Sequence record: LR595868.1
DNA from: Escherichia virus mEp460_4F5
Reading direction: 5' to 3' (one strand)
DNA length: 42,927 bases
In this document: piece by piece, positions 1-42,927 of the stretch
Layout of the letters: each line of letters opens with the position of its first letter
How positions within the stretch are numbered: position 1 is the first letter of the stretch
Made by a program: the position numbers and the translations under genes
The notes under the pieces: model-generated
The model's input: the letters and a program-made list of their open reading frames with translations, nothing else
Databases searched by the model: none
Told to the model about the DNA's origin: nothing

Positions 1-188
1 CCACGGGGCGGGAGCGCGGAAAAAGGCTAGTTTTTGAAATTTCATTCGTCATCACCACTACTGTAATAGATTGATATTACAGTGGTTTTATTTTTATGGT
101 GTCGATTTTGATTGTTTTTTGTTCATCACTAACACCGTTTGCCTAAAGTTGTTCGCAAGATGCATGTTTAAAACATTCTGGAGCGGGT
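1..188. other. Non-coding leader upstream of the terminase small-subunit gene; probable cos-proximal terminase-binding region
   Basis: No convincing ORF; lies immediately 5' of the Nu1-like gene, and the window ends just after the lysis cassette, as expected for a cos-to-cos genome. No cosN sequence was identified by eye. Confidence 0.3.
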
Positions 189-683
189 ATGGATCGAGAG
201 TTGAAAAATCTGACGCTGAATATCAGTCAACTGGCGGCACTGTCAGGTGTACATCGCCAGACTGCTGCGGCAAGGCTGCAAAATCTACCCGTTGCAGGGG
301 GGCATGAAAGCAACCTCAAGCTTTATCGGGTGGTTGATATTGTGTCGGCATTTCTGGCATTACCACCGCCGGTTGCAGAAGGCGAAATGGACGCGCATGA
401 GCGCAAAGCCTGGTATCAGTCTGAACGTGAGCGTCTTAAGTTCGAACAGGAAACGGCACAACTCATTCCGGCCAGTGATGTCAGACGGGAGTTTGCCATC
501 TGGGCAAAAGCGGTCGTGCAGGTGCTGGAGACATTACCGGATATTCTTGAACGTGACTGCGGTCTGCAGCCTGCCGCTGTGAGCCGTGTTCAGTTCATTA
601 TTGATGATCTGCGCGATCAGATAGCCCTGCGGGTGACTGAAGCAGGTGCGGATGATGAGGAGGAATTACAGCAGGAGGAGTAA
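189..683 (+). CDS. nu1: Terminase small subunit (Nu1-like)
   Basis: 164-aa ORF directly upstream of and overlapping the terminase large-subunit gene (TAATG junction); N-terminal helix-turn-helix-like segment and acidic C-terminus, same architecture as lambda Nu1. Confidence 0.7.
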   Translation: MDRELKNLTLNISQLAALSGVHRQTAAARLQNLPVAGGHESNLKLYRVVDIVSAFLALPPPVAEGEMDAHERKAWYQSERERLKFEQETAQLIPASDVRREFAIWAKAVVQVLETLPDILERDCGLQPAAVSRVQFIIDDLRDQIALRVTEAGADDEEELQQEE

Positions 684-2785
684 TGCTGAATCAGGAAACC
701 GCAAAGGCAGCACGAACCGATTCAGGTTATATCCTTCGAGCACCGAGACGAATGCGGGTTGCTGATGCCGTTGCTCAGTATATGCGGGTGCCCATGGGGG
801 CAGGGAACTCAGTCCCGTGGGATCCGCTGGTGGCACCGTATGTTATTGAGCCGATGAACTGCCTGGCCTCGCGTGAATACGACGCAGTGATATTTGTTGG
901 CCCGGCACGAACCGGCAAGACTATCGGCCTGATTGACGGCTGGGTGATTTACAACGTGATTTGCGATCCTGCTGATATGCTGATCATTCAGATGACGGAG
1001 GAAAAAGCCCGCGAACACTCCAAAAAACGACTCGCCAGAACGTTTCGCGTCAGCCCGGAAGTGGTCAGTCGCCTGAGTCCGAACAAAAATGACAACAACG
1101 TTTATGACAGAACATTCCTTGCTGGCAACTACCTGAAAATCGGCTGGCCGTCAGTCAATATCATGTCCTCATCAGATTATAAATGCGTCGCGCTGACGGA
1201 TTATGACCGTTTTCCGGAAGATATTGATGGCGAGGGGGATGCCTTCTCTCTTGCCTCAAAACGTACCACCACATTTATGTCCAGCGGTATGACGCTGGTG
1301 GAGAGTTCCCCCGGCAGGGATGTGAAGGATGTGAAATGGCGACGGACTTCACCGCATGAGGCTCCACCAACCACGGGGATCCTGTCGCTCTATAACCGTG
1401 GTGATCGCCGTCGCTGGTACTGGCCCTGTCCACACTGTGGTGAGTATTTTCAGCCCTGCGGCGATGTGGTTGCTGGTTTCCGTGATATTGCCGATCCCGT
1501 GCTGGCAAGTGAGGCGGCTTATATTCAGTGTCCTTCCTGTTCAGGACGGATTATGCCTGAACAAAAACGTGAGCTGAACGGACGTGGGGTCTGGTTGCGG
1601 GATGGTGAATCCATCAATGCGGATGGCAGTCGTTATGGTGATCCCCGACGCTCACGTATTGCGTCATTCTGGATGGAGGGTCCGGCAGCTGCTTACCAGA
1701 CACTCTCGCAACTCGTTTACAAACTGCTTACTGCAGAACAGGAATACGAGACAACCGGAAGTGAAGAAACACTCAAGACGGTTATCAATACCGACTGGGG
1801 ATTACCTTATCTTCCCCGCGCCAGCATGGAGCAACGAAAAAGTGAACTGCTTGAGCAGCGGGCAGAGCCAGTTCTTTCCCGCAGTGTGCCGGATGGCGTT
1901 AATTTCCTTGTGGCGACAGTGGATGTGCAGGCGGGACGTCATCGCCGTTTTGTGGTTCAGGTAACGGGCTATGGCAGCCGTGGCGAACGCTGGATTATTG
2001 ATCGTTACAACATCACGCAGTCATTGCGCGGTGACAGCGACGGGGAGAGCCAGCGAATTGATCCGGCCAGCTATCCGGAAGACTGGGATGTCCTGCTGAC
2101 GGATGTTTTTCATAAAAGCTGGCCGCTGGCCTCCAATCCTTCTCAACAAATGCGACTGATGGCAATGGCGGTGGACTCCGGCGGTGAAGACGGGGTCACT
2201 GATAATGCCTATAAATTCTGGCGTCGTTGCCGTCGTGATGGCCTTGGTAAACGTATTTACCTGTTTAAGGGCGACAGCATCCGGCGCGCAAAACTGATCA
2301 CCCGTACATTCCCTGATAACACCGGACGAACGGGCCGACGGGCGCAGGCCGCAGGTGATGTGCCGCTCTGGCTTCTTCAGACGGATGCCCTGAAAGACCG
2401 GGTGAATAACGCGTTATGGCGTGACTCGCCAGGTCCCGGCTATGTGCATTTCCCTGACTGGCTGGGGAGCTGGTTTTACGACGAACTGACGTATGAAGAG
2501 CGGAGCAGTGACGGGAAATGGAGTAAGCCGGGGCGCGGTGCCAACGAAGCTTTTGACCTGATGGTGTATGCCGAGGCTCTGGTCATTCTGCATGGATACG
2601 AAAAGATCCGCTGGCCGGATGCACCGGAGTGGGCGAGCCGGGAAACCTGGCTGGAGTGTGTCCCGGACAGTACCGAACCGTCACCCACACCGGAACCTGT
2701 ATCCACGCCTGTTAAAAAACAAAAACGGAAGAAAACAGTAACTGACGATGTTAACCCCTGGCTGACTTCCGGAGGATGGTTATGA
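683..2785 (+). CDS. A: Terminase large subunit (lambda gpA-like)
   Basis: 700-aa ORF; AGGAGG ribosome-binding site at about 673-678; sequence VIFVGPARTGKT (Walker A-like ATPase motif); position and size match lambda A. Confidence 0.9.
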   Translation: MLNQETAKAARTDSGYILRAPRRMRVADAVAQYMRVPMGAGNSVPWDPLVAPYVIEPMNCLASREYDAVIFVGPARTGKTIGLIDGWVIYNVICDPADMLIIQMTEEKAREHSKKRLARTFRVSPEVVSRLSPNKNDNNVYDRTFLAGNYLKIGWPSVNIMSSSDYKCVALTDYDRFPEDIDGEGDAFSLASKRTTTFMSSGMTLVESSPGRDVKDVKWRRTSPHEAPPTTGILSLYNRGDRRRWYWPCPHCGEYFQPCGDVVAGFRDIADPVLASEAAYIQCPSCSGRIMPEQKRELNGRGVWLRDGESINADGSRYGDPRRSRIASFWMEGPAAAYQTLSQLVYKLLTAEQEYETTGSEETLKTVINTDWGLPYLPRASMEQRKSELLEQRAEPVLSRSVPDGVNFLVATVDVQAGRHRRFVVQVTGYGSRGERWIIDRYNITQSLRGDSDGESQRIDPASYPEDWDVLLTDVFHKSWPLASNPSQQMRLMAMAVDSGGEDGVTDNAYKFWRRCRRDGLGKRIYLFKGDSIRRAKLITRTFPDNTGRTGRRAQAAGDVPLWLLQTDALKDRVNNALWRDSPGPGYVHFPDWLGSWFYDELTYEERSSDGKWSKPGRGANEAFDLMVYAEALVILHGYEKIRWPDAPEWASRETWLECVPDSTEPSPTPEPVSTPVKKQKRKKTVTDDVNPWLTSGGWL

Positions 2786-2994
2786 ACCAGAATGATATCG
2801 AAGCCATGATTCAGCGTTATACGGAAGCTGAAATGGCGGTGCTGGACGGAAAATCCGTCACCTTTAATGGTCAGCAGATGACCATGGAAAACTTATCTGA
2901 GATCCGGCAGGGACGGCAGGAGTGGGAGCGCCGCCTTGCGGCTCTGATTACACGACGACGGGGGCATCCCGGGTACCGGCTGGCGAGGTTCTGA
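2782..2994 (+). CDS. W: Head-tail joining protein gpW-like
   Basis: About 70-aa ORF between terminase and portal; start chosen at the ATG at 2782 (GGAGG about 6 nt upstream), which forms an ATGA overlap with the terminase stop; the stop overlaps the portal start. Confidence 0.65.
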   Translation: MNQNDIEAMIQRYTEAEMAVLDGKSVTFNGQQMTMENLSEIRQGRQEWERRLAALITRRRGHPGYRLARF

Positions 2995-4502
2995 TGGCAA
3001 TTCTTGATGATGTGATTGGCGTTTTTTCACCAGGATGGAAAGCGGCAAGGCTGCGTTCCCGTGCGGTGATCCAGGCTTATGAGGCCGTAAAAACGACGCG
3101 GACACACAAAGCCCGGCGGGAAAACCGAACTGCCGACCAGTTAAGCCAGTACGGGGCCGTGTCGTTACGTGAGCAGGCCCGTTACCTTGATAACAACCAC
3201 GATCTGGTTATTGGTGTATTTGACAAGCTGGAAGAACGGGTGGTGGGGAAAAACGGGATTATTGTCGAGCCACATCCGGTATTACGCAATGGGGCCATTG
3301 CCCGTGACCTGGCTGCGGAGATTCGCACCCGATGGAGTGAATGGTCTGTCAGCCCGGAAGTCACCGGGCAGTTTACCCGTCCGATGCTGGAACGTCTGAT
3401 GCTGCGTACCTGGCTGCGCGATGGTGAGGTGTTTGCCCAGATGGTTTCCGGGCGCATAAACAGCCTGACGCCTTCTGCCGGTGTTCATTTCTGGCTGGAG
3501 GCGCTCGAGCCGGACTTTATTCCCATGACCAGTGATGAGAGCAACAGGCTGAATCAGGGCGTGTTTGTTGATGACTGGGGGCGTCCCGAAAAATATCTGG
3601 TGTATAAAAGCCGTCCCGTATCCGGACGGCAGATGGAAACCAAAGAAGTGGATGCAGAGCGAATGCTGCATCTTAAATTTGTTCGCCGTCTGCACCAGAT
3701 GCGCGGGACGTCTTTGTTGTCCGGTGTGCTGATCCGCCTCAGTGCCCTGAAAGAGTATGAAGATTCTGAGCTGACTGCAGCAAGGATCGCCGCTGCTCTG
3801 GGGATGTACATCCGCAAAGGCGACGGGCAGAGCTATGAACCGGATGGTAATGGCAGCAAGGATAAGGAACGCGAGCTTACCATTCAGCCAGGCATTATTT
3901 ACGACGATCTGAAACCCGGCGAAGAAATCGGAATGGTGAAGTCGGATCGTCCCAATCCTAACCTTGAAACTTTTCGTAATGGTCAGTTGCGTGCCGTGGC
4001 GGCGGGCAGTCGTCTGAGTTTTTCCAGTACGGCACGCAACTATAACGGTACTTACAGCGCCCAGCGTCAGGAACTGGTTGAGTCTACTGATGGCTACCTG
4101 ATCCTGCAGGACTGGTTTATTGGTGCCGTCACCCGCCCGATGTATCGTGCCTGGCTGAAACAGGCTGTGGCATCCGGTGTTATCAGGCTACCCCGCGATC
4201 TTGACCGTTCTTCACTGTATACCGCGGTGTATTCCGGACCGGTGATGCCGTGGATTGACCCTGTTAAGGAGGCTGAGGCCTGGAAAATCCAGATTCGTGG
4301 TGGAGCGGCGACAGAATCAGACTGGGTACGTGCAGGTGGTCGTAATCCGGATGATGTCAAACGTCGGCGCAAGGCCGAAATTGATGAAAACCGCAAGCTG
4401 GATCTGGTATTTGATACCGATCCAGCCAGTGATAAAGGAGGCAGCAGTGCCGCAACGAAACGACAGGAGCCGCAGCATACCGACGACCAGTCCGAAGAAT
4501 AA
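2994..4502 (+). CDS. B: Portal protein (lambda B family)
   Basis: About 500-aa ORF following W with an ATGA overlap; the ORF track extends it upstream from 2922, but the in-frame ATG at 2994 coincides with the W stop. Confidence 0.8.
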   Translation: MAILDDVIGVFSPGWKAARLRSRAVIQAYEAVKTTRTHKARRENRTADQLSQYGAVSLREQARYLDNNHDLVIGVFDKLEERVVGKNGIIVEPHPVLRNGAIARDLAAEIRTRWSEWSVSPEVTGQFTRPMLERLMLRTWLRDGEVFAQMVSGRINSLTPSAGVHFWLEALEPDFIPMTSDESNRLNQGVFVDDWGRPEKYLVYKSRPVSGRQMETKEVDAERMLHLKFVRRLHQMRGTSLLSGVLIRLSALKEYEDSELTAARIAAALGMYIRKGDGQSYEPDGNGSKDKERELTIQPGIIYDDLKPGEEIGMVKSDRPNPNLETFRNGQLRAVAAGSRLSFSSTARNYNGTYSAQRQELVESTDGYLILQDWFIGAVTRPMYRAWLKQAVASGVIRLPRDLDRSSLYTAVYSGPVMPWIDPVKEAEAWKIQIRGGAATESDWVRAGGRNPDDVKRRRKAEIDENRKLDLVFDTDPASDKGGSSAATKRQEPQHTDDQSEE

Positions 4503-4515
4503 TTCCTGGTTCAGG

Positions 4516-6474
4516 ATGCAGGCTGGTCACCAGAGTGACGCGGATATTTATATTTATGACGAGATTGGTTTCTGGGGTGTTACAGCGAAGCAGTTTATCA
4601 GTGATCTGAATGCACTGGGCGATATCACCCACATTAATCTCCATATTAATTCACCGGGTGGCGATGTCTTTGAAGGCATCGCCATTTTTAATGCGCTGAA
4701 AACACATGGTGCGTCCATTACCGTTTATGTCGACGGTGTGGCGGCGTCAATGGCGTCGGTCATTGCGATGGTGGGAAACCCGGTCATTATGCCGGAAAAC
4801 ACCTTCATGATGATTCATAAACCATTTGGCTTTACGGGCGGTGATGCGGAGGACATGCGCACCTATGCCGACCTGCTCGATAAGGTTGAGGCGGTTCTGT
4901 TACCCGCTTATGCACAGAAAACCGGGAAAACCACCGATGAAATTGCTGCCATGCTGGCGGATGAGACCTGGATGTCCGGTGCCGAATGTCTGGCACATGG
5001 ATTTGCTGATCAGGTAACGCCAGCCGTTAAGGCAATGGCATGTATTCAGTCAAAACGTACAGAGGAATTTAAAAAGATGCCGGAATCCATTCGAAACATG
5101 ATTACTCCGCCACGCAACAGTGCTCCACGCGTACAGGATGATGAACCTGCAGCCTCCCGGACGCCAGTGCAGGCAGCAGCACCCGTGGTGGATGAAAACA
5201 GTATCCGTGCGCAGGTACTGGCAGAGCAAAAAGCGCGTGTAAACGGTATTAATGATCTGTTTGCCATGTTTGGCGGGCGTTATCAGACGCTGCAGGCTCA
5301 GTGTCTTGCCGATCCTGAATGTTCGCTGGAGCGGGCCCGCGAAAAGCTGTTGAACGAGATGGGGCGCGAGTCCACGCCATCCAATAAAAATACCCCGGCT
5401 CATATTTATGCCGGTAACGGTAATTTTGTGGGGGACGGGATCCGCCAGGCGCTGATGGCGCGTGCCGGATTTGAAAAAACCGAACGTGATAATGTCTACA
5501 ACGGGATGACCCTGCGTGAATATGCCCGTATGTCACTGACTGAACGGGGTATTGGGGTTTCCAGTTATAACCCGATGCAGATGGTCGGTGCGGCGTTCAC
5601 ACACAGTACGTCTGACTTCGGTAATATTCTGCTGGATGTTGCGAACAAAGCCATTCTGCAGGGCTGGGAAGATGCCCCTGAAACCTATGAACAGTGGACG
5701 CGGAAAGGTCAGTTGTCTGATTTTAAAATTGCCCATCGTGTGGGTATGGGGGGCTTCAGTGCTCTGCGTCAGGTGCGTGAAGGGGCGGAATATAAATACG
5801 TCACCACCGGAGATAAACAGGCCACTATTGCACTGGCGACCTATGGCGAGCTGTTCAGTATCACCCGTCAGGCCATTATCAATGATGATCTGAATATGCT
5901 GACCGATGTCCCGATGAAACTGGGCCGTGCGGCGAAATCCACTATTGCCGATCTGGTTTATGCCATTCTGACGTCTAACCCGAAAATCTCCACAGATAAT
6001 GTAAGTCTGTTCGATAAAGCGAAACATGCAAACGTACTGGAGAGCGCTGCAATGGACGTGGCATCGCTGGATAAAGCCCGCCAGTTGATGCGCGTTCAGA
6101 AAGAGGGGGAGCGTCATCTGAATATTCGTCCTGCGTTCGTACTGGTACCGACGGCGATGGAGTCTGTTGCTAACCAGGTCATTCGCTCCTCAAGTGTCAA
6201 GGGGGCTGACATTAACGCCGGTATTATTAACCCGGTGAAAGATTTTGCGACCGTTATTGCAGAGCCTCGTCTTGATGATAACAGCCAGACCACCTTCTAC
6301 CTGGCTGCGTCAAAAGGCTCCGATACGATTGAAGTGGCTTATCTCAACGGTGTGGATACGCCATATATTGATCAGATGGAGGGCTTCAGTGTGGATGGCG
6401 TGACAACGAAAGTGCGTATTGACGCCGGTGTCGCGCCAGTTGATCACCGCGGTCTGGTGAAATGTACGGCGTAA
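4516..6474 (+). CDS. Prohead protease (ClpP/S49-like) fused to major capsid protein
   Basis: About 650-aa ORF; the track ORF starts at 4255 inside the portal gene, but the first in-frame ATG after the portal stop is 4516. The N-terminal third carries a ClpP-like serine protease signature (INSPGGDVFEG ... GVAASMASVIAM); the remainder is capsid-sized; followed by a terminator. Confidence 0.75.
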   Translation: MQAGHQSDADIYIYDEIGFWGVTAKQFISDLNALGDITHINLHINSPGGDVFEGIAIFNALKTHGASITVYVDGVAASMASVIAMVGNPVIMPENTFMMIHKPFGFTGGDAEDMRTYADLLDKVEAVLLPAYAQKTGKTTDEIAAMLADETWMSGAECLAHGFADQVTPAVKAMACIQSKRTEEFKKMPESIRNMITPPRNSAPRVQDDEPAASRTPVQAAAPVVDENSIRAQVLAEQKARVNGINDLFAMFGGRYQTLQAQCLADPECSLERAREKLLNEMGRESTPSNKNTPAHIYAGNGNFVGDGIRQALMARAGFEKTERDNVYNGMTLREYARMSLTERGIGVSSYNPMQMVGAAFTHSTSDFGNILLDVANKAILQGWEDAPETYEQWTRKGQLSDFKIAHRVGMGGFSALRQVREGAEYKYVTTGDKQATIALATYGELFSITRQAIINDDLNMLTDVPMKLGRAAKSTIADLVYAILTSNPKISTDNVSLFDKAKHANVLESAAMDVASLDKARQLMRVQKEGERHLNIRPAFVLVPTAMESVANQVIRSSSVKGADINAGIINPVKDFATVIAEPRLDDNSQTTFYLAASKGSDTIEVAYLNGVDTPYIDQMEGFSVDGVTTKVRIDAGVAPVDHRGLVKCTA

Positions 6475-6498
6475 ACGTCGCAGACAACAACTCTGATG

Positions 6499-6517
6499 GC
6501 CCGTAAGGGCTTTTTTT
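6499..6517 (+). terminator. Probable intrinsic terminator after the capsid gene
   Basis: Short GC stem (GCCC/GGGC) followed by a run of about 7 T residues, immediately 3' of the capsid stop. Confidence 0.45.
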
Positions 6518-6560
6518 GTACCTGAAATCAGCCCCTGTACGGGGCTGTGCGGAGACAGTT

Positions 6561-6884
6561 ATGGCAAAGAATTTTGTAGAAGAAGGAAAAACGGTGGCGA
6601 TTGTTGCCAGTGCAGCCATCAGCAGCGGAGATCTGGTGCAGGTGGGTGATGTTTTTGCGGTGGCGCTGACCGATATTCCACAGGGTGAAACAGGCGACGG
6701 CATGACCGAAGGTGTGTTTATGCTGCCTAAGCTGAAAACGGATGACATGAAAACGGGTAAGAAGGTTTATCTGAAGTCCGGAAAAGTTCAGCTGACTAAC
6801 AGCGGCTCTGATCCGCTGGTCGGGGTTGTCTGGGCAGATGCCGGAACCAGTGCAGAAGAAGTGCCGGTAAAACTCAATGTCTGA
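6561..6884 (+). CDS. Small head protein, DUF2190-like (possible capsid decoration/cement protein)
   Basis: 107-aa ORF from the ATG at 6561 preceded by GGAGA; Gly/Val-rich beta-type sequence resembling DUF2190 proteins that follow major capsid genes. Family assignment is from memory. Confidence 0.5.
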   Translation: MAKNFVEEGKTVAIVASAAISSGDLVQVGDVFAVALTDIPQGETGDGMTEGVFMLPKLKTDDMKTGKKVYLKSGKVQLTNSGSDPLVGVVWADAGTSAEEVPVKLNV

Positions 6885-7152
6885 TCCCTTTTCCCGGCTG
6901 GCAGCGCGTATGGATGCGATCACGGTCAGAAAGATGGGAAAGACAGCCTCGATTAATGATGTCGATATGACTGTGATCCCGGGAGAAACACTGGCAGAGC
7001 TGAATGCTCTGTCCGGACCTGCGGTCTCTCTGGTGGTGTTTTCTTCGGGATACCGCCCACGGCGCGGGGATCGCGTTGTTTATGACGGACAACAATGGAC
7101 GGTCACACGGCATGAACGCTTTAACGGTAAGCCAATGATCTTTATTGAGTAA
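6877..7152 (+). CDS. FII: Head-tail attachment protein, lambda FII-like
   Basis: 91-aa ORF immediately upstream of gpZ; shares the N-terminal pattern and an RRGD motif with lambda FII as I recall it. Confidence 0.6.
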   Translation: MSDPFSRLAARMDAITVRKMGKTASINDVDMTVIPGETLAELNALSGPAVSLVVFSSGYRPRRGDRVVYDGQQWTVTRHERFNGKPMIFIE

Positions 7153-7163
7153 AGAGGTGTGGG

Positions 7164-7742
7164 ATGAAGGGGCTTGAGAATGCCATCCGCAATCTGAACA
7201 GCCTTGATACCCGTATGGTGCCACAGGCCAGCGCATGGGCGATAAACCGTGTGGCACAGAAAGCGGTCTCGGTTGCCACCCGGCAGGTTGCCGGGAATAC
7301 CGTTGCGGGAGATAACCAGGTGAAAGGGATCCCCCTGAAACTGGTACGTCAGCGTGTCCGGGTGTTTAAAGCCAGTCCGTCAGGAAAAATGACGGCCAGG
7401 ATCCGCGTTAACCGGGGCAATCTGCCCGCCATTAAGCTGGGGATAGCCCGGGTCAGACTGGCCCGGCGTGGTGGAAAACTGCAGTACCGTGGCAGTGTGC
7501 TGAAGGTGGGTAAATATCTTTTCCGGGATGCGTTTATTCAGCAACTGGCGAATGGTCGCTGGCATGTGATGCGGCGTATTGATGGCAAAAATCGTTACCC
7601 CATTGATGTGGTGAAAATCCCGCTGTCCGGACCGCTGACACAGGCATTTGAAGATGCCCGCGACCGCATCATTGCTGCGGAAATGCCGAAACAGCTGGGG
7701 TATGCACTGAAACAACAACTGAGGTTATGGCTGACCCGATGA
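7164..7742 (+). CDS. Z: Tail completion protein gpZ-like
   Basis: 192 aa, the same length as lambda Z, directly upstream of U with an ATGA overlap. Confidence 0.75.
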   Translation: MKGLENAIRNLNSLDTRMVPQASAWAINRVAQKAVSVATRQVAGNTVAGDNQVKGIPLKLVRQRVRVFKASPSGKMTARIRVNRGNLPAIKLGIARVRLARRGGKLQYRGSVLKVGKYLFRDAFIQQLANGRWHVMRRIDGKNRYPIDVVKIPLSGPLTQAFEDARDRIIAAEMPKQLGYALKQQLRLWLTR

Positions 7743-8140
7743 ACCGACATACACAAATCCGCCAGGTCGTACTGGCACGCCTTCGGGAACAGTGTGGAGA
7801 CAGCGCCACGTTTTTTGACGGGCTTCCGGCATTTGTTGATGCGCAGGAACTGCCTGCCGTGGTGGTGTGGCTGAGTGATGCTCAGTACACCGGAAAAATG
7901 ACGGATGAAGATGACTGGCAGGCTGTTCTGCATATTGCTGTCTTCATCCGGGCACAGGCACCGGATTCAGAGCTGGATATGTGGATGGAGAGCACCATTT
8001 TCCCGGCCCTGAATGATGTACCGGCACTTTCCGGACTCATCGACACCCTGATCCCACTCGGTTTTAACTATCAACGTGATAATGAGATGGCCACCTGGGC
8101 GATGACGGAAATCACGTACCAGATCACGTACACGAATTAA
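7739..8140 (+). CDS. U: Tail terminator protein gpU
   Basis: Strong resemblance to lambda U (GATFFDG ... AVVVWLSDAQYTG ... PDSELD.WMES ... ITYQITY); start placed at the ATG at 7739, overlapping the Z stop (the track alternative is 7727). Confidence 0.85.
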   Translation: MNRHTQIRQVVLARLREQCGDSATFFDGLPAFVDAQELPAVVVWLSDAQYTGKMTDEDDWQAVLHIAVFIRAQAPDSELDMWMESTIFPALNDVPALSGLIDTLIPLGFNYQRDNEMATWAMTEITYQITYTN

Positions 8141-8150
8141 GGAGGTGGCA

Positions 8151-8894
8151 ATGACCACACCAAATCCACTGGCAAAGACGAAAGGTGCGGGGACGACGTT
8201 CTGGATGTATACCGGCAACGGCGACGCATTTGCGAACCCTTTGTCGGACACTGACTGGCTGCGTCTTGCGATGGTGAAGGATCTGCAACCTGGCGAAATG
8301 ACCGCTGATGCAGAAGATGATACTTATCTCGATGATGAAGATGCAGACTGGAAAACGACAACCCAGGGGCAGAAATCAGTCGGTGATACTTCGGCGACGC
8401 TGGCCTGGCGTCCGGGTGACAGCGGGCAGAAAAAACTGGTTCAGTTGTTCGACTCCGGTGAAGTCTGCGCGTTTCGTATCAAATATCCCAACGGTACTGT
8501 TGATGTTTTCCGTGGCTGGCTGAGTTCACTGGGTAAAACCATTGCCTCAAAAGACGTGATGACCCGCACTGTGAAAATCAGCGGTGTGGGGCGTCCGTAT
8601 CTGGCAGAGGAAGGCACTGAAACAGTGAGCGTTACCGGGCTGACGGTGGCACCGGCATCTGCCAGTGTAAAAGTGGGAGCAACCACCACGCTGACCTTTA
8701 CAGTAAAACCTGACGGAGCCAGTGACAAAGCGATCAGTGTGCATTCGTCAGATCCACAGACTGCCACGGTGACCCTGAACGGGCTTGTAGCCACGGTGAA
8801 AGGCGTGAAGCAGGGCAGTGTCAGCATTGTGGGCATGACCGCTGACGGGAATTTTGTGGCTGTGGCTGCGGTGACTGTCAGCGCTGCAGGTTAA
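8151..8894 (+). CDS. V: Major tail protein gpV with C-terminal Ig-like domain
   Basis: Lambda V-like throughout (KGAGTT ... NPLSDTDW ... YLDDEDADW ... NGTVDVFRGW); AAGGAGG ribosome-binding site 5-6 nt upstream of the ATG at 8151. Confidence 0.9.
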   Translation: MTTPNPLAKTKGAGTTFWMYTGNGDAFANPLSDTDWLRLAMVKDLQPGEMTADAEDDTYLDDEDADWKTTTQGQKSVGDTSATLAWRPGDSGQKKLVQLFDSGEVCAFRIKYPNGTVDVFRGWLSSLGKTIASKDVMTRTVKISGVGRPYLAEEGTETVSVTGLTVAPASASVKVGATTTLTFTVKPDGASDKAISVHSSDPQTATVTLNGLVATVKGVKQGSVSIVGMTADGNFVAVAAVTVSAAG

Positions 8895-8914
8895 CAGGAC
8901 GATACTCATCATTT

Positions 8915-8938
8915 GCCCCGGTTATCCGGGGCTTTTTT
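8915..8938 (+). terminator. Intrinsic terminator downstream of V
   Basis: GCCCCGG-TTAT-CCGGGGC hairpin followed by TTTTTT. Confidence 0.6.
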
Positions 8939-8954
8939 GCAGGTGGAGAACATG

Positions 8955-9341
8955 ATGTTTCTGAAACAGGGCACGTTTAATTATGAAAAACAGTCCGTGG
9001 TGCTCAGTGAGCTGTCCGGGCTGCAGAGAATTGAATATCTGGCGTTTGTTCAGCAGCGAACGGCAAAGTTTGATGCCGGTGAGGGAGAACTGCCGGAGGC
9101 TGAACGACAGATTGCTTTTCTGCGGATGGGGATGGATATCAATGCCTGGCTGGTTTCCCGCTCACTGTGGAATGCGGATCAGTCTAAGGATGTAGAGACG
9201 CTTTGCGCATCCGTTATTACAACATGGTCGTATGATGCCCTGGGTGCGGGGGCGGAGATGGTTCTGTCGCTGAGCGGTATGGGGGCCATTGATAATGCCG
9301 GGGATGATGAGCATGAGGCGCTGACGCCGGAAAAGTCCTGA
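8955..9341 (+). CDS. G: Tail assembly chaperone gpG
   Basis: Lambda G-like (MFLK ... LSELS.LQRIE.LA); GGAG about 6 nt upstream of the ATG at 8955. Confidence 0.8.
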   Translation: MFLKQGTFNYEKQSVVLSELSGLQRIEYLAFVQQRTAKFDAGEGELPEAERQIAFLRMGMDINAWLVSRSLWNADQSKDVETLCASVITTWSYDALGAGAEMVLSLSGMGAIDNAGDDEHEALTPEKS

Positions 9342-9679
9342 CGCGGGAAATGCAGTTTGTCATGCGGCTTGCCCGGGAGTTCCGGCGGGCAGACTGGCGG
9401 CGGATGCTGTCGGAAATGTCGGCCACTGAGCTTGGTGAGTGGGGCGATTATTTCCGGATGCAGAGCTTCAGTGATGTGTGGATGGATGCGCAGTTTGCCT
9501 CGCTGAAGGCATTGATCGTGAGAATGGTGTCCGGCAGCAGTGATGCTGCGGTGGCTGATTTCAGCCTTTTACCGGAAGAGAACGGGATACCGGAGCGAAC
9601 GGACGAAGAACTGATGCATCTTGGGGAAGGTATTTCCGGAGGTGTGCGTTATGGACCAGATAGCCAACCTGGTCATTGA
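9317..9679 (+). CDS. T: gpT portion of the G-T fusion, expressed by programmed -1 frameshift from G
   Basis: The -1 frame relative to G is open from about 9317 to 9679, overlapping the end of G and the start of H; an A AAA G-type slip motif (CCGGAAAAG) sits at about 9327-9335. The G/GT arrangement is conserved in lambdoid tail modules. Confidence 0.55.
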   Translation, partial: GADAGKVLTREMQFVMRLAREFRRADWRRMLSEMSATELGEWGDYFRMQSFSDVWMDAQFASLKALIVRMVSGSSDAAVADFSLLPEENGIPERTDEELMHLGEGISGGVRYGPDSQPGH

Positions 9680-12600
9680 TTTGGGGATTGATGCGGCAGA
9701 GTTTAAAAATGAAATCCCCCGTATCAAAAACCTTCTGAATGGTGCAGCCAGCGATGCAGAACGGTCTTCTGCCCGTATGCAGCGTTTTATGGAGCGTCAG
9801 ACTCAGGCCGCCCGGCAGACAACGCAGGCGGCGTCTTCGGCTGCAACAGCCGCATCCGTCCATGCGCAGACGGTGGAGAAGAGCGCACAGGCTCATGAAC
9901 GCATGGCCCGCGAGGTGGAGCAAACCCGCCAGCGTATGGAGGCACTGAGCCAGAAAATGCGCGAGGAACAGGCGCAGGCCATGGCTCTGGCGGAGGCTCA
10001 GGATAAAGCGGCTGCTGCGTTTTATCGTCAGATTGACAGTGTAAAACAGGCCAGTGCGGGGCTGCAGGAATTACAGCGTATTCAGCAGCAGATCCGACAG
10101 GCCAGAAACAGTGGCGGGATTGGTCAGCAGGATTATCTGGCGCTGATTTCTGAGGTTACGGCGAAAACCCGTGTTCTTACACAGGCTGAGGAAGAGGCTA
10201 CCCGACAGAAAGTGGCGTTTATCCGTCAGCTTAAAGAGCAGGCAACCCGCCAGAATCTTTCTTCTTCTGAGTTGCTTCGTGCTAAGGCTGCCCAGCTGGG
10301 GGTAAGCAGTGCTGCAGAAGTGTATATCCGCAAAATGGAGCAGGCAGGAAAAGCAACGCATTCGCTGGGTCTGAAAAGTGCAGCGGCCCGTCAGGAGATA
10401 GGCGTTCTGATAGGTGAACTGGCCCGCGGCAATTTAGGTGCGCTGAGGGGATCCGGAATAACGCTGGCTAACCGTGCCGGGTGGATAGACACATTGATGT
10501 CACCGAAAGGCATGATGCTTGGCGGGGTTATTGGCGGTATTGCCGCGGCTGTCTATGGTCTGGGTAAAGCCTGGTATGACGGTCAGAAGGAGGGGGAAGA
10601 ATTTAACCGCCAGCTGTCGCTGACGGGGCATTATGCCGGAGTCACTGCCGGGCAGCTGTGGACGCTCAGTCGTGCTATTTCCGGGAATGGTATCACGCAA
10701 CATGCTGCAGCCGGTGCGTTGGCTCAGGTGGTGGGGAGTGGTGCATTTCGTGGAAACGATATCGGTATGGTGGCGAGAGCTGCCGCACAGATGGAGCGAT
10801 CGGTTGGCCAGTCGGTCAGCGATACCATAAATCAGTTTAAGCGGCTGAAGGATGATCCTGTAAATGCCGCGAAGGCTCTGGACAATGAGCTGCATTTTCT
10901 TACTGCCACTCAGCTTGAGCAGATACGCGTCCTTGGGGAACAGGGGCGGTCCAGTGATGCGGCACGGATAGCCATGTCTGCACTGGCAGAGGAAACCGGT
11001 CGGCGTACTGCGGATATTGATAATAACCTCAATGCGCTGGGCAGTACGCTGAAGTATCTGTCTGATTTATGGAGTCGTTTCTGGGATGCGGCCATGAATA
11101 TTGGTCGTGAAGACTCGCTGGATGAACAGATTTCCGCTTTACAGGAGAAAGTGTCGCGGGCGAAAAGACTCCCCTGGACGGCATCATCTTCTCAGGTTGA
11201 GTACGATCAGCAGCGTCTTAACGAGCTTCAGGAGAAAAAACGCCAGAAGGATTTGCAGGATGCAAAAGAGCAGGCAGAGCGGAATTATCAGGAGCAACAG
11301 AAACGCCGTAATGCTGAAAATGCTGCACTGAACCGGATGAATGAAACGGAAGCAGCACGACATCAGCGTGAAATTGCGCGTATTAATGCCATGCAGTACG
11401 CCGATCAGGCTGTCAGGGATGCGGCGATACAACGTGAAAATGAACGTTACGAGAAAGCCCTGGCATCCGGTAAGAAAAAAACACGCGAAACCCGTAATGA
11501 TGAGGCCACCCGGTTATTGCTGCAGTACAGTCAGCAACAGGCACAGGTGGAAGGACAGATTGCTGCTGCAAGACAGTCAGCAGGCATTGCCACTGACAGG
11601 ATGACAGAAGCGCATAAACAGCTTCTGGCTCTGCAGCAGCGCATCAGCGATCTGGACGGGAAAAAACTGACGGCAGATGAAAAGAGTGTGCTGGCCCGTA
11701 AAGATGAACTGATTCAGGCACTGACGCTGCTGGATGTAAAACAGCAGGAGCTTCAGAAACAGACGGCACTCAACGATCTGAAGAAAAAAACAATTCAGCT
11801 GACCAGTCAACTGGCTGAAGAAGAGCGCGCTCAGCGCCAGCAACATGACCTGGATATCGCCACGGTGGGTATGGGTGATCAGCAGCGGCAGCGATATCAG
11901 GTACAACTGAGTCTTCGCCAGAAATACCAGCAACAGCTGGAACAGTTGAGGCGGGATAGTGAGCAGAAAGGGACATATAACACGGATGACTACAGAAAGG
12001 CTGAGCAGGCGCTGACGGAGAGCCTGAACCGACAACTGAATGAGAATCGCCGTTACTGGCAACAGCTTGAAGTTGTGCAGGGTAACTGGAAAAACGGAGT
12101 CCTGCGTGCATTTCAGGATTTTACCGTGGATGCAGATAATACGGCAGGAACAGCAGAACAGGTGTTCTCGTCAGCCTTCAGCAACATGGGAAATGGCCTG
12201 GCAACTTTTGTCACTACCGGCAAACTCAACTTCAAATCCTTCACCTCTTCGGTGCTGTCAGATATGGCGAAAATCCTGGCGCAGGCAACCATGATGAAAT
12301 CGATAAAAGGGATTGGCAGTGTACTGGGATTTGATCTCAGCAGCCTTTCCCTGAATGCCAATGGGGGGATTTATCAGTCTGCTGATTTGAGTCGCTACAG
12401 TGGCACGGTGGTTAACCGTCCGACGTTTTTTGCTTTTGCAAAAGGCGCGGGTGTGATGGGGGAAGCTGGACCTGAAGCCATTCTGCCACTGCGTCGTGGT
12501 GCTGACGGTAAGCTGGGGGTTGTGGCGGATATTGGTGGTTCAGGTATGGCGATGTTTGCCCCGCAGTACAACATCGAGATCAATAACGATGGCACGAACG

Positions 12601-12716
12601 GGCAGATAGGTCCGGCTGCCCTGAAGGTGGTTTATGACCTTGGGAAAAAAGCGGCAGCGGACTTTATGCAACAGCAGGCCCGTGATGGTGGTCGGTTAAG
12701 TGGAGCATATCGGTAA
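9651..12716 (+). CDS. H: Tail tape measure protein gpH
   Basis: About 1020 aa; C-terminus (NNDGTNGQIGPAALK.VYD ... RDGG) closely matches lambda H; start placed at the ATG at 9651 with GGAGG upstream; coiled-coil-rich middle. Confidence 0.9.
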   Translation: MDQIANLVIDLGIDAAEFKNEIPRIKNLLNGAASDAERSSARMQRFMERQTQAARQTTQAASSAATAASVHAQTVEKSAQAHERMAREVEQTRQRMEALSQKMREEQAQAMALAEAQDKAAAAFYRQIDSVKQASAGLQELQRIQQQIRQARNSGGIGQQDYLALISEVTAKTRVLTQAEEEATRQKVAFIRQLKEQATRQNLSSSELLRAKAAQLGVSSAAEVYIRKMEQAGKATHSLGLKSAAARQEIGVLIGELARGNLGALRGSGITLANRAGWIDTLMSPKGMMLGGVIGGIAAAVYGLGKAWYDGQKEGEEFNRQLSLTGHYAGVTAGQLWTLSRAISGNGITQHAAAGALAQVVGSGAFRGNDIGMVARAAAQMERSVGQSVSDTINQFKRLKDDPVNAAKALDNELHFLTATQLEQIRVLGEQGRSSDAARIAMSALAEETGRRTADIDNNLNALGSTLKYLSDLWSRFWDAAMNIGREDSLDEQISALQEKVSRAKRLPWTASSSQVEYDQQRLNELQEKKRQKDLQDAKEQAERNYQEQQKRRNAENAALNRMNETEAARHQREIARINAMQYADQAVRDAAIQRENERYEKALASGKKKTRETRNDEATRLLLQYSQQQAQVEGQIAAARQSAGIATDRMTEAHKQLLALQQRISDLDGKKLTADEKSVLARKDELIQALTLLDVKQQELQKQTALNDLKKKTIQLTSQLAEEERAQRQQHDLDIATVGMGDQQRQRYQVQLSLRQKYQQQLEQLRRDSEQKGTYNTDDYRKAEQALTESLNRQLNENRRYWQQLEVVQGNWKNGVLRAFQDFTVDADNTAGTAEQVFSSAFSNMGNGLATFVTTGKLNFKSFTSSVLSDMAKILAQATMMKSIKGIGSVLGFDLSSLSLNANGGIYQSADLSRYSGTVVNRPTFFAFAKGAGVMGEAGPEAILPLRRGADGKLGVVADIGGSGMAMFAPQYNIEINNDGTNGQIGPAALKVVYDLGKKAAADFMQQQARDGGRLSGAYR

Positions 12717-13045
12717 TGGAGACGTTTCACTGGAAAGTGCGCCCGGATATGAATGTGGTATCAGAGCCGAAAGTGGTGACAGTGAAGCTGGGCGATGGTT
12801 ATGAACAGCGTCGTGCGGCGGGACTGAATAACCAGTTGTCGACTTACAGCGTGACGATACGTGTTCGTAAATGTGAACACCCATCTTTAAAAGCCTTTCT
12901 GGAACGGCACGGTGGCGTCCGCGCATTTCAGTGGACGCCACCTTATGACTGGAAGCCGATCAGGGTGGTTTGTCGTAAATGGTCGGCAAGCGTGGGGGCG
13001 CTGTGGGTAACCATAACGGCAGATTTTGAACAGGTCGTGGCATAG
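12716..13045 (+). CDS. M: Minor tail protein gpM
   Basis: 109 aa, the same length as lambda M, and lambda M-like in sequence (FLE.HGG ... WTPPY.W); TAATG overlap with H. Confidence 0.9.
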   Translation: METFHWKVRPDMNVVSEPKVVTVKLGDGYEQRRAAGLNNQLSTYSVTIRVRKCEHPSLKAFLERHGGVRAFQWTPPYDWKPIRVVCRKWSASVGALWVTITADFEQVVA

Positions 13046-13054
13046 GAGGCCCTG

Positions 13055-13753
13055 ATGCAGGATATTCCACAGGAAACACATCATGAGACGACACGCCTCA
13101 CTCAGTCAGCCCAGGTGGTGCTCTGGGAAATCGATCTGACAGAGGTCGGTGGAGAACGTTATTTTTTCTGTAATGAGCAGAACGAAAAAGGTGAGCCGGT
13201 CACCTGGCAGGGGCGACAGTATCAGGCGTATCCCATTCAGGGGAGTGGTTTTGAACTGAATGGCAAAGGCACCAGTACGCGCCCCACGCTGACGGTTTCT
13301 AACCTGTACGGTATGGTCACCGGGATGGTGGAAGATCTGCAGAGTCTGGTCGGCGGAACGGTGGTCCGGCGTAAGGTTTACGCCCGTTTTCTGGATGCGG
13401 TGAACTTCGTCAACGGAAACAGTGACGCCGATCCGGAGCAGGAGGTGATCAGCCGCTGGCGCATTGAGCAGTGCAGCGAACTGAGCGCGGTGAGTGCCTC
13501 TTTTGTACTGTCCACGCCGACGGAAACGGACGGCGCTGTTTTTCCGGGACGTATCATGCTGGCCAACACCTGCACCTGGACCTATCGCGGCGATGAGTGC
13601 GGTTATCACGGTCCGGCGGTCGCGGATGAATATGACCAGCCAACGTCCGATATCACGAAGGATAAATGCAGCAAATGCCTGAGCGGTTGTAAGTTCCGCA
13701 ATAACGTCGGCAACTTTGGCGGCTTCCTTTCCATTAACAAACTTTCGCAGTAA
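13055..13753 (+). CDS. L: Minor tail protein gpL
   Basis: 232 aa; near-identical to lambda L as I recall it. Confidence 0.9.
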   Translation: MQDIPQETHHETTRLTQSAQVVLWEIDLTEVGGERYFFCNEQNEKGEPVTWQGRQYQAYPIQGSGFELNGKGTSTRPTLTVSNLYGMVTGMVEDLQSLVGGTVVRRKVYARFLDAVNFVNGNSDADPEQEVISRWRIEQCSELSAVSASFVLSTPTETDGAVFPGRIMLANTCTWTYRGDECGYHGPAVADEYDQPTSDITKDKCSKCLSGCKFRNNVGNFGGFLSINKLSQ

Positions 13754-13758
13754 ATCCC

Positions 13759-14502
13759 ATGACACAGACAGAATCAGCGATTCTGGCGCACGCCCGGCGA
13801 TGTGCGCCAGCGGAGTCGTGCGGCTTCGTGGTAAGCACGCCGGAGGGGGAAAGATATTTCCCCTGCGTGAATATCTCCGGTGAGCCGGAGGCGTATTTCC
13901 GTATGTCGCCGGAAGACTGGCTGCAGGCAGAAATGCAGGGTGAGATTGTGGCGCTGGTCCACAGCCACCCCGGTGGTCTGCCCTGGCTGAGTGAGGCCGA
14001 CCGGCGGCTGCAGGTGCAGAGTGATTTGCCGTGGTGGCTGGTCTGCCGGGGGACGATTCATAAGTTCCGCTGTGTGCCGCATCTCACCGGGCGGCGCTTT
14101 GAGCACGGGGTGACGGACTGTTACACGCTGTTCCGGGATGCTTATCATCTGGCGGGGATTGAGATGCCGGATTTTCATCGCGGGGATGACTGGTGGCGTC
14201 ACGGTCAGAATCTCTATCTGGATAATCTGGAGGCCACAGGGCTGTATCAGGTGCCGTTGTCATCAGCACAACCGGGCGATGTGCTGCTGTGCTGTTTTGG
14301 TTCATCGGTGCCGAATCATGCCGCCATTTACTGTGGTGATGGCGAGCTGCTGCACCATATTCCTGAACAACTGAGCAAACGAGAGAGGTATACCGACAAA
14401 TGGCAGCGACGCACACACTCCCTCTGGCGTCACCGGGCATGGCGCGCATCTGCCTTTACGGGGATTTGCAACGATTTGGCCGCCGCATCGACCTTCGTGT
14501 GA
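13759..14502 (+). CDS. K: Tail tip assembly protein gpK (JAB/MPN plus NlpC/P60 domains)
   Basis: 247-aa ORF; JAMM-like motif HSHPGG ... S.AD in the N-terminal half; NlpC/P60-like Cys (VTDCYTLF) and His (PNHAAIY) in the C-terminal half; overlaps I by about 100 nt as in lambda. Confidence 0.85.
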   Translation: MTQTESAILAHARRCAPAESCGFVVSTPEGERYFPCVNISGEPEAYFRMSPEDWLQAEMQGEIVALVHSHPGGLPWLSEADRRLQVQSDLPWWLVCRGTIHKFRCVPHLTGRRFEHGVTDCYTLFRDAYHLAGIEMPDFHRGDDWWRHGQNLYLDNLEATGLYQVPLSSAQPGDVLLCCFGSSVPNHAAIYCGDGELLHHIPEQLSKRERYTDKWQRRTHSLWRHRAWRASAFTGICNDLAAASTFV

Positions 14503-15071
14503 AAACGGGGGCTGAAGCCATCCGCGCACTGGCCACACAGCTCCCGGTGTTTCGTCAGAAACTGAGCGACGGCTGGTATCAGGTACGGATTGCCGGGCGG
14601 GACGTCAGCACGTCCGGGTTAACGGCGCAGTTACATGAGACTCTGCCTGATGGCGCTGTGATTCATATTGTTCCCAGAGTCGCCGGGGCCAAGTCAGGTG
14701 GCGTATTCCAGATTGTCCTGGGGGCTGCCGCCATTGCCGGATCATTCTTTACCGCCGGAGCCACCCTTGCAGCATGGGGGGCAGCCATTGGGGCCGGTGG
14801 TATGACCGGCATCCTGTTTTCTCTCGGTGCCAGTATGGTGCTCGGTGGTGTGGCGCAGATGCTGGCACCGAAAGCCAGAACTCCCCGTACACAGACAACG
14901 GATAACGGCAAACAGAACACCTATTTCTCCTCACTGGATAACATGGTTGCCCAGGGCAATGTTCTGCCCGTTCTGTACGGTGAAATGCGCGTGGGGTCAC
15001 GCGTGGTTTCTCAGGAGATCAGCACGGCAGACGAAGGGGACGGTGGTCAGGTTGTGGTGATTGGTCGCTGA
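14400..15071 (+). CDS. I: Tail assembly protein gpI
   Basis: 223 aa; near-identical to lambda I as recalled. Confidence 0.9.
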   Translation: MAATHTLPLASPGMARICLYGDLQRFGRRIDLRVKTGAEAIRALATQLPVFRQKLSDGWYQVRIAGRDVSTSGLTAQLHETLPDGAVIHIVPRVAGAKSGGVFQIVLGAAAIAGSFFTAGATLAAWGAAIGAGGMTGILFSLGASMVLGGVAQMLAPKARTPRTQTTDNGKQNTYFSSLDNMVAQGNVLPVLYGEMRVGSRVVSQEISTADEGDGGQVVVIGR

Positions 15072-15090
15072 TGCAAAATGTTTTATGTGA

Positions 15091-15111
15091 AACCGCCTGC
15101 GGGCGGTTTTG
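15091..15111 (+). terminator. Hairpin in the I-J intergenic region (possible attenuator)
   Basis: ACCGCC-TGCG-GGCGGT hairpin followed by TTTT, just before the J ribosome-binding site. Confidence 0.35.
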
Positions 15112-15131
15112 TCGTTTACGGAGCGTGAGGA

Positions 15132-18100
15132 ATGGGTAAAGGCAGCAGTAAGGGGCATACCCCGCGCGAAGCGAAGGACAACCTGAAGTCCACGCAGTTG
15201 CTGAGTGTGATCGATGCCATCAGCGAAGGGCCGGTTGAAGGTCCGGTGGATGGATTAAAAAGCGTGCTGCTGAACAGTACGCCGGTGCTGGACACTGAGG
15301 GGAATACCAACATATCCGGTGTCACGGTGGTGTTCCGGGCAGGTGAGCAGGAGCAGACTCCGCCGGAGGGGTTTGAATCCTCCGGTTCCGAGACGGTGCT
15401 CGGTACAGAAGTGAAATATGACACGCCGATCACCCGGACCATCACGTCGGCAAACATTGACCGTCTGCGTTTTACTTTCGGCGTGCAGACACTGGTGGAA
15501 ACCACCTCAAAGGGGGACAGGAATCCGTCGGAAGTCCGCCTGCTGGTTCAGATACAGCGTAACGGTGGCTGGGTGACGGAAAAAGACATCACCATTAAGG
15601 GCAAAACCACCTCGCAGTATCTGGCCTCGGTGGTGGTGGGTAACCTGCCGCCGCGCCCGTTTAATATCCGGATGCGCAGGATGACGCCGGACAGCACCAC
15701 AGACCAGCTGCAGAACAAAACGCTCTGGTCGTCATACACCGAAATCATCGATGTGAAACAGTGCTACCCGAACACGGCACTGGTCGGCGTGCAGGTGGAC
15801 TCGGAACAGTTCGGCAGTCAGCAGGTGAGCCGTAATTATCATCTTCGCGGGCGCATTCTGCAGGTGCCGTCGAACTATAACCCGCAGACGCGGCAATACA
15901 GCGGTATCTGGGACGGAACGTTTAAGCCAGCATACAGCAACAACATGGCCTGGTGTCTGTGGGATATGCTGACCCATCCGCGCTACGGCATGGGGAAACG
16001 TCTCGGTGCGGCGGATGTGGACAAATGGGCGCTGTATGTCATCGGCCAGAATTGCGACCAGTCGGTGCCGGATGGCTTTGGTGGCACGGAGCCGCGCATC
16101 ACCTGTAATGCCTGGCTGACCACACAGCGTAAGGCGTGGGATGTGCTCAGTGATTTCTGCTCGGCGATGCGCTGTATGCCGGTATGGAACGGACAGACGC
16201 TGACATTCGTGCAGGACCGACCATCGGATAAGGTGTGGACCTATAACTGCAGTAATGTGGTGATGCCGGATGATGGTGCGCCGTTCCGCTACAGCTTCAG
16301 CGCCCTGAAAGACCGCCATAATGCCGTTGAGGTGAACTGGATTGACCCGGATAACGGCTGGGAGACGGCGACAGAGCTTGTGGAGGACACGCAGGCCATT
16401 GCCCGTTACGGTCGTAACGTCACGAAGATGGATGCCTTTGGCTGTACCAGTCGGGGGCAGGCACACCGCGCCGGGCTGTGGCTGATTAAAACGGAGCTGC
16501 TGGAAACGCAGACCGTGGACTTCAGCGTGGGCGCAGAAGGGCTTCGCCATGTACCGGGCGATGTCATTGAAATCTGCGATGATGACTATGCGGGTATCAG
16601 CATCGGCGGGCGCGTGCTGGCGGTGAACAGCCAGGCGCGGACACTGACGCTCGACCGTGAAATCATGCTGCCATCCTCCGGCACCACGCTGATAAGCCTG
16701 GTTGACGGAAATGGCAATCCGGTCAGCGTGGAGGTCCAGTCCGTCACCGACGGCGTGAAGGTGAAAGTGAGCCGTGTTCCTGACGGCGTTGCCGGATACA
16801 GCGTGTGGGGGCTGAAGCTGCCGACGCTGCGCCAGCGCCTGTTCCGCTGCGTGAGTATCCGTGAGAACGACGACGGCACGTATGCCATCACCGCCGTGCA
16901 GCATGTACCGGAAAAAGAAGCCATCGTGGATAACGGGGCGCACTTTGACGGCGACCAGAGCGGCACGGTGAATGGTGTCACGCCGCCAGCAGTGCAGCAC
17001 CTGACTGCCGAAGTCACCGCAGACAGCGGGGAGTATCAGGTACTGGCCCGCTGGGACACGCCGAAGGTGGTGAAGGGCGTGAGTTTCATGCTTCGCCTGA
17101 CCGTGGCAGCGGATGACGGCAGTGAGCGGCTGGTCAGCACAGCCCGGACGGCGGAAACCACATACCGCTTCACACAACTGGCGCTGGGGAACTACAGGCT
17201 GACAGTCCGGGCAGTAAATGCGTGGGGGCAGCAGGGCGATCCGGCATCGGTATCGTTCCGGATTGCCGCACCGGCAGCGCCGTCGCAGATTGAGCTGACA
17301 CCGGGGTATTTTCAGATAACCGCCACGCCGCATCTTGCGGTTTATGATCCGACGGTACAGTTTGAGTTCTGGTTCTCGGAAAAGCGGATTGCGGATATCA
17401 GGCAGGTTGAAACCACAGCACGCTATCTTGGCACGGCGCTGTACTGGATAGCCGCCAGTATCAATATCAAACCGGGCCATGATTATTATTTTTACATCCG
17501 CAGTGTGAACACCGTTGGCAAATCGGCATTTGTGGAGGCTGTTGGCCAGCCGAGTGATGATGCATCCGGCTATCTGAATTTTTTCAAAGGAGAGATAGGG
17601 AAAACCCATCTGGCTCAGGAGTTGTGGACGCAGATTGATAACGGTCAGCTTGCGCCTGACCTGGCTGAAATCAGGACGTCCATTACGGGTGTCAGCAATG
17701 AAATCACGCAGACCGTCAATAAGAAACTGGAAGACCAGAGTGCAGCGATCCAGCAGATACAGAAGGTTCAGGTTGATACAAATAATAACCTGAACAGCAT
17801 GTGGGCTGTGAAGCTGCAGCAGATGCAGGACGGACGCCTTTATATCGCGGGTATTGGTGCCGGTATTGAGAATACTCCTGACGGTATGCAGAGTCAGGTG
17901 CTGCTGGCGGCGGACAGGATTGCGATGATTAATCCTGCGAATGGCAACACAAAGCCGATGTTTGTTGGGCAGGGCGATCAGATATTCATGAACGAAGTGT
18001 TCCTGAAATATCTGACGGCTCCCACCATTACCAGCGGTGGCAATCCCCCAACGTTTTCACTGACACCTGATGGTCGACTTTCTGCGAAAAATGCGGATAT

Positions 18101-18614
18101 CAGCGGTAACGTGAACGCGAACTCCGGGACGCTCAACAACGTCACGATTAATCAGAACTGTCGGATTCTGGGAAAACTGTCAGCTAACCAGATTGAAGGT
18201 GATATTGTCAAAACGGTGGGAAAAGCCTTTCCGAGAAATGGCAGTTATGCCAGCGGTACAATAACGGTCACTGTGTACGATGACCAGGCTTTTGACCGTC
18301 AGATAGTAGTCCCCCCCGTTCTGTTTCGTGGGGGTAAGCATGAAAACTTCAACAGCAACAACCAACAGTCATACTGGTATTCAACCTGTAAGCTGCAGGT
18401 ACTGAAGAACGGACAGGAAATCTTTCAGCAACCCGCGACGGATGTCAGCAGGGTATTTTCATCAGTCATTGATATGCCTGCCGGACACGGCCATGTCACC
18501 CTGACTTTCAATGTTTCTTCATATGGTGCTAATAACTGGACGCCAACGACCAGTATCAGCGACCTTCTTGTTGTTGTGATGAAGAAATCTACAGCCGGTA
18601 TCAGTATCAGTTGA
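15132..18614 (+). CDS. J: Tail tip / host-specificity protein gpJ
   Basis: 1160 aa; the N-terminal roughly 1000 residues are lambda J-like; the central segment and the last roughly 150 residues differ from lambda J as I recall it. Confidence 0.9.
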
Positions 18615-18633
18615 ATTTTATAACCCAGATACG

Positions 18634-18657
18634 GGCGCCAGAAATGGCGCCTTTTTT
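18634..18657 (+). terminator. Intrinsic terminator downstream of J
   Basis: GGCGCC-AGAAAT-GGCGCC hairpin followed by TTTTTT. Confidence 0.65.
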
Positions 18658-18672
18658 ATTTGTGGAGTGAAT

Positions 18673-20733
18673 ATGGCAGTACAGATTTCAGGCGTGCTGA
18701 AAGACGGTGCAGGAAAACCGATACAGAACTGCACCATTCAGCTCAAAGCAAAACGTAACAGCACCACGGTTGTGGTGAACACGGTGGCCTCAGAAAATCC
18801 GGATGAAGCCGGACGTTACAGCATGGATGTCGAGTATGGCCAGTACAGCGTTATCCTGCTGGTTGAAGGTTTTCCGCCTTCACATGCCGGGACCATCACC
18901 GTGTATGAGGATTCTAAGCCGGGGACGCTGAATGATTTTCTGGGCGCTGCAACAGAAGATGATGTTCGTCCGGAGGCACTGTATCGTTTTGAAAAGATGG
19001 TGGAAGAGGTGGCACGCAACGCTGAAGCCGCCTCTCAGAGCGCAGCGGCAGCAAAGAAATCAGAAACAGCAGCGGCATCGTCCAGGAACGCGGCGAAAAC
19101 ATCAGAGACGAATGCAGGTAACAGCGCGAAAGCGGCAGCTTCTTCAAAAACAGCCGCACAAAACGCAGCAACAGCGGCAGAACGTTCAGAGACAAATGCC
19201 CGTGCGTCAGAAGAAGCCTCCGCAGACAGTGAAGAGGCTTCCCGCCGTAATGCAGAGTCAGCCGCTGAAAATGCCGGAGTCGCCACCACAAAAGCGCGGG
19301 AGGCTGCAGCAGACGCAACAAAGGCCGGGCAGAAAAAGGATGAGGCTCTGTCGGCAGCGACACGAGCTGAAAAGGCGGCAGACCGCGCAGAAGCCGCAGC
19401 GGAAGTGACTGCAGAGCCCTATGCGAATATAGTGCCGCCGCTGCCTGATGTGTGGATACCGTTTAACGATTCACTGGATATGATTGCGGGTTTTTCTCCG
19501 GGCTATAAAAAAATAGCTATTGGTGACGATGTGGTTCAGGTCGCCAGTGATAAACAGGTTAATTTCAGTCGCGCATCAACGGCAACATATATCAACAAAT
19601 CTGGCGAACTGAAAACGGCGGAAATTAATGAGCCGCGATTTGAGTGTGATGGCCTGCTTATTGAGGGACAAAGAACGAACTACATGCTCAATTCGGAAAG
19701 TCCAGCCAGCTGGGGGAAGTCATCAAACATGGATGTGCCCGAAACCGGGACGGATAGTTTTGGTTTTACTTATGGAAAGTTTGTCTGCAACGATTCTCTG
19801 GTTGGGCAAACTTCGGCTATTAATATGGCATCAATTGCTGCAACAAAGTCAGTTGATGTCTCAGGCGATAACAAGTACGTGACAACCTCATGCCGTTTTA
19901 AAACAGAACGACAGGTAAGGTTACGTATACGGTTTGATAAGTATGATGGTAGTGCAACAACTTTTCTTGGCGATGCGTACATTGATACGCAAACGCTTGA
20001 AATTAATATGACAGGTGGTGCTGCCGGCAGAATTACGGCACGAGTCAGGAAGGATAAGACCACGGGCTGGATTTTTGCAGAGGCAACGATTCAGGCAATT
20101 GATGGTGAGTTAAAAATAGGCTCTCAGATACAGTATTCTCCTGAGCAGGGTGGGGCAACAGTATCTGGTGACTATATTTATCTTGCCACCCCACAAGTAG
20201 AGAATGGGCCGTGTGTATCATCATTTATTATTTCAGGAGGCAGCGCAACGACAAGAGCCAGTGATTTGGTTAGTATCCCCACCAGAAATAATCTTTATAA
20301 GTTACCATTTACTTTTTTACTTGAGATTCATAAAAACTGGGATATTGCACCAAACGCCGCACCCCGCGTGTGGGATATAGCAGCAGCCAATACCGGGCAA
20401 TCAGCAATTGCAGCAATCAACAGAGGTAGTGGTAAGTTATATATGAGTCTGTCAAACCCTTCAGGCTCGTATGTTAATAGCGCAGCGACAGATGTATTTA
20501 CAGAGAAAACCACATTTGGATGTATTGCAAAAGCTGATGGTCACTTTCATGTGGTGACAAATGGTAAAGCGGTTAATGAAGTTTATTGTGAATATAATGG
20601 CGTGACCGCTGATAAAAATATCCGATTTGGAGGGCAGACGAATACTGGAGAACGACATCTGTTTGGCCATATTCGCAATTTCCGCATATGGCATAAAGAA
20701 TTAAATGACAGGCAATTAAAAGAGGTCGTATGA
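18673..20733 (+). CDS. stf: Side tail fibre protein (Stf-like N-terminus, Ala/Ser-rich repeat shaft, unrecognised C-terminal domain)
   Basis: N-terminal roughly 120 aa match the lambda Stf N-terminus (MAVQISGVLKDG ... VEGFPPSHAGTITVYEDS); followed by an A/S/E-rich low-complexity shaft and a roughly 300-aa C-terminal region unlike lambda Stf; GGAG 5 nt upstream of the ATG at 18673. Confidence 0.8.
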   Translation: MAVQISGVLKDGAGKPIQNCTIQLKAKRNSTTVVVNTVASENPDEAGRYSMDVEYGQYSVILLVEGFPPSHAGTITVYEDSKPGTLNDFLGAATEDDVRPEALYRFEKMVEEVARNAEAASQSAAAAKKSETAAASSRNAAKTSETNAGNSAKAAASSKTAAQNAATAAERSETNARASEEASADSEEASRRNAESAAENAGVATTKAREAAADATKAGQKKDEALSAATRAEKAADRAEAAAEVTAEPYANIVPPLPDVWIPFNDSLDMIAGFSPGYKKIAIGDDVVQVASDKQVNFSRASTATYINKSGELKTAEINEPRFECDGLLIEGQRTNYMLNSESPASWGKSSNMDVPETGTDSFGFTYGKFVCNDSLVGQTSAINMASIAATKSVDVSGDNKYVTTSCRFKTERQVRLRIRFDKYDGSATTFLGDAYIDTQTLEINMTGGAAGRITARVRKDKTTGWIFAEATIQAIDGELKIGSQIQYSPEQGGATVSGDYIYLATPQVENGPCVSSFIISGGSATTRASDLVSIPTRNNLYKLPFTFLLEIHKNWDIAPNAAPRVWDIAAANTGQSAIAAINRGSGKLYMSLSNPSGSYVNSAATDVFTEKTTFGCIAKADGHFHVVTNGKAVNEVYCEYNGVTADKNIRFGGQTNTGERHLFGHIRNFRIWHKELNDRQLKEVV

Positions 20734-21008
20734 AAGATTTAACTTTGAAGTTTCATGACAAACTGCAGTTTAAGGCCTTCCTGTCATCTCTTGGCTGGGC
20801 GGAAGATGAAGACCTCCAGAATAAACTGTTAGTTGATGAAATTGGTTTCACCTACACAGAAACAGGGGTAACAGAAGAGGGAGAACCTGTCTGTATCCGG
20901 AATGATGGTTATTTTGTCAACATTCGCATTCTTGATGACTTGTTTGATGTTTCTGTATTCTCTGATTATGTCGTGGAGCTGGAAACACCGCTTCGGGAAT
21001 GGAGCTGA
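20730..21008 (+). CDS. Hypothetical acidic protein, possible tail-fibre chaperone
   Basis: 92-aa ORF translationally coupled to stf by an ATGA overlap; not similar to lambda Tfa. Confidence 0.4.
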   Translation: MKDLTLKFHDKLQFKAFLSSLGWAEDEDLQNKLLVDEIGFTYTETGVTEEGEPVCIRNDGYFVNIRILDDLFDVSVFSDYVVELETPLREWS

Positions 21009-21020
21009 AAGGAGGAAATA

Positions 21021-21308
21021 ATGGATATAAGCCCCTTACTTCATGCACTTTGTGCTGTGGCTGCGCAGATACTGGTTGGTCTTTTTACCGGAAACTGGGC
21101 TTACGGAGCGATAGCCGGTTGTACGTTCTTCATTGCGCGTGAACACACCCAGGCAGAATATCGCTGGATTGAAATGTTCGGGCATGGCAAGCGAATGAAT
21201 ATGCCGTGGTGGGGCGGTTTTGATCCGCGCGCGTGGGATGTGGCAAGCCTGATGGATTTTGCTGTGCCGGTGGTGGCGTGTCTGCTGATCTGGATGTTGA
21301 TCCGTTAA
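21021..21308 (+). CDS. Small integral membrane protein (accessory gene after the tail fibre)
   Basis: 95 aa with about three hydrophobic helices; GGAGG-like ribosome-binding site (AAGGAGGAAA) upstream. Confidence 0.45.
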   Translation: MDISPLLHALCAVAAQILVGLFTGNWAYGAIAGCTFFIAREHTQAEYRWIEMFGHGKRMNMPWWGGFDPRAWDVASLMDFAVPVVACLLIWMLIR

Positions 21309-21325
21309 ATATAAAAAGTAAAAAG

Positions 21326-21358
21326 CCGCAGTAACTTGTCATGATAGGATACTGCGGC
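21326..21358. terminator. Hairpin between convergent genes (probable bidirectional terminator)
   Basis: GCCGCAGTA ... TACTGCGGC, a 9-bp stem with a roughly 15-nt loop, between the membrane-protein gene (+) and the dinI-like gene (-). Confidence 0.35.
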
Positions 21359-21425
21359 TGGCTGGTTAACTTTCGATAGTGCGAGTATTGAATGATTTCC
21401 AGCCGTTACTGATTTTACGTGCTAA

Positions 21426-21674
21426 TTAGTGAACAAACCACTCGTCAGCAGACTCCCAGGTATCTTTCAGAGTTTCCTGAACAAAAGTTTTAGCTGAATC
21501 TTTATCGGCGGTGCGCGTAACAGAAAGGCCATCGTTGCTGGTGGCTTTTACGATCACCTCTACATCGTCATAACGTTTACTGATGCGTCGGGTTAATTCT
21601 TCCTTTAACGCATCCACAGCACCGGTTGGCATTTTAGTCATTTTTTCTTTGGCTATACAGATTTCAATACGCAT
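21426..21674 (-). CDS. dinI: DinI-like SOS-response protein
   Basis: 82 aa; matches DinI (MRIE ... IAK ... GA.DAL..EL.RRI ... ETWESAD.WFV); GAGGGA ribosome-binding site upstream on the minus strand. Confidence 0.85.
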
Positions 21675-21687
21675 AAAAGTCCCTCTA

Positions 21688-21733
21688 TACTGTGTTTGTA
21701 TACAGTATTATTTTTAACTGTATGGATAAACAG
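21688..21733. promoter_or_regulatory. Two tandem LexA (SOS) boxes in the dinI-like promoter
   Basis: TACTGTGTTTGTATACAGTA (about 21688-21707) and AACTGTATGGATAAACAGTG (about 21716-21735); both fit the LexA core CTG-N10-CAG and sit in the 61-bp interval between the dinI start and the int stop. Confidence 0.75.
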
Positions 21734-21735
21734 TG

Positions 21736-22833
21736 TCAAGAGGTCTTATTTCTGCTCTTTTGGAGCTCTTCAAAACGATTATGTAAAGATTTCGGATACA
21801 GTTCGGTATATACCTGCCATAGCACGTTTAATGAACGATGCCCTGTAACTTGGGCGACTTCCTCAATACTAAAGCCAGCCTCAAATAAGCGACTTGCCCC
21901 TTCTCTACGCAAATCATGGTATCGCAGATCTTTAATACCTAATTTGCTTCTTACTCTCTGAAATCCCGCAGTAACAGAAGTGCTGTTATATGGAAAAATG
22001 AATTCCGATTTTTTGGGCTGTCGTTGGACGATATCCCAGGCTTCCCCAAGCAAGGCTACTTTCATGTGGTTGCCTTCCTTTTTGCGTGGATCTTTCCTGT
22101 CTCTTACGAGTATAGATTTTTGTTCTTGGTCGAGATCTTCCCATCGTAACCGGCATACTTCTCCGATTCGCATACAGGACCACACAGAAAATTTGAGGAT
22201 ATCAACGAACGGAATTTTTGAGCATTTATGAGTAGATCGTTGTTGAAGGCCTTCAATGAGCATGTCCAGTTCATCAGATGCTGGTCTACGATTACGACGG
22301 TTTGATTTACCAATCAAACCAAGTTTAAGTAGATATGGACGAGCGCTTTTCGCCGGGTTTGATGTGTAATTAATTCCGTATACAGGTTTGGCCGCATCCA
22401 GAACACTGCCAAGATAACTAACATCGTGGCTGACTGTTGCTGGACCTGCACCAGCGTTGTTTCTTAGCCTACAATGTTCAATTACGTCATTTTCTGTCAG
22501 TTCGGATAGTTTGATCGCGGAGATGTCACTATCCATAAGCAGTTCCAGCACATATCTTTTAGTACGACCTGCTTTACCTCCGGCATTTGGGTCATTTAAA
22601 TATTTGTGTAGTAAGTCACGGACTGTAAGTCCGTCAACTGCATTTGATGATGGAATGCCATATAGATCTAATTCCATCACTTTCTGTGTACCCCATGTTT
22701 TGGCATGGGCATGTTTAGGGAATGTTTTGCTTTCCCTGTAAGTGATAACACCTTTTTCTTTGATAATCACATTACAGCGATAGCGTGGTGTGCCATCGGA
22801 TTTTAGTCGTTTCTCTATGTTATAGTACGCCAT
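21736..22833 (-). CDS. int: Tyrosine integrase
   Basis: 365 aa; C-terminal catalytic region with the R ... H..R ... Y pattern (LRYHDLRREGASRLFEAG ... GHRS ... YTELY); GAGG ribosome-binding site about 8 nt upstream. Confidence 0.9.
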   Translation of the reverse strand: MAYYNIEKRLKSDGTPRYRCNVIIKEKGVITYRESKTFPKHAHAKTWGTQKVMELDLYGIPSSNAVDGLTVRDLLHKYLNDPNAGGKAGRTKRYVLELLMDSDISAIKLSELTENDVIEHCRLRNNAGAGPATVSHDVSYLGSVLDAAKPVYGINYTSNPAKSARPYLLKLGLIGKSNRRNRRPASDELDMLIEGLQQRSTHKCSKIPFVDILKFSVWSCMRIGEVCRLRWEDLDQEQKSILVRDRKDPRKKEGNHMKVALLGEAWDIVQRQPKKSEFIFPYNSTSVTAGFQRVRSKLGIKDLRYHDLRREGASRLFEAGFSIEEVAQVTGHRSLNVLWQVYTELYPKSLHNRFEELQKSRNKTS

Positions 22834-22850
22834 TACACGACCTCGTTATT

Positions 22851-23090
22851 TCGGGTTCCCATAAATCGTGGGAACCTGTGCGGGAACCTAACGCGAGAAA
22901 AATAGCCTGAAATGTTCAAAAATGCACGATAATCCTGAAACACAGAAAACTAATCAAACCAGCGTGATGCCTGAGAAAACTGGCGCTTACTGGAGTTCTC
23001 GGTTTAGCATTGCTCCTATGCTTGATAGGATGTACCGTTTTTGAAAAACAAATAGTTATATACTTTGTGGGAGCCTATTGGGAACCCGGC
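22851..23090. repeat. Cluster of GGGAACC-type repeats upstream of int (candidate integrase arm-type or regulator binding sites; possible attP region)
   Basis: At least five copies in about 240 bp: GGGTTCCC (about 22853), TGGGAACC (22869), CGGGAACC (22881), TGGGAGCC (23067), TGGGAACCC (23079); the first two form an inverted repeat. Confidence 0.4.
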
Positions 23091-23172
23091 GTTTTCATTT
23101 CAAGGTGTAATCCATACGCGGCTTAAGAATGAGATATAATGCGACTTTTAGTGTTCCGCTTGAGAGGCCATG

Positions 23173-23706
23173 ATGCTTACCCTGGACGAGATAGGTCAAT
23201 CAGTACGTAACAATATCCAGTTGATTATTGATCATGTCGGCTTACCTCTTGCTGTTGGTCCGCTCAGTGATGATGATTACAAGATTCTGTGTGGTGGCTA
23301 TGGTGAGCTTGAATGGGACTATGCGTTAAGTACCTATGGCAACTCCAGAGAAAAGTATGAGTTCTGCATAAAACTTGTTCAGCAAGGTCGGGTTCAGGGA
23401 ATACCATCAGGAGCAGCAATTTGTGTTTATGGGGTTGAAGAAAACATCTTTCGTATCCATATGATCGAAAGGTTTTCTAGAGAAGATGAATCTCACCCAT
23501 TGAAAGGGCGCATGGTTTTACTCACTCTTATGAGTGCTTTTATATTTTGTAAAGCTGTTGAATGTAAAGTTGTCCACATTGTAGAGCCAGTACCAGAACT
23601 GGTGCAGTATTACGAGTCTTTTGGTTTCCGCATGGAACAGTGCGGTTATGTGATGTCGGCAGTCATTGATGAGCTGCAGGATATCTTTCTTAAATTTGCT
23701 CAGTAG
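23173..23706 (+). CDS. Hypothetical protein, AT-rich accessory gene (weak GNAT-like C-terminal pattern)
   Basis: 177-aa ORF on the strand opposite to int and the early-left operon; GAGAGG ribosome-binding site; composition visibly more AT-rich than the phage core. Confidence 0.5.
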   Translation: MLTLDEIGQSVRNNIQLIIDHVGLPLAVGPLSDDDYKILCGGYGELEWDYALSTYGNSREKYEFCIKLVQQGRVQGIPSGAAICVYGVEENIFRIHMIERFSREDESHPLKGRMVLLTLMSAFIFCKAVECKVVHIVEPVPELVQYYESFGFRMEQCGYVMSAVIDELQDIFLKFAQ

Positions 23707-23902
23707 GTATAGACGAGAAGGGTCTACAAATTGTAGGATACCCGTCCAGATTACCTTAAAGGTACATCTATGGCAGTCGTTTTGTGCTTAAACTACTAAG
23801 AAACGATGTCACCAATCGACATGATCGATTGGCATAAGTTAGCGAAACAAGCTAGCTTTAAAGAAAGGGTTAGAGACGCCTTTACTGTCTCGGGAGTTTT
23901 CT

Positions 23903-24076
23903 ATGAAAGATCAAAAAGCAACCAAGCCACAGGTTAAGTTCGACACAATGAAAGCATTCGCAGGTATGGGTGCTGCTGTTGAAGTTCTGATGAAGGCTGC
24001 TCCTAATGCGTTCACTCACGCTACTGTCTCTGGTAAAGAGCAGCAGGGTAAGCTTCGTCGTCGCAAAGCAGCATGA
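23903..24076 (+). CDS. Small hypothetical protein (57 aa), not in the ORF track
   Basis: ATG at about 23903 preceded by GGGAG at 6-nt spacing; product MKDQKATKPQVKFDTMKAFAGMGAAVEVLMKAAPNAFTHATVSGKEQQGKLRRRKAA; followed directly by a strong terminator. Confidence 0.4.
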   Translation: MKDQKATKPQVKFDTMKAFAGMGAAVEVLMKAAPNAFTHATVSGKEQQGKLRRRKAA

Positions 24077-24097
24077 TCATAGCTGGTGCTTTTTGAA

Positions 24098-24122
24098 AAC
24101 CCGCCTTCAGGCGGGTTTTTCT
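24098..24122. terminator. Bidirectional intrinsic terminator
   Basis: CCCGCC-TTCA-GGCGGG hairpin flanked by A-run/T-run on both sides; lies between the end of the small + gene and the end of the minus-strand PrtN-like gene. Confidence 0.6.
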
Positions 24123-24404
24123 TTAGTGATGTTCTTTGTCCTTCTGTTTGACTGTTCTGACCTGTTCCCACTCGATACGTCCTTCTTCTCGCCTTTTGTC
24201 TATGTATTCCGCAAGATCTTGAATATTGATGCAACGTTTTGCTTTTTGTGATGTGCCGATGCGATATGTTGGAACGGGCAACTTACAAGCGTTTGCTTTT
24301 GCTTCTGCCGTGGCTGGACTCATACCAAAGTACTTTTGGCTAACTGCTGAGAGTTCAATGTTTGGGGTATTGAATTCAGCCATCAGTAAAAACAAGGTGT
24401 TCAT
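24123..24404 (-). CDS. PrtN-family winged-helix DNA-binding protein (candidate excisionase / recombination directionality factor)
   Basis: 93 aa from the ATG at 24404 (GGAG about 7 nt upstream); resembles PrtN/excisionase-like proteins (MNT.FLLMAEF ... KYFG ... LPVP.YR.G); last gene of the minus-strand early operon, near int. Confidence 0.55.
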   Translation of the reverse strand: MNTLFLLMAEFNTPNIELSAVSQKYFGMSPATAEAKANACKLPVPTYRIGTSQKAKRCINIQDLAEYIDKRREEGRIEWEQVRTVKQKDKEHH

Positions 24405-24440
24405 AATTTTCTCCATCAAAACCGGCTGCACCCGGGAAAA

Positions 24441-25013
24441 TCATAATTCTGTGCTGGTGGCAGGAATTAATTTCTGCCAGATAGCGGAAACATATTTTGC
24501 CTGATGACGGGCATCAGCCAGGGCGTTGTGCCGTTCGCCATCGAAAGGCATGTCCATTTTGGGGTCGAATCCGATGGAACGCCCAAGCGTAACGATCGTG
24601 CGTACATCGTGGTCATTCCAGTACGCCCACGGGCAGATTTGTCCTGCTCGCTCGTAAGCTCCACGTAAAATTACGTTGTCGAAGGTGGCCCCGTTACCCC
24701 AGACTTTTAAATATTTCGTATTGTCTGCGTGCCGGTTAATGAAATGGTTTAGTTCTGAGAGAGCATCGCTGATCGACAAAGTATCATCAATACAGATTGC
24801 AGCTCGCGCTTCAGGGCTTTGTTTCAACCACCACAGGATGGTATCGCCGTCAGGTGTAGCTCCTTGCTTCATAGCACTGTCTAGGCTGACAACCGCATAG
24901 AATTCTTGTCCGATGTCTCCGGTTTCTGGAGTGAAGAACACCGCGCCAATGGAAACGATCGGTGCATCCTTATTTTTCCCCATCGTCTCAAGGTCGATCA
25001 TTAAGTTGTTCAT
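24441..25013 (-). CDS. DEDDh 3'-5' exonuclease (DnaQ-like)
   Basis: MIDLETMG near the N-terminus (Exo I motif), WGNGATFD (Exo II) and H.ALADA near the C-terminus (Exo III); start overlaps the upstream stop (ATGA). Confidence 0.75.
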   Translation of the reverse strand: MNNLMIDLETMGKNKDAPIVSIGAVFFTPETGDIGQEFYAVVSLDSAMKQGATPDGDTILWWLKQSPEARAAICIDDTLSISDALSELNHFINRHADNTKYLKVWGNGATFDNVILRGAYERAGQICPWAYWNDHDVRTIVTLGRSIGFDPKMDMPFDGERHNALADARHQAKYVSAIWQKLIPATSTEL

Positions 25014-25546
25014 CACTTCACCTCCTGCGGCGGTTCTGGTAGATGCATCCAGTGGGTTACACCGTCAATTGGTTCATCGTCGTCGTACTCCAATGCGGCT
25101 ATATAGAACCCGTCACGACGAGAATAAGAAATCCCGGACATTACAATGCCATCCGAAACAACTATAATGTCACCCGTTTCTTCCGGCATTCGCTCACTAC
25201 AGCTTATCCAGCCAGCCGGAATTACCGGAGAGCAGGTTGACGTTTCCGAGATTTCCCGAAAGTTTCCGGCCTGAGGCATGGCGGCGCGGTGACACCAGAT
25301 AATCCAGCCAATCGCCATATCCCATGCCATGTATTCGCCATCGCCATTTTTTGCCCTGCGGCGATCTACAGATTCCCCGAAACGCTTCTCCATAAATAAT
25401 TCATAGGCTGCCCGTTCATCCGATACTGCTTCCAGTGATGCCAGCGCGATTTCATAAGCCAGGCGCTCAATATTGTCTCGCACGTCCAGGCTGCCGATTC
25501 GCTCTCTGATTTCTTTAATCAGTTCTTTGTCGGTAAAAGTAGTCAT
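25013..25546 (-). CDS. DUF551-domain phage protein
   Basis: 177 aa; C-terminal ...THWMHLPEPP motif typical of DUF551. Confidence 0.6.
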   Translation of the reverse strand: MTTFTDKELIKEIRERIGSLDVRDNIERLAYEIALASLEAVSDERAAYELFMEKRFGESVDRRRAKNGDGEYMAWDMAIGWIIWCHRAAMPQAGNFREISETSTCSPVIPAGWISCSERMPEETGDIIVVSDGIVMSGISYSRRDGFYIAALEYDDDEPIDGVTHWMHLPEPPQEVK

Positions 25547-25549
25547 GTG

Positions 25550-25837
25550 TTAGTCCTCATCCACTTCAACGCCATCTTTCAGCGTGATGCCGTGCCAATC
25601 ATCAGCCCAACTGGTTAGCCCTGGCGCATCAATGCTAGGCATATAAACGCTTGCAGTGTGGTAGCCCTTATCGTTATCAATGCTGGCAACGTGCTCGCCG
25701 TTGTATGCGCTCAGCGTGTCCAGGACGCTATAAAACTTTCCTCCGGCTGCCCTGAAATCCTTTACAGCCTTCACAAGGCGATTCCACGCTTTTTCCTGTT
25801 CTGGCGTCAGGTCGATTAATTCCTGCAAAGTTGCCAT
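25550..25837 (-). CDS. Hypothetical protein (early-left operon)
   Basis: ATG at about 25837 with AAGGAG 6 nt upstream; the track ORF extends to 25858 from a TTG. Confidence 0.5.
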   Translation of the reverse strand: MATLQELIDLTPEQEKAWNRLVKAVKDFRAAGGKFYSVLDTLSAYNGEHVASIDNDKGYHTASVYMPSIDAPGLTSWADDWHGITLKDGVEVDED

Positions 25838-25838
25838 A

Positions 25839-26306
25839 TCACTCTCCTTTGATGCCAATGTTTACAGCCTGACAAGCCTCTTTGAGCACCCAGTCAACAG
25901 CGTCTTTCCATGCTCCGGTTTCGACTGGCGGATTTTCACTCTTAACCTGTTCATAGAAGCGCACCGCTTTAATCAATCCTTCGGGTGTCAGTGGCACAGG
26001 CTGGGCCGTGAATAACGCCTGAATTTCATAGTTCGGCCTGTCGTTGCAATCCTCTTTTGTCGGTACATATTTCCAGTCACCAACCCACGGCTTCTCCTGA
26101 AAGTTCGTAACGCCTTTTCTCACGTAGCGATATCGCCATGTCACCGGTTCGGCTTCCAGCGATGCCAGCGCGACTTTAAATGCGGTAAGTACGTTTTTAA
26201 CCACATCGATTTTGAATACTATTTCATCACATACAAACGATTTATCGTCTACTACCGTTTCAATTCCGGTAATCGTGTTTTGTAGCCATTTGGTTAATTC
26301 AGCCAT
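25839..26306 (-). CDS. Hypothetical protein (early-left operon)
   Basis: 155-aa ORF tightly packed with its neighbours. Confidence 0.5.
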   Translation of the reverse strand: MAELTKWLQNTITGIETVVDDKSFVCDEIVFKIDVVKNVLTAFKVALASLEAEPVTWRYRYVRKGVTNFQEKPWVGDWKYVPTKEDCNDRPNYEIQALFTAQPVPLTPEGLIKAVRFYEQVKSENPPVETGAWKDAVDWVLKEACQAVNIGIKGE

Positions 26307-26437
26307 TTTTCATTACCGCCCTTTCGGGCGGTCTCCTGATGTTCTGAGAGTGCAGGAATCCCTCCGGTTAAGGATTTAATAAAATTCACTTCTGATTTAA
26401 ATTTTTCAGTGTTTTGTTGTCAGGTGGTTTATCGCCT

Positions 26438-26749
26438 TTATGCTTCAACCTTATTTCTCAGCCATACACAAACCGGACCATCTTCAGTGTCATGAATGGA
26501 ACCAATGAACCAGCCTTCACCTTCCGGGCGCTCCGGTTTCCAGGAGGCAATATCGGGACCATCTGCGTCCAGATTAAAATCATCTTCATCCATAGTTCTG
26601 ATGGTCCATTGAAGATTATTTCCCTCCATCCATGCGTTAAACTCTTCCGTTGAAATATGTTCTCTACCATCACAGAATTTTTCATATTCAGGATGCGTCC
26701 AGCAGCCATATTCATCACGTACTACTGGTATTTCTTTAATTTCATTCAT
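26438..26749 (-). CDS. Hypothetical acidic protein (early-left operon)
   Basis: 103-aa ORF; GGGAG ribosome-binding site about 8 nt upstream. Confidence 0.5.
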   Translation of the reverse strand: MNEIKEIPVVRDEYGCWTHPEYEKFCDGREHISTEEFNAWMEGNNLQWTIRTMDEDDFNLDADGPDIASWKPERPEGEGWFIGSIHDTEDGPVCVWLRNKVEA

Positions 26750-26996
26750 TTCTGTTCTCCCACGTTTTCAGACTTTCACCACAGAACGGACAAAATGAAA
26801 CCCGCACTGGTGATTTAGAAAATTCACCGGAACGCAACATCACCAAATCAGGGCCGCGAGTTAAACTCTCATTCCAGATTTTGTATATCAGCAGACCTTT
26901 TCGCGCCGTGTATTCAGCATCATGCTCAAGGGATTTTGCCAGTGCTGCACATGGTTCTATCTTATTGCCATTAATTTGGCATTTTGACTCACTCAC
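26742..26996 (-). CDS. Hypothetical protein with CxxC pair
   Basis: Start proposed at the GTG near 26996 (AGGAGG about 7 nt upstream), overlapping the upstream stop; the track ORF is annotated to 27032. Confidence 0.4.
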   Translation of the reverse strand: MSESKCQINGNKIEPCAALAKSLEHDAEYTARKGLLIYKIWNESLTRGPDLVMLRSGEFSKSPVRVSFCPFCGESLKTWENRNE

Positions 26997-27232
26997 TGGT
27001 TGCCTCCTTTGCGGATCTGCGCTGCGATGCACGAAAAAAAAGACTCTCGCGTATGACTGTTAAGAGCTGGCGCGAACGCCGCGTTAAGAACGGCAGCATC
27101 ACAGCCGTCATCGATATAGAGCGCAATTTTTTTCTCTAGGCGTGCTTTAGCTTCCTGCAACTGCATACCCCGGCACGCACGCGGGATATACTCAGCAATT
27201 TGAGCGATAGATTTTTCGTTCTGTTTAAACAT
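26993..27232 (-). CDS. Hypothetical protein (early-left operon)
   Basis: 79-aa ORF with overlapping start/stop junctions. Confidence 0.45.
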   Translation of the reverse strand: MFKQNEKSIAQIAEYIPRACRGMQLQEAKARLEKKIALYIDDGCDAAVLNAAFAPALNSHTRESFFSCIAAQIRKGGNQ

Positions 27233-27428
27233 GCTTCACCTCGATAGGCTTGATGGTATCGATCAGCAGTCGGCGGCGAGTATTTTCTGCAAAGTGGCGG
27301 CGTCCGGTTTCTTTGTGGTAAAACTCGTTTTTTCCGACGACCCACATCCGCTTTGTCTGGTGCAGTTTTTTTACCTGCGGACCGTCTCGGGTGATAACAA
27401 TTCCTGTATGAGTTTTTATCACGCTCAT
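27225..27428 (-). CDS. Hypothetical basic protein (early-left operon)
   Basis: 67-aa ORF. My by-eye indexing disagreed with the track by 1 nt around 27180-27300, so the track coordinates are used. Confidence 0.45.
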   Translation of the reverse strand: MSVIKTHTGIVITRDGPQVKKLHQTKRMWVVGKNEFYHKETGRRHFAENTRRRLLIDTIKPIEVKHV

Positions 27429-27787
27429 TTCTTATTCTCCGGTGCTTTTGGCATTACTGCCCAGTGAGTGATATTGACGTTTTCAAGGTCCCCGACCTGA
27501 AATGTCCACTGCCATTCTCCGGTTTCTTTTTGTCCCCAGGTGTACCAGAGAGAACGCCAGCCAATCAGCCAGCCTTCTCCGTTAGCATCAAATAACAGAA
27601 CACTTTCATTTGCTGGCGGCAGTTCAGCTGACACTGGCATTATTTTGTTTTCCAGTGCCGCACATTTAGCTTCAAGCGCATCGAATTTACGTACCAGGTA
27701 CTCAGCATTTGTTTCATTCACTTTCAGATCTCGCGGTACACATTTCCCGCGAAGAAACCCTTCCATTTCGAAAACATTCATGCGCAT
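27425..27787 (-). CDS. Hypothetical protein, DUF551-like C-terminus
   Basis: 120 aa; C-terminal ...NITHWAVMPKAPE resembles the DUF551 motif of the 25013-25546 gene. Confidence 0.5.
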   Translation of the reverse strand: MRMNVFEMEGFLRGKCVPRDLKVNETNAEYLVRKFDALEAKCAALENKIMPVSAELPPANESVLLFDANGEGWLIGWRSLWYTWGQKETGEWQWTFQVGDLENVNITHWAVMPKAPENKK

Positions 27788-28314
27788 TTGCGTAACTCCG
27801 ATAACTCGTTAAAACGTTCCATAAACATCCCGTAGGCATGGCCTGGTGACAGTGGAATAACTTTGAACATCTCTGTTGCCGGGATGCCTTCCAGTACAGG
27901 CCAGAAAGAGCCATCATCAAGCCCGAGATCGCGGCGTTCGGTTGCCAGCATAATGAGATCGGCATATTTCACTGGCGTGCTCATAACAGGAGGTAACCCG
28001 TATTTCTCACGGATTACGGCGTCTATTTTTTCTTCCATCCGTTTATAGTCAGGAAGAAGTCGTTTCAGTGGCGCGGGGATGTCCTGGCAATATGCTTCTG
28101 TTGCATCATGCATTAACGCTTCAAAAGCAAATTCCTGCGGCACCAGCTGGCTGCAAAGCACCGCATGCTGGGCGACACTGTAGAAGTGTGAAAGATGTCC
28201 TGCAAAGCGACAGATATTTGAAAGGGAAACTGCGATATCGTTAATCACGATGTCGTCTTTATTTATCTTGTCATAATAAAAATGCTTCCCGGAAAAAGTT
28301 TTAATAAATGACAT
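27778..28314 (-). CDS. HD-domain phosphohydrolase (YfdR-like 5'-deoxynucleotidase)
   Basis: 178 aa from the ATG at 28314 (GGAG about 7 nt upstream); H ... HD ... D metal-binding pattern (FAGHLSHF ... ALMHDATEAY); same size as E. coli CPS-53 YfdR. Confidence 0.7.
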   Translation of the reverse strand: MSFIKTFSGKHFYYDKINKDDIVINDIAVSLSNICRFAGHLSHFYSVAQHAVLCSQLVPQEFAFEALMHDATEAYCQDIPAPLKRLLPDYKRMEEKIDAVIREKYGLPPVMSTPVKYADLIMLATERRDLGLDDGSFWPVLEGIPATEMFKVIPLSPGHAYGMFMERFNELSELRKCA

Positions 28315-28442
28315 TTCGTTCTCCACTTTATATGCGCTGCACCGCGCTGAATTCTGCTAAAAGGAAGCTCTCACCATCCGGTGATTATTGAGTTAATTAC
28401 GTTTCCATAAATGCCCCCGCAGGGGCATTTGCAGTAATGAAA

Positions 28443-29267
28443 TCAGGCGGTGAAAGTACCAATAAAGGTTTCTACTTTGCTGTCTTTGAATTTCTCAACA
28501 AGCAGATCACGAAATTCGTTAGCCATTTCTTCCTGCATCGCTTCCAGCTGAATAATGCGCAGAACCAGTACAGGACGATCGCCAGTGATAATGCTGAGGC
28601 GTAATTTAAACGGACGTTCTTTCAGGCCTTCAAACGGAACGCATTTAAATTCAAATGCCACTGGCATAATGTCTTTGGTCTTCGCTTCGACAGACTCCAT
28701 CAGGGAGCGTTTGCCGCTGAAGTCATTGTCTTCAAAATCAGCGGTCTGGTTTGCTTCAATTGTGATTTTACGGACTGCCGCAGCCGCTTTGGTTGCCTGA
28801 ATGGTGTCACCATTAGCATCAAAGCTCACAAGGTAGTCGGCCCAGTCTTCAATCCATTCTGCCAGTGACTTCTGGGAGTTACGCTCGCCGTTAACAGACA
28901 ACAGGGCAGAGAACGGTGCTGTCTTTTTCAGTTTGAGAGTGGCGGTGTTATCTGCGTGACCTGGTTCATCGATAGTACCCAGGTTAAGTACACTGACGGC
29001 ACGCATATTATCGGCGTCGATAAAGCAGCGGGTGCCTTCATCTGCAAGATCTTTAGAATAACGGGTAAAATCATCGATGCTGGCAGTGGAAAGTGCACCA
29101 CGGAAACGGAAGCGATTTAAATTAAATTTTTCCAGATCATGAATGCGGAAATTCTCAGGCAATGCCACAGCATCGGCACCAATCTTACTGATAATTTCAT
29201 TAACACCCTGAGCAGAAATAAGGGCATGAATTTGATTAATTGCGGTTGCGTCTAAGTTCTGAGACAT
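28443..29267 (-). CDS. YfdQ-like protein (DUF2303)
   Basis: 274 aa, the length I recall for E. coli CPS-53 YfdQ; follows the yfdP-like gene and precedes the yfdR-like gene, as in CPS-53. Confidence 0.65.
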
Positions 29268-29332
29268 AATAAGTCCTCACTATATAAAGATATTCAATGA
29301 TGAGATAAATAATCAGTTAATTAAGAACGATA

Positions 29333-29695
29333 TTAATGACCTGCTGCGCGGAGTTTTCCGTCAGGCTCACCGGCAAGAGTCAGTAATTGTCCCTGGTCTT
29401 CCTGCAGAATAGTCAGGCGACCACCGCGATTGACATACATCGGCGTTTCGGTGGTGTCTTCTTCAGAAATTTTCCCGCGGTTAGTCGGGCGAACATATGA
29501 GAGTTTGTGTTTGATTTTCACACGGTTCTCATCAAACGGTTCGATTTCCAGGTTGAGCGAGACCTTACCTTTGGTTTTCGTGTTCATCACACCGGAAGCG
29601 ACTTCACTGAGAACTGCGCCGATTTTGGTTTCAAATACGCCGCCGTCCAGCTCCCCGATAAATGCCTGCACATCAGTACTGCGTTCGCTAGCCAT
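29333..29695 (-). CDS. YfdP-like protein
   Basis: 120 aa from the ATG at 29695 (GAGGAG about 9 nt upstream); the track ORF extends to 29881, but that extension is GC-rich, structured and non-protein-like. Confidence 0.55.
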   Translation of the reverse strand: MASERSTDVQAFIGELDGGVFETKIGAVLSEVASGVMNTKTKGKVSLNLEIEPFDENRVKIKHKLSYVRPTNRGKISEEDTTETPMYVNRGGRLTILQEDQGQLLTLAGEPDGKLRAAGH

Positions 29696-30098
29696 TTTGC
29701 TGCTCCTCATCATATCGACCCTGCAAGGTCGGTTGGTTTCTCCACAAAACAGAGAAGAACACCTGCGGTGGCAGCCGCCCGGATGGATTGGGTTATGAGC
29801 CCGTCGTCCGGTGATGCTCTTCTCTGTTTTGTAAAAAGAGCGGTACCAGCCGGAAGCAAGTGTACAAACTGGTACCGCCAAAGCAGTGGCTGTTGTGGTG
29901 CCGGGTGCCTCCCGGTGCCTGGCGAAGGTTGCACACCAGGCGGGTGGGTATCCACAGAAGGTCGACTGTCAGTCTCAACCTTAACCCGCGTGCGCTGAGC
30001 CGCATTCACCACAACGCTAAGGATTCTCTCTGGTTGAAAATACTTAGCTGTTATGTGCCTGCTTTTAGCCACATCAGGCGAGGTGGTAGGTACGTGAG
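29696..30098 (-). other. Structured non-coding region within the early-left operon (candidate RNA element)
   Basis: About 400 nt without a convincing ORF; 15-bp perfect inverted repeat ACAAAACAGAGAAGA (about 29744-29758) with TCTTCTCTGTTTTGT (about 29818-29832); 10-bp stem GCGGTACCAG (29840-29849) with CTGGTACCGC (29869-29878); several further GC-rich hairpins to about 29960. Confidence 0.45.
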
Positions 30099-30473
30099 CT
30101 ACTTGGTGGTATTTGCCTTCGATGAGGCAAGATAGGCATCAAGATCACTTTTTAGGTAAATAACCTTTCTACCGATTTTTAAAAAAGGTATTCGAACTTT
30201 TCCTGTGCTAGCCCAATTAGCTAAGGTTTGCGCTTCTACGCCGATATAGGCTGCGGCGTCTTCTCTATTCATTTTTTCATGTTGTTCTGACAGAATACTC
30301 GTTGCTTCAAAATCAAAGCCCAGCCTTTCAAAGGCATAGATAATAGAGCCCAAAGCCATTTGTTTAACTGTTCTGTAGTTACTGCTTTCAACTTGGCTTA
30401 ATGCAGTTTTTGCTGCTTCAATCACCACAAGCCAGGCATCTCGTTGGTTGTCGATACTGCCATCCATATTCAC
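30099..30473 (-). CDS. DNA-binding protein with C-terminal AlpA/excisionase-type helix-turn-helix; first gene of the pL operon (not N-like)
   Basis: 124 aa; C-terminal AYIGVEAQTLANWASTGKVRIPFLKIGRKVIYLKSDLDAYL resembles MerR/AlpA-type HTH; no Arg-rich N-like motif. Confidence 0.5.
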   Translation of the reverse strand: MNMDGSIDNQRDAWLVVIEAAKTALSQVESSNYRTVKQMALGSIIYAFERLGFDFEATSILSEQHEKMNREDAAAYIGVEAQTLANWASTGKVRIPFLKIGRKVIYLKSDLDAYLASSKANTTK

Positions 30474-30644
30474 TCTCCTGCCATGTGCGAATCATCCGGT
30501 CATTCATACGCCACCGTCGGCTACTTCGTGGGCGTCCTGCCTGTTCGTTATCTTTGATATAAAATCTAACTTAACTTAGTTTTGATGGCAAGAGAAAACA
30601 CCAAACTTTTCTTAGTTCGGTGTTTTGGTTAGAGAAAAGGGGGG
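30474..30644 (-). promoter_or_regulatory. pL / OL region
   Basis: On the minus strand: -35 TTGCCA (plus coordinates about 30586-30591), 17-nt spacer, -10 TAGATT (about 30563-30568); operator-like ACTAAGT / CTTAGTT half-sites (for example AACTTAACTTAGTTTT and CTTAGTTCGG) overlap the promoter. Confidence 0.55.
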
Positions 30645-31271
30645 CTAGAGTTCGTATTGAACTCCTTTGACTACACCAATGATGAGGCAATTACCATTGA
30701 TCGGGATGTTGGGGTACCGGGGATTTAATGGCACTAAAAACTTTTGAGGGCCATCGATAACTAATTTTTTTACTGTGGCTTCGTTTGTTCCATCAAGTCT
30801 AGCGATGACTATTTTTCCATGCCGGGGTTCTGCATCAGGATCTACAATCACTGTTGCGCCTTCTGGTATTGTTGGGAGGCCGTTAGGGTTAGTCATGGAG
30901 TCGCCTTTAACCTCCAATGCAAATGAGTTATCACCAATCTTTAATGATGTATCTACCCACTTGTCTACTTCACTAAACACTTCTGCTGTCCTGCACTCAG
31001 TAAACTGCCCAGCCTGAACCCACGAGATTACAGGAACTCTGCGCATGTTTGTGACGAGTTTGCCTTCAAACTCCGCACCATAAAGAATGTAATCTATTGA
31101 CGTATTGAAGAACTTCGCTAATTTTGAAAGTGCTTCCCCACCAGGGACATTGATGTCTTTCTCCCAGTACCCCACAGCAACGTCACTTACTCCACAAAAT
31201 TTACCCAATTCTTTCTGGGACGTTCTGGTAACTCTTCTCAGAGCTTTTATACGCTGACCAACCGTTTCCAT
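30645..31271 (-). CDS. cI: CI-type repressor (HTH_XRE plus S24 LexA-like peptidase domain)
   Basis: 208 aa; N-terminal XRE-type HTH (GQRIKALR ... SQKELGKFCGVSDVAVGYWE); C-terminal S24 motifs (Ala-Gly cleavage site in WVQAGQF, GDSM serine, KIVIARL lysine); divergent from cro. Confidence 0.85.
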   Translation of the reverse strand: METVGQRIKALRRVTRTSQKELGKFCGVSDVAVGYWEKDINVPGGEALSKLAKFFNTSIDYILYGAEFEGKLVTNMRRVPVISWVQAGQFTECRTAEVFSEVDKWVDTSLKIGDNSFALEVKGDSMTNPNGLPTIPEGATVIVDPDAEPRHGKIVIARLDGTNEATVKKLVIDGPQKFLVPLNPRYPNIPINGNCLIIGVVKGVQYEL

Positions 31272-31368
31272 AGGAGCACCATTTCTTTAATTACTAAGTA
31301 ATCTTAGTTTTTATTGACCTAAGATAGATTGATAATTAACATCTAATAAAACTTAGTTTGGAGAGCAT
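31272..31368. promoter_or_regulatory. OR / pR-pRM divergent promoter-operator region
   Basis: Palindromic operator-like sites TTACTAAGTAA (about 31291-31301) and AAACTTAGTTT (about 31349-31359) sharing half-sites with OL; -35-like TTGACC at about 31314-31319. Confidence 0.55.
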
Positions 31369-31569
31369 ATGACGACTGACGATATCGAAAGCTACTTCGG
31401 CAGCATTGAGAAAGTTGCTGCTTTTTTCGGCATAACAACTGAAGCCGTTTATCAGTGGCGAAACCGTCCTGGCCAGTTAATTCCAAAAGGACGTGCAGCA
31501 GAGGCTGCATATAGAACTTGCGGACGGTTGCCATTTAAACCTGAGCTTTATGAAAAATCTAATGGATAA
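31369..31569 (+). CDS. cro: Cro-like repressor
   Basis: 66 aa; HTH (AAFFGITTEAVYQWRNR); divergent from cI across the operator region. Confidence 0.7.
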   Translation: MTTDDIESYFGSIEKVAAFFGITTEAVYQWRNRPGQLIPKGRAAEAAYRTCGRLPFKPELYEKSNG

Positions 31570-32191
31570 ATCGATTTACAGAAACCACAGATATGAGGGC
31601 TTAAACGTGGGTAAAGAACCTGAATGGAAAGTTGATAAGCAACCAGCATGGCTGGTGGCAGCAATACGAAGAACGATTGCTGATTTACCTCATGGCTATG
31701 AGGAAGCAGCAGAAATTCTTGGTTTGTATAAATCTGATGATATCACCCCAGCAAAAGATCAATTGCATAACAGACTGCGTAGCGGTGGGGATCAAATTTT
31801 TCCACTTGAGTGGGCCATGGTTTTACAGGATGCCAGTGGTACCAGGCATGTAACGGATGCAATAGCCCGTCGTAGTAATGGGGTGTTTGTGCCGCTGGTG
31901 GTCATTGATGACATTGACAATGGTGACATTAATCAGCGGCTGATGGAGTCAATAGAATGGATTGGCAAGCATTCCCAGTACTTACGCAAGGCAACTGCTG
32001 ATGGAGTTATTGACCAAGCTGAGCGTGAGCAAATCGAAGAGAACAGCTACCAAGTAATGGCGAAGTGGCAGGAGCATTTAACACTGTTATTTCGTGTTTT
32101 TTGTGCGCCGGAAAAGAGTAACGCCCGCGAGTGTGCAGCTCCGGGCGTCGTGGCGTCGATTGCTTCTGGTTGTGGAGAAACTAACGCATGA
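31550..32191 (+). CDS. Early regulatory protein in the cII position (function unassigned)
   Basis: About 213 aa from the ATG at 31550 (alternatives 31493 and 31562); overlaps the cro stop; not recognisably lambda cII. Confidence 0.4.
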
Positions 32192-32526
32192 ACAGTTTAA
32201 CAACACACTACCGTCGCTCGCAACTGATTGCGCTTCCTGTACCGGGTGGAAAAGCGAAGGTGGAGTATTGCTATGCAGTGAATGTACCAGGTGACAGGGA
32301 AATTGTAACCCACAGCTTTGCAGAGTGGGCTGTGGGGGATTTCAACCGGCAGAAGGAGACAGTCCTTTGCGACAAGTTAACCGCTGGTTCAAAGATCACT
32401 ACGGAGTGCCCGTCAGAGTCATTCGTTGGGAGCCTGAAACACAACGGGTTATCTACCTCCGTGAAGGCTATGAACATGAGTGCTTCAGCCCGCTCGAACA
32501 GTTTCGTCGTAAATTCAGGGAAATAG
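32188..32526 (+). CDS. Hypothetical protein (N-terminal half protein-like; possibly frameshifted into the next ORF)
   Basis: 112-aa ORF; the first roughly 65 residues look protein-like, the remainder is Ser-rich and low-complexity. Confidence 0.3.
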
Positions 32527-32579
32527 AGGTCGGTCATGAGCCTGTTAATGACATCCCAGCCCATTGTGATAAATCGTGA
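32325..32579 (+). CDS. Hypothetical small protein (C-terminal roughly 65 residues protein-like)
   Basis: 84-aa ORF in another frame, overlapping the previous ORF; begins with GTG in the track. Confidence 0.35.
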
Positions 32580-33528
32580 TCTTGCATGCCGTATTGGTCT
32601 GAATGAGGCAATTGTGTTGCAGCAGCTTCATTACTGGCTGAATGAAACGAATTCCGGCACTGAGCATGGCGGAATTCGCTGGGTTTATAACACGACAGAA
32701 CAGTGGCTGGAGCAGTTTCCGTTCTGGTCAGAGTCCACTCTGAAACGCACATTTGCAAGCCTGAAATCACTTGGGGTTTTGCGTCGCGAGCAACTCAATA
32801 AATCGAAGCGTGACATGACCAACTTCTACACGATCAACTATGAAAGTGAGCTTTTAGAAGAGGTCAAAGTGAACGAATCCATCAGGTCAAAATGCACTTC
32901 TCCATCGGGTCAAAGTGACCTGATGGATGGGCGCAAAATGACACGATCCATTGGTTCAAAACGACACGCTGTCATCGGGTCAAAATGGCCCAATGATCTT
33001 ACAGAGAATACAACAGAGATTACTACAGAGAATAAAACCTCTTCTCGTCCGGACGCTTCGCAACCGGACACGCAGATGGCTGAACAGGATTTTTTAACTC
33101 GCCATCCTGATGCGGTTGTATTCAGCCCTAAAAAGCGCCAGTGGGGAACGCAGGATGATTTGACCTGCGCACAGTGGCTCTGGAAAAAAATCATCGCTCT
33201 GTACGAGCAGGCCGCCGAATGTGACGGCGAAGTGGTACGTCCTAAAGAACCGAACTGGACAGCCTGGGCAAACGAAATTCGCCTGATGTGTGTACAGGAT
33301 GGGCGTACTCACAAACAAATCTGCGAGATGTACTGCCGCGTCAGCCGCGATCCGTTCTGGTGCCGTAACGTGCTCAGCCCGTCGAAGCTGCGGGAAAAAT
33401 GGGATGAGCTTTCCCTGCGCTTATCGCCGTCCGTCAGCACGTACACCGAAAAACGCGAAGACCCGTACTTCAAATCCAGTTACGACAACGTGGACTACAG
33501 CCAGATCCCGGCAGGATTCAGGGGGTGA
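32536..33528 (+). CDS. Replication initiator / replisome organiser (lambda O-like arrangement with internal origin)
   Basis: 330 aa; N-terminal winged-helix-like region; origin iterons lie inside the gene (next feature), as in lambda O. Confidence 0.7.
   Translation: MSLLMTSQPIVINRDLACRIGLNEAIVLQQLHYWLNETNSGTEHGGIRWVYNTTEQWLEQFPFWSESTLKRTFASLKSLGVLRREQLNKSKRDMTNFYTINYESELLEEVKVNESIRSKCTSPSGQSDLMDGRKMTRSIGSKRHAVIGSKWPNDLTENTTEITTENKTSSRPDASQPDTQMAEQDFLTRHPDAVVFSPKKRQWGTQDDLTCAQWLWKKIIALYEQAAECDGEVVRPKEPNWTAWANEIRLMCVQDGRTHKQICEMYCRVSRDPFWCRNVLSPSKLREKWDELSLRLSPSVSTYTEKREDPYFKSSYDNVDYSQIPAGFRG
32881..32988. repeat. Origin iterons (four copies of about 15 bp, CATCGGGTCAAAATG-like)
   Basis: CATCAGGTCAAAATG (about 32881), CATCGGGTCAAAGTG (32904), CATTGGTTCAAAACG (32950), CATCGGGTCAAAATG (32974); spacing about 23/46/24 bp; followed by an AT-rich stretch with repeated ACAGAGAATA. 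Confidence 0.65.
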
Positions 33529-33530
33529 TC

Positions 33531-34019
33531 ATGAGTCTTTTGAATGAAGTTCAGAAATTCATTGAAGCCCATCCGGGGTGTACTTCCGGAGACATTGCGG
33601 ATGCTTTTGCAGGTTACTCACGGCAGCGCGTTCTGCAGTCAGCAAGCAAGTTACGTCAGAGTGGGCGTGTGGCTCACCGTTGTGAAGGAGATACACGCAG
33701 ACATTTCCCGCGCCTGACTGAGAGAGCGCAGGAGCCGGAACCACAATCTGTTCGTGAAACCAGACCTGTGCGCAATTTCTATGTCGGCACTAACGACCCC
33801 CGGGTGATTTTGTGCCTGACCCGCCAGGCTGAAGAACTGGAGTCCAGGGGCTTATTCCGTCGAGCTGCAACGGTGTGGATGGCGGCATTCCGTGAAAGCC
33901 ACTCCCAGCCAGAACGAAACAATTTTCTGGCGCATCGTGAGCGGTGCTTACGGAAAAGCAGCAAGCGCGCTGCATCGGGTGAAGAGTGGTATCTGTCAGG
34001 GAATTACGTGGGGGCTTAA
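33531..34019 (+). CDS. Hypothetical regulator (PerC-like C-terminal region)
   Basis: 163 aa from the ATG at 33531 (the track starts at the GTG at 33525); C-terminal AEELESRGLFRRAATVW resembles PerC-family proteins as recalled. Confidence 0.35.
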   Translation: MSLLNEVQKFIEAHPGCTSGDIADAFAGYSRQRVLQSASKLRQSGRVAHRCEGDTRRHFPRLTERAQEPEPQSVRETRPVRNFYVGTNDPRVILCLTRQAEELESRGLFRRAATVWMAAFRESHSQPERNNFLAHRERCLRKSSKRAASGEEWYLSGNYVGA

Positions 34020-34672
34020 TGAGTAATAAATATTGCCAGGCGCTGGTGGAGCTGCGGAACAAACCAGCCCATGAACTGAAGGAAGTGGGCGATCAGTGGC
34101 GCACGCCGGACAACATTTTCTGGGGAATTAACACCCTGTTTGGCCCGTTTGTTCTGGATCTGTTCACTGATGGTGATAACGCCAAATGTGCCGCTTATTA
34201 CACTGCGGAAGACAACGCGCTGGCGCATGACTGGTCTGAACGTCTTGCGGAGCTTAAAGGTGCTGCCTTTGGTAATCCCCCGTACAGCCGCGCCAGTCAG
34301 CATGAGGGGCAATACATCACCGGCATGCGTTACATCATGAAACATGCCAGTGCCATGCGTGATAAAGGTGGGCGCTATGTTTTCCTGATCAAAGCTGCCA
34401 CCAGCGAAGTTTGGTGGCCGGAAGATGCAGACCATATTGCTTTTATTCGCGGGCGTATTGGTTTTGAACTGCCAGCCTGGTTTATCCCGAAGGACGAGAA
34501 GCAGGTGCCGACAGGCGCTTTCTTCGCTGGTGCTATTGCTGTTTTCGACAAGACCTGGAAGGGACCGGCAATCAGCTACATCGGGCGCGATGAACTTGAG
34601 GCATGTGGTGAGGCCTTTCTGGCGCAGGTTCGCCAGCAGGCGGAAAAACTGGTCAGGGAGATGGCGGCATGA
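34019..34672 (+). CDS. Phage Dam-type N6-adenine DNA methyltransferase
   Basis: 217 aa from the ATG at 34019 (TAATG overlap); NPPY catalytic motif (FGNPPYS). Confidence 0.7.
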   Translation: MSNKYCQALVELRNKPAHELKEVGDQWRTPDNIFWGINTLFGPFVLDLFTDGDNAKCAAYYTAEDNALAHDWSERLAELKGAAFGNPPYSRASQHEGQYITGMRYIMKHASAMRDKGGRYVFLIKAATSEVWWPEDADHIAFIRGRIGFELPAWFIPKDEKQVPTGAFFAGAIAVFDKTWKGPAISYIGRDELEACGEAFLAQVRQQAEKLVREMAA

Positions 34673-34995
34673 CGACATTAACTCAATGCCAGCAGCAGGT
34701 GCTGGATATGCTGATTTCTTACCAGAAAGAACGTGGCTTCCCGCCAACCAATCAGGAGGTGGCAACCATGCTGGGATACCGTTCAGTGAATGCAGCGGTG
34801 GAGCATCTTCGCGCACTGGAGAAAAAAGGCGTCATCACGATAAAGCGTGGCGTGGCCCGGGGGATAACGCTTCATACCACGGTGAAGGACGACGACAGCG
34901 AGGCGGTCGGGATTATCCGCTCACTGCTTGCCGGTGAGGAAAACGCAAGGCTGCGTGCAACCCACTGGTTACATGAGAGGGGCCTGAAAGCATGA
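34669..34995 (+). CDS. LexA N-terminal DNA-binding-domain homologue lacking the peptidase domain
   Basis: 108 aa; matches the LexA winged-HTH domain (L...QQ.V.D.I......GFPPT..E.A..LG.RS.NAA.EHL.AL..KGVI.I..G.ARGI.L); no S24 Ser/Lys catalytic domain. Confidence 0.65.
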   Translation: MTTLTQCQQQVLDMLISYQKERGFPPTNQEVATMLGYRSVNAAVEHLRALEKKGVITIKRGVARGITLHTTVKDDDSEAVGIIRSLLAGEENARLRATHWLHERGLKA

Positions 34996-35381
34996 AGCTG
35001 ATCCTGCCTTTTCCGCCCAGCGTGAACACGTACTGGCGACACCCCAACAAAGGGGCGTTTGCAGGTAAGAGCCTGATAAGCGCGGCGGGGCGCAAATTCC
35101 AGAGCGCGGCGTGTGCAGCAATAGTTGAGCAGTTACGTCGTCTGCCAAAACCAACGTCGGCACCTGCTTCAGTGGAGATCGTGTTGTTTCCTCCGGATAA
35201 CCGGATCCGCGATCTGGACAACTATAACAAGGCGCTGTTTGACGCCCTGACCCACGCGGGTGTGTGGGAAGACGACAGTCAGGTGAAAAGAATGCTGGTG
35301 GAGTGGGGACCGGTTATCCCGGAAGGGAAGGTCGAGATCACTATCAGTAAGTACGAGAAAACGGCGGGTGCAGCCGCCTGA
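34992..35381 (+). CDS. rusA: RusA-family Holliday junction resolvase
   Basis: 129 aa; RusA-like (LPFPPSVN.YWRH ... RDLDNYNKALFDALT ... GVW.DD.QV). Confidence 0.85.
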   Translation: MKLILPFPPSVNTYWRHPNKGAFAGKSLISAAGRKFQSAACAAIVEQLRRLPKPTSAPASVEIVLFPPDNRIRDLDNYNKALFDALTHAGVWEDDSQVKRMLVEWGPVIPEGKVEITISKYEKTAGAAA

Positions 35382-35400
35382 TTAAGAGGAGAAACGAAGT

Positions 35401-36243
35401 ATGAATAATCTGATGGTCATTGATGGTATTGAAGTTCGTCGTGATGCTTATGGACGTTACAGCCTGAACGATCTGCATCGCGCAGCAGTAGCATCTGGTG
35501 CAAATGCCAGAACCAAGGAGCCGGGAAAGTTTCTTTCCAGCCAACAGATTACTGAGCTGGTTCAGGAATTGATCGATACCCAAAATCTGGGTGTCGGTTC
35601 ATTCAATGAAACTACCCAAAATTTGGGTAGTAAACCTGTCAGTAAAATAGAAGGGCGGAATGGCGGAACATATGTCTGTAAGGAACTGGTGTATGCCTAT
35701 GCAATGTGGATCAGCCCGTCATTCCATCTGAAGGTGATCCGCACTTTCGACATGGTAACCAGCGCACCGGAAAAATTATCCGGGCAGGCTGCTGACAAGA
35801 TGCAGGCTGGCGTGATTCTGCTGGACTTTATGCGCCGGGAGTTAAATCTGTCTAACTCATCAGTGCTTGGTGCCTGTCAGAAACTTCAGGAGGCTGTTGG
35901 CTTACCGAATCTGGCACCGCGCTATGCCATTGATGCTCCTGCTGATGCACACGATGGCTCAAGTCGCCCGACACTGTCACTGAGTGCACTGCTGAAACAG
36001 TATGGTATACGCCTGACGGCTAATCAGGCATATCACCAGATGGCGAAGCTGGGGATCGTTGAACAACGTGAACGATACAGCCGCACTGCGATTAACAACA
36101 TCAAAAAATTCTGGTCGCTGACGGCGAAAGGCTGCATGTTCGGCAAAAACATCACCAGTCCCGCAAATCCGCGCGAGACGCAGCCGCATTTCTTCGAATC
36201 CCGATTCCCTGAGCTGTTAAAGCTGCTCGATACCGTTCATTGA
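35401..36243 (+). CDS. KilA-N domain protein (antirepressor-like)
   Basis: 280 aa; N-terminal KilA-N-like region (YSLNDLHRAA ... GTYVCKELVYAYAMWISP.FHLKVIRTFD). Confidence 0.65.
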   Translation: MNNLMVIDGIEVRRDAYGRYSLNDLHRAAVASGANARTKEPGKFLSSQQITELVQELIDTQNLGVGSFNETTQNLGSKPVSKIEGRNGGTYVCKELVYAYAMWISPSFHLKVIRTFDMVTSAPEKLSGQAADKMQAGVILLDFMRRELNLSNSSVLGACQKLQEAVGLPNLAPRYAIDAPADAHDGSSRPTLSLSALLKQYGIRLTANQAYHQMAKLGIVEQRERYSRTAINNIKKFWSLTAKGCMFGKNITSPANPRETQPHFFESRFPELLKLLDTVH

Positions 36244-36244
36244 G

Positions 36245-37240
36245 GTGACCGTGAGAGCACTACTGACCCCTGAAATTGCCCCGCGTATGGGGATCGTATT
36301 GTTCAGGCCCGGTTCAGAGCTGATGCCCCTGTTTATGCAGGGGCGTGTCCTGCTGGAGCCTGAGCCGGAACGTTATTCATCTTTCGCCAGTGGTGCCGTT
36401 CCGGCGGCATCACAACCGCTGGCGGATGATCCTGCCGTTCGGGCCGTGTTCCGCAATGAGGCAGTGATCCGTCGTGCTGGTGGCGTGGAATGTCTTGAAA
36501 GCTGGTTACTTCGTGAAAAAGGCTGCCAGTGGCCTCATTCCGACTGGCACAGCGAGAACATGACAACAATGCGACACGCTCCGGGCGCAATCCGTCTGTG
36601 CTGGCACTGCGATAACCAGCTGCGCGATCAGTTCACGGAACGGCTGGAATCAATGGCAACGGATAACTGTACCCGCTGGGTGTTGTCTGTTGTGCGTCGG
36701 GATCTCGGTTTTGATGACAGTCACGTTGTGACAATGCCGGAACTGTGCTGGTGGCTGATTCGTAATGACCTGGCGGATGCCTTACCGGAAAGTGCAGCCC
36801 GTAAGGCACTGAGATTACCGAAGCCTGTTGTGCCGTCTGTCACCCGGGAAAGTGACCTTGTGCCTTCGGTTCCCGCCACCAGCATCATCCAGAATAAAGC
36901 GAAAAAGGTGCTGGCGCTGAAAGTGGATCCGGAGTCGCCGGAGTCTTTTATGTTACGCCCAAAACGTCGCCGCTGGGTTAATGAAAAGTACACGCGCTGG
37001 GTTAAGACACAGCCGTGTGCATGTTGTGGAAAACCTGCTGATGATCCCCACCACCTGATAGGTCACGGTCAGGGTGGAATGGCTACAAAAGCGCATGACC
37101 TCTTTGTGTTGCCTTTGTGCAGAAAGCATCACGACGAGCTGCATGCGGATACCGTGGCATTTGAAGAGAAGTATGGCTCCCAGCTGGAGCTGATATTTCG
37201 TTTTATCGATCGTGCACTGGCAATTGGCGTGCTGGCCTGA
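36245..37240 (+). CDS. DUF968-family protein (nin-region protein with Cys/His cluster)
   Basis: 331 aa; C-terminal CACCGK ... HH ... H motif; start is either the GTG at 36245 or the GTG at 36251 (GAGG 5 nt upstream of the latter). Confidence 0.55.
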   Translation: MTVRALLTPEIAPRMGIVLFRPGSELMPLFMQGRVLLEPEPERYSSFASGAVPAASQPLADDPAVRAVFRNEAVIRRAGGVECLESWLLREKGCQWPHSDWHSENMTTMRHAPGAIRLCWHCDNQLRDQFTERLESMATDNCTRWVLSVVRRDLGFDDSHVVTMPELCWWLIRNDLADALPESAARKALRLPKPVVPSVTRESDLVPSVPATSIIQNKAKKVLALKVDPESPESFMLRPKRRRWVNEKYTRWVKTQPCACCGKPADDPHHLIGHGQGGMATKAHDLFVLPLCRKHHDELHADTVAFEEKYGSQLELIFRFIDRALAIGVLA

Positions 37241-37257
37241 TTTTGTGGAGAAAGTTG

Positions 37258-37599
37258 ATGCGTGATATGTATGAAGTATTGGACCGCTGGGGTGCATGGG
37301 CTGCAGCAGATAACAGTGGTGTGGACTGGCAGCCTGTTGCTGCAGGGTTTAAAGGTTTACTACCTCATGGAAAGAAAACACGCCAACAATGCGATGATGA
37401 TGAAGGAATCATGATTGACAGCTGTGTTGCGCGATTGCGGAAATATAAGCCCGAAGAGTATGAGTTGGTTATTGCTCATTTTGTTATCGGCATCTCACTA
37501 AGAACTATTGCAAAGAAGCAGAAGTGTTCTGATGGGACAATAAGAAAAGAGTTGCAAACAGCTCTTGGTTTTCTGGATGGTGTGCTTTCAATGTTGTAA
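37258..37599 (+). CDS. Q: Late-gene antiterminator Q (QuuD / Q82-like family)
   Basis: 113 aa from the ATG at 37258 (GGAG 7 nt upstream); closely resembles E. coli QuuD as recalled (MRD ... VL.RWGAWAA ... W...AAGFKGL ... DDD ... SDG.I.K.LQ). Confidence 0.8.
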   Translation: MRDMYEVLDRWGAWAAADNSGVDWQPVAAGFKGLLPHGKKTRQQCDDDEGIMIDSCVARLRKYKPEEYELVIAHFVIGISLRTIAKKQKCSDGTIRKELQTALGFLDGVLSML

Positions 37600-37604
37600 T
37601 ATTA

Positions 37605-37627
37605 GGGGGAATTACCCCCCTTTTTTT
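37605..37627 (+). terminator. Strong intrinsic terminator immediately after Q
   Basis: GGGGG-AATTA-CCCCCC hairpin followed by TTTTTTT; the stop codon of the convergent minus-strand gene lies in its loop. Confidence 0.7.
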
Positions 37628-38160
37628 CTCTGTTGCTTTAATAAAATTTTAATATTTTGTCTGATTATGATGAGGCAATGTAATAAAAGAAATACCGTTA
37701 GTATTGCAAGCCATACGCAAAATAAGCATGCATATAAATTAGTTGAAAGTCCAATAGTGAATTGTGCAATTGCTGTTGTGATAGAACATAATATTGATGT
37801 ATTAATAAATGAGGATAAATTGTCTAAAGGTTTATAAAGTACACTATCATTGATTTTGTCAATAGGTATACCAGTGGCAATGCTATAAATTTCCTTATAT
37901 TCCTGAGTTGCAAAAACCTTATCGCGTAAATTTATTATGACAAAGGTATGCAGGCTCAATAAAAATGAGCCCACGGAAATAAAACCGGAGAAGAGATAGC
38001 CTCGTAAGTTTTTATGATAAAAATCAAAAAAGTTAACACTTACTTTAGGTGTGTTTCTGTACAATAGGTAAAGTGCAAGCAATGCCAGGATCGAGAATGC
38101 AAGCAGTGTAAGGTACTGATACCTCAATCTTTTATTTATTAGCCATTCATATAAAGGCAT
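37612..38160 (-). CDS. Four-helix integral membrane protein, second gene of the antisense AT-rich cassette (candidate effector)
   Basis: 182 aa; four hydrophobic segments of about 20 aa; basic C-terminus (KQQRKKGG); overlaps the upstream gene by 14 nt; AT-rich. Confidence 0.6.
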   Translation of the reverse strand: MPLYEWLINKRLRYQYLTLLAFSILALLALYLLYRNTPKVSVNFFDFYHKNLRGYLFSGFISVGSFLLSLHTFVIINLRDKVFATQEYKEIYSIATGIPIDKINDSVLYKPLDNLSSFINTSILCSITTAIAQFTIGLSTNLYACLFCVWLAILTVFLLLHCLIIIRQNIKILLKQQRKKGG

Positions 38161-39073
38161 TTTTATTCGTCCCGTTCAGCATTTCTTCTTTTATCATATC
38201 AAAAACAGGGTTTGTTGTATAATTATCGTTTGTCAATCCATTGACTTTATCGGCAATTATATCGAAATCGTATGTTTCAAAAAAAACAGGGCAGTTCATA
38301 AAATCAATGGTTTTTTCTATTCCTGCATGGTTTACTGCAATAACCTGTGCTTTAGCAACTCCACTCATAGAATTATAAATATTTGAAAGATTCTGAGATA
38401 GTTGTTGCACTTTTGTTCTGTCGCTAGAATTAAAATTCATATCTATTGTGGTGGTGTTAACAAATTGTTCAAGCGCAGTCATTGGTCCACCTTTAAAATC
38501 TATATAATTAAATTTAAAGCTTGTGCTTTTAATCTCTTTGAATTGACATAAAACACTCTGAATGTTGTTTTTATTTGTCATAAGGCTGAAAGTCAGTCTT
38601 TCTTTGTATTTTTTATTTATTGCAGTTACTTCTTTTTGTTTTGGTTTATCACCAAGTTTTTTTATTTCTTCTTTATTTTGATTTCTGATAAATTCATTAC
38701 TTATTGTTTCTAAATGAGAAAAGAGAGTGTTCAGACTGCATGAACCGTGGTGATACATATAGAGACCAGAAAGATTAGATTTTTTAATTAAGAAAAAGTT
38801 GAAATTAGCAAGTTTGTCACTTCCTTGAAGATCTTCAATTTTAAGCTGGAATTTACCATCAACAAATTGCGACTTACAGTTCTTTTTTTGGTTTCTGAAT
38901 GTGACAACTAATCCATAATAGAAATCATTCACATCCGAAATGAGAATTTTACGAGTATAGTCTGTGCGACTGTGTTCTCTGTTTGATGCGTTGATAAAAG
39001 CATTCATTACGTCAACGGTATTAATATTTTTGTTATTGTTATTTATTGTAAATCCTATGCTTCTAACTTTCAT
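38147..39073 (-). CDS. Hypothetical soluble protein, first gene of the antisense AT-rich cassette (candidate sensor)
   Basis: 308 aa; Asn/Lys-rich; no catalytic motif recognised by eye (no Walker A); AT-rich codon usage unlike the phage core. Confidence 0.6.
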   Translation of the reverse strand: MKVRSIGFTINNNNKNINTVDVMNAFINASNREHSRTDYTRKILISDVNDFYYGLVVTFRNQKKNCKSQFVDGKFQLKIEDLQGSDKLANFNFFLIKKSNLSGLYMYHHGSCSLNTLFSHLETISNEFIRNQNKEEIKKLGDKPKQKEVTAINKKYKERLTFSLMTNKNNIQSVLCQFKEIKSTSFKFNYIDFKGGPMTALEQFVNTTTIDMNFNSSDRTKVQQLSQNLSNIYNSMSGVAKAQVIAVNHAGIEKTIDFMNCPVFFETYDFDIIADKVNGLTNDNYTTNPVFDMIKEEMLNGTNKNAFI

Positions 39074-39196
39074 GTGTATTCCAGGACCGACTAAAGATAG
39101 CGAGAATGGGGACGCATAGTTTATAAAAATCCTAACGCGTACGCAAAAAGTATTATATCGTGTTAAGAGTGGTTACTTCGCCACACAACTTAAACC

Positions 39197-39217
39197 CGCC
39201 GCTGAGCGGTTTTTTTG
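39197..39217 (+). terminator. Weak hairpin with T-run (possible tR'-like terminator)
   Basis: CCGC-TGA-GCGG followed by TTTTTTT, upstream of the late-region small gene. Confidence 0.3.
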
Positions 39218-39337
39218 TACCTGTAAACCTTGTGCAGTACAGTAAACACGCTGGTGGTCGTGAATACTGGCTTTTTATCTTGCTGGCTTTTTAGACAAGA
39301 GTTATTGGTATGTCATGTTAACCAGAAGGGAAAAGAC

Positions 39338-39541
39338 ATGCTAAAACAGCAAGATATGACAGAAACCGCCGCCGCAGTCCTTCATTTCTTACCTGCTGGC
39401 AAGTGGGTAACGCCACGCATGATGACGAGAACTACCGGAGTAAGCGAAGCCCGGTGCCAGTTAATACTGACTCAGTTAGTTCTGGCGGGTCTGGCGAAGG
39501 ATAACGGCGGGTACGGGAATAAATTCAGACGCTGCCAGTAA
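39338..39541 (+). CDS. Hypothetical small protein (late region)
   Basis: 67 aa from the ATG at 39338 (AAGGGA about 6 nt upstream); the track ORF starts upstream at 39230. Confidence 0.4.
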   Translation: MLKQQDMTETAAAVLHFLPAGKWVTPRMMTRTTGVSEARCQLILTQLVLAGLAKDNGGYGNKFRRCQ

Positions 39542-39691
39542 TGGCGGTTTCCTGCTGTGAAAATGGGCGGCTGGTGGGTGTTGGTAGCACCTGCCAGCCA
39601 TTCGCTCATGCTTACTGGTCACAAGCGAACCACGGCCCACTGCTTTAGCGCAAAAGCAGAGTGAGCCTACCAGAGTTACGCTTACTGATCC

Positions 39692-40744
39692 ATGAAAAAT
39701 ACTGTAAAAATAAACAGTGTTGATTTAATCAACGCTGATTGCCTGCATTTTATTCAGTCCCTGCCTGATGATTCCATTGACCTGATTGTTACCGATCCGC
39801 CTTACTTCAAGGTGAAACCTAACGGTTGGGACAATCAGTGGAAAGGGGACGAAAATTACCTTAAGTGGCTGGACCACTGTCTGGCCCAGTTCTGGCGGGT
39901 GTTAAAACCTGCCGGAAGCCTTTACCTGTTCTGTGGGCATCGCCTGGCATCTGATATTGAGATCATGATGCGTGAACGTTTCAACGTGCTTAACCATATC
40001 ATCTGGGCGAAGCCGTCCGGACGTTGGAATGGGTGTAATAAAGAAAGTCTGCGCGCATATTTTCCTGCCACAGAGCGCGTTCTGTTTGCTGAACATTACC
40101 AGGGGCCATATCGCGGCAAAAGTGACGGCTATGCGGCAAAAGAAAGGGAACTCAAACAGCACATAATGGCACCGCTGATATCGTATTTCAGGGATGCTCG
40201 TGCCGAACTGGGTATAACGGCAAAACAAATTGCCGAAGCCACAGGTAAGAAAAATATGGTTTCCCACTGGTTTGGTGCCAGTCAGTGGCAGTTGCCGAAT
40301 GAGGCTGACTATCGGAAGTTACAGGCACTGTTTTCCCGTATAGCGGCAGAGAAGTTTCAGGAACAACAACTGGAACAACCACACCACCAGCTGGTGGCAT
40401 CTTATGATTCACTGAATCGCAAATATTCTGAATTGCTGGATGAGTTTAAATCTCTCCGGCGCTATTTCTCCGTATCAGTCTCCGTGCCTTATACCGATGT
40501 CTGGACGCATAAGCCCGTTCAGTTCTACCCGGGTAAACATCCGTGCGAGAAACCGGCGGATATGCTCCGGCAAATAATCAATGCCAGTAGTCGACCTGGT
40601 GATCTGGTTGCTGATTTCTTTATGGGATCCGGTTCCACAATAAAAGCAGCAATGGCGCTGGGGCGTCGGGCGTTAGGTGTTGAACTTGAGTCAGAGCGGT
40701 TTAATCAGACGGTGAAAGAGGTAAGTGAACTGGTGGGGAAATAA
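39692..40744 (+). CDS. Orphan DNA methyltransferase (N6-adenine/N4-cytosine, DPPY motif)
   Basis: 350 aa; catalytic motif IVTDPPYF near the N-terminus and an AdoMet-binding F.GSGST motif near the C-terminus; no adjacent restriction endonuclease. Confidence 0.8.
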   Translation: MKNTVKINSVDLINADCLHFIQSLPDDSIDLIVTDPPYFKVKPNGWDNQWKGDENYLKWLDHCLAQFWRVLKPAGSLYLFCGHRLASDIEIMMRERFNVLNHIIWAKPSGRWNGCNKESLRAYFPATERVLFAEHYQGPYRGKSDGYAAKERELKQHIMAPLISYFRDARAELGITAKQIAEATGKKNMVSHWFGASQWQLPNEADYRKLQALFSRIAAEKFQEQQLEQPHHQLVASYDSLNRKYSELLDEFKSLRRYFSVSVSVPYTDVWTHKPVQFYPGKHPCEKPADMLRQIINASSRPGDLVADFFMGSGSTIKAAMALGRRALGVELESERFNQTVKEVSELVGK

Positions 40745-40751
40745 TTCTGGT

Positions 40752-40775
40752 GGCCACGTTGCGTGGCCTTTTTAT
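40752..40775 (+). terminator. Intrinsic terminator upstream of the lysis cassette (expected to be overridden by Q)
   Basis: GGCCACG-TTG-CGTGGCC hairpin followed by TTTTT. Confidence 0.6.
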
Positions 40776-40820
40776 TTCCAACACAGCACCCGCAAATATC
40801 GCGAGGTGAGAGATGACGAA

Positions 40821-41147
40821 ATGCCTCATAACCCAAATACCTGGCTGGACTTGGTCCAGAGCTGGTGGCGTGGAGACACACCGCTGGGTGCAGTGATTAT
40901 GTCGATCGTTATGGCTGGTTTGCGCATCGCCTATTTTGGCGGTGGTGGTGGCTGGAAGCGAAAAACGCTCGAGATTTTGCTATGTGGCGCTCTGACGCTG
41001 ACCTTTGCATCCGCTCTTGAGTATGTCGGATGGCCTAAATCACTTTCTGTTGCCATTGGTGGTGGGGTGGGGCTGATCGGTGTCGATGCTATTCGTGGGG
41101 CTGCAATGCGAGTAATCGGTAACAAATTTGGTGGCTCTAAGGAGTAA
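40821..41147 (+). CDS. Putative holin
   Basis: 108 aa from the ATG at 40821; two to three hydrophobic helices and a charged C-terminus; immediately upstream of the endolysin. Confidence 0.6.
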   Translation: MPHNPNTWLDLVQSWWRGDTPLGAVIMSIVMAGLRIAYFGGGGGWKRKTLEILLCGALTLTFASALEYVGWPKSLSVAIGGGVGLIGVDAIRGAAMRVIGNKFGGSKE

Positions 41148-41150
41148 TTT

Positions 41151-41627
41151 ATGCAGGTACTAAATTCCCAGCGTAAAGCTTTCCTTGATATGGTGGCTTG
41201 GTCAGAAGGAACGGATAACGGGCGACAACCGACACGTAATCACGGTTATGATGTTATTGTTGGCGGCGAACTGTTTACTGATTACTCTGATCACCCTCGC
41301 AAACTTGTCACGCTAAACCCCAAACTCAAATCAACAGCCGCCGGACGTTACCAGCTTCTTTCCCGTTGGTGGGATGCTTACCGTAAACAGCTTGGTTTGA
41401 AAGACTTCTCCCCCAAAAGCCAGGACGCAGTGGCATTGCAGCAGATTAAAGAGCGTAGCGCTTTACCTATGATTGATCGCGGTGATATCCGTCAGGCTAT
41501 CGACCGTTGCAGCAATATCTGGGCTTCACTGCCGGGTGCTGGTTATGGCCAGTTCGAGCATAAGGCTGACAGCCTGATTGCAAAATTCAAAGAAGCAGGC
41601 GGAACGGTCAGAGAGATTGAGGTATGA
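41151..41627 (+). CDS. R: Endolysin, lambda R-type lytic transglycosylase
   Basis: 158 aa; near-identical to lambda R as recalled ([41 protein letters not shown] ...). Confidence 0.9.
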
Positions 41628-42067
41628 GCAGAGTCACCGCGATTATCTCCGCTCTGGTTATCTGCATCATCGTCTGTCTGTCATGGGCTGTTAATCATTA
41701 CCGTGGTAACGCCATTACCTATAAAGAACAGCGCGATAAAGCCACGTACATCATCGCTGACATGCAGAAGCGTCAACGTGATGTAGCAGAACTCGACGCC
41801 AGATACACAAAGGAGCTTGCTGATGCTAACGCGACTATCGAAAGTCTTCGTGCTGATGTTTCTGCTGGCCGTAAGTGGCTGCGCGTCAAAGCAGTCTGTC
41901 CGGACATGCATAAAACCACCGCCACCTCCGGCGTGGATGATGGCTCCAGCCCCAGACTTACTGACACCGCTCAACGGGATTATTTCGTTCTCAGAGAGCG
42001 CATCGAAACCATAACTAAACAATTGAATGGCCTGCAAGAGTATGTGAGATCACAGTGTTCATATTAG
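41624..42067 (+). CDS. Rz: Rz i-spanin
   Basis: 147 aa; N-terminal transmembrane segment; lambda Rz-like; ATGA overlap with R. Confidence 0.85.
41823..42014 (+). CDS. Rz1: Rz1 o-spanin lipoprotein, embedded in Rz in the +1 frame
   Basis: AAGGAG about 7 nt upstream of the ATG at 41823; lipobox ...AVSGC; proline-rich ([10 protein letters not shown]) like lambda Rz1. Confidence 0.8.
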
Positions 42068-42105
42068 AAAAGTCTTATCATAAGATTTTTGTATATGGAT
42101 GCATT

Positions 42106-42480
42106 ATGTCTCAATACGCTCACGCTGCTTTAATCGCTTATCATTTGGTTGCTGATAGCTCAATGCCTCCTCGTGATGCATGGGATGCAGCTGTCGCTGA
42201 GGTTACAGAAAGCGAATCGTCAAGAAAGAAGGTATGCCCAAGGGCAACATTTCTCGCCCTGGCGGATAGCGGTTACCTCAAGAATGTAAAACCACAGCAT
42301 GGAGAGAAAAAGGGCGGTAAGTTGTACCAAAGGGCAATTGAAGTTGCGAATCTGATTCTTGATTTGCCCGGAATTAGCAAAGCTGAGCTAGTTGATAAAA
42401 CTTGCTATAAAGACAGGCAAGGGTCTTATGACATTGCTCTAACTCTCGCTCAGCACGGATTACTCCAGCGTCCTCAATAA
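42106..42480 (+). CDS. Hypothetical protein (right-end accessory gene)
   Basis: 124 aa from the ATG at 42106 (the track begins at the GTG at 42055 inside Rz); no family recognised; weak ribosome-binding site. Confidence 0.35.
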   Translation: MSQYAHAALIAYHLVADSSMPPRDAWDAAVAEVTESESSRKKVCPRATFLALADSGYLKNVKPQHGEKKGGKLYQRAIEVANLILDLPGISKAELVDKTCYKDRQGSYDIALTLAQHGLLQRPQ

Positions 42481-42578
42481 TATATTAAGTGATTTATGGC
42501 CTCGCTTTTAGCGGGGCTTTTTCATATCTGAATCTCACCATGCATATCATCACCTGACTGGAACGTCAGGAGAATTCG

Positions 42579-42800
42579 TTACCGGGATTCGATAAAGGTA
42601 TTCAAGCCTGACACATTATGCGCTGTATCGTCGCCGTATTCCCGCATTAACCATGACCGTAGCCCTACGGGGAACTCCTTCTGCGCGAGTGTGCGGGAAT
42701 AATCAAAAACGATACACACCGGGTTTTTACCGCGTTTATGATTCGCGGGTTTGTCCCTCATGCTCGCCAGTCCTGTGCGGGGGTGGAAGAAACAGGACAC
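42579..42800 (-). CDS. Hypothetical small protein
   Basis: 73-aa ORF on the minus strand near the right end; no family recognised. Confidence 0.25.
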   Translation of the reverse strand: MSCFFHPRTGLASMRDKPANHKRGKNPVCIVFDYSRTLAQKEFPVGLRSWLMREYGDDTAHNVSGLNTFIESR

Positions 42801-42927
42801 TTACACTGATTCTTGTGAGCATGATGCTATGCCTTTCTGGATTATCCCGATGCCATTCATGCAGGGTGCTGTATCAGACGCTCGTCAGAGCTGTCAGGCT
42901 GACGGGTCCTCCCGGTGGGGTGGCCTG

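Follow-up and report, generated by a model that had tools for sequence, protein, structure and literature searches.

Gene J of the lambdoid phage mEp460_4F5 is a mosaic of a lambda-type scaffold and a phage 21-like receptor-binding region

Gene J and its neighbours in a lambdoid genome

The sequence of mEp460_4F5, analysed here as one window of 42,927 nucleotides, is that of a complete lambdoid temperate phage whose left arm carries terminase, head, and tail genes closest to those of mEp460 and the PhiR phages. Gene J, which encodes the tail-tip attachment (host specificity) protein, occupies positions 15132..18614 on the + strand. Translation of this ORF gave a protein of 1160 amino acids, starting at ATG and ending at TGA, and a GGAG ribosome-binding site (15120..15123, + strand) is directly visible in the sequence 8 nt before the ATG. 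Homologues of M, L, K, and I directly precede J (ORFs at 12716, 13055, 13759, and 14400), and 12896-17628 aligns collinearly with lambda M-L-K-I-J, with 94% identity. Downstream of the J stop codon, a GC hairpin (ggcgcc/ggcgcc) and the T6 run behind it form a terminator-like element (18634..18657, + strand). A second terminator-like GC hairpin with a T run lies just 5′ of J, at 15092-15112. The phage 21 record annotates terminators at the equivalents of both hairpins, which sit within a late operon transcribed under antitermination.

A Pfam search revealed six J-specific domains, the complete J set, that together cover the full length of the protein. These are PF24801 (FNIII-A_GpJ; residues 86-207, E 3.7e-40); PF13550 (Phage-tail_3; residues 330-496, E 5.8e-42); PF24421 (Ig_J; residues 610-714) and PF24489 (Ig_J_second; residues 716-818), both far above the curated cut-off; PF09327 (Phage_Tail_Tip; residues 872-1000, E 3e-31), also far above its cut-off; and PF12421 (Ig_GpJ_C, the C-terminal receptor-binding domain; residues 1038-1160, E 1.6e-37). 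By this search, the N-terminal hub domains, two consecutive Ig/FNIII domains, the tail-tip fibre domain, and the Ig-like receptor-binding domain are all present. Protein alignment revealed a full-length lambda J homologue with 85% identity overall, and residues 1-835 align to chain J of PDB 8iyk. The gene position and the domain order (hub, two FNIII domains, helical shaft, beta-prism fibre, Ig-like receptor-binding domain) are the same as for lambda gpJ. At the nucleotide level, the gene is 97.8% identical to the J genes of phages ev017, PhiR57_1, and 21. We conclude that the ORF at 15132-18614 is a real, intact gene for a lambda-type tip attachment protein, an identification settled by matches among phage, E. 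coli genome, PDB, and exact-sequence records. Because its hub is 97% identical to that of lambda J, the protein probably forms a trimeric tail tip in the virion. A 625-amino-acid antisense ORF at 15732-17609, which falls wholly within the most conserved, GC-rich part of J, we take to be a stop-free antisense frame and not a gene.

The side tail fibre gene stf follows J (18673..20733, + strand) and is ~99% identical in nucleotide sequence to CPT_21_22 of phage 21. Its product has 686 amino acids counted from the ATG at 18673; the ORF list instead starts it at a GTG at 18667. The N-terminus matches PF08400 and the protein falls into PHROG tail-protein families, while the C-terminus gives a weak ConA/laminin-G-like match below the Pfam curated cut-off. 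We regard stf as a probable second adsorption determinant, common to phage 21. Between J and stf there is no lom gene in mEp460_4F5, as in phage 21; lom is found there in lambda, 434, PhiR55_1, and Ayreon. On the other side of stf, two small ORFs of unknown function (20730-21008, phrog_1361, and 21021-21308, phrog_1443), likewise the same in phage 21, stand where a recognisable tail fibre assembly chaperone is absent, and the whole arrangement of 18673-21308 is shared with that phage.

Similarity to phage 21 stops at position 21299. Phage 21 there carries the sitABCD iron/manganese transporter genes, in place of which mEp460_4F5 has a tyrosine integrase gene (21736-22833, − strand). Judged by where the match ends, 21299 is another mosaic boundary, bordering the tail fibre block on its right. 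Phage 21 also differs in the remainder of the genome, where the head genes of mEp460_4F5 are mEp460-like. Within the tail-tip genes, positions 12750-13249, which span the end of M and the start of L, contain 75 mismatches to phage 21 in 500 nt, while the other tail-tip genes typically have 1-14 per 250 nt. This high mismatch density suggests a further small recombination patch.

Elsewhere in the window, a CI-like repressor is encoded at 30645-31271 (− strand). An ORF at 24441-25016 (− strand), in the early-left region and adjoining a DUF551 protein, encodes an exoribonuclease-like protein with an Rv2179c-like 3′-5′ domain (PF16473, E 1.2e-75). Two adjacent ORFs at 37612-39073 (− strand) are oriented against their neighbours, and a DNA methylase gene (39692-40744) follows soon after. 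One encodes 308 amino acids and belongs to phrog_2802, a family of unknown function; the other, of 182 amino acids, had no match in Pfam, PHROG, or PADLOC. This pair may be a moron or accessory cassette.

A sharp break with lambda and a long match to phage 21

We compared the protein, segment by segment, with the 1132-amino-acid J of lambda (NP_040600; PDB 8iyk, 8xcj, 8xck). Residues 1-805, which comprise the hub and the two FNIII/Ig domains (15132..17546, + strand), are 97.1% identical without gaps, and the corresponding DNA is 92-97% identical. Identity falls to 47% over residues 806-930, where there is a net insertion of 28 residues, returns to 83% without gaps over residues 931-1005, and drops to 48.7% with 10 gap columns over residues 1006-1160. 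An earlier note on this DNA, made from the sequence alone, had recognised a gpJ at 15132-18614, and these coordinates proved exact for the full-length, 1160-residue lambda J homologue. Its view that roughly 1000 N-terminal residues are lambda-like is wrong as to extent: the lambda-like part is residues 1-805, beyond which only residues 931-1005 come back to high identity. The divergence it had noticed in the central segment and in the last ~150 residues is real in both places, corresponding to residues 806-930 and 1006-1160.

Alignment to lambda J and to other lambdoid J proteins, as the note had proposed, placed the breakpoint at gene nt ~2400. Mismatches to lambda rise there from 0-6 to 6-10 per 30 nt and stay high thereafter, a change far beyond chance. 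By mismatch density, the junction lies at 17532..17561 (+ strand; window ~17535-17560, residues ~802-810), where the second FNIII domain ends and the alpha-helical shaft begins; the count per 30 nt climbs there from 0-2 through 6 to 8-10. Nucleotide identity to lambda falls from ~93% to 55-79% within ~30 nt near position 17540, and on the 3′ side the shaft retains 56%, the fibre 64-79%, and the receptor-binding domain 55%.

We used the published domain boundaries of lambda J (PMC11101478) to map the region 3′ of the junction. The equivalent of the alpha-helical shaft (residues 809-889; 17556..17798, + strand), placed by alignment, has 42% identity with that of lambda and 100% with that of phage 21, and it exceeds the lambda shaft (lambda residues 809-861) by 28 residues. 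Hydrophobic occupancy of heptad a/d positions in the best register is 0.43 for this longer shaft and 0.53 for that of lambda, a simple count from which we make no coiled-coil claim. The central straight fibre, a beta prism (residues 890-1001; 17799..18134, + strand) covered by PF09327, shares 73% identity with its lambda counterpart and 99% with that of phage 21. The better-conserved stretch, residues 931-1005, has 79% nucleotide identity to lambda and 56% identity at third codon positions, values that point to an old divergence held by selection and not to shared recent ancestry.

The neck and Ig-like receptor-binding domain (residues 1002-1160; 18135..18611, + strand) are of the phage 21 type. 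Although only 47-49% identical to the lambda domain, this domain aligns with it from end to end and belongs to the same family, PF12421. Thus, the replacement of the C-terminus that the earlier note had described is a swap of alleles and not the arrival of an unrelated sequence. Compared with lambda, the sequence has insertions or deletions near lambda residues ~1012, ~1052, and ~1103-1107. Since the indel hotspots published for lambda J are 1012, 1048-1049, 1077-1078, and 1107 (PMC6646904), the mEp460_4F5 indels are at or near three of them.

Comparison with phage 21 (GenBank OL657228; J is CPT_21_21, UMO75436.1) revealed a different pattern. The phage 21 protein also has 1160 amino acids and is 98.4% identical, yet the differences are distributed very unevenly. 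Of the nucleotide mismatches, 76 lie in gene nt 1-2082 and one in nt 2083-3483 (the last 1401 nt). Likewise, 17 of the 18 amino acid differences affect residues 1-685, which leaves V912I, in the fibre, as the sole change further on. From residue 913 to residue 1160 the two proteins agree at every position, I1025 and V1026 among them. The nearly identical tract extends beyond the gene, as 17214..18891 (+ strand), which runs from late in J across the intergenic region into the first part of stf, has a single mismatch in 1678 nt, at 17865 (the V912I change). The 17 substitutions and 76 nucleotide differences in the first 685 codons indicate that the 5′ part of J comes from a lineage other than that of phage 21. 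In contrast, residues ~806-1160 are, on the strength of these matches, the phage 21 allele, which is already known.

We asked how the parts of J are combined in seven phages: mEp460_4F5, phage 21, PhiR55_1, Ayreon, lambda, 434, and 4A7. The first four have a long shaft/fibre block, while lambda, 434, and 4A7 have a short one. Identity to the mEp460_4F5 receptor-binding domain (residues 1035-1160) follows another order: 100% for phage 21, 99% for 4A7, 62% for PhiR55_1, 47% for lambda, 42% for 434, and 41% for Ayreon. In this comparison, the shaft/fibre block and the receptor-binding domain reassort independently of each other, in agreement with the published conclusion that lambda residues 960-1132, the J specificity region, recombine as an independent module (PMC6646904). 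With a sharp break at 17532-17561 and blocks that reassort among six other phages, the mosaic junction within a conserved gene that the note had suggested is well founded.

A different account of the 3′ divergence is that it arose gradually and in place, under diversifying selection and without module exchange. The J specificity region is indeed known to be fast-evolving and rich in indels (PMC6646904). However, identity to lambda at third codon positions falls from 80-93% on the 5′ side to 31-56% on the 3′ side over a boundary of ~30 nt, and GC content shifts at the same boundary from 0.588 to 0.491 (the equivalent values for lambda J are 0.583 and 0.544). Moreover, phage 21 has the same allele over the 3′ 1.4 kb but differs by 3.6% over the 5′ 2.1 kb, and the shaft/fibre and receptor-binding domain occur in other combinations in 4A7, PhiR55_1, and Ayreon. 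We therefore regard gradual change as extremely unlikely, and favour exchange of a module within J.

The exchanged region is common. Among phage records, 16 have the receptor-binding domain at ≥99% identity, 67 at 80-90%, 55 at 60-80%, and 98, lambda included, at less than 60%. In complete E. coli genomes, 266 records carry the 1068-nt 3′ block at ≥99% identity, and the best matches listed were 100% identical. The exact 1160-amino-acid protein is public on at least 952 contigs, where it is named host specificity protein J.

Receptor use of the phage 21-type domain

Since the receptor-binding domain matches that of a phage whose receptor use has been dissected, a prediction could be made. Knockout experiments identified LamB as the native and only receptor of phage 21 (OL657228) (10.1101/2023.04.13.536812; PMC11336670). 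The phage 21 ancestor did not lyse a lamB deletion strain and scored as LamB-only in dual-knockout assays (10.1101/2023.04.13.536812; PMC11336670). A single change in its J, I1025T, allowed use of OmpC, and OmpF was used after further changes (PMC11336670). Position 1025 of the mEp460_4F5 protein is the wild-type isoleucine, not the OmpC-conferring threonine. Because the domain is identical to that of LamB-using phage 21, LamB is the most probable porin receptor on E. coli K-12. We consider it very likely that LamB is the receptor of mEp460_4F5 J, as it is for lambda, despite the ~49% identity between the two domains. LamB dependence was demonstrated for the identical phage 21 domain on K-12 hosts only, and natural hosts have other LamB and OmpC alleles. 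The literature searched here offered nothing useful on the receptors of the ECOR-derived PhiR phages and no paper describing the A8/OmpC structure discussed below.

The closest solved structures to mEp460_4F5 J are A8 gpJ (E 2.5e-212) and lambda J713 (E 1.7e-163), both of which are fragments containing the J fibre and receptor domain. A8 gpJ is an engineered chimera solved in a closed form (PDB 9wca) and in an open form with EDL933 OmpC (PDB 9wcb). That this nearest structure of the domain type is bound to OmpC counts against the LamB assignment. The A8 domain is 82% identical over residues 1002-1160, differing at 29 of the 159 positions, and the differences cluster at 1047-1060, 1087-1092, 1099-1107, and 1119-1131. 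The two largest variable stretches, of 18 and 13 residues, are identical in both proteins. Unlike mEp460_4F5, A8 has the shaft and fibre of lambda. Phage 434, an OmpC user, has a homologous J (UMO75362.1) with the same domain order, a lambda-type short shaft, and a receptor-binding domain that is 42-49% identical to that of mEp460_4F5 and so represents a third domain type. Its C-terminus is no closer to mEp460_4F5 than is that of lambda, and thus the 434-type OmpC-binding domain was not matched.

We also modelled the C-terminal domain, as the note had advised. The single-sequence AlphaFold2 model of residues 1002-1160 (pLDDT 58.6, pTM 0.59) is too poor for mapping loops or contacts. Searched against the PDB, this low-confidence model returned only J receptor-binding domains at E <1e-9.

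Could the domain bind OmpC instead of, or besides, LamB on natural hosts? Its relative A8 delivers DNA through OmpC into lamB-deleted cells (PMC11338833), and one substitution, I1025T, is enough to give phage 21 access to OmpC. Nevertheless, the mEp460_4F5 domain is separated from that of A8 by its 29 differing positions and is 100% identical to that of wild-type phage 21, I1025 included, which scored as LamB-only and without lysis of lamB-deleted K-12. We consider use of OmpC in this way unlikely. The earlier note had gone further and predicted a different outer-membrane receptor from the replaced C-terminus; a foreign domain of this sort could direct the phage to a receptor other than LamB, for example FhuA or OmpC. 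In keeping with such retargeting, the domain has only 47-49% identity to that of lambda, with indels, and differing J C-termini accompany differing receptors in other lambdoid phages, such as 434 with OmpC (PMC11101478). However, the domain shares its Pfam family (PF12421) with that of lambda, it is just 42-49% identical to the OmpC-type domain of 434, and the phage 21 domain to which it is identical is LamB-dependent. Retargeting is thus very unlikely, and the receptor switch that the note had predicted probably does not occur: residues 913-1160 match those of LamB-dependent phage 21 without exception. LamB-dependent adsorption, the outcome that the note itself had set against its prediction, is on record by proxy, for the identical domain.

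LamB remains the receptor that we favour. Since one I1025T change admits OmpC in phage 21, receptor choice is labile in this clade. The unmutated phage 21-type domain might stand at the boundary between LamB and OmpC and might use OmpC too on wild E. coli with other porin alleles, such as EDL933-type OmpC, and the longer shaft might alter the threshold for triggering. We regard this as a long shot. If it were true, the host range of the many prophages carrying this module would depend on OmpC polymorphism and not on LamB alone.

Proposed origin of the gene and implications for receptor prediction

In the model that we propose, residues 1-805 (the hub and two FNIII/Ig domains) would be the common lambda-type scaffold of the trimeric tail-tip J of a lambdoid temperate phage. 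Residues ~806-1160 (shaft, fibre, and receptor-binding domain) would be the phage 21 allele, acquired by homologous recombination inside the gene. For lambda, the events after binding have been described: loops of the receptor-binding domain enter the mouth of LamB, the domains splay apart, the fibre undergoes a twist, and refolding of the helical shaft and opening of the tip follow (PMC11101478). By analogy with the lambda structures, the distal loops of the trimeric receptor-binding domain of mEp460_4F5 may reach into a trimeric porin through its extracellular mouth. Binding may then cause the domains to spread, the fibre to twist, and the helical shaft to unfold, so that the tail tip opens for DNA ejection. 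A separate, reversible first contact is probably made by the side tail fibre, whose gene follows J.

The J gene of mEp460_4F5 is an ordinary, already known mosaic allele. It has little discovery value, as the protein is already present on those 952 or more contigs and the domain is that of classical phage 21, whose receptor use has been experimentally dissected. What it illustrates is how poorly sequence distance tracks receptor use in this family. Divergence of ~50% in the receptor-binding domain does not mean a different receptor, since lambda and phage 21 both use LamB, while 82% identity is no guarantee of the same receptor, since A8 uses OmpC. The contrast between the lambda/phage 21 pair and A8 indicates that the level of divergence does not predict the receptor, and that receptor calls made from sequence need a near-identical reference that has been typed by experiment.

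Follow-up and report, generated by a model that had tools for sequence, protein, structure and literature searches.

What does a lambdoid phage carry downstream of J when the lambda genes lom and tfa are not there, and do the genes found in their place belong together? The question is raised by Escherichia virus mEp460_4F5 (LR595868.1), of which a stretch of 42,927 nucleotides, hereafter the window, was analysed. A preliminary description of this DNA placed a side tail fibre, a small acidic protein and a membrane protein one after another, and these places agree exactly with the ORF list: stf (18667/18673..20733; the phage 21 annotation places the start at the ATG of 18673, which is preceded by GGAG), orf92 for a 92-aa acidic protein (20730..21008), and orf95 for a 95-aa membrane protein (21021..21308, with AGGAGG 7 nt upstream), all on the plus strand. 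On balance, we favour an explanation in which the region consists of two separate things, a side-fibre cassette made of stf and orf92, and a cargo gene, orf95.

The layout is identical to that of phage 21, with J (15132..18614) followed directly by stf in the late operon. The ORF list of the window has no lom gene in the gap between J and stf; a terminator-like hairpin is located there, inside the late operon (18633..18652, plus strand; 8-bp stem with 6 GC pairs, and a T-run), and a terminator is annotated at the equivalent position of phage 21. Between positions 18600 and 21299, the window is 99.0% identical to phage 21 at the nucleotide level, with the three genes in identical order. The two phages differ 3' of orf95, where phage 21 has sitABCD, whereas the window has dinI and int. 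The gap between orf95 and dinI contains a 9-bp inverted repeat, GCCGCAGTA ... TACTGCGGC, with a 16-nt loop (21325..21358, no strand assigned), which was found by eye, as the loop is longer than the limit of the hairpin scan; a T-run follows it on the minus strand. This repeat is likely the terminator of dinI, possibly a bidirectional one. At least 80% of the region is found in 450 of the 5426 complete E. coli genomes (about 8%; top match 99.5%), and the gene content and order of the region are the same as those of CPT_21_22/23/24 in phage 21 (OL657228) and of identical cassettes in E. coli prophages. By these nucleotide comparisons, the cassette is no new sequence; E. coli prophages commonly carry it already. 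The records label its genes as no more than 'side tail fiber', 'hypothetical protein' and 'putative membrane protein'.

The N-terminus of Stf is of the lambda type, as had been described. Its tail-attachment domain (18673..19065, plus strand) matches Pfam PF08400 with E 5e-69 and the PDB chain 9e7m_Ta ('Tail fiber protein') with E 2.9e-50, and BLAST aligns residues 3-160 to lambda orf-401 with 75% identity. The translation continues into a shaft of Ala/Ser/Glu/Thr-rich repeats (residues about 134-256; 19066..19434, plus strand), which would presumably be trimeric and which gives weak, repeat-type matches to lambda orf-401 and other fibres. The match to orf-401 is weak over residues 136-242, and beyond residue 242 there is no BLAST match to either orf-401 or orf-314; the non-lambda part therefore comprises about 430 aa, so that the C-terminus is indeed unlike that of lambda, but larger than the roughly 300 aa initially given for it. 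In all, Stf is lambda-like in its N-terminal domain and in its position after J, but its C-terminal receptor-binding part has no homology to the orf-314 part by BLAST, and 3' of the gene there is no tfa (Caudo_TAP) but orf92, which has no match to Tfa.

The same C-terminal domain had been called unrecognised, which does not hold. Judged by its profile and database matches, it is a recognised and very common module: fibres of this type number 2574 database proteins at E<=1e-10 and occur in 222 phage records, the window Stf matches PHROG 1419 at E 0 (the module corresponds to PHROG 1419/5939, or the IrisVonRoten Gp22 type), and RefSeq names proteins with the module 'phage head spike fiber domain-containing protein'. 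A homologue has also been described in print: Gp22 of IrisVonRoten, 52% identical to the Stf module over all 432 aa, is described as a proximal lateral fibre whose C-terminal domain is galectin-like and may serve as an extra receptor-binding domain (PMC11990801).

Fibre alignments divide the module into regions A to D, all on the plus strand. Region A is a conserved junction (residues 257-330; 19435..19656), which in the window reads PLPDVWIPFND ... NEPRFE.DGLLIEGQRTN. It is 47-89% identical among all fibres of the type, compared with only 13-40% in the adjoining regions, and the columns PLPDVW.P..D ... NEPRFE..GLL.EGQ.TN are invariant. Region B (residues 331-531; 19657..20259) resembles the head-spike fibre of RcGTA. 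The NCBIfam model NF048003 is matched with E 8.7e-15 and 55.7 bits, above the cut-off of 36, and residues 299-545 align to residues 44-285 of Rcc01080 (PDB 6tb9_F3, E 1.4e-9). This region is hypervariable and mosaic, with 23% to 93% identity to relatives irrespective of the flanking regions. Regions C and D together (residues 532-688; 20260..20733) make up a putative LamG/ConA-like domain ending in RHLFGHIRNFRIWHKELNDRQL, a terminal motif kept in every relative. Of 24 family members, 9 match Laminin_G_3, the best with E 2.1e-10; in the window Stf the match has E 1.2e-5 to 2.6e-5 and 24.9-26.0 bits, under the Pfam gathering score of 27.6. An AF2 model of residues 250-688, made from alignment rows 61-99% identical, had pLDDT 42 and pTM 0.39 and was discarded; the fold is therefore assigned from sequence profiles, that of Laminin_G_3 being below its cut-off for this protein, and from the published model of the homologue, where the galectin-like domain protrudes from the end of the IrisVonRoten fibre (PMC11990801). 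Region-wise comparison of identities indicates that the variable domains are swapped between temperate and virulent phages. Rcc01080 of RcGTA binds capsular polysaccharide (PMC10218006), and the variable domains of Stf would most likely also bind a surface glycan, such as O-antigen, LPS or capsule.

What, then, is the small protein encoded behind such a fibre? The product of orf92 has a pI of 4.17, with 20 acidic and 8 basic residues, and belongs to PHROG 1361 (E 3e-42), which is labelled 'unknown function'. BLAST finds no likeness to lambda Tfa at E<=10, and there is no match in Pfam at E<=0.1 or in the NCBIfam and PDB profile searches; across Pfam, PHROG, NCBIfam and PDB profiles, it resembles no protein whose function is known. 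PADLOC reports nothing for the Stf C-terminus, orf92 or orf95. The AF2 monomer is an alpha/beta structure (pLDDT 94, pTM 0.80), with lower confidence in the conserved C-terminal tail (P.R.W.), and the predicted fold appears unlike those of solved fibre chaperones, Tfa included. The initial statement that this protein is not Tfa-like is thus borne out by BLAST, Pfam and predicted fold. Matches of the orf92 profile inside proteins of 650-2700 aa were dismissed as spurious, these being PKD or TPR repeat proteins. Searches of the literature on phage 21 side fibres and on chaperones for chimeric Stf turned up nothing on orf92 or orf95, and the 92-aa protein is not discussed in the IrisVonRoten paper (PMC11990801).

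The coupling of orf92 to stf through an ATGA overlap of start and stop codons, which had been pointed out earlier, agrees with the ORF coordinates and is part of a general pattern. Each of the 21 distinct loci with the module has an orf92-family gene directly 3' of the fibre gene, which starts inside the fibre stop codon (ATGA, TAATG or GTGA) or at most about 10 nt from it. These loci span lambdoid, Drexlerviridae, Dhillonvirus, T5-like and rV5-like phages, as well as metagenomic prophages. When five loci were chosen by fibre match alone, outside the listed tblastn matches of orf92, an orf92 gene was found in each by HMM (E 1e-34 to 2e-17), and one locus (L008) has two tandem fibres of the type followed by a single orf92 homologue. 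It could be argued that a small gene without similarity to proteins of known function, at a fibre locus and hence at a recombination hot spot, is a selfish or regulatory hitch-hiker unrelated to the fibre. We find this very hard to believe: the adjacency with start/stop overlap is strict from 100% down to about 30% identity, across unrelated phage genomes and metagenomes, which would be unexpected for a hitch-hiker, and the boundaries of orf92 co-segregate with the conserved 3' end of the fibre gene. In the explanation that we favour, orf92 would be a dedicated accessory or assembly protein of the fibre module, a reading of the conserved gene order to which, as to the explanation as a whole, we give somewhat better than even chances.

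The part of the fibre served by orf92 may be deduced from covariation. The identity of orf92 among relatives correlates with that of regions A and D (r about 0.65), and less with that of regions B and C (r 0.3-0.4), although physical linkage on the DNA, and not co-adaptation, may account for part of the correlation with region D. Most likely, orf92 would contact the conserved framework, i.e., the junction and the C-terminal motif, and not the variable receptor surfaces. Lectin-type β-sandwich domains usually need no dedicated chaperone for folding, which weakens the notion that orf92 is a new fibre chaperone.

Another possible function is suggested by the gene that comes next in many of the relatives. 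Of 17 loci compared, 12 have a short fibre gene behind orf92; the gap is 2-12 nt where this gene is intact, and 9-12 nt in most relatives. These distal fibres have a common N-terminus, M[AV]T.T.IP.DIT.LK, and mostly a Peptidase_S74 intramolecular chaperone domain, and are otherwise unrelated in their bodies; the order of proximal fibre, small protein and distal fibre is held in lambdoid, Drexlerviridae, Dhillonvirus and T5-like phages. In IrisVonRoten and SelmaRatti, the homologues of 88-92 aa carry the label 'tail fiber protein', given by the BASEL authors, and the lower model confidence of the P.R.W. tail in orf92 would fit a docking segment. In accordance with these observations, orf92 might be a structural connector, a hinge or adaptor with a role like that of T4 gp35, which holds the docking peptide of the distal fibre at the end of the proximal one; the distal gene would then have been lost in the window phage, and orf92 would be a leftover or a cap. 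None of the six reading frames of the window contains the distal-fibre motif M.T.T.IP.DIT.LK, and orf95, not a distal fibre gene, is found 12 nt after orf92; the distal gene is not universal among members of the module. Yet purifying selection acts on orf92 in cassettes that lack a distal gene, those of the window, phage 21, 1H12 and PhiR40_1 (dN/dS 0.27-0.41; pN 0.24 vs pS 0.87); in total, at least five lineages of this kind keep it intact under such selection (phage 21 type, PhiR40_1, L025, L008 and rV5-like). Moreover, the branched fibres of DT57C, LtfA and LtfB, are encoded by consecutive genes, gp108 and gp107, respectively, with no small gene listed between them (PMC10713586). We regard the connector as a rather unlikely, if reasonable, candidate.

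Returning to orf92 as an accessory protein of the fibre, its action can be imagined as follows. The lambda-type N-terminal domain of Stf would dock on the tail tip, and the repeat-rich shaft would bear the conserved junction and then the two variable β-rich domains, one RcGTA head-spike-fibre-like and the other LamG/ConA lectin-like, which may bind a surface glycan for reversible primary adsorption. With the ATGA overlap, orf92 would be synthesised in step with Stf; it could then bind the junction and the C-terminal motif, and either aid assembly or remain on the fibre. In relatives, this trio of elements might also support the short distal fibre with its conserved N-terminal docking peptide, and the window phage would represent a reduced version without the distal fibre.

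Does orf95 belong to the same machinery? The protein is of an inner-membrane type (PHROG 1443, E 1.7e-57; dN/dS 0.14-0.49), with 568 homologues; identity is about 60% across gamma- and beta-proteobacteria, and the alignment shows an invariant central loop, REHTQAEYRWI..FG.GKR.NMPWWGGFD.R.W. Of the three helices ascribed to it at first, two correspond to strongly hydrophobic segments (about 5-23 and 76-94); the third, a moderately hydrophobic Gly/Ala-rich segment (about 26-39), is plausible, and the annotators of phage 21 give a signal sequence and two TMDs for its counterpart. Homologues co-occur with differing fibre types, in some cases with a distal fibre gene in between. The P22-like phage Gally has its homologue between the tailspike gene and int, in the P2-like phiHAP-1 it follows the tail fibre assembly gene, in the gap between tfa and the sheath gene, and in Aeromonas it is a lone chromosomal gene among housekeeping genes. 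The suggestion that orf95 sits in a position for cargo or conversion genes is supported by these equivalent slots and by the stand-alone copy. As judged by its neighbours, orf95 is distributed independently of the fibre and is not part of it.

The second half of our preferred explanation, again with odds a little above even for the whole, is that orf95 is a moron-type cargo membrane protein at the junction of the tail fibre gene and the attachment site. There is no homology to known exclusion or defence proteins in PADLOC, Pfam, NCBIfam or PDB searches. Our guess is that it may act on a conserved envelope component, for example in a superinfection block. Expression of orf95 bears on a different idea, that of a late phage function, such as a modulator of lysis timing or a guard of progeny against re-adsorption. 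In the window, orf95 begins 12 nt after orf92, has a strong ribosome-binding site, and shows neither a terminator-like nor a promoter-like site upstream in a consensus scan operating near chance level; expression in the lysogen is accordingly not supported here, and the late transcript would be expected to cover the gene. Large virulent phages of Aeromonas and Escherichia contain partial matches to the loop, which are also compatible with a late function. Holins typically carry a charged C-terminal tail, however, and orf95 has no tail of that type; its neighbours in Comamonas include no recognisable lysis functions; the Aeromonas copy is surrounded by housekeeping genes; and in Gally, terminator-like and promoter-like sites precede the homologue (again by a scan near chance level). 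We consider a late function improbable. The placement of orf95 in a lysis cassette, an idea taken from the Comamonas context, gained no support, as the neighbours have no lysis-family matches.

If both halves are extended beyond this locus, orf92 may found an undescribed class of fibre-accessory proteins for lectin-tipped lateral fibres in no fewer than five enterobacterial phage groups that are unrelated to one another, acting as assembly factor, distal-fibre joint, or both, and orf95 may be a new, widespread prophage and chromosomal membrane factor with an invariant loop that targets a conserved envelope component. We put forward these two statements jointly as a tentative proposal, with chances somewhat below even. 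Both have practical sides. When receptor-binding modules are swapped in order to retarget phages or delivery particles, it matters whether the fibre has to be accompanied by its 92-aa partner, and also whether orf92 provides a socket for a second, plug-in fibre. As for orf95, numerous E. coli prophages carry it, its degree of conservation is unusual for a small membrane protein, and a phenotype would add a new prophage-encoded envelope factor. The general picture of how phages build fibres and carry cargo is left as it is by both points.

The fibre cassette has counterparts among known systems. The locus of IrisVonRoten (Bas32) encodes the proximal fibre Gp22, the 92-aa Gp23 and the T-shaped distal fibre Gp24 (PMC11990801). 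Gp23 is a homologue of orf92 with 50% identity and the same ATGA overlap; IrisVonRoten, however, is T5-like and virulent, its fibre has another N-terminal anchor, and it possesses a distal fibre gene, which the window does not have. The RcGTA fibre Rcc01080 has 325 aa, sits at the capsid vertex and lacks the LamG-like terminal domain predicted for Stf. Lambda Stf/Tfa, P2 H/G, Mu S/U and T4 gp37/gp38 each pair a fibre with a downstream assembly gene, and orf92 likewise lies immediately 3' of a fibre gene and is coupled to it, as is typical of chaperone-type genes; lambda tfa begins at the final base of orf-314, which is comparable to the overlap of orf92 with stf. With lambda lom and bor, P22 gtrABC, P2 Z/fun, HK97 gp15 and Cor, orf95 shares no sequence similarity, yet its homologues occupy tail-end cargo slots in three types of genomes: the junction of fibre gene and att in lambdoid phages, the gap between tailspike and int in a P22-like phage, and the gap between tfa and sheath in a P2-like phage, the latter two being the slots of gtrABC and Z/fun, respectively.

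The region holds a lambdoid side-fibre cassette of the lectin-tipped type, which is ordinary and widespread, and next to it a cargo gene. The window is a mosaic lambdoid phage, the left arm of which matches mEp460 at 97.6% identity across 86% of the first 25 kb. The coordinates first given (18673-21308) correspond to three plus-strand genes: stf (18673..20733; 686 aa counted from the ATG, with an in-frame GTG at 18667), orf92 (20730..21008; 92 aa) and orf95 (21021..21308; 95 aa), which has an AGGAGG ribosome-binding site and starts 12 nt after the orf92 stop. Two minus-strand genes lie 3' of these, a dinI homologue (21426..21674; DinI Pfam match, E 1e-19) and, beyond it, the integrase gene int (21736..22833). 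A 9-bp inverted repeat with a minus-strand T-run, spotted by eye at 21325-21358, is probably the dinI terminator. Just past int, a stretch of 42% GC holds a plus-strand 178-aa ORF (23170-23706) with no Pfam or PADLOC match. Elsewhere, an AT-rich island on the minus strand (37612-39073; GC 31-36%, against about 50% around it), flanked by a DUF968/HNH gene and a DNA methylase, holds two overlapping ORFs of 181 and 307 aa, which have no match in Pfam or PADLOC and appear to have arrived horizontally as a pair of cargo genes, perhaps with a role in defence.

The three genes share 99.0% identity with those of phage 21 (OL657228) and of several gut lambdoids, among them ev017, PhiR63_2 and Perceval; these records label them 'side tail fiber', 'hypothetical protein' and 'putative membrane protein', and the RefSeq name of the fibre is 'phage head spike fiber domain-containing protein'. 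Of 5426 complete E. coli genomes, 450 contain 80% or more of the region, with a top identity of 99.5%. In phages 1W, 4A7, D2 and 3W, the stf match ends at one common point, about 40 codons short of the 3' end, with orf92 some 2.7 kb farther along. In 1W (OM475428, 5664-8300) the gap is filled by three inserted ORFs annotated 'mobile element protein', which truncate stf and leave orf92 and orf95 intact downstream.

The orf95 product belongs to PHROG 1443 ('unknown function'; 568 homologues, in Escherichia, Salmonella, Citrobacter, Leclercia, Aeromonas and Comamonas) and has no match in Pfam, NCBIfam, PADLOC or PDB. It has two strongly and one moderately hydrophobic segments. Identity holds near 60% between genera, dN/dS is 0.14-0.49, and the alignment shows hardly any change in the central segment REHTQAEYRWI..FG.GKR.NMPWWGGFD.R.W but variable hydrophobic ends. 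The distribution of the gene is independent of the fibre: homologues are found 3' of the distal fibre gene in HannyBb and PhiR47_1, alone between tailspike and int in the P22-like phage Gally, between a tail-fibre assembly gene and the sheath gene in the P2-like phiHAP-1, and next after the giant J protein in a Comamonas prophage. A lone chromosomal homologue in Aeromonas rivipollensis (CP149130, 7001-7309; 57% identical) indicates that the family is not confined to phages; its neighbours are genes of the housekeeping kind: Pirin, a RIO1 kinase, two lipid A acyltransferase-family genes and DNA polymerase II. The P22 and P2 positions are those where gtrABC and Z/fun classically reside as cargo. 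Their occupation by homologues bears out the positional argument made for this membrane protein gene in the preliminary description, and together with the distribution apart from the fibre it makes 'moron-type cargo gene' the best description of orf95, which encodes a putative small inner-membrane protein. In Gally, a terminator-like hairpin and a promoter-like site stand in front of the homologue; in the window no promoter-like site was found for orf95 itself, so that late expression stays a real alternative. The useful remainder on the cargo side is this small membrane protein, highly conserved and carried by many prophages.

Stf is 75% identical to lambda orf-401 in residues 3-160 only, with a weak match of repeats reaching residue 242; past this, no match to orf-401 or orf-314 was found. 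The preliminary description, which set a lambda-like N-terminus against some 300 dissimilar C-terminal residues, was right in what it observed of these genes apart from that length, the non-lambda part being about 430 aa long; the C-terminus, though, is not 'unrecognised', given the profile matches below and the described homologue Gp22 of IrisVonRoten. Residues 331-531 match NCBIfam NF048003 (GTA_spike_fiber; E 8.7e-15, 55.7 bits, cut-off 36), and residues 299-545 align to the RcGTA head-spike fibre Rcc01080 (PDB 6tb9; E 1.4e-9), which binds capsular polysaccharide (PMC10218006). Residues 562-683 match Laminin_G_3 (ConA-like lectin/glucanase) slightly under the Pfam cut-off; the same domain is matched in 9 of 24 relatives, with a best E of 2.1e-10. 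Our own AF2 model of the C-terminal part has a pLDDT of 42, so the statement on its fold rests on the profiles and on PMC11990801.

This fibre module runs from PLPDVWIPFND (residue 257) as far as the terminal IRNFRIWHxxLxDxQ motif. It is matched at E<=1e-10 by 2574 database proteins and occurs in 222 phage records, with Drexlerviridae, Dhillonvirus, T5-like, rV5-like and P2-type fibres among them. Comparison of sub-regions among relatives shows a conserved junction (257-330) and conserved last 48 residues; residues 331-531 and 532-640 are hypervariable and swapped independently of each other. Stf shares 93% identity with HannyBb in the first of these and 38% in the second; for the virulent KarlJaspers the order is reversed (35% and 70%). 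Receptor-binding surfaces are expected to vary in this way. The independent swaps (19657-20640; KarlJaspers, 1H12 and HannyBb) link temperate lambdoids with virulent Drexlerviridae and T5-like phages.

The acidic product of orf92 (pI 4.17) belongs to PHROG 1361, also of 'unknown function'. As first proposed, it is not Tfa-like and its gene is coupled to stf: there is no match to lambda Tfa, and an ATGA overlap joins the start codon of orf92 to the stop codon of stf. It has no sequence match in Pfam, NCBIfam, PADLOC or PDB, is without a recognisable structural relative and is not homologous to known fibre chaperones. The family is small (of 1.84 billion cluster representatives, 80 match at E<=1e-3), with full-length members of 85-110 aa; the long proteins matched in the family search are spurious repeat proteins. 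All 21 distinct fibre-module loci examined have an orf92-family ORF (HMM, E 1e-39 to 2e-17), five of them chosen by the fibre match alone and absent among the orf92 tblastn matches listed. The start lies within the fibre stop codon (ATGA, TAATG or GTGA) in all but two loci, L008 (GCA_002994485.1) and L027, where it is about 10 nt downstream, and the adjacency is kept in unrelated genomes and down to about 30% identity. With two family members as tblastn queries, 146 and 160 phage records were matched, fewer than the 222 matched with the fibre module; the shortfall is one of sensitivity. As far as we could find, this strict partnership is undescribed. Identity of orf92 correlates with that of the conserved fibre regions at r ~0.65 (0.3-0.4 for the variable regions), which may in part be simple linkage to the adjoining 3' end. 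Close pairs have dN/dS of 0.27-0.41, and in distant pairs pN is far lower than the saturated pS.

A short distal fibre gene lies 3' of the orf92 homologue in 12 of 17 loci compared, after 2-12 nt in eleven of them. In the twelfth, Salmonella phage VSe12 (3075-4026), it appears to be split in two, the conserved docking N-terminus being in a 64-aa ORF and the rest in another ORF of 277 aa, which may reflect a frameshift or sequencing error. The distal fibre proteins have bodies unlike one another, most with a Peptidase_S74 intramolecular chaperone, and a common N-terminus, M[AV]T.T.IP.DIT.LK, across lambdoid, Drexlerviridae, Dhillonvirus and T5-like phages. This placement would suit orf92 as a retained subunit that also makes the socket for the distal fibre. 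No distal fibre gene follows orf92 in the window, phage 21, 1H12, PhiR40_1, locus L025, L008 or rV5-like phages, and the N-terminal motif is absent from the rest of the window; orf92 is nevertheless kept and under constraint in such cassettes, and in L008 (2691-6297) a single homologue follows two tandem lectin-tipped fibres of 679 and 416 aa. (Holin and amidase genes come next there.) The core role of orf92 therefore belongs with the fibre module upstream of it. That it is a folding or assembly helper of this module has about an even chance, and the socket reading is less likely; one protein may also play both parts.

The useful remainder on the fibre side is the strict pairing with orf92, behind which most relatives plug in a distal fibre. 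The described counterpart is the Gp22-Gp23-Gp24 set of the T5-like phage IrisVonRoten, in which the 92-aa Gp23 is not discussed in the text of PMC11990801. Gp22, 52% identical to the Stf module, was modelled there as the proximal lateral fibre, with a galectin-like domain protruding at the C-terminus, 'possibly an additional RBD', and the BASEL authors set the third gene product, the T-shaped distal fibre Gp24, on this proximal fibre (PMC11990801).

Follow-up and report, generated by a model that had tools for sequence, protein, structure and literature searches.

Genes for DinI homologues placed under LexA control have been published from Gifsy-1/2/3, PhiKO2, 186 (Tum) and Serratia phage OS31, and the cassette described here therefore belongs to a recognized kind. 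In the Gifsy-1/2/3 operons, a prophage dinI stands first after a LexA box and is followed by an antirepressor gene (gfoA, gftA or gfhA) and irsA (Lemire et al. 2011, PMC3121763). These dinI homologues are LexA controlled, their SOS loci have been confirmed by experiment, and nalidixic acid induced them 5- to 23-fold (PMC3121763, PMC8072944). Tum of phage 186, a protein of 146 aa, combines an N-terminal antirepressor part with a DinI-like C-terminal half and is made from a LexA-repressed promoter; PSP3 and Fels-2 carry the corresponding split genes. PhiKO2 and OS31 have a DinI-like gene that directly follows the tail genes, is oriented opposite to them and has a LexA box shortly 5' of the start, and LexA regulation of the PhiKO2 gene has been reported (PMC7556043). 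In CFT073, the 'dinI-like' gene c0943 changed along with sulA, umuD and recN (PMC2817434).

The locus studied here lies in a window of 42.9 kb (the whole stretch of DNA that was analysed), in essence one entire lambdoid phage genome. It is near-identical to Escherichia phages PhiR55_1, PhiR40_1 and phiSTEC1575-Stx2k, and mEp460 is closely related. With the dinI gene on the chromosomes of E. coli and other Enterobacterales, the phage gene shares the fold family, a LexA operator over the promoter, a small monocistronic layout and a terminator of its own, but the phage copy is mobile, and its pair of operators at 13 and 41 nt from the ATG contrasts with the usual single one at about 19 nt. Like the Gifsy genes, it is a prophage dinI placed first after a LexA box, with a terminator-like hairpin before dinI and a position outside the immunity region, and it is predicted to be SOS induced. 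Unlike them, it has no antirepressor or irsA gene downstream, two boxes and not one, a phage repressor of the cleavable S24 type, and a position after the tail-fibre genes and beside int, where the Gifsy genes lie 1.3 kb past the replication genes. Its likeness to Tum and the split genes is limited to a LexA-repressed phage promoter and the DinI domain, which makes up the whole of the 82-aa protein. Finally, the PhiKO2 and OS31 genes differ in having a single box and in belonging to other hosts and phage types, and translation of the OS31 gene is coupled to that of a second gene. Taken together, the data presented below point to what is probably a self-contained SOS-inducible moron of a dusA-integrating lambdoid phage, in which a LexA-repressed promoter would drive a DinI paralogue acting on RecA*.

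A DinI family protein encoded beside the integrase gene

The positions of the cassette elements and of the phage genes that bear on its function are collected in Table 1. The 82-aa product matched Pfam DinI (PF06183) over the entire profile (positions 1-63/63; E=1.1e-19; score 70.9 bits, where the cut-off is 24.2) and PHROG 189, 'RecA filament binding protein DinI' (E=5.7e-31). In a phmmer comparison with E. coli DinI (PDB 1GHH/7YWA), phage residues 1-81 aligned with residues 1-79 at 47% identity over the full length (E=3.7e-13). The initial annotation, made from the letters alone, had called the gene dinI-like, and the Pfam, PHROG and structure matches bear this out. Against the NCBIfam equivalog model for chromosomal DinI (NF007893), however, the phage protein reached 73 bits, which is below the cut-off of 111 bits. 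By these profile and pairwise comparisons, the phage protein is a paralogue of chromosomal DinI, in agreement with the RefSeq name 'DinI-like family protein', and its affinity for RecA could therefore differ from that of the chromosomal protein.

Table 1. Elements of the dinI-like cassette, the adjacent integrase gene and the phage repressor gene, with positions in the window
Feature	Position	Strand	Minus-strand sequence	Details
Rho-independent terminator	21313..21359	(-)		10-bp stem 21350-21359/21324-21333, 16-nt loop, then UUUUUACUUUUU
3' untranslated stretch	21360..21425	(-)		66 nt, between dinI stop and terminator; conserved in cassette copies
dinI-like CDS	21426..21674	(-)		82 aa, stop included in coordinates; ORF list and Pfam, PHROG and PDB matches
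Shine-Dalgarno	21681..21685	(-)	GAGGG	6 nt 5' of ATG; from the minus-strand sequence
Proximal LexA box	21688..21707	(-)	TACTGTATACAAACACAGTA	23.3 bits, highest-scoring 20-mer of the window; 13 nt from ATG
-10 region	21710..21716	(-)	TAAAAA or AAAAAT	17-nt spacer (TAAAAA) or 18-nt spacer (AAAAAT); 10/12 matches in promoter scan
Distal LexA box	21716..21735	(-)	CACTGTTTATCCATACAGTT	20.7 bits; abuts the int stop codon
-35 hexamer	21734..21739	(-)	TTGACA	sequence and promoter scan
Tyrosine integrase (int)	21736..22833	(-)		365 aa; Pfam Phage_integrase E=1e-20; PHROG integrase families; same-strand upstream neighbour of dinI
CI-type repressor	30645..31271	(-)		Pfam Peptidase_S24 E=1.6e-27, HTH_3 E=3.5e-9

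The contacts made by E. coli DinI in the RecA groove comprise a hydrophobic pocket (L13, L21, W71, W77 and F78) and an acidic patch (E24, E69 and D76) (Gao et al., PMC9926225). In the alignment with E. coli DinI, the phage counterparts of the pocket residues are M15, L23, W73, W79 and F80, and those of the acidic patch are E26, D71 and E78, such that all eight contact residues are kept, five of them identical and three conservatively replaced. Homology and these conserved contacts suggest that the phage DinI-like protein binds RecA filaments.

A predicted promoter with two LexA operators

The dinI-like start and the int stop are separated by exactly 61 bp (21675..21735). Two sites with a LexA core had been claimed within this gap, and we located both of the quoted 20-mers there, TACTGTGTTTGTATACAGTA at 21688-21707 and AACTGTATGGATAAACAGTG at 21716-21735. 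The order of elements on the minus strand is ...ACC TCT TGA (which reads TC-TTGACA-C), the distal box CACTGTTTATCCATACAGTT, AAAAATAA, the proximal box TACTGTATACAAACACAGTA and TAGAGGGACTTTT-ATG. The gene had also been described as squeezed against the integrase stop, and this holds to the letter, as the int stop TGA (21736-21738) sits within the -35 hexamer TTGACA. The distal LexA box occupies the 17- or 18-nt spacer and touches both hexamers, while the proximal box begins 3 nt past the -10 and so covers the expected transcription start. Independent support comes from the GenBank record of mEp460, in which this promoter is also annotated. Read from these motifs and their spacing, the 61-bp gap is, on the minus strand, a complete sigma-70 promoter with two LexA operators.

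Scoring of both sites with a LexA matrix had been suggested as a check. The matrix that we used was an informal compilation of 22 reference sites of E. coli (after Lewis 1994 and Fernandez de Henestrosa 2000). On this informal matrix, the scores of the two boxes, 23.3 and 20.7 bits, fell among those of the 22 reference sites (13-27.6 bits). By comparison, no other 20-mer of the window, the three LexA-like sites aside, exceeded 9.6 bits, and the window had a mean of -27 with a standard deviation of 9.3.

We considered whether both CTGT-N8-ACAG matches could be chance palindromes in A+T-rich DNA, upstream of a gene that LexA does not regulate. The intergenic DNA is indeed A+T-rich, and the three matches found in the 42.9-kb window, against 0.42 expected, were reached by two of 100 shuffled windows. 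However, two of the three fall in this one 61-bp promoter, both score like genuine operators while the next non-LexA 20-mer lies 11 bits lower, their cores are conserved while the neighbouring bases vary, and nearly all dinI family members carry such a box. A chance origin is thus exceedingly improbable, and a LexA-controlled promoter remains the reading that we carry forward.

Two LexA operators over one promoter are also found at lexA, recN and the colicin genes, and such pairs as a rule go with tight repression and with induction that is later or steeper. The centres of the two operators are about 21 bp apart at lexA, and the boxes of colicin genes overlap. In the cassette, by contrast, the centres are 28 bp apart (27-29 bp in variants), which is no integral number of helical turns, and cooperative binding of LexA can therefore not be assumed. 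A literature search for experimental LexA binding or expression results on this particular E. coli cassette returned none.

Conservation of the operators in related cassettes

To quantify conservation, we used 80 IMG/VR contigs encoding proteins 99-100% identical to the phage protein, which yielded 59 copies that include the upstream DNA. Both LexA boxes were present in all 59 copies, and variation lay outside the CTGT/ACAG cores. Among 38 unique cassette variants, 15 of the 16 core positions were invariant; by comparison, the share of variable positions was 34% at third codon positions and 62% among the bases surrounding the Shine-Dalgarno sequence. The proximal core was invariant throughout; the distal core kept seven of its eight positions, the sole change being CTGT to CTGG. 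Nearly invariant cores set against variable third codon positions indicate that the LexA boxes are under selection.

More distant relatives gave a graded picture. PhiR12_2 (71% protein identity) has two boxes at 41 and 13 nt from the ATG. In Citrobacter phage phiNP (56%), two boxes of other sequences lie 40 and 14 nt from the ATG, and TTGACA abuts the distal one. Salmonella SPN3UB (42.5%) has one box 19 nt upstream and a second small ORF after DinI. In JLK-2012 (60%), where the cassette stands in front of the effector gene espV, the boxes are decayed, and LexA control has thus not been kept in every copy. Judged from these alignments, the two-operator layout is old, as it survives to 71% and 56% protein identity although the sequences of the boxes differ.

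Across 80 diverse Enterobacterales dinI loci, 72 had at least one LexA box, which makes LexA control a family-wide trait. Exactly one box was present at 66 of the 80, usually about 19 nt 5' of the ATG, and the 41/13 two-box layout was found only in the three closest E. coli/Shigella relatives (96-99% identity). On this comparison, the two-operator promoter is a conserved trait of one prophage sub-clade.

The transcript end and candidates for a further product

Downstream of the gene, the RNA fold of 21305-21430 on the minus strand had a free energy of -30.1 kcal/mol (z = -3.8), and none of 200 shuffles was equally stable. The hairpin stems vary between cassette copies yet still pair. No minus-strand ORF of at least 20 aa was found between the dinI stop and the terminator; as the hairpin follows 66 nt past the stop, we predict a monocistronic transcript of about 390 nt. 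Prophages without dinI have the 66-nt stretch and the hairpin as well, and in them homology stops about 6 nt past the expected position of the dinI stop. The 3' element is therefore older than the dinI insertion or independent of it.

Three further candidates in this region were set aside. A nearby minus-strand ORF (21130-21342, 70 aa), considered as an antirepressor gene downstream of dinI, starts in the terminator loop, lies antisense to a conserved gene of 95 aa and does not look like a coding sequence. The 'capsid protein' pseudogene that PGAP places over the 3' UTR is a plus-strand translation that is interrupted by a stop and lacks a convincing coding signal, and we regard it as an annotation artefact. 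Comparison of the 3' element and terminator with the lambda sib/tI region beside attP gave only chance matches of 7-9 nt.

The anatomy of the transcript bears on whether the cassette might be a LexA-controlled antirepressor switch, of the Gifsy dinI-antirepressor-irsA or the 186 Tum type, that would induce the prophage by inactivating its repressor and not via RecA. DinI homologues are linked to LexA-controlled antirepressors in Gifsy-1/2/3, 186, PSP3 and Fels-2 (PMC3121763), and the PHROG 189 profile has 151 positions, only the C-terminal half of which is covered by the 82-aa protein, consistent with Tum-like fusions in the family. Yet the protein is colinear with DinI from residue 1 and so has no Tum-like N-terminal domain, and the transcript ends 66 nt past the stop with no intervening ORF of at least 20 aa. 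The box layout likewise differs, with a single Gifsy-type box at 19 nt but here a pair, 13 and 41 nt from the ATG. The phage repressor is also of the S24 type, as opposed to the non-cleavable repressors of the Gifsy phages: its S24 domain, an Ala-Gly site (VQAGQF), the serine of GDSM and the lysine of VKKL lead us to expect a repressor that cleaves itself in dependence on RecA*. An antirepressor switch is thus contradicted by the anatomy of the cassette, and we consider this reading largely refuted and highly improbable.

[quoted passage not shown] The 3' UTR is conserved among cassette copies, and the region folds more stably than shuffled sequence. On the other hand, no Rfam family was matched even at E<=5, and pairing with the E. 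coli ftsZ leader (-17.8 kcal/mol) was matched by 367 of 500 shuffles. In an alignment of eight sequences, the UTR and the coding region varied to a similar degree (11% and 8% variable columns, respectively). The same 3' element is present in prophages without dinI or the conserved promoter, and the stem GGCUGG/CCAGCC is broken in some copies of the cassette. We therefore judge it very unlikely that an RNA is the key product.

A portable cassette at the prophage end

In five different upstream contexts, homology between copies of the cassette starts exactly at the -35 hexamer, which is thus its upstream mobile edge. With this edge and the one near the dinI stop, the inserted or deleted unit spans approximately 21420-21740 and comprises the promoter with its two operators and the ORF, about 320 bp in all. 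The inserted unit may be the promoter and ORF alone, using a terminator that was already in place.

The cassette was found in 3160 of 5426 complete E. coli genomes (~58%), at up to eight places per genome, and in phage records with different neighbours (128 by DNA match and 132 by protein match). [quoted passage not shown] It is among the most widespread accessory modules of E. coli prophages, a point that the initial annotation had not made, and its gene is routinely annotated as 'DinI-like family protein'.

As in the lambdoid morons for which the concept was framed (HK97/HK022), we observed a single ORF with its own promoter and terminator, inserted between conserved genes and present in some relatives and absent from others; predicted expression from the prophage would be a further likeness. 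Unlike in those morons, the base composition is not distinct from the flanks, with a G+C content of 0.39-0.43 over dinI and int, close to that of the neighbouring DNA, and the terminator element occurs without the gene. Base composition, which we had considered as evidence of a foreign origin, was set aside in this role, as dinI and int resemble their surroundings in G+C. In its edges and distribution, the cassette behaves as a portable moron.

The int-dinI block forms the prophage end in 119 complete E. coli genomes. Homology in E. coli genomes ends at about window position 23025, inside or beside dusA; int and dusA are divergent, and the phage carries a surrogate dusA 5' end (ORF 22922-23044). 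From these junctions, we conclude that the phage integrates into dusA and that attP lies upstream of int. As a consequence, dinI would remain beside int in the prophage, at its extreme end after the tail-fibre genes. An attP between dinI and int, which would part the two genes in the prophage, was rejected, as the junctions lie at ~23025 beside dusA and upstream of int.

We came across no earlier description of the two-operator architecture of the sub-clade, the exact cassette edges or the overlap of the -35 hexamer with the int stop. We regard all three as refinements and not as a new kind of system, with the two-operator layout a modest new detail.

Discussion

In the moron that we propose, LexA dimers on both operators would keep the cassette promoter off in the undamaged lysogen, as the sequence and its conservation suggest. 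Upon DNA damage, RecA* would promote self-cleavage of LexA, and a monocistronic transcript of ~390 nt would be made, ending at the hairpin and U-run. The 82-aa product, which keeps the pocket and the acidic patch, would be able to dock on the L2 loop and on the K232/R243/K245 patch within the RecA filament's groove, and the DinI pool of the cell would thereby be enlarged during SOS.

The effect of a larger pool may be judged from work on E. coli DinI and RecA. At levels stoichiometric with RecA, DinI stabilizes filaments, while high levels inhibit both RecA-stimulated cleavage of UmuD and the recombinase activity of RecA (PMC6590174). Lambda CI occupies the same RecA groove as DinI (PMC9926225). 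As the action of DinI depends on its concentration, an extra copy or copies should compete for the groove with slow substrates, among them UmuD and the phage's own S24-type CI, and this competition would damp or delay mutagenesis and prophage induction. It is plausible, as the initial annotation proposed, that a DinI copy made under SOS control could tune the RecA-dependent cleavage of CI and hence prophage induction. In Gifsy-1 and Gifsy-3, the only phages in which this effect was examined, non-polar deletions of dinI caused no significant change in induction levels or rates (PMC3121763); as the Gifsy phages rely on antirepressors and not on repressor cleavage, this result is not decisive here.

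It is also possible, if rather unlikely, that the cassette mainly benefits the host by lysogenic conversion and not the induction of the phage itself. In this case, extra DinI would stabilize RecA filaments or limit UmuD processing and SOS toxicity, and lineages with the cassette, often in several copies, would better survive DNA-damaging stress. The wide spread of the cassette and its frequent multiplicity (3160/5426 genomes, up to eight places) fit this reading, as do its location in the moron-rich region after the tail-fibre genes of many unrelated lambdoid phages and the fact that the Gifsy dinI deletions left induction unaffected (PMC3121763). Population studies have placed prophage DinI-like genes among accessory genes linked to the evolution of quinolone resistance or to drug susceptibility (PMC10575684, PMC10783064); the link to quinolone resistance (PMC10575684) likewise agrees with a benefit to the host, but these published associations are correlative. 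Host benefit would not exclude an effect on CI cleavage, because both would act via the same RecA groove.

For the cassette as an SOS-inducible phage moron, the finding chiefly confirms a textbook-style arrangement, an SOS box before a dinI homologue. A more far-reaching and improbable extension is that two-operator cassettes in multiple copies (up to eight per genome) together form a shared, dosage-dependent, trans-acting DinI brake on RecA* among co-resident prophages. The pooled prophage DinI would then shift from stabilizing filaments to inhibiting RecA late in a strong SOS response. If so, prophages induced by CI cleavage, Stx phages included, would have a common induction threshold or timer, SOS mutagenesis would be capped, and prophages would engage in a crosstalk in trans distinct from that of the Gifsy antirepressors. 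More generally, if the cassette measurably changed the coprotease activity of RecA*, it would affect the antibiotic induction of toxin-carrying prophages, the mutagenicity of the SOS response and the mutual effects of co-resident prophages.

Integration at dusA and the attachment site

In E. coli genomes, the prophage end corresponds to approximately position 23025 of the window and lies at dusA, the integration target, with int and dusA divergently oriented. As this junction falls at dusA and the phage supplies a surrogate dusA 5' end, attP is placed upstream of int, an arrangement that differs from that in lambda.

Features identified in the window and in related loci
Feature	Location	Strand	Details
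Small conserved ORF	20730-21008	+	92 aa; PHROG 1361
Small conserved ORF	21021-21308	+	95 aa, hydrophobic; PHROG 1443
Hairpin and conserved 66-nt stretch, downstream of dinI	21313-21419		
Copies of this element in dinI-less prophages	L165 2501-2566; L166 2501-2567		
Surrogate dusA 5' end	22922-23044	+	40-aa ORF MHDNPETQKTNQTS...; phage-supplied, within 22834-23044
CI	30645-31271	-	S24-type, 208 aa
Cro	31369-31569	+	P22-Cro-like
CII (CP76)-like protein	31493-32191	+	
DNA adenine methyltransferase gene	39692-40744	+	350 aa
Third LexA-like site	39700-39719	+	TACTGTAAAAATAAACAGTG; 22.3 bits in a matrix of 22 E. coli LexA sites
dinI copy in Escherichia phage JLK-2012	L170 200-300		60% identical

Elements flanking dinI and the immunity region

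The hairpin and 66-nt stretch 3' of dinI, which is predicted to terminate minus-strand transcription, is also present in other prophages that lack dinI, and one of these copies adjoins bioA and ybhB. In the PGAP annotation the element is marked as a pseudogene fragment of a "capsid protein", a label that appears to be an artefact. Two small conserved ORFs occupy the interval from the tail-fibre gene to the dinI terminator, and neither had a match in Pfam.

The immunity region, which encodes the CI, the Cro and the CII (CP76)-like protein, is unlike that of the Escherichia phage PhiR55_1, although the two phages are otherwise near-identical; this difference is typical lambdoid mosaicism.

LexA-like sites beyond the window's dinI promoter

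The third strong LexA-like site of the window overlaps codons 3-9 of the methyltransferase gene, just within the gene start; in the annotation of the related PhiR55_1, this gene lies between Q and the holin gene. The CTGT...ACAG core of the site is retained in Citrobacter phage phiNP and in a Providencia phage with 77% DNA identity, in which internal bases of the site are changed. The site could place the methylase under SOS control or act as a LexA roadblock, or else its retention could reflect codon constraint (T-V ... N-S).

The dinI copy of JLK-2012 adjoins attR and directly precedes espV, which encodes a type III effector. Decay is evident in both LexA boxes of this copy: the distal one scores 13.7 bits and the proximal one is interrupted, which suggests that SOS control has been lost in the JLK-2012 lineage.

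Follow-up and report, generated by a model that had tools for sequence, protein, structure and literature searches.

Organization of the locus

The window, meaning the whole 42,927-bp stretch of DNA that was analysed, belongs to a lambdoid, mEp460-like phage whose integration site is the 5' end of E. coli dusA, and the region discussed here is 98.5% identical to phage mEp460. The minus strand carries int (21736-22833), an ORF encoding a 365-residue tyrosine integrase of the dusA-associated integrase family, with a Pfam PF00589 match at residues 189-346. Among the genomic loci encoding Int homologues, 55 of 79 are adjacent to dusA; there, the APMxDWTD motif of dusA is encoded on the strand opposite to int, and the median distance between this motif and the start of int is 169 bp. 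At the junctions of E. coli prophages, int likewise adjoins dusA. The intergenic interval 22834-23169, upstream of int, contains the repeats that are the main subject of this work. The sequence-only reading had described this interval as non-coding, which does not hold for positions 22922-23044, outside which all the repeats lie and where the plus strand encodes dusA', a surrogate 5' end of host dusA comprising 40 codons (MHDNPETQKTNQTSVMPEKTGAYWSSRFSIAPMLD, followed by RMYRF and a stop).

On the other side of attP from int lies rdfN (24123-24431, minus strand), which encodes an excisionase, or recombination directionality factor (RDF), of the PrtN family (Pfam PF11112, E = 4e-23; phrog_1300 'excisionase'). 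The true start of the gene is probably an internal Met at codon 10, and in prophages it resides at the attL end. The PrtN-type RdfN family has been shown to provide the RDF of dusA-specific integrases (PMC8409611). As attP is located 5' of int and the excisionase gene lies across attP, int and rdfN end up at opposite ends of the prophage. The module had been proposed to deviate from the lambda plan, and with respect to the placement of attP and the excisionase gene it does; dusA-specific elements (PMC8409611) and the KplE1 paradigm (PMC2951348) already provide examples of such an organization. A terminator thought to separate attP from the excisionase gene was not recovered, as a scan of 23600-24600 gave one weak match elsewhere, on the plus strand at 24471-24490, which is beyond rdfN and no more than shuffled sequences give.

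The attP core and its target in dusA

The attP core (23008-23030) was defined by alignments of attP, attB, attL and attR. The crossover alignment comprised the window, dusA of strain K-12 (attB), the attR of strain SCU-484 and the attL of strain 350, and it confines the crossover to the interval between the diagnostic bases 23023 and 23026, within the codons for APMLD. This position rests on the junctions of two strains together with the K-12 attB, since the left flank of SCU-484 is not cleanly attB-like. The prophage-derived phage records phiSTEC1575-Stx2k, PhiR40_1, PhiR47_1 and PhiR55_1 all have ends at window positions 23022-23025, as do 32 of 45 related segments, and in hundreds of E. coli chromosomes the match breaks off at 23022-23025, continuing into dusA. 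At the opposite prophage junction, the 5' end of host dusA is joined to window position 23026 onward. Inspection of prophage integration junctions had been suggested as a check on the repeats, and it places the core, and with it the crossover, between the two repeat groups described below. An imperfect dyad (CCTAT-GCTTG-ATAGG, 23015-23029) is found inside the core, which corresponds to the 21-bp semiconserved repeat of PMC4482086.

The phage segment 22922-23025 shares 80.8% identity with the first 104 bases of host dusA, and in phage SKA5 the same ORF as dusA' carries the annotation 'tRNA-dihydrouridine'. The attR of SCU-484 encodes the phage-derived MHDNPETQ...APMLD in frame with the host-derived WTDRHCRYF. 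These alignments indicate that integration gives dusA a replacement in-frame 5' end of phage origin. The idea that the target might be a host tRNA gene did not hold, as ARAGORN finds no tRNA in 22500-23500 and the host identity seen here is with the dusA 5' end. Sequence similarity with phage SKA5 and the SCU-484 prophage runs out directly after the last repeat (23086-23088), with different cargo genes following, and the functional unit is therefore taken to be 22852-23088 (~237 bp), which nearly coincides with the interval originally singled out (22851-23090).

The variable cargo slot (window 23089-24122) starts exactly past the last putative arm site. In the window it holds two genes of unknown function, orf178 (23170-23706, plus strand; phrog_4350) and orf57 (23903-24076, plus strand; phrog_2741). 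The corresponding slot of the SCU-484 prophage contains Panacea-domain genes, and SKA5 likewise diverges from the window at this point. The slot genes of both the window and SCU-484 are co-oriented with the host dusA promoter at attL, so in a lysogen the displaced host promoter might drive them, and reading of the slot past the far arm from this promoter is a possibility.

Some further observations concern the junctions. The sequence GCTTGAGAGG at 23158-23167 repeats the core sequence GCTTGATAGG (23020-23029) at a distance of 138 bp; this second occurrence is probably due to chance and overlaps the orf178 ribosome-binding site. The host flank of the SCU-484 attL (L179:13395-13600) has a different short 5' end (MPAESHTVYPAYRFSIAPMLD...) instead of the K-12 dusA 5' end and adjoins zur, with yjbL/yjbM absent; it may be the relic of an earlier dusA-targeting element. 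In E. coli AH02, an intact attP region (96.4% identity) is found on a separate 43,680-bp replicon (NZ_CP081704.1), which is apparently the excised circular phage assembled as a record of its own, and a total of eight matches fall on plasmid-labelled records.

A cluster of GGGAACC-type repeats on both sides of the core

At least five copies of a GGGAACC-type motif had been reported upstream of int, and this count stands: there are four exact copies, one on the minus strand (22854-22860) and three on the plus strand (22870-22876, 22882-22888 and 23080-23086), and a fifth copy, GGGAGCC (23069-23075), with one mismatch to GGGAACC, all inside 22852-23088. With their flanks, the five copies share the consensus T/C-GGGA(A/G)CC-Y. 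They fall into two groups spanning 22852-22889 and 23068-23088. In the int-side group (three repeats, 135-172 bp from the crossover), site 1 (22852-22861, minus strand; TGGGAACCCG) precedes the int ATG by 19-28 bp and is inverted relative to site 2 (22869-22877, plus strand; TGGGAACCT) and site 3 (22881-22889, plus strand; CGGGAACCT). The last two are direct repeats, with a period of 12 bp between the copies at 22870 and 22882. The far group (two repeats, 43-63 bp from the crossover) consists of far site 1 (23068-23076, plus strand; TGGGAGCCT), 43 bp from the crossover, and far site 2 (23079-23088, plus strand; TGGGAACCCG), which follows with a period of 11 bp (23069 and 23080) and forms the outer edge of attP. 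An inverted pair 7 bp apart, also reported previously, was confirmed with the copies taken as 8-mers (GGTTCCCA / TGGGAACC, 22854-22861 and 22869-22876), the spacer being 9 bp with 7-mers. The outermost copies of the cluster form a perfect 10-nt inverted repeat (CGGGTTCCCA / TGGGAACCCG).

By chance, GGGAACC is expected ~4.7 times in the whole window and ~0.03 times per 240 bp, and the sole exact copy outside the cluster is found at 36868. No other 7-mer in the window combines rarity and clustering in this manner (at most five copies in total, four of them inside 240 bp), and in 7 of 200 dinucleotide shuffles some 7-mer did so. Taken alone, the clustering of GGGAACC is moderately, not overwhelmingly, significant.

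Conservation in close and distant relatives

A scan of viral contigs returned near-identical E. coli prophages only, which were of use for a conservation footprint and not for covariation. Across 43 distinct close relatives, little or no variation is seen at the int-side sites (none at site 1, almost none at site 2), and variable positions are found in the 7-bp spacer (22862-22868) and at bases 22879-22881, a pattern that reads as a footprint over the int-side sites. On the far arm, phage SKA5 has GGGATCC at far site 1.

Distant relatives were collected by tblastn of phage records and by a genome scan with one genome per species. Seven other elements encode integrases 34-69% identical to Int, namely YeP2 (Yersinia), IME1369_02 (Morganella), Kp4882-1 (Klebsiella), C5a (Pseudoalteromonas), SMHB1 (Salinivibrio), AS1 (Marinobacter) and BcepIL02 (Burkholderia). 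All seven have two direct repeats with an 11-12-bp period just upstream of int, often accompanied by one or two inverted copies, and two further direct repeats ~45-65 bp beyond the core. The dusA-like core itself is found ~165-200 bp from the int start, except in Kp4882-1, in which no dusA-like sequence was found and the core was not located. An inverted copy equivalent to int-side site 1 is present in YeP2, in Morganella IME1369_02 and at loci L097, L118 and L124. The motif that fills this layout is element-specific, the seven relatives having CAGCACCCC, GGACACC, AGTCACCC, AGTCTCCC, GTGCTCC or TTGCTAC. The int-side motif nevertheless recurs on the far arm of the same element in seven of eight elements including the window, i.e. 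in six of the seven others (own-motif counts of 2, 2, 1, 1, 0, 2, 1 and 2), and match counts on far arms between unrelated motifs are mostly 0. The window motif, as GGTTCCC, has two matches on its own far arm and none on the other seven far arms. A motif common to both arms within one element is typical of arm-type sites.

The arrangement on the int side was also evaluated in a genomic set of 68 non-redundant loci, using as criterion an exact 7-mer pair with 9-14 bp spacing within 100 bp of int. Such pairs were found at 34 of the 68 loci, compared with 11 of 260 control regions (Fisher p = 4e-18) and 110 of 3,400 shuffles, and pairs with a further inverted copy at 13 of the 68 loci, compared with none of the 260 controls and one of the 3,400 shuffles. 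Phytobacter, the closest relative outside E. coli (Int 83% identical), has AGGTTCCCA, AGGCTCCCA and an inverted GGTCCCC, from which the window motif can be seen as a lineage variant of a family theme, RGnnnCCC.

The predicted N-terminal domain of Int

An AlphaFold2 model of Int, built with 61 homologues, has a mean pLDDT of 84.8 and three domains. The N-terminal domain (residues 2-58) is predicted to consist of three strands (2-10, 16-26 and 29-38) and a helix (41-58), with pLDDT values of ~84-96 as 10-residue block means in the full model and 89 when the domain is modelled by itself. It is followed by a low-confidence linker, a helical core-binding domain (71-171) and the catalytic domain (from 186). 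A DNA-binding fold of three strands and a helix is shared by the arm-binding domains of the lambda and Tn916 integrases and by AP2/ERF domains. In a Foldseek search the whole Int model gave alignments of 346-378 columns to the Tn1549 integrase and to full-length lambda Int (1z1g, 5j0n), and a Foldseek search with the N-terminal domain alone gave nothing significant. Nor did the domain match any sequence family in Pfam, NCBIfam or the PDB, profile searches against the PDB included. A weak match to PF24624 was set aside as a family assignment for the N-terminal domain because it covers residues 72-146, which are outside it. Residues 1-66 of Int (22636-22833, minus strand) seem to represent an unannotated domain family.

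Residues in strands 2 and 3 of this domain track the arm motif across genera. GKY[IV][YH]RE pairs with CAGCACCCC in 10 loci, GKH.HRE or GKRIHSE with G[GT]ACACC, and KG[VI]IT[YF]RES with AGG[TC]TCCC, the last in both the window and Phytobacter. RdfN is 47-54% identical between elements, and because the two proteins diverge together, covariation with the arm motif does not tell which of them, Int or RdfN, reads the repeats.

A model of attP with five putative arm-type sites

Since the repeats are located on both sides of the dusA crossover, they are most likely integrase arm sites. We consider it probable that positions 22852-23088 constitute the complete attP (~237 bp) and that the five GGGAACC-type repeats are putative arm-type sites for the N-terminal domain of Int. 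The proposal that the repeats are candidate attP arm sites is in keeping with a core situated between the two groups and with a layout shared by eight family elements whose motifs differ from lineage to lineage. Such arm sites would be an ordinary feature of a known integrase family, albeit one apparently not described for that family before.

According to this model, the N-terminal domains of Int would hold the arm sites and the core-binding and catalytic domains the core (~23008-23030). Bending of the DNA, possibly by IHF at 23046-23058, would fold both arms back onto the core to form an intasome, and strand exchange with the dusA codons for ~APMLD would take place at 23023-23026. Integration would leave one junction composed of the int-side arm and the 5' end of phage dusA' fused to host dusA, and another in which the host dusA 5' end adjoins the far arm; excision would additionally need RdfN (24123-24431). 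The sequences themselves show the repeats, where attP lies and a conserved layout filled by lineage-specific motifs, and the domain structure comes from prediction; Int binding, DNA bending and autoregulation are steps that we infer. The candidate IHF site (23046-23058, plus strand; AAACAAATAGTTA) matches WATCAANNNNTTR at 12 of 13 positions, with the core on one side and the far arm sites on the other. Matches of this quality are not enriched in the window (34 observed, 39 expected); on visual inspection, YeP2 and Morganella have similar 12/13 matches in the corresponding position.

The most serious alternative is that the repeats bind RdfN and not Int, with RdfN oligomerizing on them, bending the arms for excision and repressing int. 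This would account for the direct pairs at 11-12 bp, approximately one helical turn, as described for RDF sites (bioRxiv 10.1101/784983), and RdfN does diverge between elements together with the motif. The KplE1 RDF also regulates int (PMC2951348). What speaks for Int as the reader is that one and the same motif occupies the outer ends of both arms, that the additional N-terminal domain predicted for Int needs a DNA target, that the strand 2-3 residues of this domain track the motif, and that five sites split 3+2 equal the arm-site count of lambda. In lambda, P2 and 186, RDF sites are usually on one arm, between the arm-type sites and the core. On balance, we regard RdfN as an improbable ligand of these repeats in place of Int.

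Still less credible is an explanation in which the int-side copies serve as operators through which a transcription factor controls divergent int and dusA' promoters, with no role in recombination, the far copies being incidental. The int-side sites do fill nearly all of the space from the int Shine-Dalgarno sequence to the start of dusA', and the dyad with its 7-bp spacer resembles the operator of a dimeric protein. The far copies are, however, difficult to dismiss as incidental, as seven other elements have a far pair that keeps its distance from the core, in six of them with the int-side motif of the element itself, and the boundary of sequence conservation falls exactly past the far pair; moreover, the module comes with no linked candidate for such a regulator. 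That a G+C-rich heptamer accumulated by chance, for which it can be said that 11 different 7-mers reach four copies within 240 bp in the window (the shuffles average 1.8), has a negligible probability and is effectively refuted by the comparative sequence results, given how few shuffles yield a cluster of a 7-mer this rare (five copies in the window), the enrichment over the 68 loci, the footprint in close relatives and the presence of the motif on both arms.

Possible regulation of int and dusA'

Assignment of the repeats to the arms of attP leaves room for a regulatory function. The int-side repeats precede the int ATG by 19-56 bp and that of the divergent dusA' by ~33-70 bp, the two start codons being separated by an 88-bp spacer (22834-22921). 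With int and rdfN at opposite ends of the prophage, int is not readable from the early-left operon, and its promoter is consequently expected within this spacer. Given that the int-side copies are 19-56 bp before the start codon, the promoter would either overlap them or be upstream of them. A scan of 22600-23300 with the sigma-70 consensus found no promoter in the 88-bp spacer. By-eye promoter candidates, e.g. a conserved TATTTT block, were dropped because they are without a -35 element.

For the IntS integrase of KplE1, self-repression of int has been shown (PMC2951348), and by analogy Int bound at the int-side sites probably also represses its own promoter. The alternative reading of the repeats as int regulatory sites is in this respect compatible with arm sites and does not compete with them. 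The int-side sites could likewise act on the promoter with which the element provides dusA (PMC8409611). A more speculative extension, which we think doubtful, is that the int-side sites are a shared operator of the divergent int and dusA' promoters. If this were true, both the synthesis of Int and the expression of dusA, the repaired tRNA-modification gene, would depend in a lysogen on how much Int is present, such that a phage recombinase would control a host housekeeping gene.

Relation to known integration systems

The module agrees with the dusA-associated integrases (Farrugia et al. 2015, PMC4482086; Durand et al. 2021, PMC8409611) in all four of the defining features examined: the integrase belongs to the same family (55 of 79 homologue loci adjoin dusA); integration targets the dusA 5' end where it codes for APMLDW; the element supplies a new dusA 5' end; and a PrtN-type RdfN is encoded across attP. 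The element in the window is a lambdoid E. coli phage and not a genomic island. The two family-defining papers describe the 21-bp core repeat only and do not contain the word 'arm' (PMC4482086, PMC8409611). Full-text searches of the literature pairing dusA with arm-site terms found nothing relevant, with incomplete coverage, so that an earlier description is possible. What appears to be new are the arm repeats and their family-wide layout, the general organization being already known for the family and for KplE1-type modules.

The proposed attP resembles that of lambda in having a length of ~240 bp and five arm-type repeats split over two arms around a short core, and Int may resemble lambda Int in an extra N-terminal domain, here predicted to consist of three strands and a helix; the whole model aligns with full-length lambda Int. 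The attP site lies 5' of int and not 3' as in lambda, and int and the RDF gene are at opposite prophage ends, unlike in lambda, which makes a common pL-type transcript impossible. The RDF is a PrtN-type protein and not a lambda Xis, integration occurs inside a protein-coding gene that the phage repairs, the arm motif is a different one, and the N-terminal domain has no detectable sequence similarity to that of lambda Int.

The attP sites of P2/186 and mycobacteriophage L5 provide another parallel, in that each arm has its arm-type sites as direct-repeat pairs spaced by approximately one helical turn; their integrases are of other lineages, and they have other motifs and targets than the window. 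With KplE1/HK620-type modules (Panis et al. 2010, PMC2951348) the window would share an att arm that overlaps the integrase promoter region, and int and RDF genes without a common promoter. From such geometry, negative autoregulation of int by Int and the RDF has been predicted to be widespread (PMC2951348). KplE1 differs in that IntS targets a tRNA gene and the RDF is TorI.

dusA is a frequent integration site across the Proteobacteria for prophages, including Stx-converting phages, and for genomic islands. A ~237-bp attP with five arm sites would allow precise borders to be assigned to such prophages and islands, and would define a minimal attP for integration vectors. The pairs of N-terminal domains and arm motifs may also serve as a natural set for studying or re-engineering arm specificity. 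From the layout one would predict that int is self-regulated and, possibly, that the phage controls how dusA is expressed. These findings leave the general view of tyrosine-integrase biology as it was.

Repeats in a possible replication region

A second set of repeats was observed elsewhere in the window, inside a 330-residue ORF (32536-33528, plus strand). Five direct repeats of the GGTCAAA(A/G)TG type are found at 32862-32990, four with an exact GGTCAAA and one with GGTTCAAA, and these look like origin iterons inside a lambda O-like replication initiator gene.

Follow-up and report, generated by a model that had tools for sequence, protein, structure and literature searches.

Known phage RNAs and the early-left gap

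The closest described systems are the STnc100 and PasD RNAs. STnc100 is an sRNA encoded by prophages of Salmonella and E. coli. Eleven copies of STnc100 are expressed in EDL933, one of them verified by northern blot (PMC5331693), and in some Stx phages STnc100 lies 75 nt downstream of stx2 (PMC12370729). PasD1 and PasD2 are northern-verified, Hfq-dependent sRNAs with many RIL-seq partners (PMC8550237), and a 2026 preprint that links STnc100 and PasD by structure gives them a common ancestry (bioRxiv 10.64898/2026.05.13.724894). Several other phage elements offer further points of comparison. In HK022, a lambdoid phage without N, put is a structured RNA early in the pL transcript and upstream of terminators; it consists of two simple stem-loops of ~70 nt and is present in both the pL and pR operons. 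Phage lambda has an intrinsic terminator, tL1, after its first pL function, and in the RNase III hairpin of its N leader a long, imperfect duplex lies shortly before a ribosome-binding site. The C4, isrK and P4 CI antisense RNAs (CL00128) are operon-processed small phage RNAs with a CCGGG...CCCGG-type hairpin beside the terminal helix.

Here we compare these systems with a 403-nt gap (29696-30098) inside the early-left (pL) operon of a lambdoid prophage. The DNA analysed as a whole, referred to below as the window, is the 42,927 nucleotides of Escherichia virus mEp460_4F5 (LR595868.1). As the gap lies within the early-left operon, the minus strand is the relevant one, and a pL-like promoter is presumed to be the source of the transcript that carries the element. 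The features of the region are as follows, in window positions.

37243-37599: Q antiterminator gene (PF06530)
30645-31271, minus: cI-like repressor gene (Peptidase_S24 and HTH_3 domains)
30563-30591, minus: pL-like sigma-70 promoter TTGCCA-17-TAGATT (promoter scan), downstream of the cI-like repressor gene
30099-30272, minus: first pL gene, a small HTH_17 (excisionase/AlpA-like) DNA-binding protein (Pfam domain, RefSeq call)
30049-30088, minus: 40-nt boundary motif TACCACCTCGCCTGATGTGGCTAAAAGCAGGCACATAACA, which forms a hairpin GCCUG...CAGGC
29892-30015, minus: STnc100-like pseudoknotted core of 124 nt (Rfam match, helix parsing, covariation, fold)
29833-29879, minus: intrinsic terminator, a 13-bp stem with a perfect 10-bp core, then UCUUUUU
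29744-29832, minus: module A, a ~23-bp stem carrying a three-way junction (inverted repeat, z = -7.8, RNAalifold)
29790-29803, minus: apical hairpin of module A, CGGGCUCAUAACCC, with three G-C pairs and loop CUCAUAA, identical to the tRNA-fMet anticodon arm
29695-29731, minus: small hairpin (29716-29731), Shine-Dalgarno GAGGAG (29703-29708) and ATG of yfdP (29695)
29333-29695, minus: yfdP, first gene after the gap
24123-24431, minus: PrtN/Xis-like gene
21736-22833, minus: integrase gene

The pL operon is 8.8 kb long. On the minus strand yfdP is followed by yfdQ (DUF2303), a yfdR-like gene, more small genes and, at the end of the operon some 7-8 kb past the terminator, the PrtN/Xis-like and integrase genes; Cro-like and CII-like genes face rightward. 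An earlier reading of this DNA, made from the sequence only, had noted a Q gene but no recognisable N. Both points hold, as the Q antiterminator matches PF06530 and the first pL gene of the window encodes an HTH_17 protein; no N-like protein was found in the window or its relatives, and an arginine-rich motif is absent from the first pL genes of the relatives. The open frame of the first pL gene extends mechanically to a GTG at 30473 (124 aa, 30099-30473), of which RefSeq calls the C-terminal 57 aa only; the 200 nt upstream of the RefSeq start may be leader instead of coding sequence. The promoter scan detects no promoter for the core or for yfdP in 29300-30560.

The boundary motif next to the first pL gene recurs at 90-97% identity in many lambdoid phages from Escherichia, Klebsiella, Hafnia and Salmonella that are not otherwise related, and in the minimum-free-energy fold it partly pairs with the trailer 3' of the core. 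It probably marks a boundary between mosaic segments, as it is often found beside morons on the opposite strand, for example sieB.

A structured RNA with an STnc100-like core

The gap holds a structured non-coding RNA on the pL strand, a conclusion that is well supported. Its inverted repeats are those described from the letters alone: the 15-bp perfect repeat with arms about 60 nt apart is ACAAAACAGAGAAGA / TCTTCTCTGTTTTGT (29744-29758 and 29818-29832, with 59 nt between), part of a longer repeat whose 25-nt arms (29744-29768 / 29808-29832) are 84% complementary. The 10-bp perfect stem (29840-29849 / 29869-29878) does enclose a 19-nt loop, and the further GC-rich hairpins include P4 (29917-29941) and P5 (29901-29915) of the core. 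GC content is 0.54-0.59 over 29700-30099 versus 0.37-0.49 in the flanks. Folding of the minus-strand transcript, which the earlier reading had proposed as a check, gives -171.5 kcal/mol for the 403-nt RNA versus -130.2 ± 5.7 kcal/mol in dinucleotide shuffles (z = -7.3, with none of 100 shuffles as good), and the single modules are also stable on this strand (z = -7.8 for module A; z = -4.1 for the terminator stem, at -21.2 kcal/mol). The plus strand folds well too (z = -5.6), as expected for inverted repeats, which is why the strand was decided by the U-tract, the Rfam hit and the G-U pairs.

At gathering thresholds Rfam has no match in the whole window, and a permissive covariance scan yields one clear match, to STnc100 (RF02076), at 29831-30033 on the minus strand. 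The alignment covers the full length of the model (positions 1-206 of 206) with a score of 36.3 bits, below the gathering score of 47, and an E-value of 4.5e-6 on 1 kb or 1.9e-4 on the whole window. The full-length plan of RF02076 is present, with the closing helix, the GGUGAAU junction, P2, P4, the CCGGGAGGCACCCGG hairpin and the 3' terminator, and the terminator portion of the model aligns to 29833-29879. The core itself comprises the following helices.

30007-30015 / 29892-29900, minus: P1 closing helix, GUUGUGGUG paired with CACCACAAC
29988-30003, minus: P2 hairpin with a UCAGCG loop
29976-29982 / 29925-29931, minus: pseudoknot, AAGGUUG paired with CAACCUU in the P4 loop
29964-29974 and 29944-29955, minus: variable hairpins
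29917-29941, minus: P4
29901-29915, minus: invariant P5 hairpin CCGGGAGGCACCCGG

The core shares with STnc100 its helix order, the GGUGAAU 5' junction, the ACCGGGAGGCACCCGGCACC hairpin, the closing helix, a terminator hairpin and a prophage location. It differs in scoring 36.3 bits against a threshold of 47, in a rebuilt P2 (GCG/CGC versus CCCC/GGGG), in lacking its own promoter and lying in a repressed pL operon rather than the late region, and in its pseudoknot, which is absent from the Rfam STnc100 structure line. PasD1 and PasD2 of EPEC likewise belong to lambdoid prophages and have a terminator with a U-tail, a likeness that runs through their published kinship with STnc100; unlike the window element, they lie near Q, lpxR and esterase genes and are expressed in lysogens. 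The C4, isrK and P4 CI RNAs resemble the core in their hairpin beside the terminal helix, but the core has no Rfam match to them and differs in size and fold. Together these comparisons leave the core as a divergent, operon-embedded STnc100/PasD-type element with its own terminator, which we consider well supported. Among the options raised in the earlier reading it is thus the small RNA that fits best, as a divergent relative of STnc100/PasD.

The window has no second STnc100-like copy, in the pR operon or elsewhere, and no Rfam match to an isrK/C4-type RNA; an RNA of that type lies beside a Rha/antirepressor gene in mEp460 (L002 5221-5259) and ST64B (L007 5043-5119). ARAGORN and the Rfam tRNA model find no tRNA or tmRNA gene in the window. 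A tRNA or tmRNA was rejected as a candidate for the element, since neither program finds a cloverleaf and the part in common with a tRNA is a 14-nt anticodon arm only.

The core belongs to a family with a common architecture. An IMG/VR scan for the invariant 21-mer CACCGGGAGGCACCCGGCACC returned at least 120 loci, with 99 distinct cores among the matches listed, and all of the cores listed follow one plan. P1, round GGUG...CACC, leads through AAU to P2 with its UNNGCG loop; next is the strand that forms an H-type pseudoknot with the P4 hairpin loop, then one or two variable hairpins, P4, one unpaired A, and the invariant P5 (CCGGG-AGGCA-CCCGG) abutting the 3' strand of P1. Covariation was analysed in 39 non-redundant members, the window included, drawn from the matches listed. 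In a plain MAFFT alignment (A1) P4 and the variable region were misaligned and RNAalifold recovered P1, P2 and P5 only; we therefore used helices parsed from anchors and an N-padded alignment (A2), which was fitted to structure for P4 and the pseudoknot and in which P1 was placed independently, by sequence anchors alone. Across the 39 members 91.7% of cells are paired, versus 66.7% after shuffling (none of 500 shuffles reaches the observed value) and 35-41% with slid partners, the pairing percentages of P4 and the pseudoknot being inflated because their registers were chosen by best complementarity. Both sides have changed in 5 of 9 pairs of P1, 9 of 9 of the pseudoknot and 9 of 11 of P4. In P1, for instance, 19 members have GC and 15 have AU at columns 7-83, and at columns 6-84 the pair is UA in 14 members and CG in 13; shuffling the loop cuts the longest pseudoknot run from 6.5 to 4.5 nt. 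The paired segments of the core, and those of module A described below, are conserved with compensatory changes across related phages, a conservation whose absence the sequence-only reading had named as a refutation.

Of 5,426 complete E. coli genomes, 2,781 have a match to the region and 1,823 of those hold at least 80% of it, and in scans of genome contigs a strict pattern for the subfamily matches only in Escherichia, Shigella and Enterobacter. Sub-threshold RF02076 matches lie at the same place in SfV (39.5 bits), phiES15 (40.6 bits) and ST64B (35.1 bits, core only), and a further one, of 33.4 bits, lies in the ban operon of P1 between tRNA-Thr and tciA. This P1 core (L006 1410-1529) shares its strand with the ban operon and is antisense to upl, an annotated ORF; it is found alongside tRNAs and a dicF-like RNA. 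Among the matches listed, elements with a GAAUGCGG-type P2, the type of the window, always fall below the Rfam threshold, at 29-41 bits; the bona fide STnc100 copies of one IMG/VR contig, L021, score 77-132 bits. That contig has a tandem array of four different copies, all on the same strand and within 1.1 kb (2265-3380), beside two tRNA genes. Their scaffold is conserved, with internal hairpins that vary from copy to copy; a canonical GC-rich hairpin and U-tract close the last two, and sigma-70-like hexamers, read by eye, lie upstream of at least two.

The pL-type elements lie near the start of left operons under repressor control. One small gene precedes the core in the window, SfV, e14 and phiES15, and in ST64B, mEp460 and three further contigs (L023, L064 and L075) it comes directly after the promoter leader with no gene between. 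The core of mEp460 (L002 2740-2880, minus) is more divergent, with CCGG-AGAUCAGCA-CCGG as its P5, and is not detected by Rfam.

Terminator, module A and the fate of pL transcripts

The stem and U-tract at 29833-29879 have the anatomy of an intrinsic terminator and, like lambda tL1, to which they have no likeness in sequence, come after the first pL function. They are predicted to form the 3' end of a small RNA and to act as an attenuator for yfdP and the genes downstream. A boxA-like string, CGCUCUUUU (29834-29842), is the 3' arm of this terminator and varies in homologues. A nut site (boxA-boxB) was accordingly rejected, as this is the sole boxA-like string and it is not conserved.

Beyond the terminator lies module A, a conserved RNA motif not previously described that includes an exact initiator-tRNA anticodon arm. 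No Rfam family matches it. A search of IMG/VR with a degenerate pattern places module A in many enterobacterial phage contigs, and among the matches listed it always has a terminator before it and GUGGAGAAAC and the first ORF after it, that ORF varying between contigs. For 18 diverse copies RNAalifold yields a structure of 30 pairs, of which 10 show compensatory changes; columns 23-121, for instance, are GC in 10 copies and CG in 8. Some of the contigs listed (L028, L152, L172 and L216) have module A directly before a core, with a GUUGUG strand in common with P1, and the GUGGAGAAAC that follows module A in the window looks like a remnant of such a junction. Module A resembles the lambda N-leader hairpin in being a long, imperfect duplex placed shortly before a ribosome-binding site, but the two have no sequence relationship, and module A, a candidate substrate of RNase III, has a three-way junction and the tRNA-fMet look-alike.

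The apical hairpin CGGGCUCAUAACCC matches the anticodon arm of the E. coli initiator tRNA-fMet, GGG/CCC stem included, at all 14 nt; the tRNA sequence used was confirmed as a four-copy tRNA-Met gene in all 5,426 genomes. This arm is the longest tRNA-fMet match within the whole window, and a match of at least 14 nt arises in 4 of 200 shuffles of the 43-kb window. Taken alone the identity is suggestive, and the conservation of the hairpin and its matching partition into stem and loop give the likeness more weight. The look-alike may serve translation control or act as a decoy for enzymes that recognise the arm, among them VapC/MvpT, which cuts tRNA-fMet in its anticodon loop.

In the reading that we favour, with a probability of roughly 0.55, most pL transcription would end at 29833 to give a processed trans-acting RNA, the terminator would act as an attenuator and module A as the leader of read-through transcripts. 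On loss of the repressor, pL transcripts would cross the small HTH gene and the core, and a large fraction would stop at the terminator, releasing a structured RNA of ~150-250 nt whose 5' end would be made by processing, as the core has no promoter of its own. This RNA would act in trans in the manner of STnc100 and PasD, probably with Hfq. The same terminator would attenuate the flow into yfdP-yfdQ-yfdR and on to xis/int, and transcripts that read through would bear module A as the 5' leader of yfdP, its long duplex being a likely site for RNase III or translation control. We infer the accumulation of the RNA, its binding to Hfq, its action in trans and the role of module A, and we regard the trans-acting step as the weakest part of the scheme. 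Besides the score below the gathering threshold, the context of the pL-type elements tells against it: among the matches listed, a search for sigma-70-like promoters (at least 9 of 12 matches) shortly before the element finds one in none of the 22 distinct pL-type contexts, and 17 of these have a terminator within 130 nt while the other 5 lack one nearby, so that production of a discrete RNA is not guaranteed. Of the late-type contexts listed, 20 of 87 have such a promoter. The fold, moreover, is far more elaborate and invariant in sequence (P5, the P2 loop, GGUGAAU) than is typical of an sRNA built from a seed and a terminator, which suggests a bound protein or RNA polymerase.

That last feature, with the pseudoknot, also fits a core that works in cis, either by modifying RNA polymerase in the manner of put or EAR or by sensing a factor or ligand as a riboswitch does, and so brings about read-through of 29833-29879 and later terminators in place of N. 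The core does directly precede a strong terminator, within the 8.8-kb operon whose last genes are xis-like and int, and no promoter is detected from the terminator to yfdP; as the phages concerned have no N, a cis role in read-through has to be entertained. The core is also the first element after the operator-controlled promoter in mEp460, ST64B and the three contigs named above. Among the matches listed, 34 of 35 pL-type elements point the same way as the next ORF, which is also compatible with a cis role, and over all context types the core is co-oriented with the downstream genes in 86 of 98. We nevertheless think such a mechanism, the main rival to our reading, unlikely. The window element resembles put in being a structured RNA that a lambdoid phage lacking N transcribes early from pL, ahead of terminators, but the analogy with put drawn in the earlier reading fails as homology: the window element is a 124-nt multi-helix pseudoknot present once, in pL only, and the put sequence (GGUUCAGGAUGAAC / GGUCAAGGAUGACU, from HK022 putL/putR) has no match at three or fewer mismatches in or near the region. 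Homology to put was rejected after this comparison with both putL and putR, with which the element has neither sequence nor architecture in common. The canonical relatives speak against cis action as well. They are independent units, up to four in tandem with their own terminators (seen for the last two L021 copies), they occur also in phages with N and Q, and they accumulate as discrete, Hfq-dependent RNAs in uninduced lysogens, the opposite of what self-antitermination predicts. Nor is there an evident alternative pairing that would break the terminator.

A protein might instead take the place of N. Pseudomonas AlpA is a Q-like antiterminator, and the AlpA-like HTH protein of the first pL gene may be one too, although the relatives have different first genes or none. 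More far-reaching, and to us rather doubtful, is the proposal that the STnc100-type pseudoknot represents a novel type of cis-acting RNA to which RNA polymerase or a factor would bind and that would switch pL transcription between a stop, with release of the sRNA, and continuation into the recombination and excision genes in N-less phages (SfV, ST64B, mEp460 and the window), the tRNA-fMet look-alike being a second regulatory or decoy device. If true, a single element would serve both as an sRNA gene and as a switch of the put/EAR or riboswitch kind.

The region also has a history of recombination. In mEp460, cdtI and Stx2 phages the terminator, module A and yfdP are 98-99% identical to the window, with the divergent, Rfam-negative core variant described above for mEp460 upstream, and the homology breaks inside P5 and the 3' strand of P1, at 29900-29908. 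As these breaks fall at conserved core segments (in mEp460, homology runs from the P1 3' strand), such segments act as recombination joints, and only in this weak sense the recombination site suggested from the sequence survives, invariant core segments coinciding with mosaic breakpoints. The same breaks, and the widespread mosaic boundary at 30049-30088, could be taken to mean that the inverted repeats are a DNA-level recombination or protein-binding site whose RNA-like features are incidental. We find this highly improbable: P1, P4, the pseudoknot and module A all stay paired through compensatory changes, the G-U pairs are confined to the minus strand, the transcribed strand has a U-tract after the stem, and the breakpoints are better explained by homologous recombination between conserved RNA-gene segments.

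Open frames in the gap and the meaning of the element

The open frames of the gap are a 120-aa minus-strand ORF (29710-30072) and two plus-strand ORFs, none of which has a Pfam match. The sequence-only reading judged that there was no credible ORF here, and its view is borne out by the alignment of the window with SfV, e14, A24 and ST64B, in which no protein-coding frame is conserved. Indels of 1, 8-9 and 20 nt separate these sequences, the long ORF shifts frame between close relatives, and the frame reading VVVNAAQRTR (the ymfH frame) contains stop codons in ST64B. Annotation of the homologous DNA is correspondingly uneven: it is a CDS, ymfH (a 103-aa ORF), in the e14 element of K-12, a 'frameshifted' hypothetical protein in strain A24, and blank in a genome that is 100% identical to the region. 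PHROG families do match translations from the gap, which stems solely from ORFs that automatic annotation had earlier called in this conserved DNA. That the gap encodes a small protein, either the YmfH-like 120-aa ORF or a plus-strand one, is scarcely credible despite the ORFs of 120 aa here and 103 aa in e14 and the existence of PHROG families, as non-triplet indels and stops break the frame, PGAP calls it frameshifted or leaves it unannotated even in the identical genome, and the ORF passes directly through the RNA helices and the terminator.

The ymfH of e14 (L003 2502-2813) is itself a degenerate copy of the RNA cassette that shows a 1-nt deletion and a G>A substitution in the invariant P5 hairpin. 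A clone over-expressing ymfH is reported to trigger RcaT, the toxin of retron-Sen2 (bioRxiv 10.1101/2020.06.22.160242), which could be an effect of the RNA instead of the protein. Searches of the literature on ymfH, yfdP, ST64B sRNAs and initiator-tRNA mimics turned up nothing specific to the gap element.

The STnc100/PasD family was already known; what is new is a pL-operon subfamily that is missed by Rfam and goes by the name ymfH in K-12, together with the covariation-supported pseudoknot and module A with its tRNA-fMet look-alike. Recognition of the element as an RNA corrects the annotation of this DNA, K-12 e14 included, where it has been left blank or called a frameshifted pseudogene or YmfH, and extends the STnc100/PasD family into early operons and into P1. 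The fold, with its covariation-supported pseudoknot, points to a specific binding partner. For early-left expression past intrinsic terminators in phages that lack N, the gap element is the obvious candidate.

Follow-up and report, generated by a model that had tools for sequence, protein, structure and literature searches.

Escherichia virus mEp460_4F5 (sequence record LR595868.1) carries a gene for a small LexA-like protein, which runs from an ATG start to a TGA stop and encodes 108 amino acids. (Throughout, the window is the whole stretch of 42,927 nucleotides that we analyzed.) The genes that we discuss are:

34669..34995, + strand: the LexA-like gene, 108 amino acids, PHROG 362, "LexA family transcriptional regulator" (list of open reading frames, Pfam, PHROG, and pN/pS)
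33986..34672, + strand: Dam methyltransferase gene, the upstream neighbor (Pfam Dam, E = 1.1e-45)
34992..35381, + strand: rusA, for a Holliday-junction resolvase, the downstream neighbor (Pfam RusA, E = 6.1e-15)
30645..31271, - strand: gene for the phage's CI-type repressor, with HTH_3 and Peptidase_S24 domains (Pfam HTH_3, E = 3.5e-9; Pfam Peptidase_S24, E = 1.6e-27)
21426..21674, - strand: dinI-like gene, 82 amino acids (Pfam DinI, E = 1.1e-19)

The gene and its family

The stop codon of dam overlaps the start codon of the LexA-like gene in an ATGA (34669-34672), and the stop codon of the LexA-like gene overlaps the start codon of rusA in another ATGA (34992-34995). A Shine-Dalgarno-like GGGAG lies 5' of the LexA-like ATG. 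As judged from this arrangement, the gene is probably translationally coupled to both dam and rusA. We found no promoter of its own in mEp460_4F5. The early rightward operon has a candidate pR at 31314-31342 and a terminator at 37604, and the LexA-like gene is predicted to be transcribed within this long operon, from the candidate pR through dam, the LexA-like gene, and rusA, and on to Q. Since the phage encodes its own CI-type repressor, the LexA-like protein does not serve as the immunity repressor. Its gene lies 3.4 kb downstream of the CI gene, in the early rightward operon, and the protein lacks the S24 domain of CI- and LexA-type immunity repressors.

This is not a new sighting, as the gene is already annotated in GenBank ("LexA DNA binding domain protein") and RefSeq (the PGAP name is "LexA family transcriptional regulator"), and 171 homologues are so named. 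Some records call the protein "SOS-response repressor and protease LexA" or "RecA-mediated autopeptidase"; protease and autopeptidase names are wrong for it. The protein belongs to PHROG 362: residues 1-107 match positions 1-105 of the 106 in the profile, including the C-terminal tail (E = 1.7e-59), and the homologues from mEp390 and Klebsiella L188 match the profile across their full lengths as well. Genome catalogues list the family as "pham 237" of Stx phages, with pfam01726 (PMC8136144). A full-text literature search for a functional study of the PHROG 362 family found none. Of 5426 complete E. coli genomes, 2233 (about 41%) have the gene, and it also occurs in Stx2, SfV, and cdtI phages. 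(A scan of viral contigs with the family alignment found near-identical copies only; the diversity described below comes from separate scans with distant members.)

A LexA-type DNA-binding domain and a conserved tail

Three parts of the protein can be placed on the DNA:

34669..34872, + strand: LexA-type winged helix-turn-helix, residues 1-68 (AF2 model, Foldseek, and alignment to LexA)
34786..34824, + strand: recognition helix VNAAVEHLRALEK, residues 40-52 (LexA and family alignments)
34891..34977, + strand: family-specific two-helix tail, residues 75-103 (AF2 pLDDT, family conservation, and dN/dS)

The sequence-only reading had likened the product to the N-terminal winged helix-turn-helix of LexA, and both alignment and structural modeling bear this out. 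Residues 1-65 match the entire Pfam profile for the LexA DNA-binding domain (LexA_DNA_bind, PF01726; positions 1-65 of 65; E = 2.9e-19; 69 bits, cut-off 23.7), and in a phmmer search of PDB sequences, the protein matches the DNA-binding domain of E. coli LexA (1lea; E = 6.9e-16). In an ungapped alignment, 35 of 69 residues (51%) are identical to E. coli LexA, and the recognition region reads RSVNAAVEHLRALEKKGVI in the phage protein and RSPNAAEEHLKALARKGVI in LexA, which reproduces exactly the pattern that had been quoted. The AF2 model of residues 1-68 has helices at 6-22, 28-35, and 40-52 and wing strands at 56-59 and 65-68, and Foldseek aligns it to LexA bound to DNA (3jso) with an rmsd of 1.3 Å over 68 residues, at 50% identity. 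A merely generic helix-turn-helix likeness, which would have undercut the proposal, can be rejected because the LexA match is at least 16 orders of magnitude ahead of the other helix-turn-helix families in Pfam: the runners-up, HTH_Crp_2 and Rrf2, have E ≥ 0.0017 and fall under their own cut-offs. We attribute matches to replication protein O and DnaD (PHROG and Pfam, E from 0.006 to 0.15) to the shared winged-helix fold only, and we take the one PADLOC match, a weak one to CARF-HTH (E = 3.6e-4), as fold noise.

The catalytic dyad of LexA is Ser119 and Lys156. The phage protein ends at residue 108, before these positions, and has no Pfam match to Peptidase_S24. The TIGR00498 model for LexA equivalogs scores it at 70.9, against a cut-off of 110.95, with only model positions 1-91 of 203 covered. 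A frameshifted or split full-length lexA can be rejected as well: tblastn with the C-terminal domain of LexA against the whole window found nothing at E ≤ 10, and the stop codon of the gene already overlaps the start of rusA. The protein is thus truncated before the Ser/Lys domain, as had been claimed, and because the autoprotease is absent, it cannot cleave itself in the manner of LexA. Residues A88-G89 do align with the autocleavage site of LexA (Ala84-Gly85), but the relatives have AN, VG, SG, or TR (as in the variants LLANEE, LLVGEE, and LLSGGD), and the AF2 model places these residues where a predicted helix ends. Since the dipeptide is not conserved in the family and is predicted to be helical, cleavage there is unlikely, and we reject A88-G89 as a substrate for cleavage in trans.

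The C-terminal part of the protein is a two-helix tail, a conserved feature that the sequence-only reading overlooked. The AF2 model has helices at 75-87 and 93-103, with pLDDT of about 90, and a low-confidence linker at 71-75. The tail is conserved among subfamilies that are 40-50% identical, with hydrophobic positions at I82/I83/L86/L87 and A93/A97/W100/L101 in the family alignment. On its own, it has no match in Pfam and only noise (E of about 1) in a sequence search of the PDB. When we searched with the full model, Foldseek aligned only the DNA-binding domain and found no structural relative of the tail. Taken together, the sequence and the model describe what is probably a small regulator that binds DNA and has two parts: a winged helix-turn-helix derived from LexA (1-68) and, after a short flexible linker, a helical hairpin (75-103). 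The hairpin stands in place of LexA's S24 protease and dimerization domain. It is a candidate module for dimerization or for binding a partner. LexA dimerizes via its C-terminal domain, the part that is absent from the phage protein, and the conserved tail is the only candidate substitute for it.

If the gene were a functionless, decaying remnant of a captured lexA, then homology to LexA would be expected to span the linker and reach the cleavage-site region, as it does (positions 1-91 of TIGR00498). But the selection analysis refutes this idea, and we give it almost no credence. Among 37 alleles, pN/pS is 0.05, with purifying selection on both the DNA-binding domain and the tail; in a second subfamily (72 alleles), dN/dS is 0.21 for the DNA-binding domain and for the tail. 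(Estimates of dN/dS for the tail range from 0.13 to 0.21.) The gene's length is intact in 82 of 82 loci, and neither its presence in 2233 E. coli genomes nor the conservation of the tail at 40% identity would be expected of a remnant.

Another explanation for the tail involves rusA. The protein could be an accessory for recombination or repair, and not a transcription factor: its tail would bind RusA or a different early protein, and its LexA-type domain would serve as the tether to DNA. Such a role would account for the invariant and translationally coupled association with rusA, which lies directly downstream in all 84 of the close loci, in 80 of 80 loci of the P0130 subfamily, 2 of 2 of P0126, and 8 of 8 of the Kp4866 type, and in mEp390. 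(In L176-type loci, the downstream gene encodes a divergent RusA that tblastn missed; Pfam RusA, E = 1.4e-11.) The overlap of start and stop codons fits as well, as does a tail that is under purifying selection and has no known fold partner. But the two genes may simply be linked by inheritance as parts of a single mosaic module: across loci in which the LexA-like proteins are 47-66% identical, RusA is 69-73% identical. Furthermore, 22 loci from Klebsiella phages have the LexA-like gene with no RusA downstream. Also, other prophages, such as DLP12, have a RusA that functions with no partner of this kind, and we know of no precedent for a LexA domain that acts as a tether. We consider this role improbable.

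SOS boxes and operator specificity

Which sites might the protein bind? Three strong SOS boxes lie in the window (strand not assigned):

21688..21735: two SOS boxes upstream of dinI, TACTGTGTTTGTATACAGTA at 21688-21707 and AACTGTATGGATAAACAGTG at 21716-21735 (motif and matrix scans)
39700..39719: a third SOS box, TACTGTAAAAATAAACAGTG (motif and matrix scans)

The whole window has three matches to CTGT-N8-ACAG versus 0.42 expected, and in the matrix scan, all three boxes reach 21-24 bits, as compared with 8.7 for the site that ranks next. The pair upstream of the dinI-like gene is where two consensus LexA boxes had been noticed from the sequence alone. They are certainly sites of the host-LexA type; as targets of the LexA-like protein they are candidates. 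The third box lies within codons 3-9 of a late-region gene for an N6/N4 DNA methylase (39692..40744) and is likewise a candidate target. (This strong box was missed by the sequence-only reading.)

The dinI gene with its two boxes is a standard module under the control of host LexA. Among the 60 records of phages with a boxed dinI that were listed, at least 32 lack the LexA-like gene, including VT1-Sakai, Stx1a phages, and YYZ-2008. Because the module is widespread without the LexA-like gene, dinI is not a specific partner, and the case for a specific partnership with the dinI boxes is weakened.

The phage protein shares with E. coli LexA (1lea and 3jso) the winged helix-turn-helix, residues S39, N41, A42, A43, E45, H46, and L47, and the RGI motif of the wing; the likeness extends across the linker as far as the cleavage-site region. 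Unlike LexA, it has no S24/dimerization domain and no conserved Ala-Gly, has valine in place of Glu44, has additional basic wing residues (K59 and R60) and a novel two-helix tail, and is encoded by a phage, in an early lytic operon. Two secondary sources list Ser39, Asn41, Ala42, Glu44, and Glu45 of LexA as contacting DNA (PMC3091678, PMC13416735). Four of these five listed residues are retained, all except Glu44. LexA proteins proper have NAAEEH, but position 44 is non-acidic in every aligned member of the tail-bearing family. Glu45 is also absent from some subfamilies (NAVALH in the L188 type and NAAATH in Kp4866-6). Because Glu44 has been replaced across the family and Glu45 has been lost in some subfamilies, the operator specificity may have shifted.

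A regulator with diverged specificity would keep the LexA fold, bind a phage-specific operator that is not an SOS box, and time early or late phage genes by activation or repression. There is a precedent in the Bacillus tectivirus GIL01, whose gp6 is a truncated homologue of LexA that activates the late promoter P3; gp6 is 44% identical to host LexA, yet it binds a non-LexA palindrome, GaCACAn nTGTGaC (PMC6182141). Both gp6 and the mEp460_4F5 protein are LexA DNA-binding domains without a protease, encoded by temperate phages, and gp6, too, is expressed early in a phage that is wired to the SOS response. But gp6 has 66 amino acids, ends at the wing, and is tail-less, whereas the mEp460_4F5 protein has 108 amino acids and a tail; and GIL01, which lacks a CI, is repressed by host LexA, while mEp460_4F5 has its own S24-type CI. 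BLASTP of gp6 against the mEp460_4F5 protein gave no alignment at E ≤ 100, so we infer that they derive independently from different host LexA lineages.

Besides this precedent, diverged specificity is favored by the variation at positions 44 and 45 among the subfamilies, and a different dimerization module could alter the spacing of half-sites. Other results argue against it. Residues 39-43 and 45-47 in the recognition helix differ little from those of LexA. We found no enriched palindrome in the window other than the SOS box: inverted repeats of CTGT and ACAG are enriched at the canonical spacing of 8 but at none of the other spacings that we searched. (ACAG-N8-CTGT occurs at three sites, all of them GC-rich and within coding sequence.) There is no candidate operator near the LexA-like gene, just as there is no promoter of its own, and CI, a CII-like protein, and Q already serve the phage's regulatory cascade. 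Overall, diverged specificity seems possible but doubtful. If another site is bound, then this would be the second independent case, after gp6, of a host LexA domain being made into a phage regulator.

Possible roles during the SOS response

The best reading, which we put forward tentatively, is that the protein is a RecA-proof surrogate of LexA that is dimerized by its tail and binds SOS-type operators. The tail would pair two DNA-binding domains, and the dimer would sit on operators that resemble SOS boxes and contain CTGT. As it has no cleavage domain, the dimer would remain on the DNA once RecA* has destroyed host LexA, and so it would re-impose or retune repression at LexA-controlled promoters during lytic growth. 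(That it would repress rather than activate, and that the phage would profit from this, are also suppositions.) Its candidate targets are SOS genes of the host and, in the phage, dinI and the box within the methylase gene.

Engineered proteins lend plausibility to this surrogate. LexA(1-87) fused to a heterologous dimerization domain represses SOS operators in vivo, which is the basis of LexA bacterial two-hybrid systems. Such fusions, and the non-cleavable LexA(Ind-) mutants, are RecA-proof functional repressors, which is the behavior that we predict for the phage protein. A caveat is that the fusions are artificial and LexA(Ind-) proteins are full-length point mutants, whereas the phage tail is only a candidate dimerizer.

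If SOS operators are bound, then close to half of the E. coli strains that have been sequenced, and several Stx2, cdt, and Shigella serotype-converting phages, would carry a second, uncleavable LexA-like repressor, which would be present exactly when host LexA is destroyed. It could influence SOS mutagenesis, persistence, the expression of colicins and toxins, and the induction of co-resident prophages that depend on antirepressors under LexA control, and it might affect the output of Shiga toxin after antibiotic treatment.

The sequence-only reading had suggested that the phage may rewire SOS control of its own or host genes. The part of this that involved the dinI of mEp460_4F5 is weakened, as explained above, but a link between the family and the SOS response is supported by relatives from Klebsiella phages. 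In 28 of 34 loci of this subfamily, a near-consensus SOS box of 16-30 bits lies at a fixed position, 500-680 nt upstream, and 18 of the 34 have DinI as the first gene of the operon with the LexA-like gene. These DinI-headed operons are preceded by a terminator and then a sigma-70 promoter, whose -10 element is covered by the SOS box. The SOS-boxed promoter and the shared operon tie the family to the SOS circuit. The flanks of the P0130 subfamily (486 kb) contain no SOS box. SOS-boxed dinI genes are found in phages of all three tail-bearing subfamilies, mEp460_4F5 and mEp390 among them.

These operons suggest a broader version of the surrogate role, which is rather doubtful. The protein would be made upon prophage induction, would dimerize by its tail, and would turn off the host's SOS regulon and SOS-controlled phage genes despite ongoing damage; in Klebsiella phages, it would form an "SOS-silencing" module with DinI that blocks both arms, RecA* activity and LexA operators. 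DinI is an inhibitor of the co-protease activity of RecA*. Like the LexA-like protein, DinI is small and a modulator of the SOS response in the same phages; it is controlled by SOS boxes and, in Klebsiella phages, shares an operon with the LexA-like gene. Its fold is unrelated, and its target is the RecA filament instead of DNA.

A LexA DNA-binding domain without a protease

The window spans the complete genome of a lambdoid phage. Terminase and structural genes come first; int and the immunity region follow, and after them the early genes, Q, and the lysis genes. The genome is close to the mEp460, SfV, cdtI, and PhiR phages of E. coli. The genes discussed first are as follows (L-numbers are loci that carry homologs, each with its own coordinates).

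30645..31271, minus strand: immunity repressor, a separate protein with HTH_3 and Peptidase_S24 domains
34669..34995, plus strand: LexA-like gene (ORF, 108 amino acids)
34992-35381: RusA gene adjoining the LexA-like gene (adjoining RusA genes elsewhere: L004, 5318-5707; L002, 2773-3171; L176, 3593-3979)

The ATG of the LexA-like gene shares bases with the TGA of the upstream Dam gene, its own TGA shares bases with the ATG of rusA, and a GGGAG motif lies 5' of its start. A simple scan found one promoter-like site to the right of the CI gene (31314-31342), no further plus-strand site from there to 35382, and no convincing plus-strand terminator before 37604, just past Q. We therefore read the LexA-like gene as part of the rightward early operon, without its own promoter. 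(Two genes upstream, the 164-residue product of 33525-34019 has a PerC transcriptional-activator domain, Pfam E = 7.4e-8, and is yfdN-like; most related loci likewise have this gene beside dam and the LexA-like gene.)

The sequence-only reading had identified a LexA N-terminal winged helix-turn-helix, and both alignment and modeling bear this out. The Pfam profile LexA_DNA_bind is covered end to end (E = 2.9e-19), and E. coli LexA is found among PDB sequences with an E of 6.9e-16. The first 69 residues align to LexA without gaps, with 35 identities and with the proposed recognition-helix pattern matched exactly. The AlphaFold2 model (24 family sequences as input, mean pLDDT 79.8) has helices at 6-22, 28-35, and 40-52 and wing strands at 56-59 and 65-68. 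Superimposed on DNA-bound LexA (crystal structure 3jso), it deviates by 1.3 Å across 68 residues, and all ten of its Foldseek matches at E ≤ 0.001 are LexA structures. The autoprotease is indeed missing: Pfam gave no Peptidase_S24 match in the protein, a match to TIGR00498 is below threshold and confined to model positions 1-91, and tblastn with the C-terminal domain of LexA found no similarity anywhere in the window.

For E. coli LexA, two papers list Ser39, Asn41, Ala42, Glu44, and Glu45 as the residues in contact with DNA (PMC3091678, PMC13416735). The LexA-like protein keeps four of the five, with a valine instead of Glu44. Residue 44 of every aligned member of the tail-bearing family (PHROG 362) is one of V, A, F, T, L, or Y; NAAEEH is intact in the LexA fragments of that alignment. 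Some subfamilies have lost Glu45 as well (NAVALH in L188, NAAATH in Klebsiella phage Kp4866-6). The wing has two extra basic residues, K59 and R60, versus V and S in LexA. The protein almost certainly binds DNA in LexA fashion, with CTGT-N8-ACAG as a candidate for the sequence it reads.

The C-terminal tail and the rusA neighbor

The protein ends in a 35-residue tail that is absent from LexA. In the AlphaFold2 model, a low-confidence linker (71-75) leads to two helices, 75-87 and 93-103, with pLDDT of about 90. The tail has regular hydrophobic spacing (I82/I83/L86/L87 and A93/A97/W100/L101), and searches of Pfam, PDB sequences, and Foldseek found no relative of it. It is kept in homologs with only 40-50% identity (P0123, P0126, P0127, P0130, P0139, P0159, P0169, and P0201), and PHROG 362 is matched over its full length by the window protein, the mEp390 homolog, and one Klebsiella-phage homolog. 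Both parts of the protein are under purifying selection: across 37 close-family alleles, the DNA-binding domain has a pN/pS of 0.02 and the tail one of 0.13, and dN/dS across 72 alleles of the P0130 subfamily is 0.21 for each. These values exclude a non-functional remnant of lexA. Since LexA dimerizes via the domain that is missing here, the tail is an obvious candidate for a dimerization or partner-binding module. We also considered Ala88-Gly89, which aligns to the cleavage site of LexA, and rejected it: relatives have AN, VG, SG, or TR, and it sits at a helix end.

Another recurring feature is rusA, which encodes a Holliday-junction resolvase. It lies directly 3' of the LexA-like gene in all 84 close-family loci. 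It is also next in mEp390 (47% identical homolog), and the P0130 (80/80 loci) and P0126 (2/2) subfamilies show this order too. So do all eight loci in which this DNA-binding domain is joined to a different C-terminal domain of about 90 residues. At L176-type loci, the gene that follows encodes a RusA (Pfam E = 1.4e-11) too divergent for tblastn to detect. Across these loci, the stop and start codons usually overlap. Taken at face value, this invariant pairing would suggest that the protein partners with the resolvase, or with another early protein, and targets it to DNA, which we consider improbable.

In Kp4866-6, the protein in the same slot before rusA (L002 2300-2776) joins this LexA DNA-binding domain, at 66% identity, to such a different C-terminal domain (PHROG 29443/24920). 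Evidently, more than one C-terminal module has been attached to the LexA domain. Among database proteins of 140-350 residues, many match the query in two separate stretches (P0131, P0132, P0149, P0152, P0155, P0160, and P0164). Each apparently has LexA DNA-binding domains in tandem along a single chain, a further architecture of the domain that lacks the protease.

SOS boxes in the window and in relatives

We scanned the window with an SOS-box matrix built from E. coli boxes. Three sites score 21-24 bits and no other scores above 9. The two LexA boxes previously noticed before a dinI-like gene are among the three. These boxes and those of related loci are:

21426..21674, minus strand: DinI gene, with two SOS boxes upstream (matrix scan)
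39700-39719: third SOS box, TACTGTAAAAATAAACAGTG, in codons 3-9 of an N6/N4 DNA methylase gene (39692..40744) just upstream of the lysis genes
L188 2209-3327 (also L181-L202 and L209): unit of terminator, promoter with box, dinI, PHROG 1813 gene, and LexA-like gene
L188 2209-2232: intrinsic terminator, the first element, before the -35 (TTGACC)
L188 2320-2339: SOS box covering the -10 of the sigma-70 promoter (-35 TTGACC)
L211 20396-21308: mEp390 SOS cluster beside att, with a DinI-like gene, the sole SOS box (20706-20725), and an adjoining gene annotated as HumD-like (a UmuD homolog)

The boxed dinI module is already known: it is present in 86 phage records, and the VT1-Sakai record annotates a promoter and LexA site there. 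The LexA-like gene is missing from at least 32 of the 60 listed phage records with this module.

Although the encoded residues differ there, Kp4866-6 (TACTGTAAAAATATCCAGCA) and Citrobacter phage phiNP also have a good SOS box at this methylase start. The leader of about 60 nt upstream is almost invariant and is better conserved than the coding sequence. This suggests that the late-region methylase is under LexA control. Of the 28 phage records that have this start of the methylase gene, all except phiNP (27) also encode a LexA-domain protein. With just 5 kb between the two loci, this co-occurrence could reflect linkage.

The P0139/L188 subfamily belongs to Klebsiella phages such as Kp4865-4 and ST846-OXA48phi9.1. 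In 28 of its 34 loci, an SOS box of 16-30 bits precedes the DNA-binding domain at a constant spacing of 500-680 nt, and 18 of the 34 have dinI. In L188, the box is followed by a DinI-family gene (Pfam E = 8.1e-22), a gene for a 101-residue protein (PHROG 1813, function unknown), and finally the LexA-like gene. The terminator-promoter-box layout is conserved although the flanks have diverged. In these phages, this arrangement places the LexA-like gene in a self-contained SOS-inducible operon, beside another damper of the SOS response.

Flanks of P0130 loci have no SOS box, and mEp390, which belongs to that subfamily, has one strong box in its whole genome, upstream of the DinI-like gene beside att. 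It carries this small SOS-related cluster plus a distant LexA-like homolog. Near-consensus boxes also occur between rusA and a KilA-N-domain gene (L029 4789-4808; three loci with the LexA-like gene) and within a CI-type S24 repressor gene (L024 1043-1062; eight such loci).

Possible function, distribution, and names

The sequence-only reading proposed that the protein could bind SOS boxes without being cleaved and that the phage may rewire SOS control of its own or host genes. Its observation is confirmed; its interpretation is supported in part, by the LexA homology, the lost protease, and the SOS link via relatives. As the most economical mechanism, we tentatively favor a RecA-insensitive surrogate for LexA. 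The tail would hold two DNA-binding domains together, and the pair would occupy SOS-type operators once host LexA is cleaved, which would dampen or reset SOS-controlled host and phage promoters. This agrees with a recognition helix close to that of LexA, with conservation of the tail, with the expression timing, and with the SOS-box-driven operon with DinI in relatives. Engineered LexA-domain fusions behave in a matching way. Our confidence falls short of even because DNA specificity is judged from sequence, Glu44 is systematically replaced, and the sole characterized analog differs.

That analog, gp6 of GIL01, is a truncated LexA homolog, 44% identical to its host's LexA, that activates late promoter P3 by way of a different palindrome, which overlaps the -35 there (PMC6182141). 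The main rival is that the window protein is likewise a regulator with its own operator, which we consider rather unlikely. A characterized precedent for phage LexA-domain proteins, gp6 has 66 residues and no tail. BLASTP gave no alignment between the two proteins, which are independent derivations.

The LexA-like gene has been sighted before in databases, and its kind has precedent. At 95% protein identity or above, it is in 49 phage records, including the mEp460, SfV (orf42), SfII, SfIV, cdtI, Stx2a, Stx2c, and Stx2k phages. Among 5426 complete E. coli genomes, 2233 carry it, some with as many as four copies. A survey of Stx phages grouped it with lysis-lysogeny regulators (pham 237, pfam01726) and gave no analysis (PMC8136144), and our literature search found no functional study of the tail-bearing family. 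The family is very common, uncharacterized, and cheap to test. Five points are worth passing on: the tail is conserved, the whole family has lost Glu44, rusA is an invariant neighbor, Klebsiella phages have the operon with an SOS box and dinI, and an SOS box lies inside the methylase start.

Database names include "LexA DNA binding domain protein," "LexA-like protein," "LexA family transcriptional regulator," and "transcriptional repressor." "SOS-response repressor and protease LexA," "RecA-mediated autopeptidases," and "LexA repressor" are misnomers for a protease-free protein of 108 residues; protease-type or LexA-repressor names appear in KF030445.1, LR595862.1, AB285204.1, and MT225100.1.

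Elsewhere in the window, two overlapping minus-strand genes (37612-39073; 182 and 308 residues) are inserted between Q and the late region. Neither has a Pfam or PADLOC match, their GC content is 0.31 versus 0.50 for the window, and the 182-residue product looks membrane-associated. The pair looks like a moron and is possibly an unrecognized defense or exclusion system.
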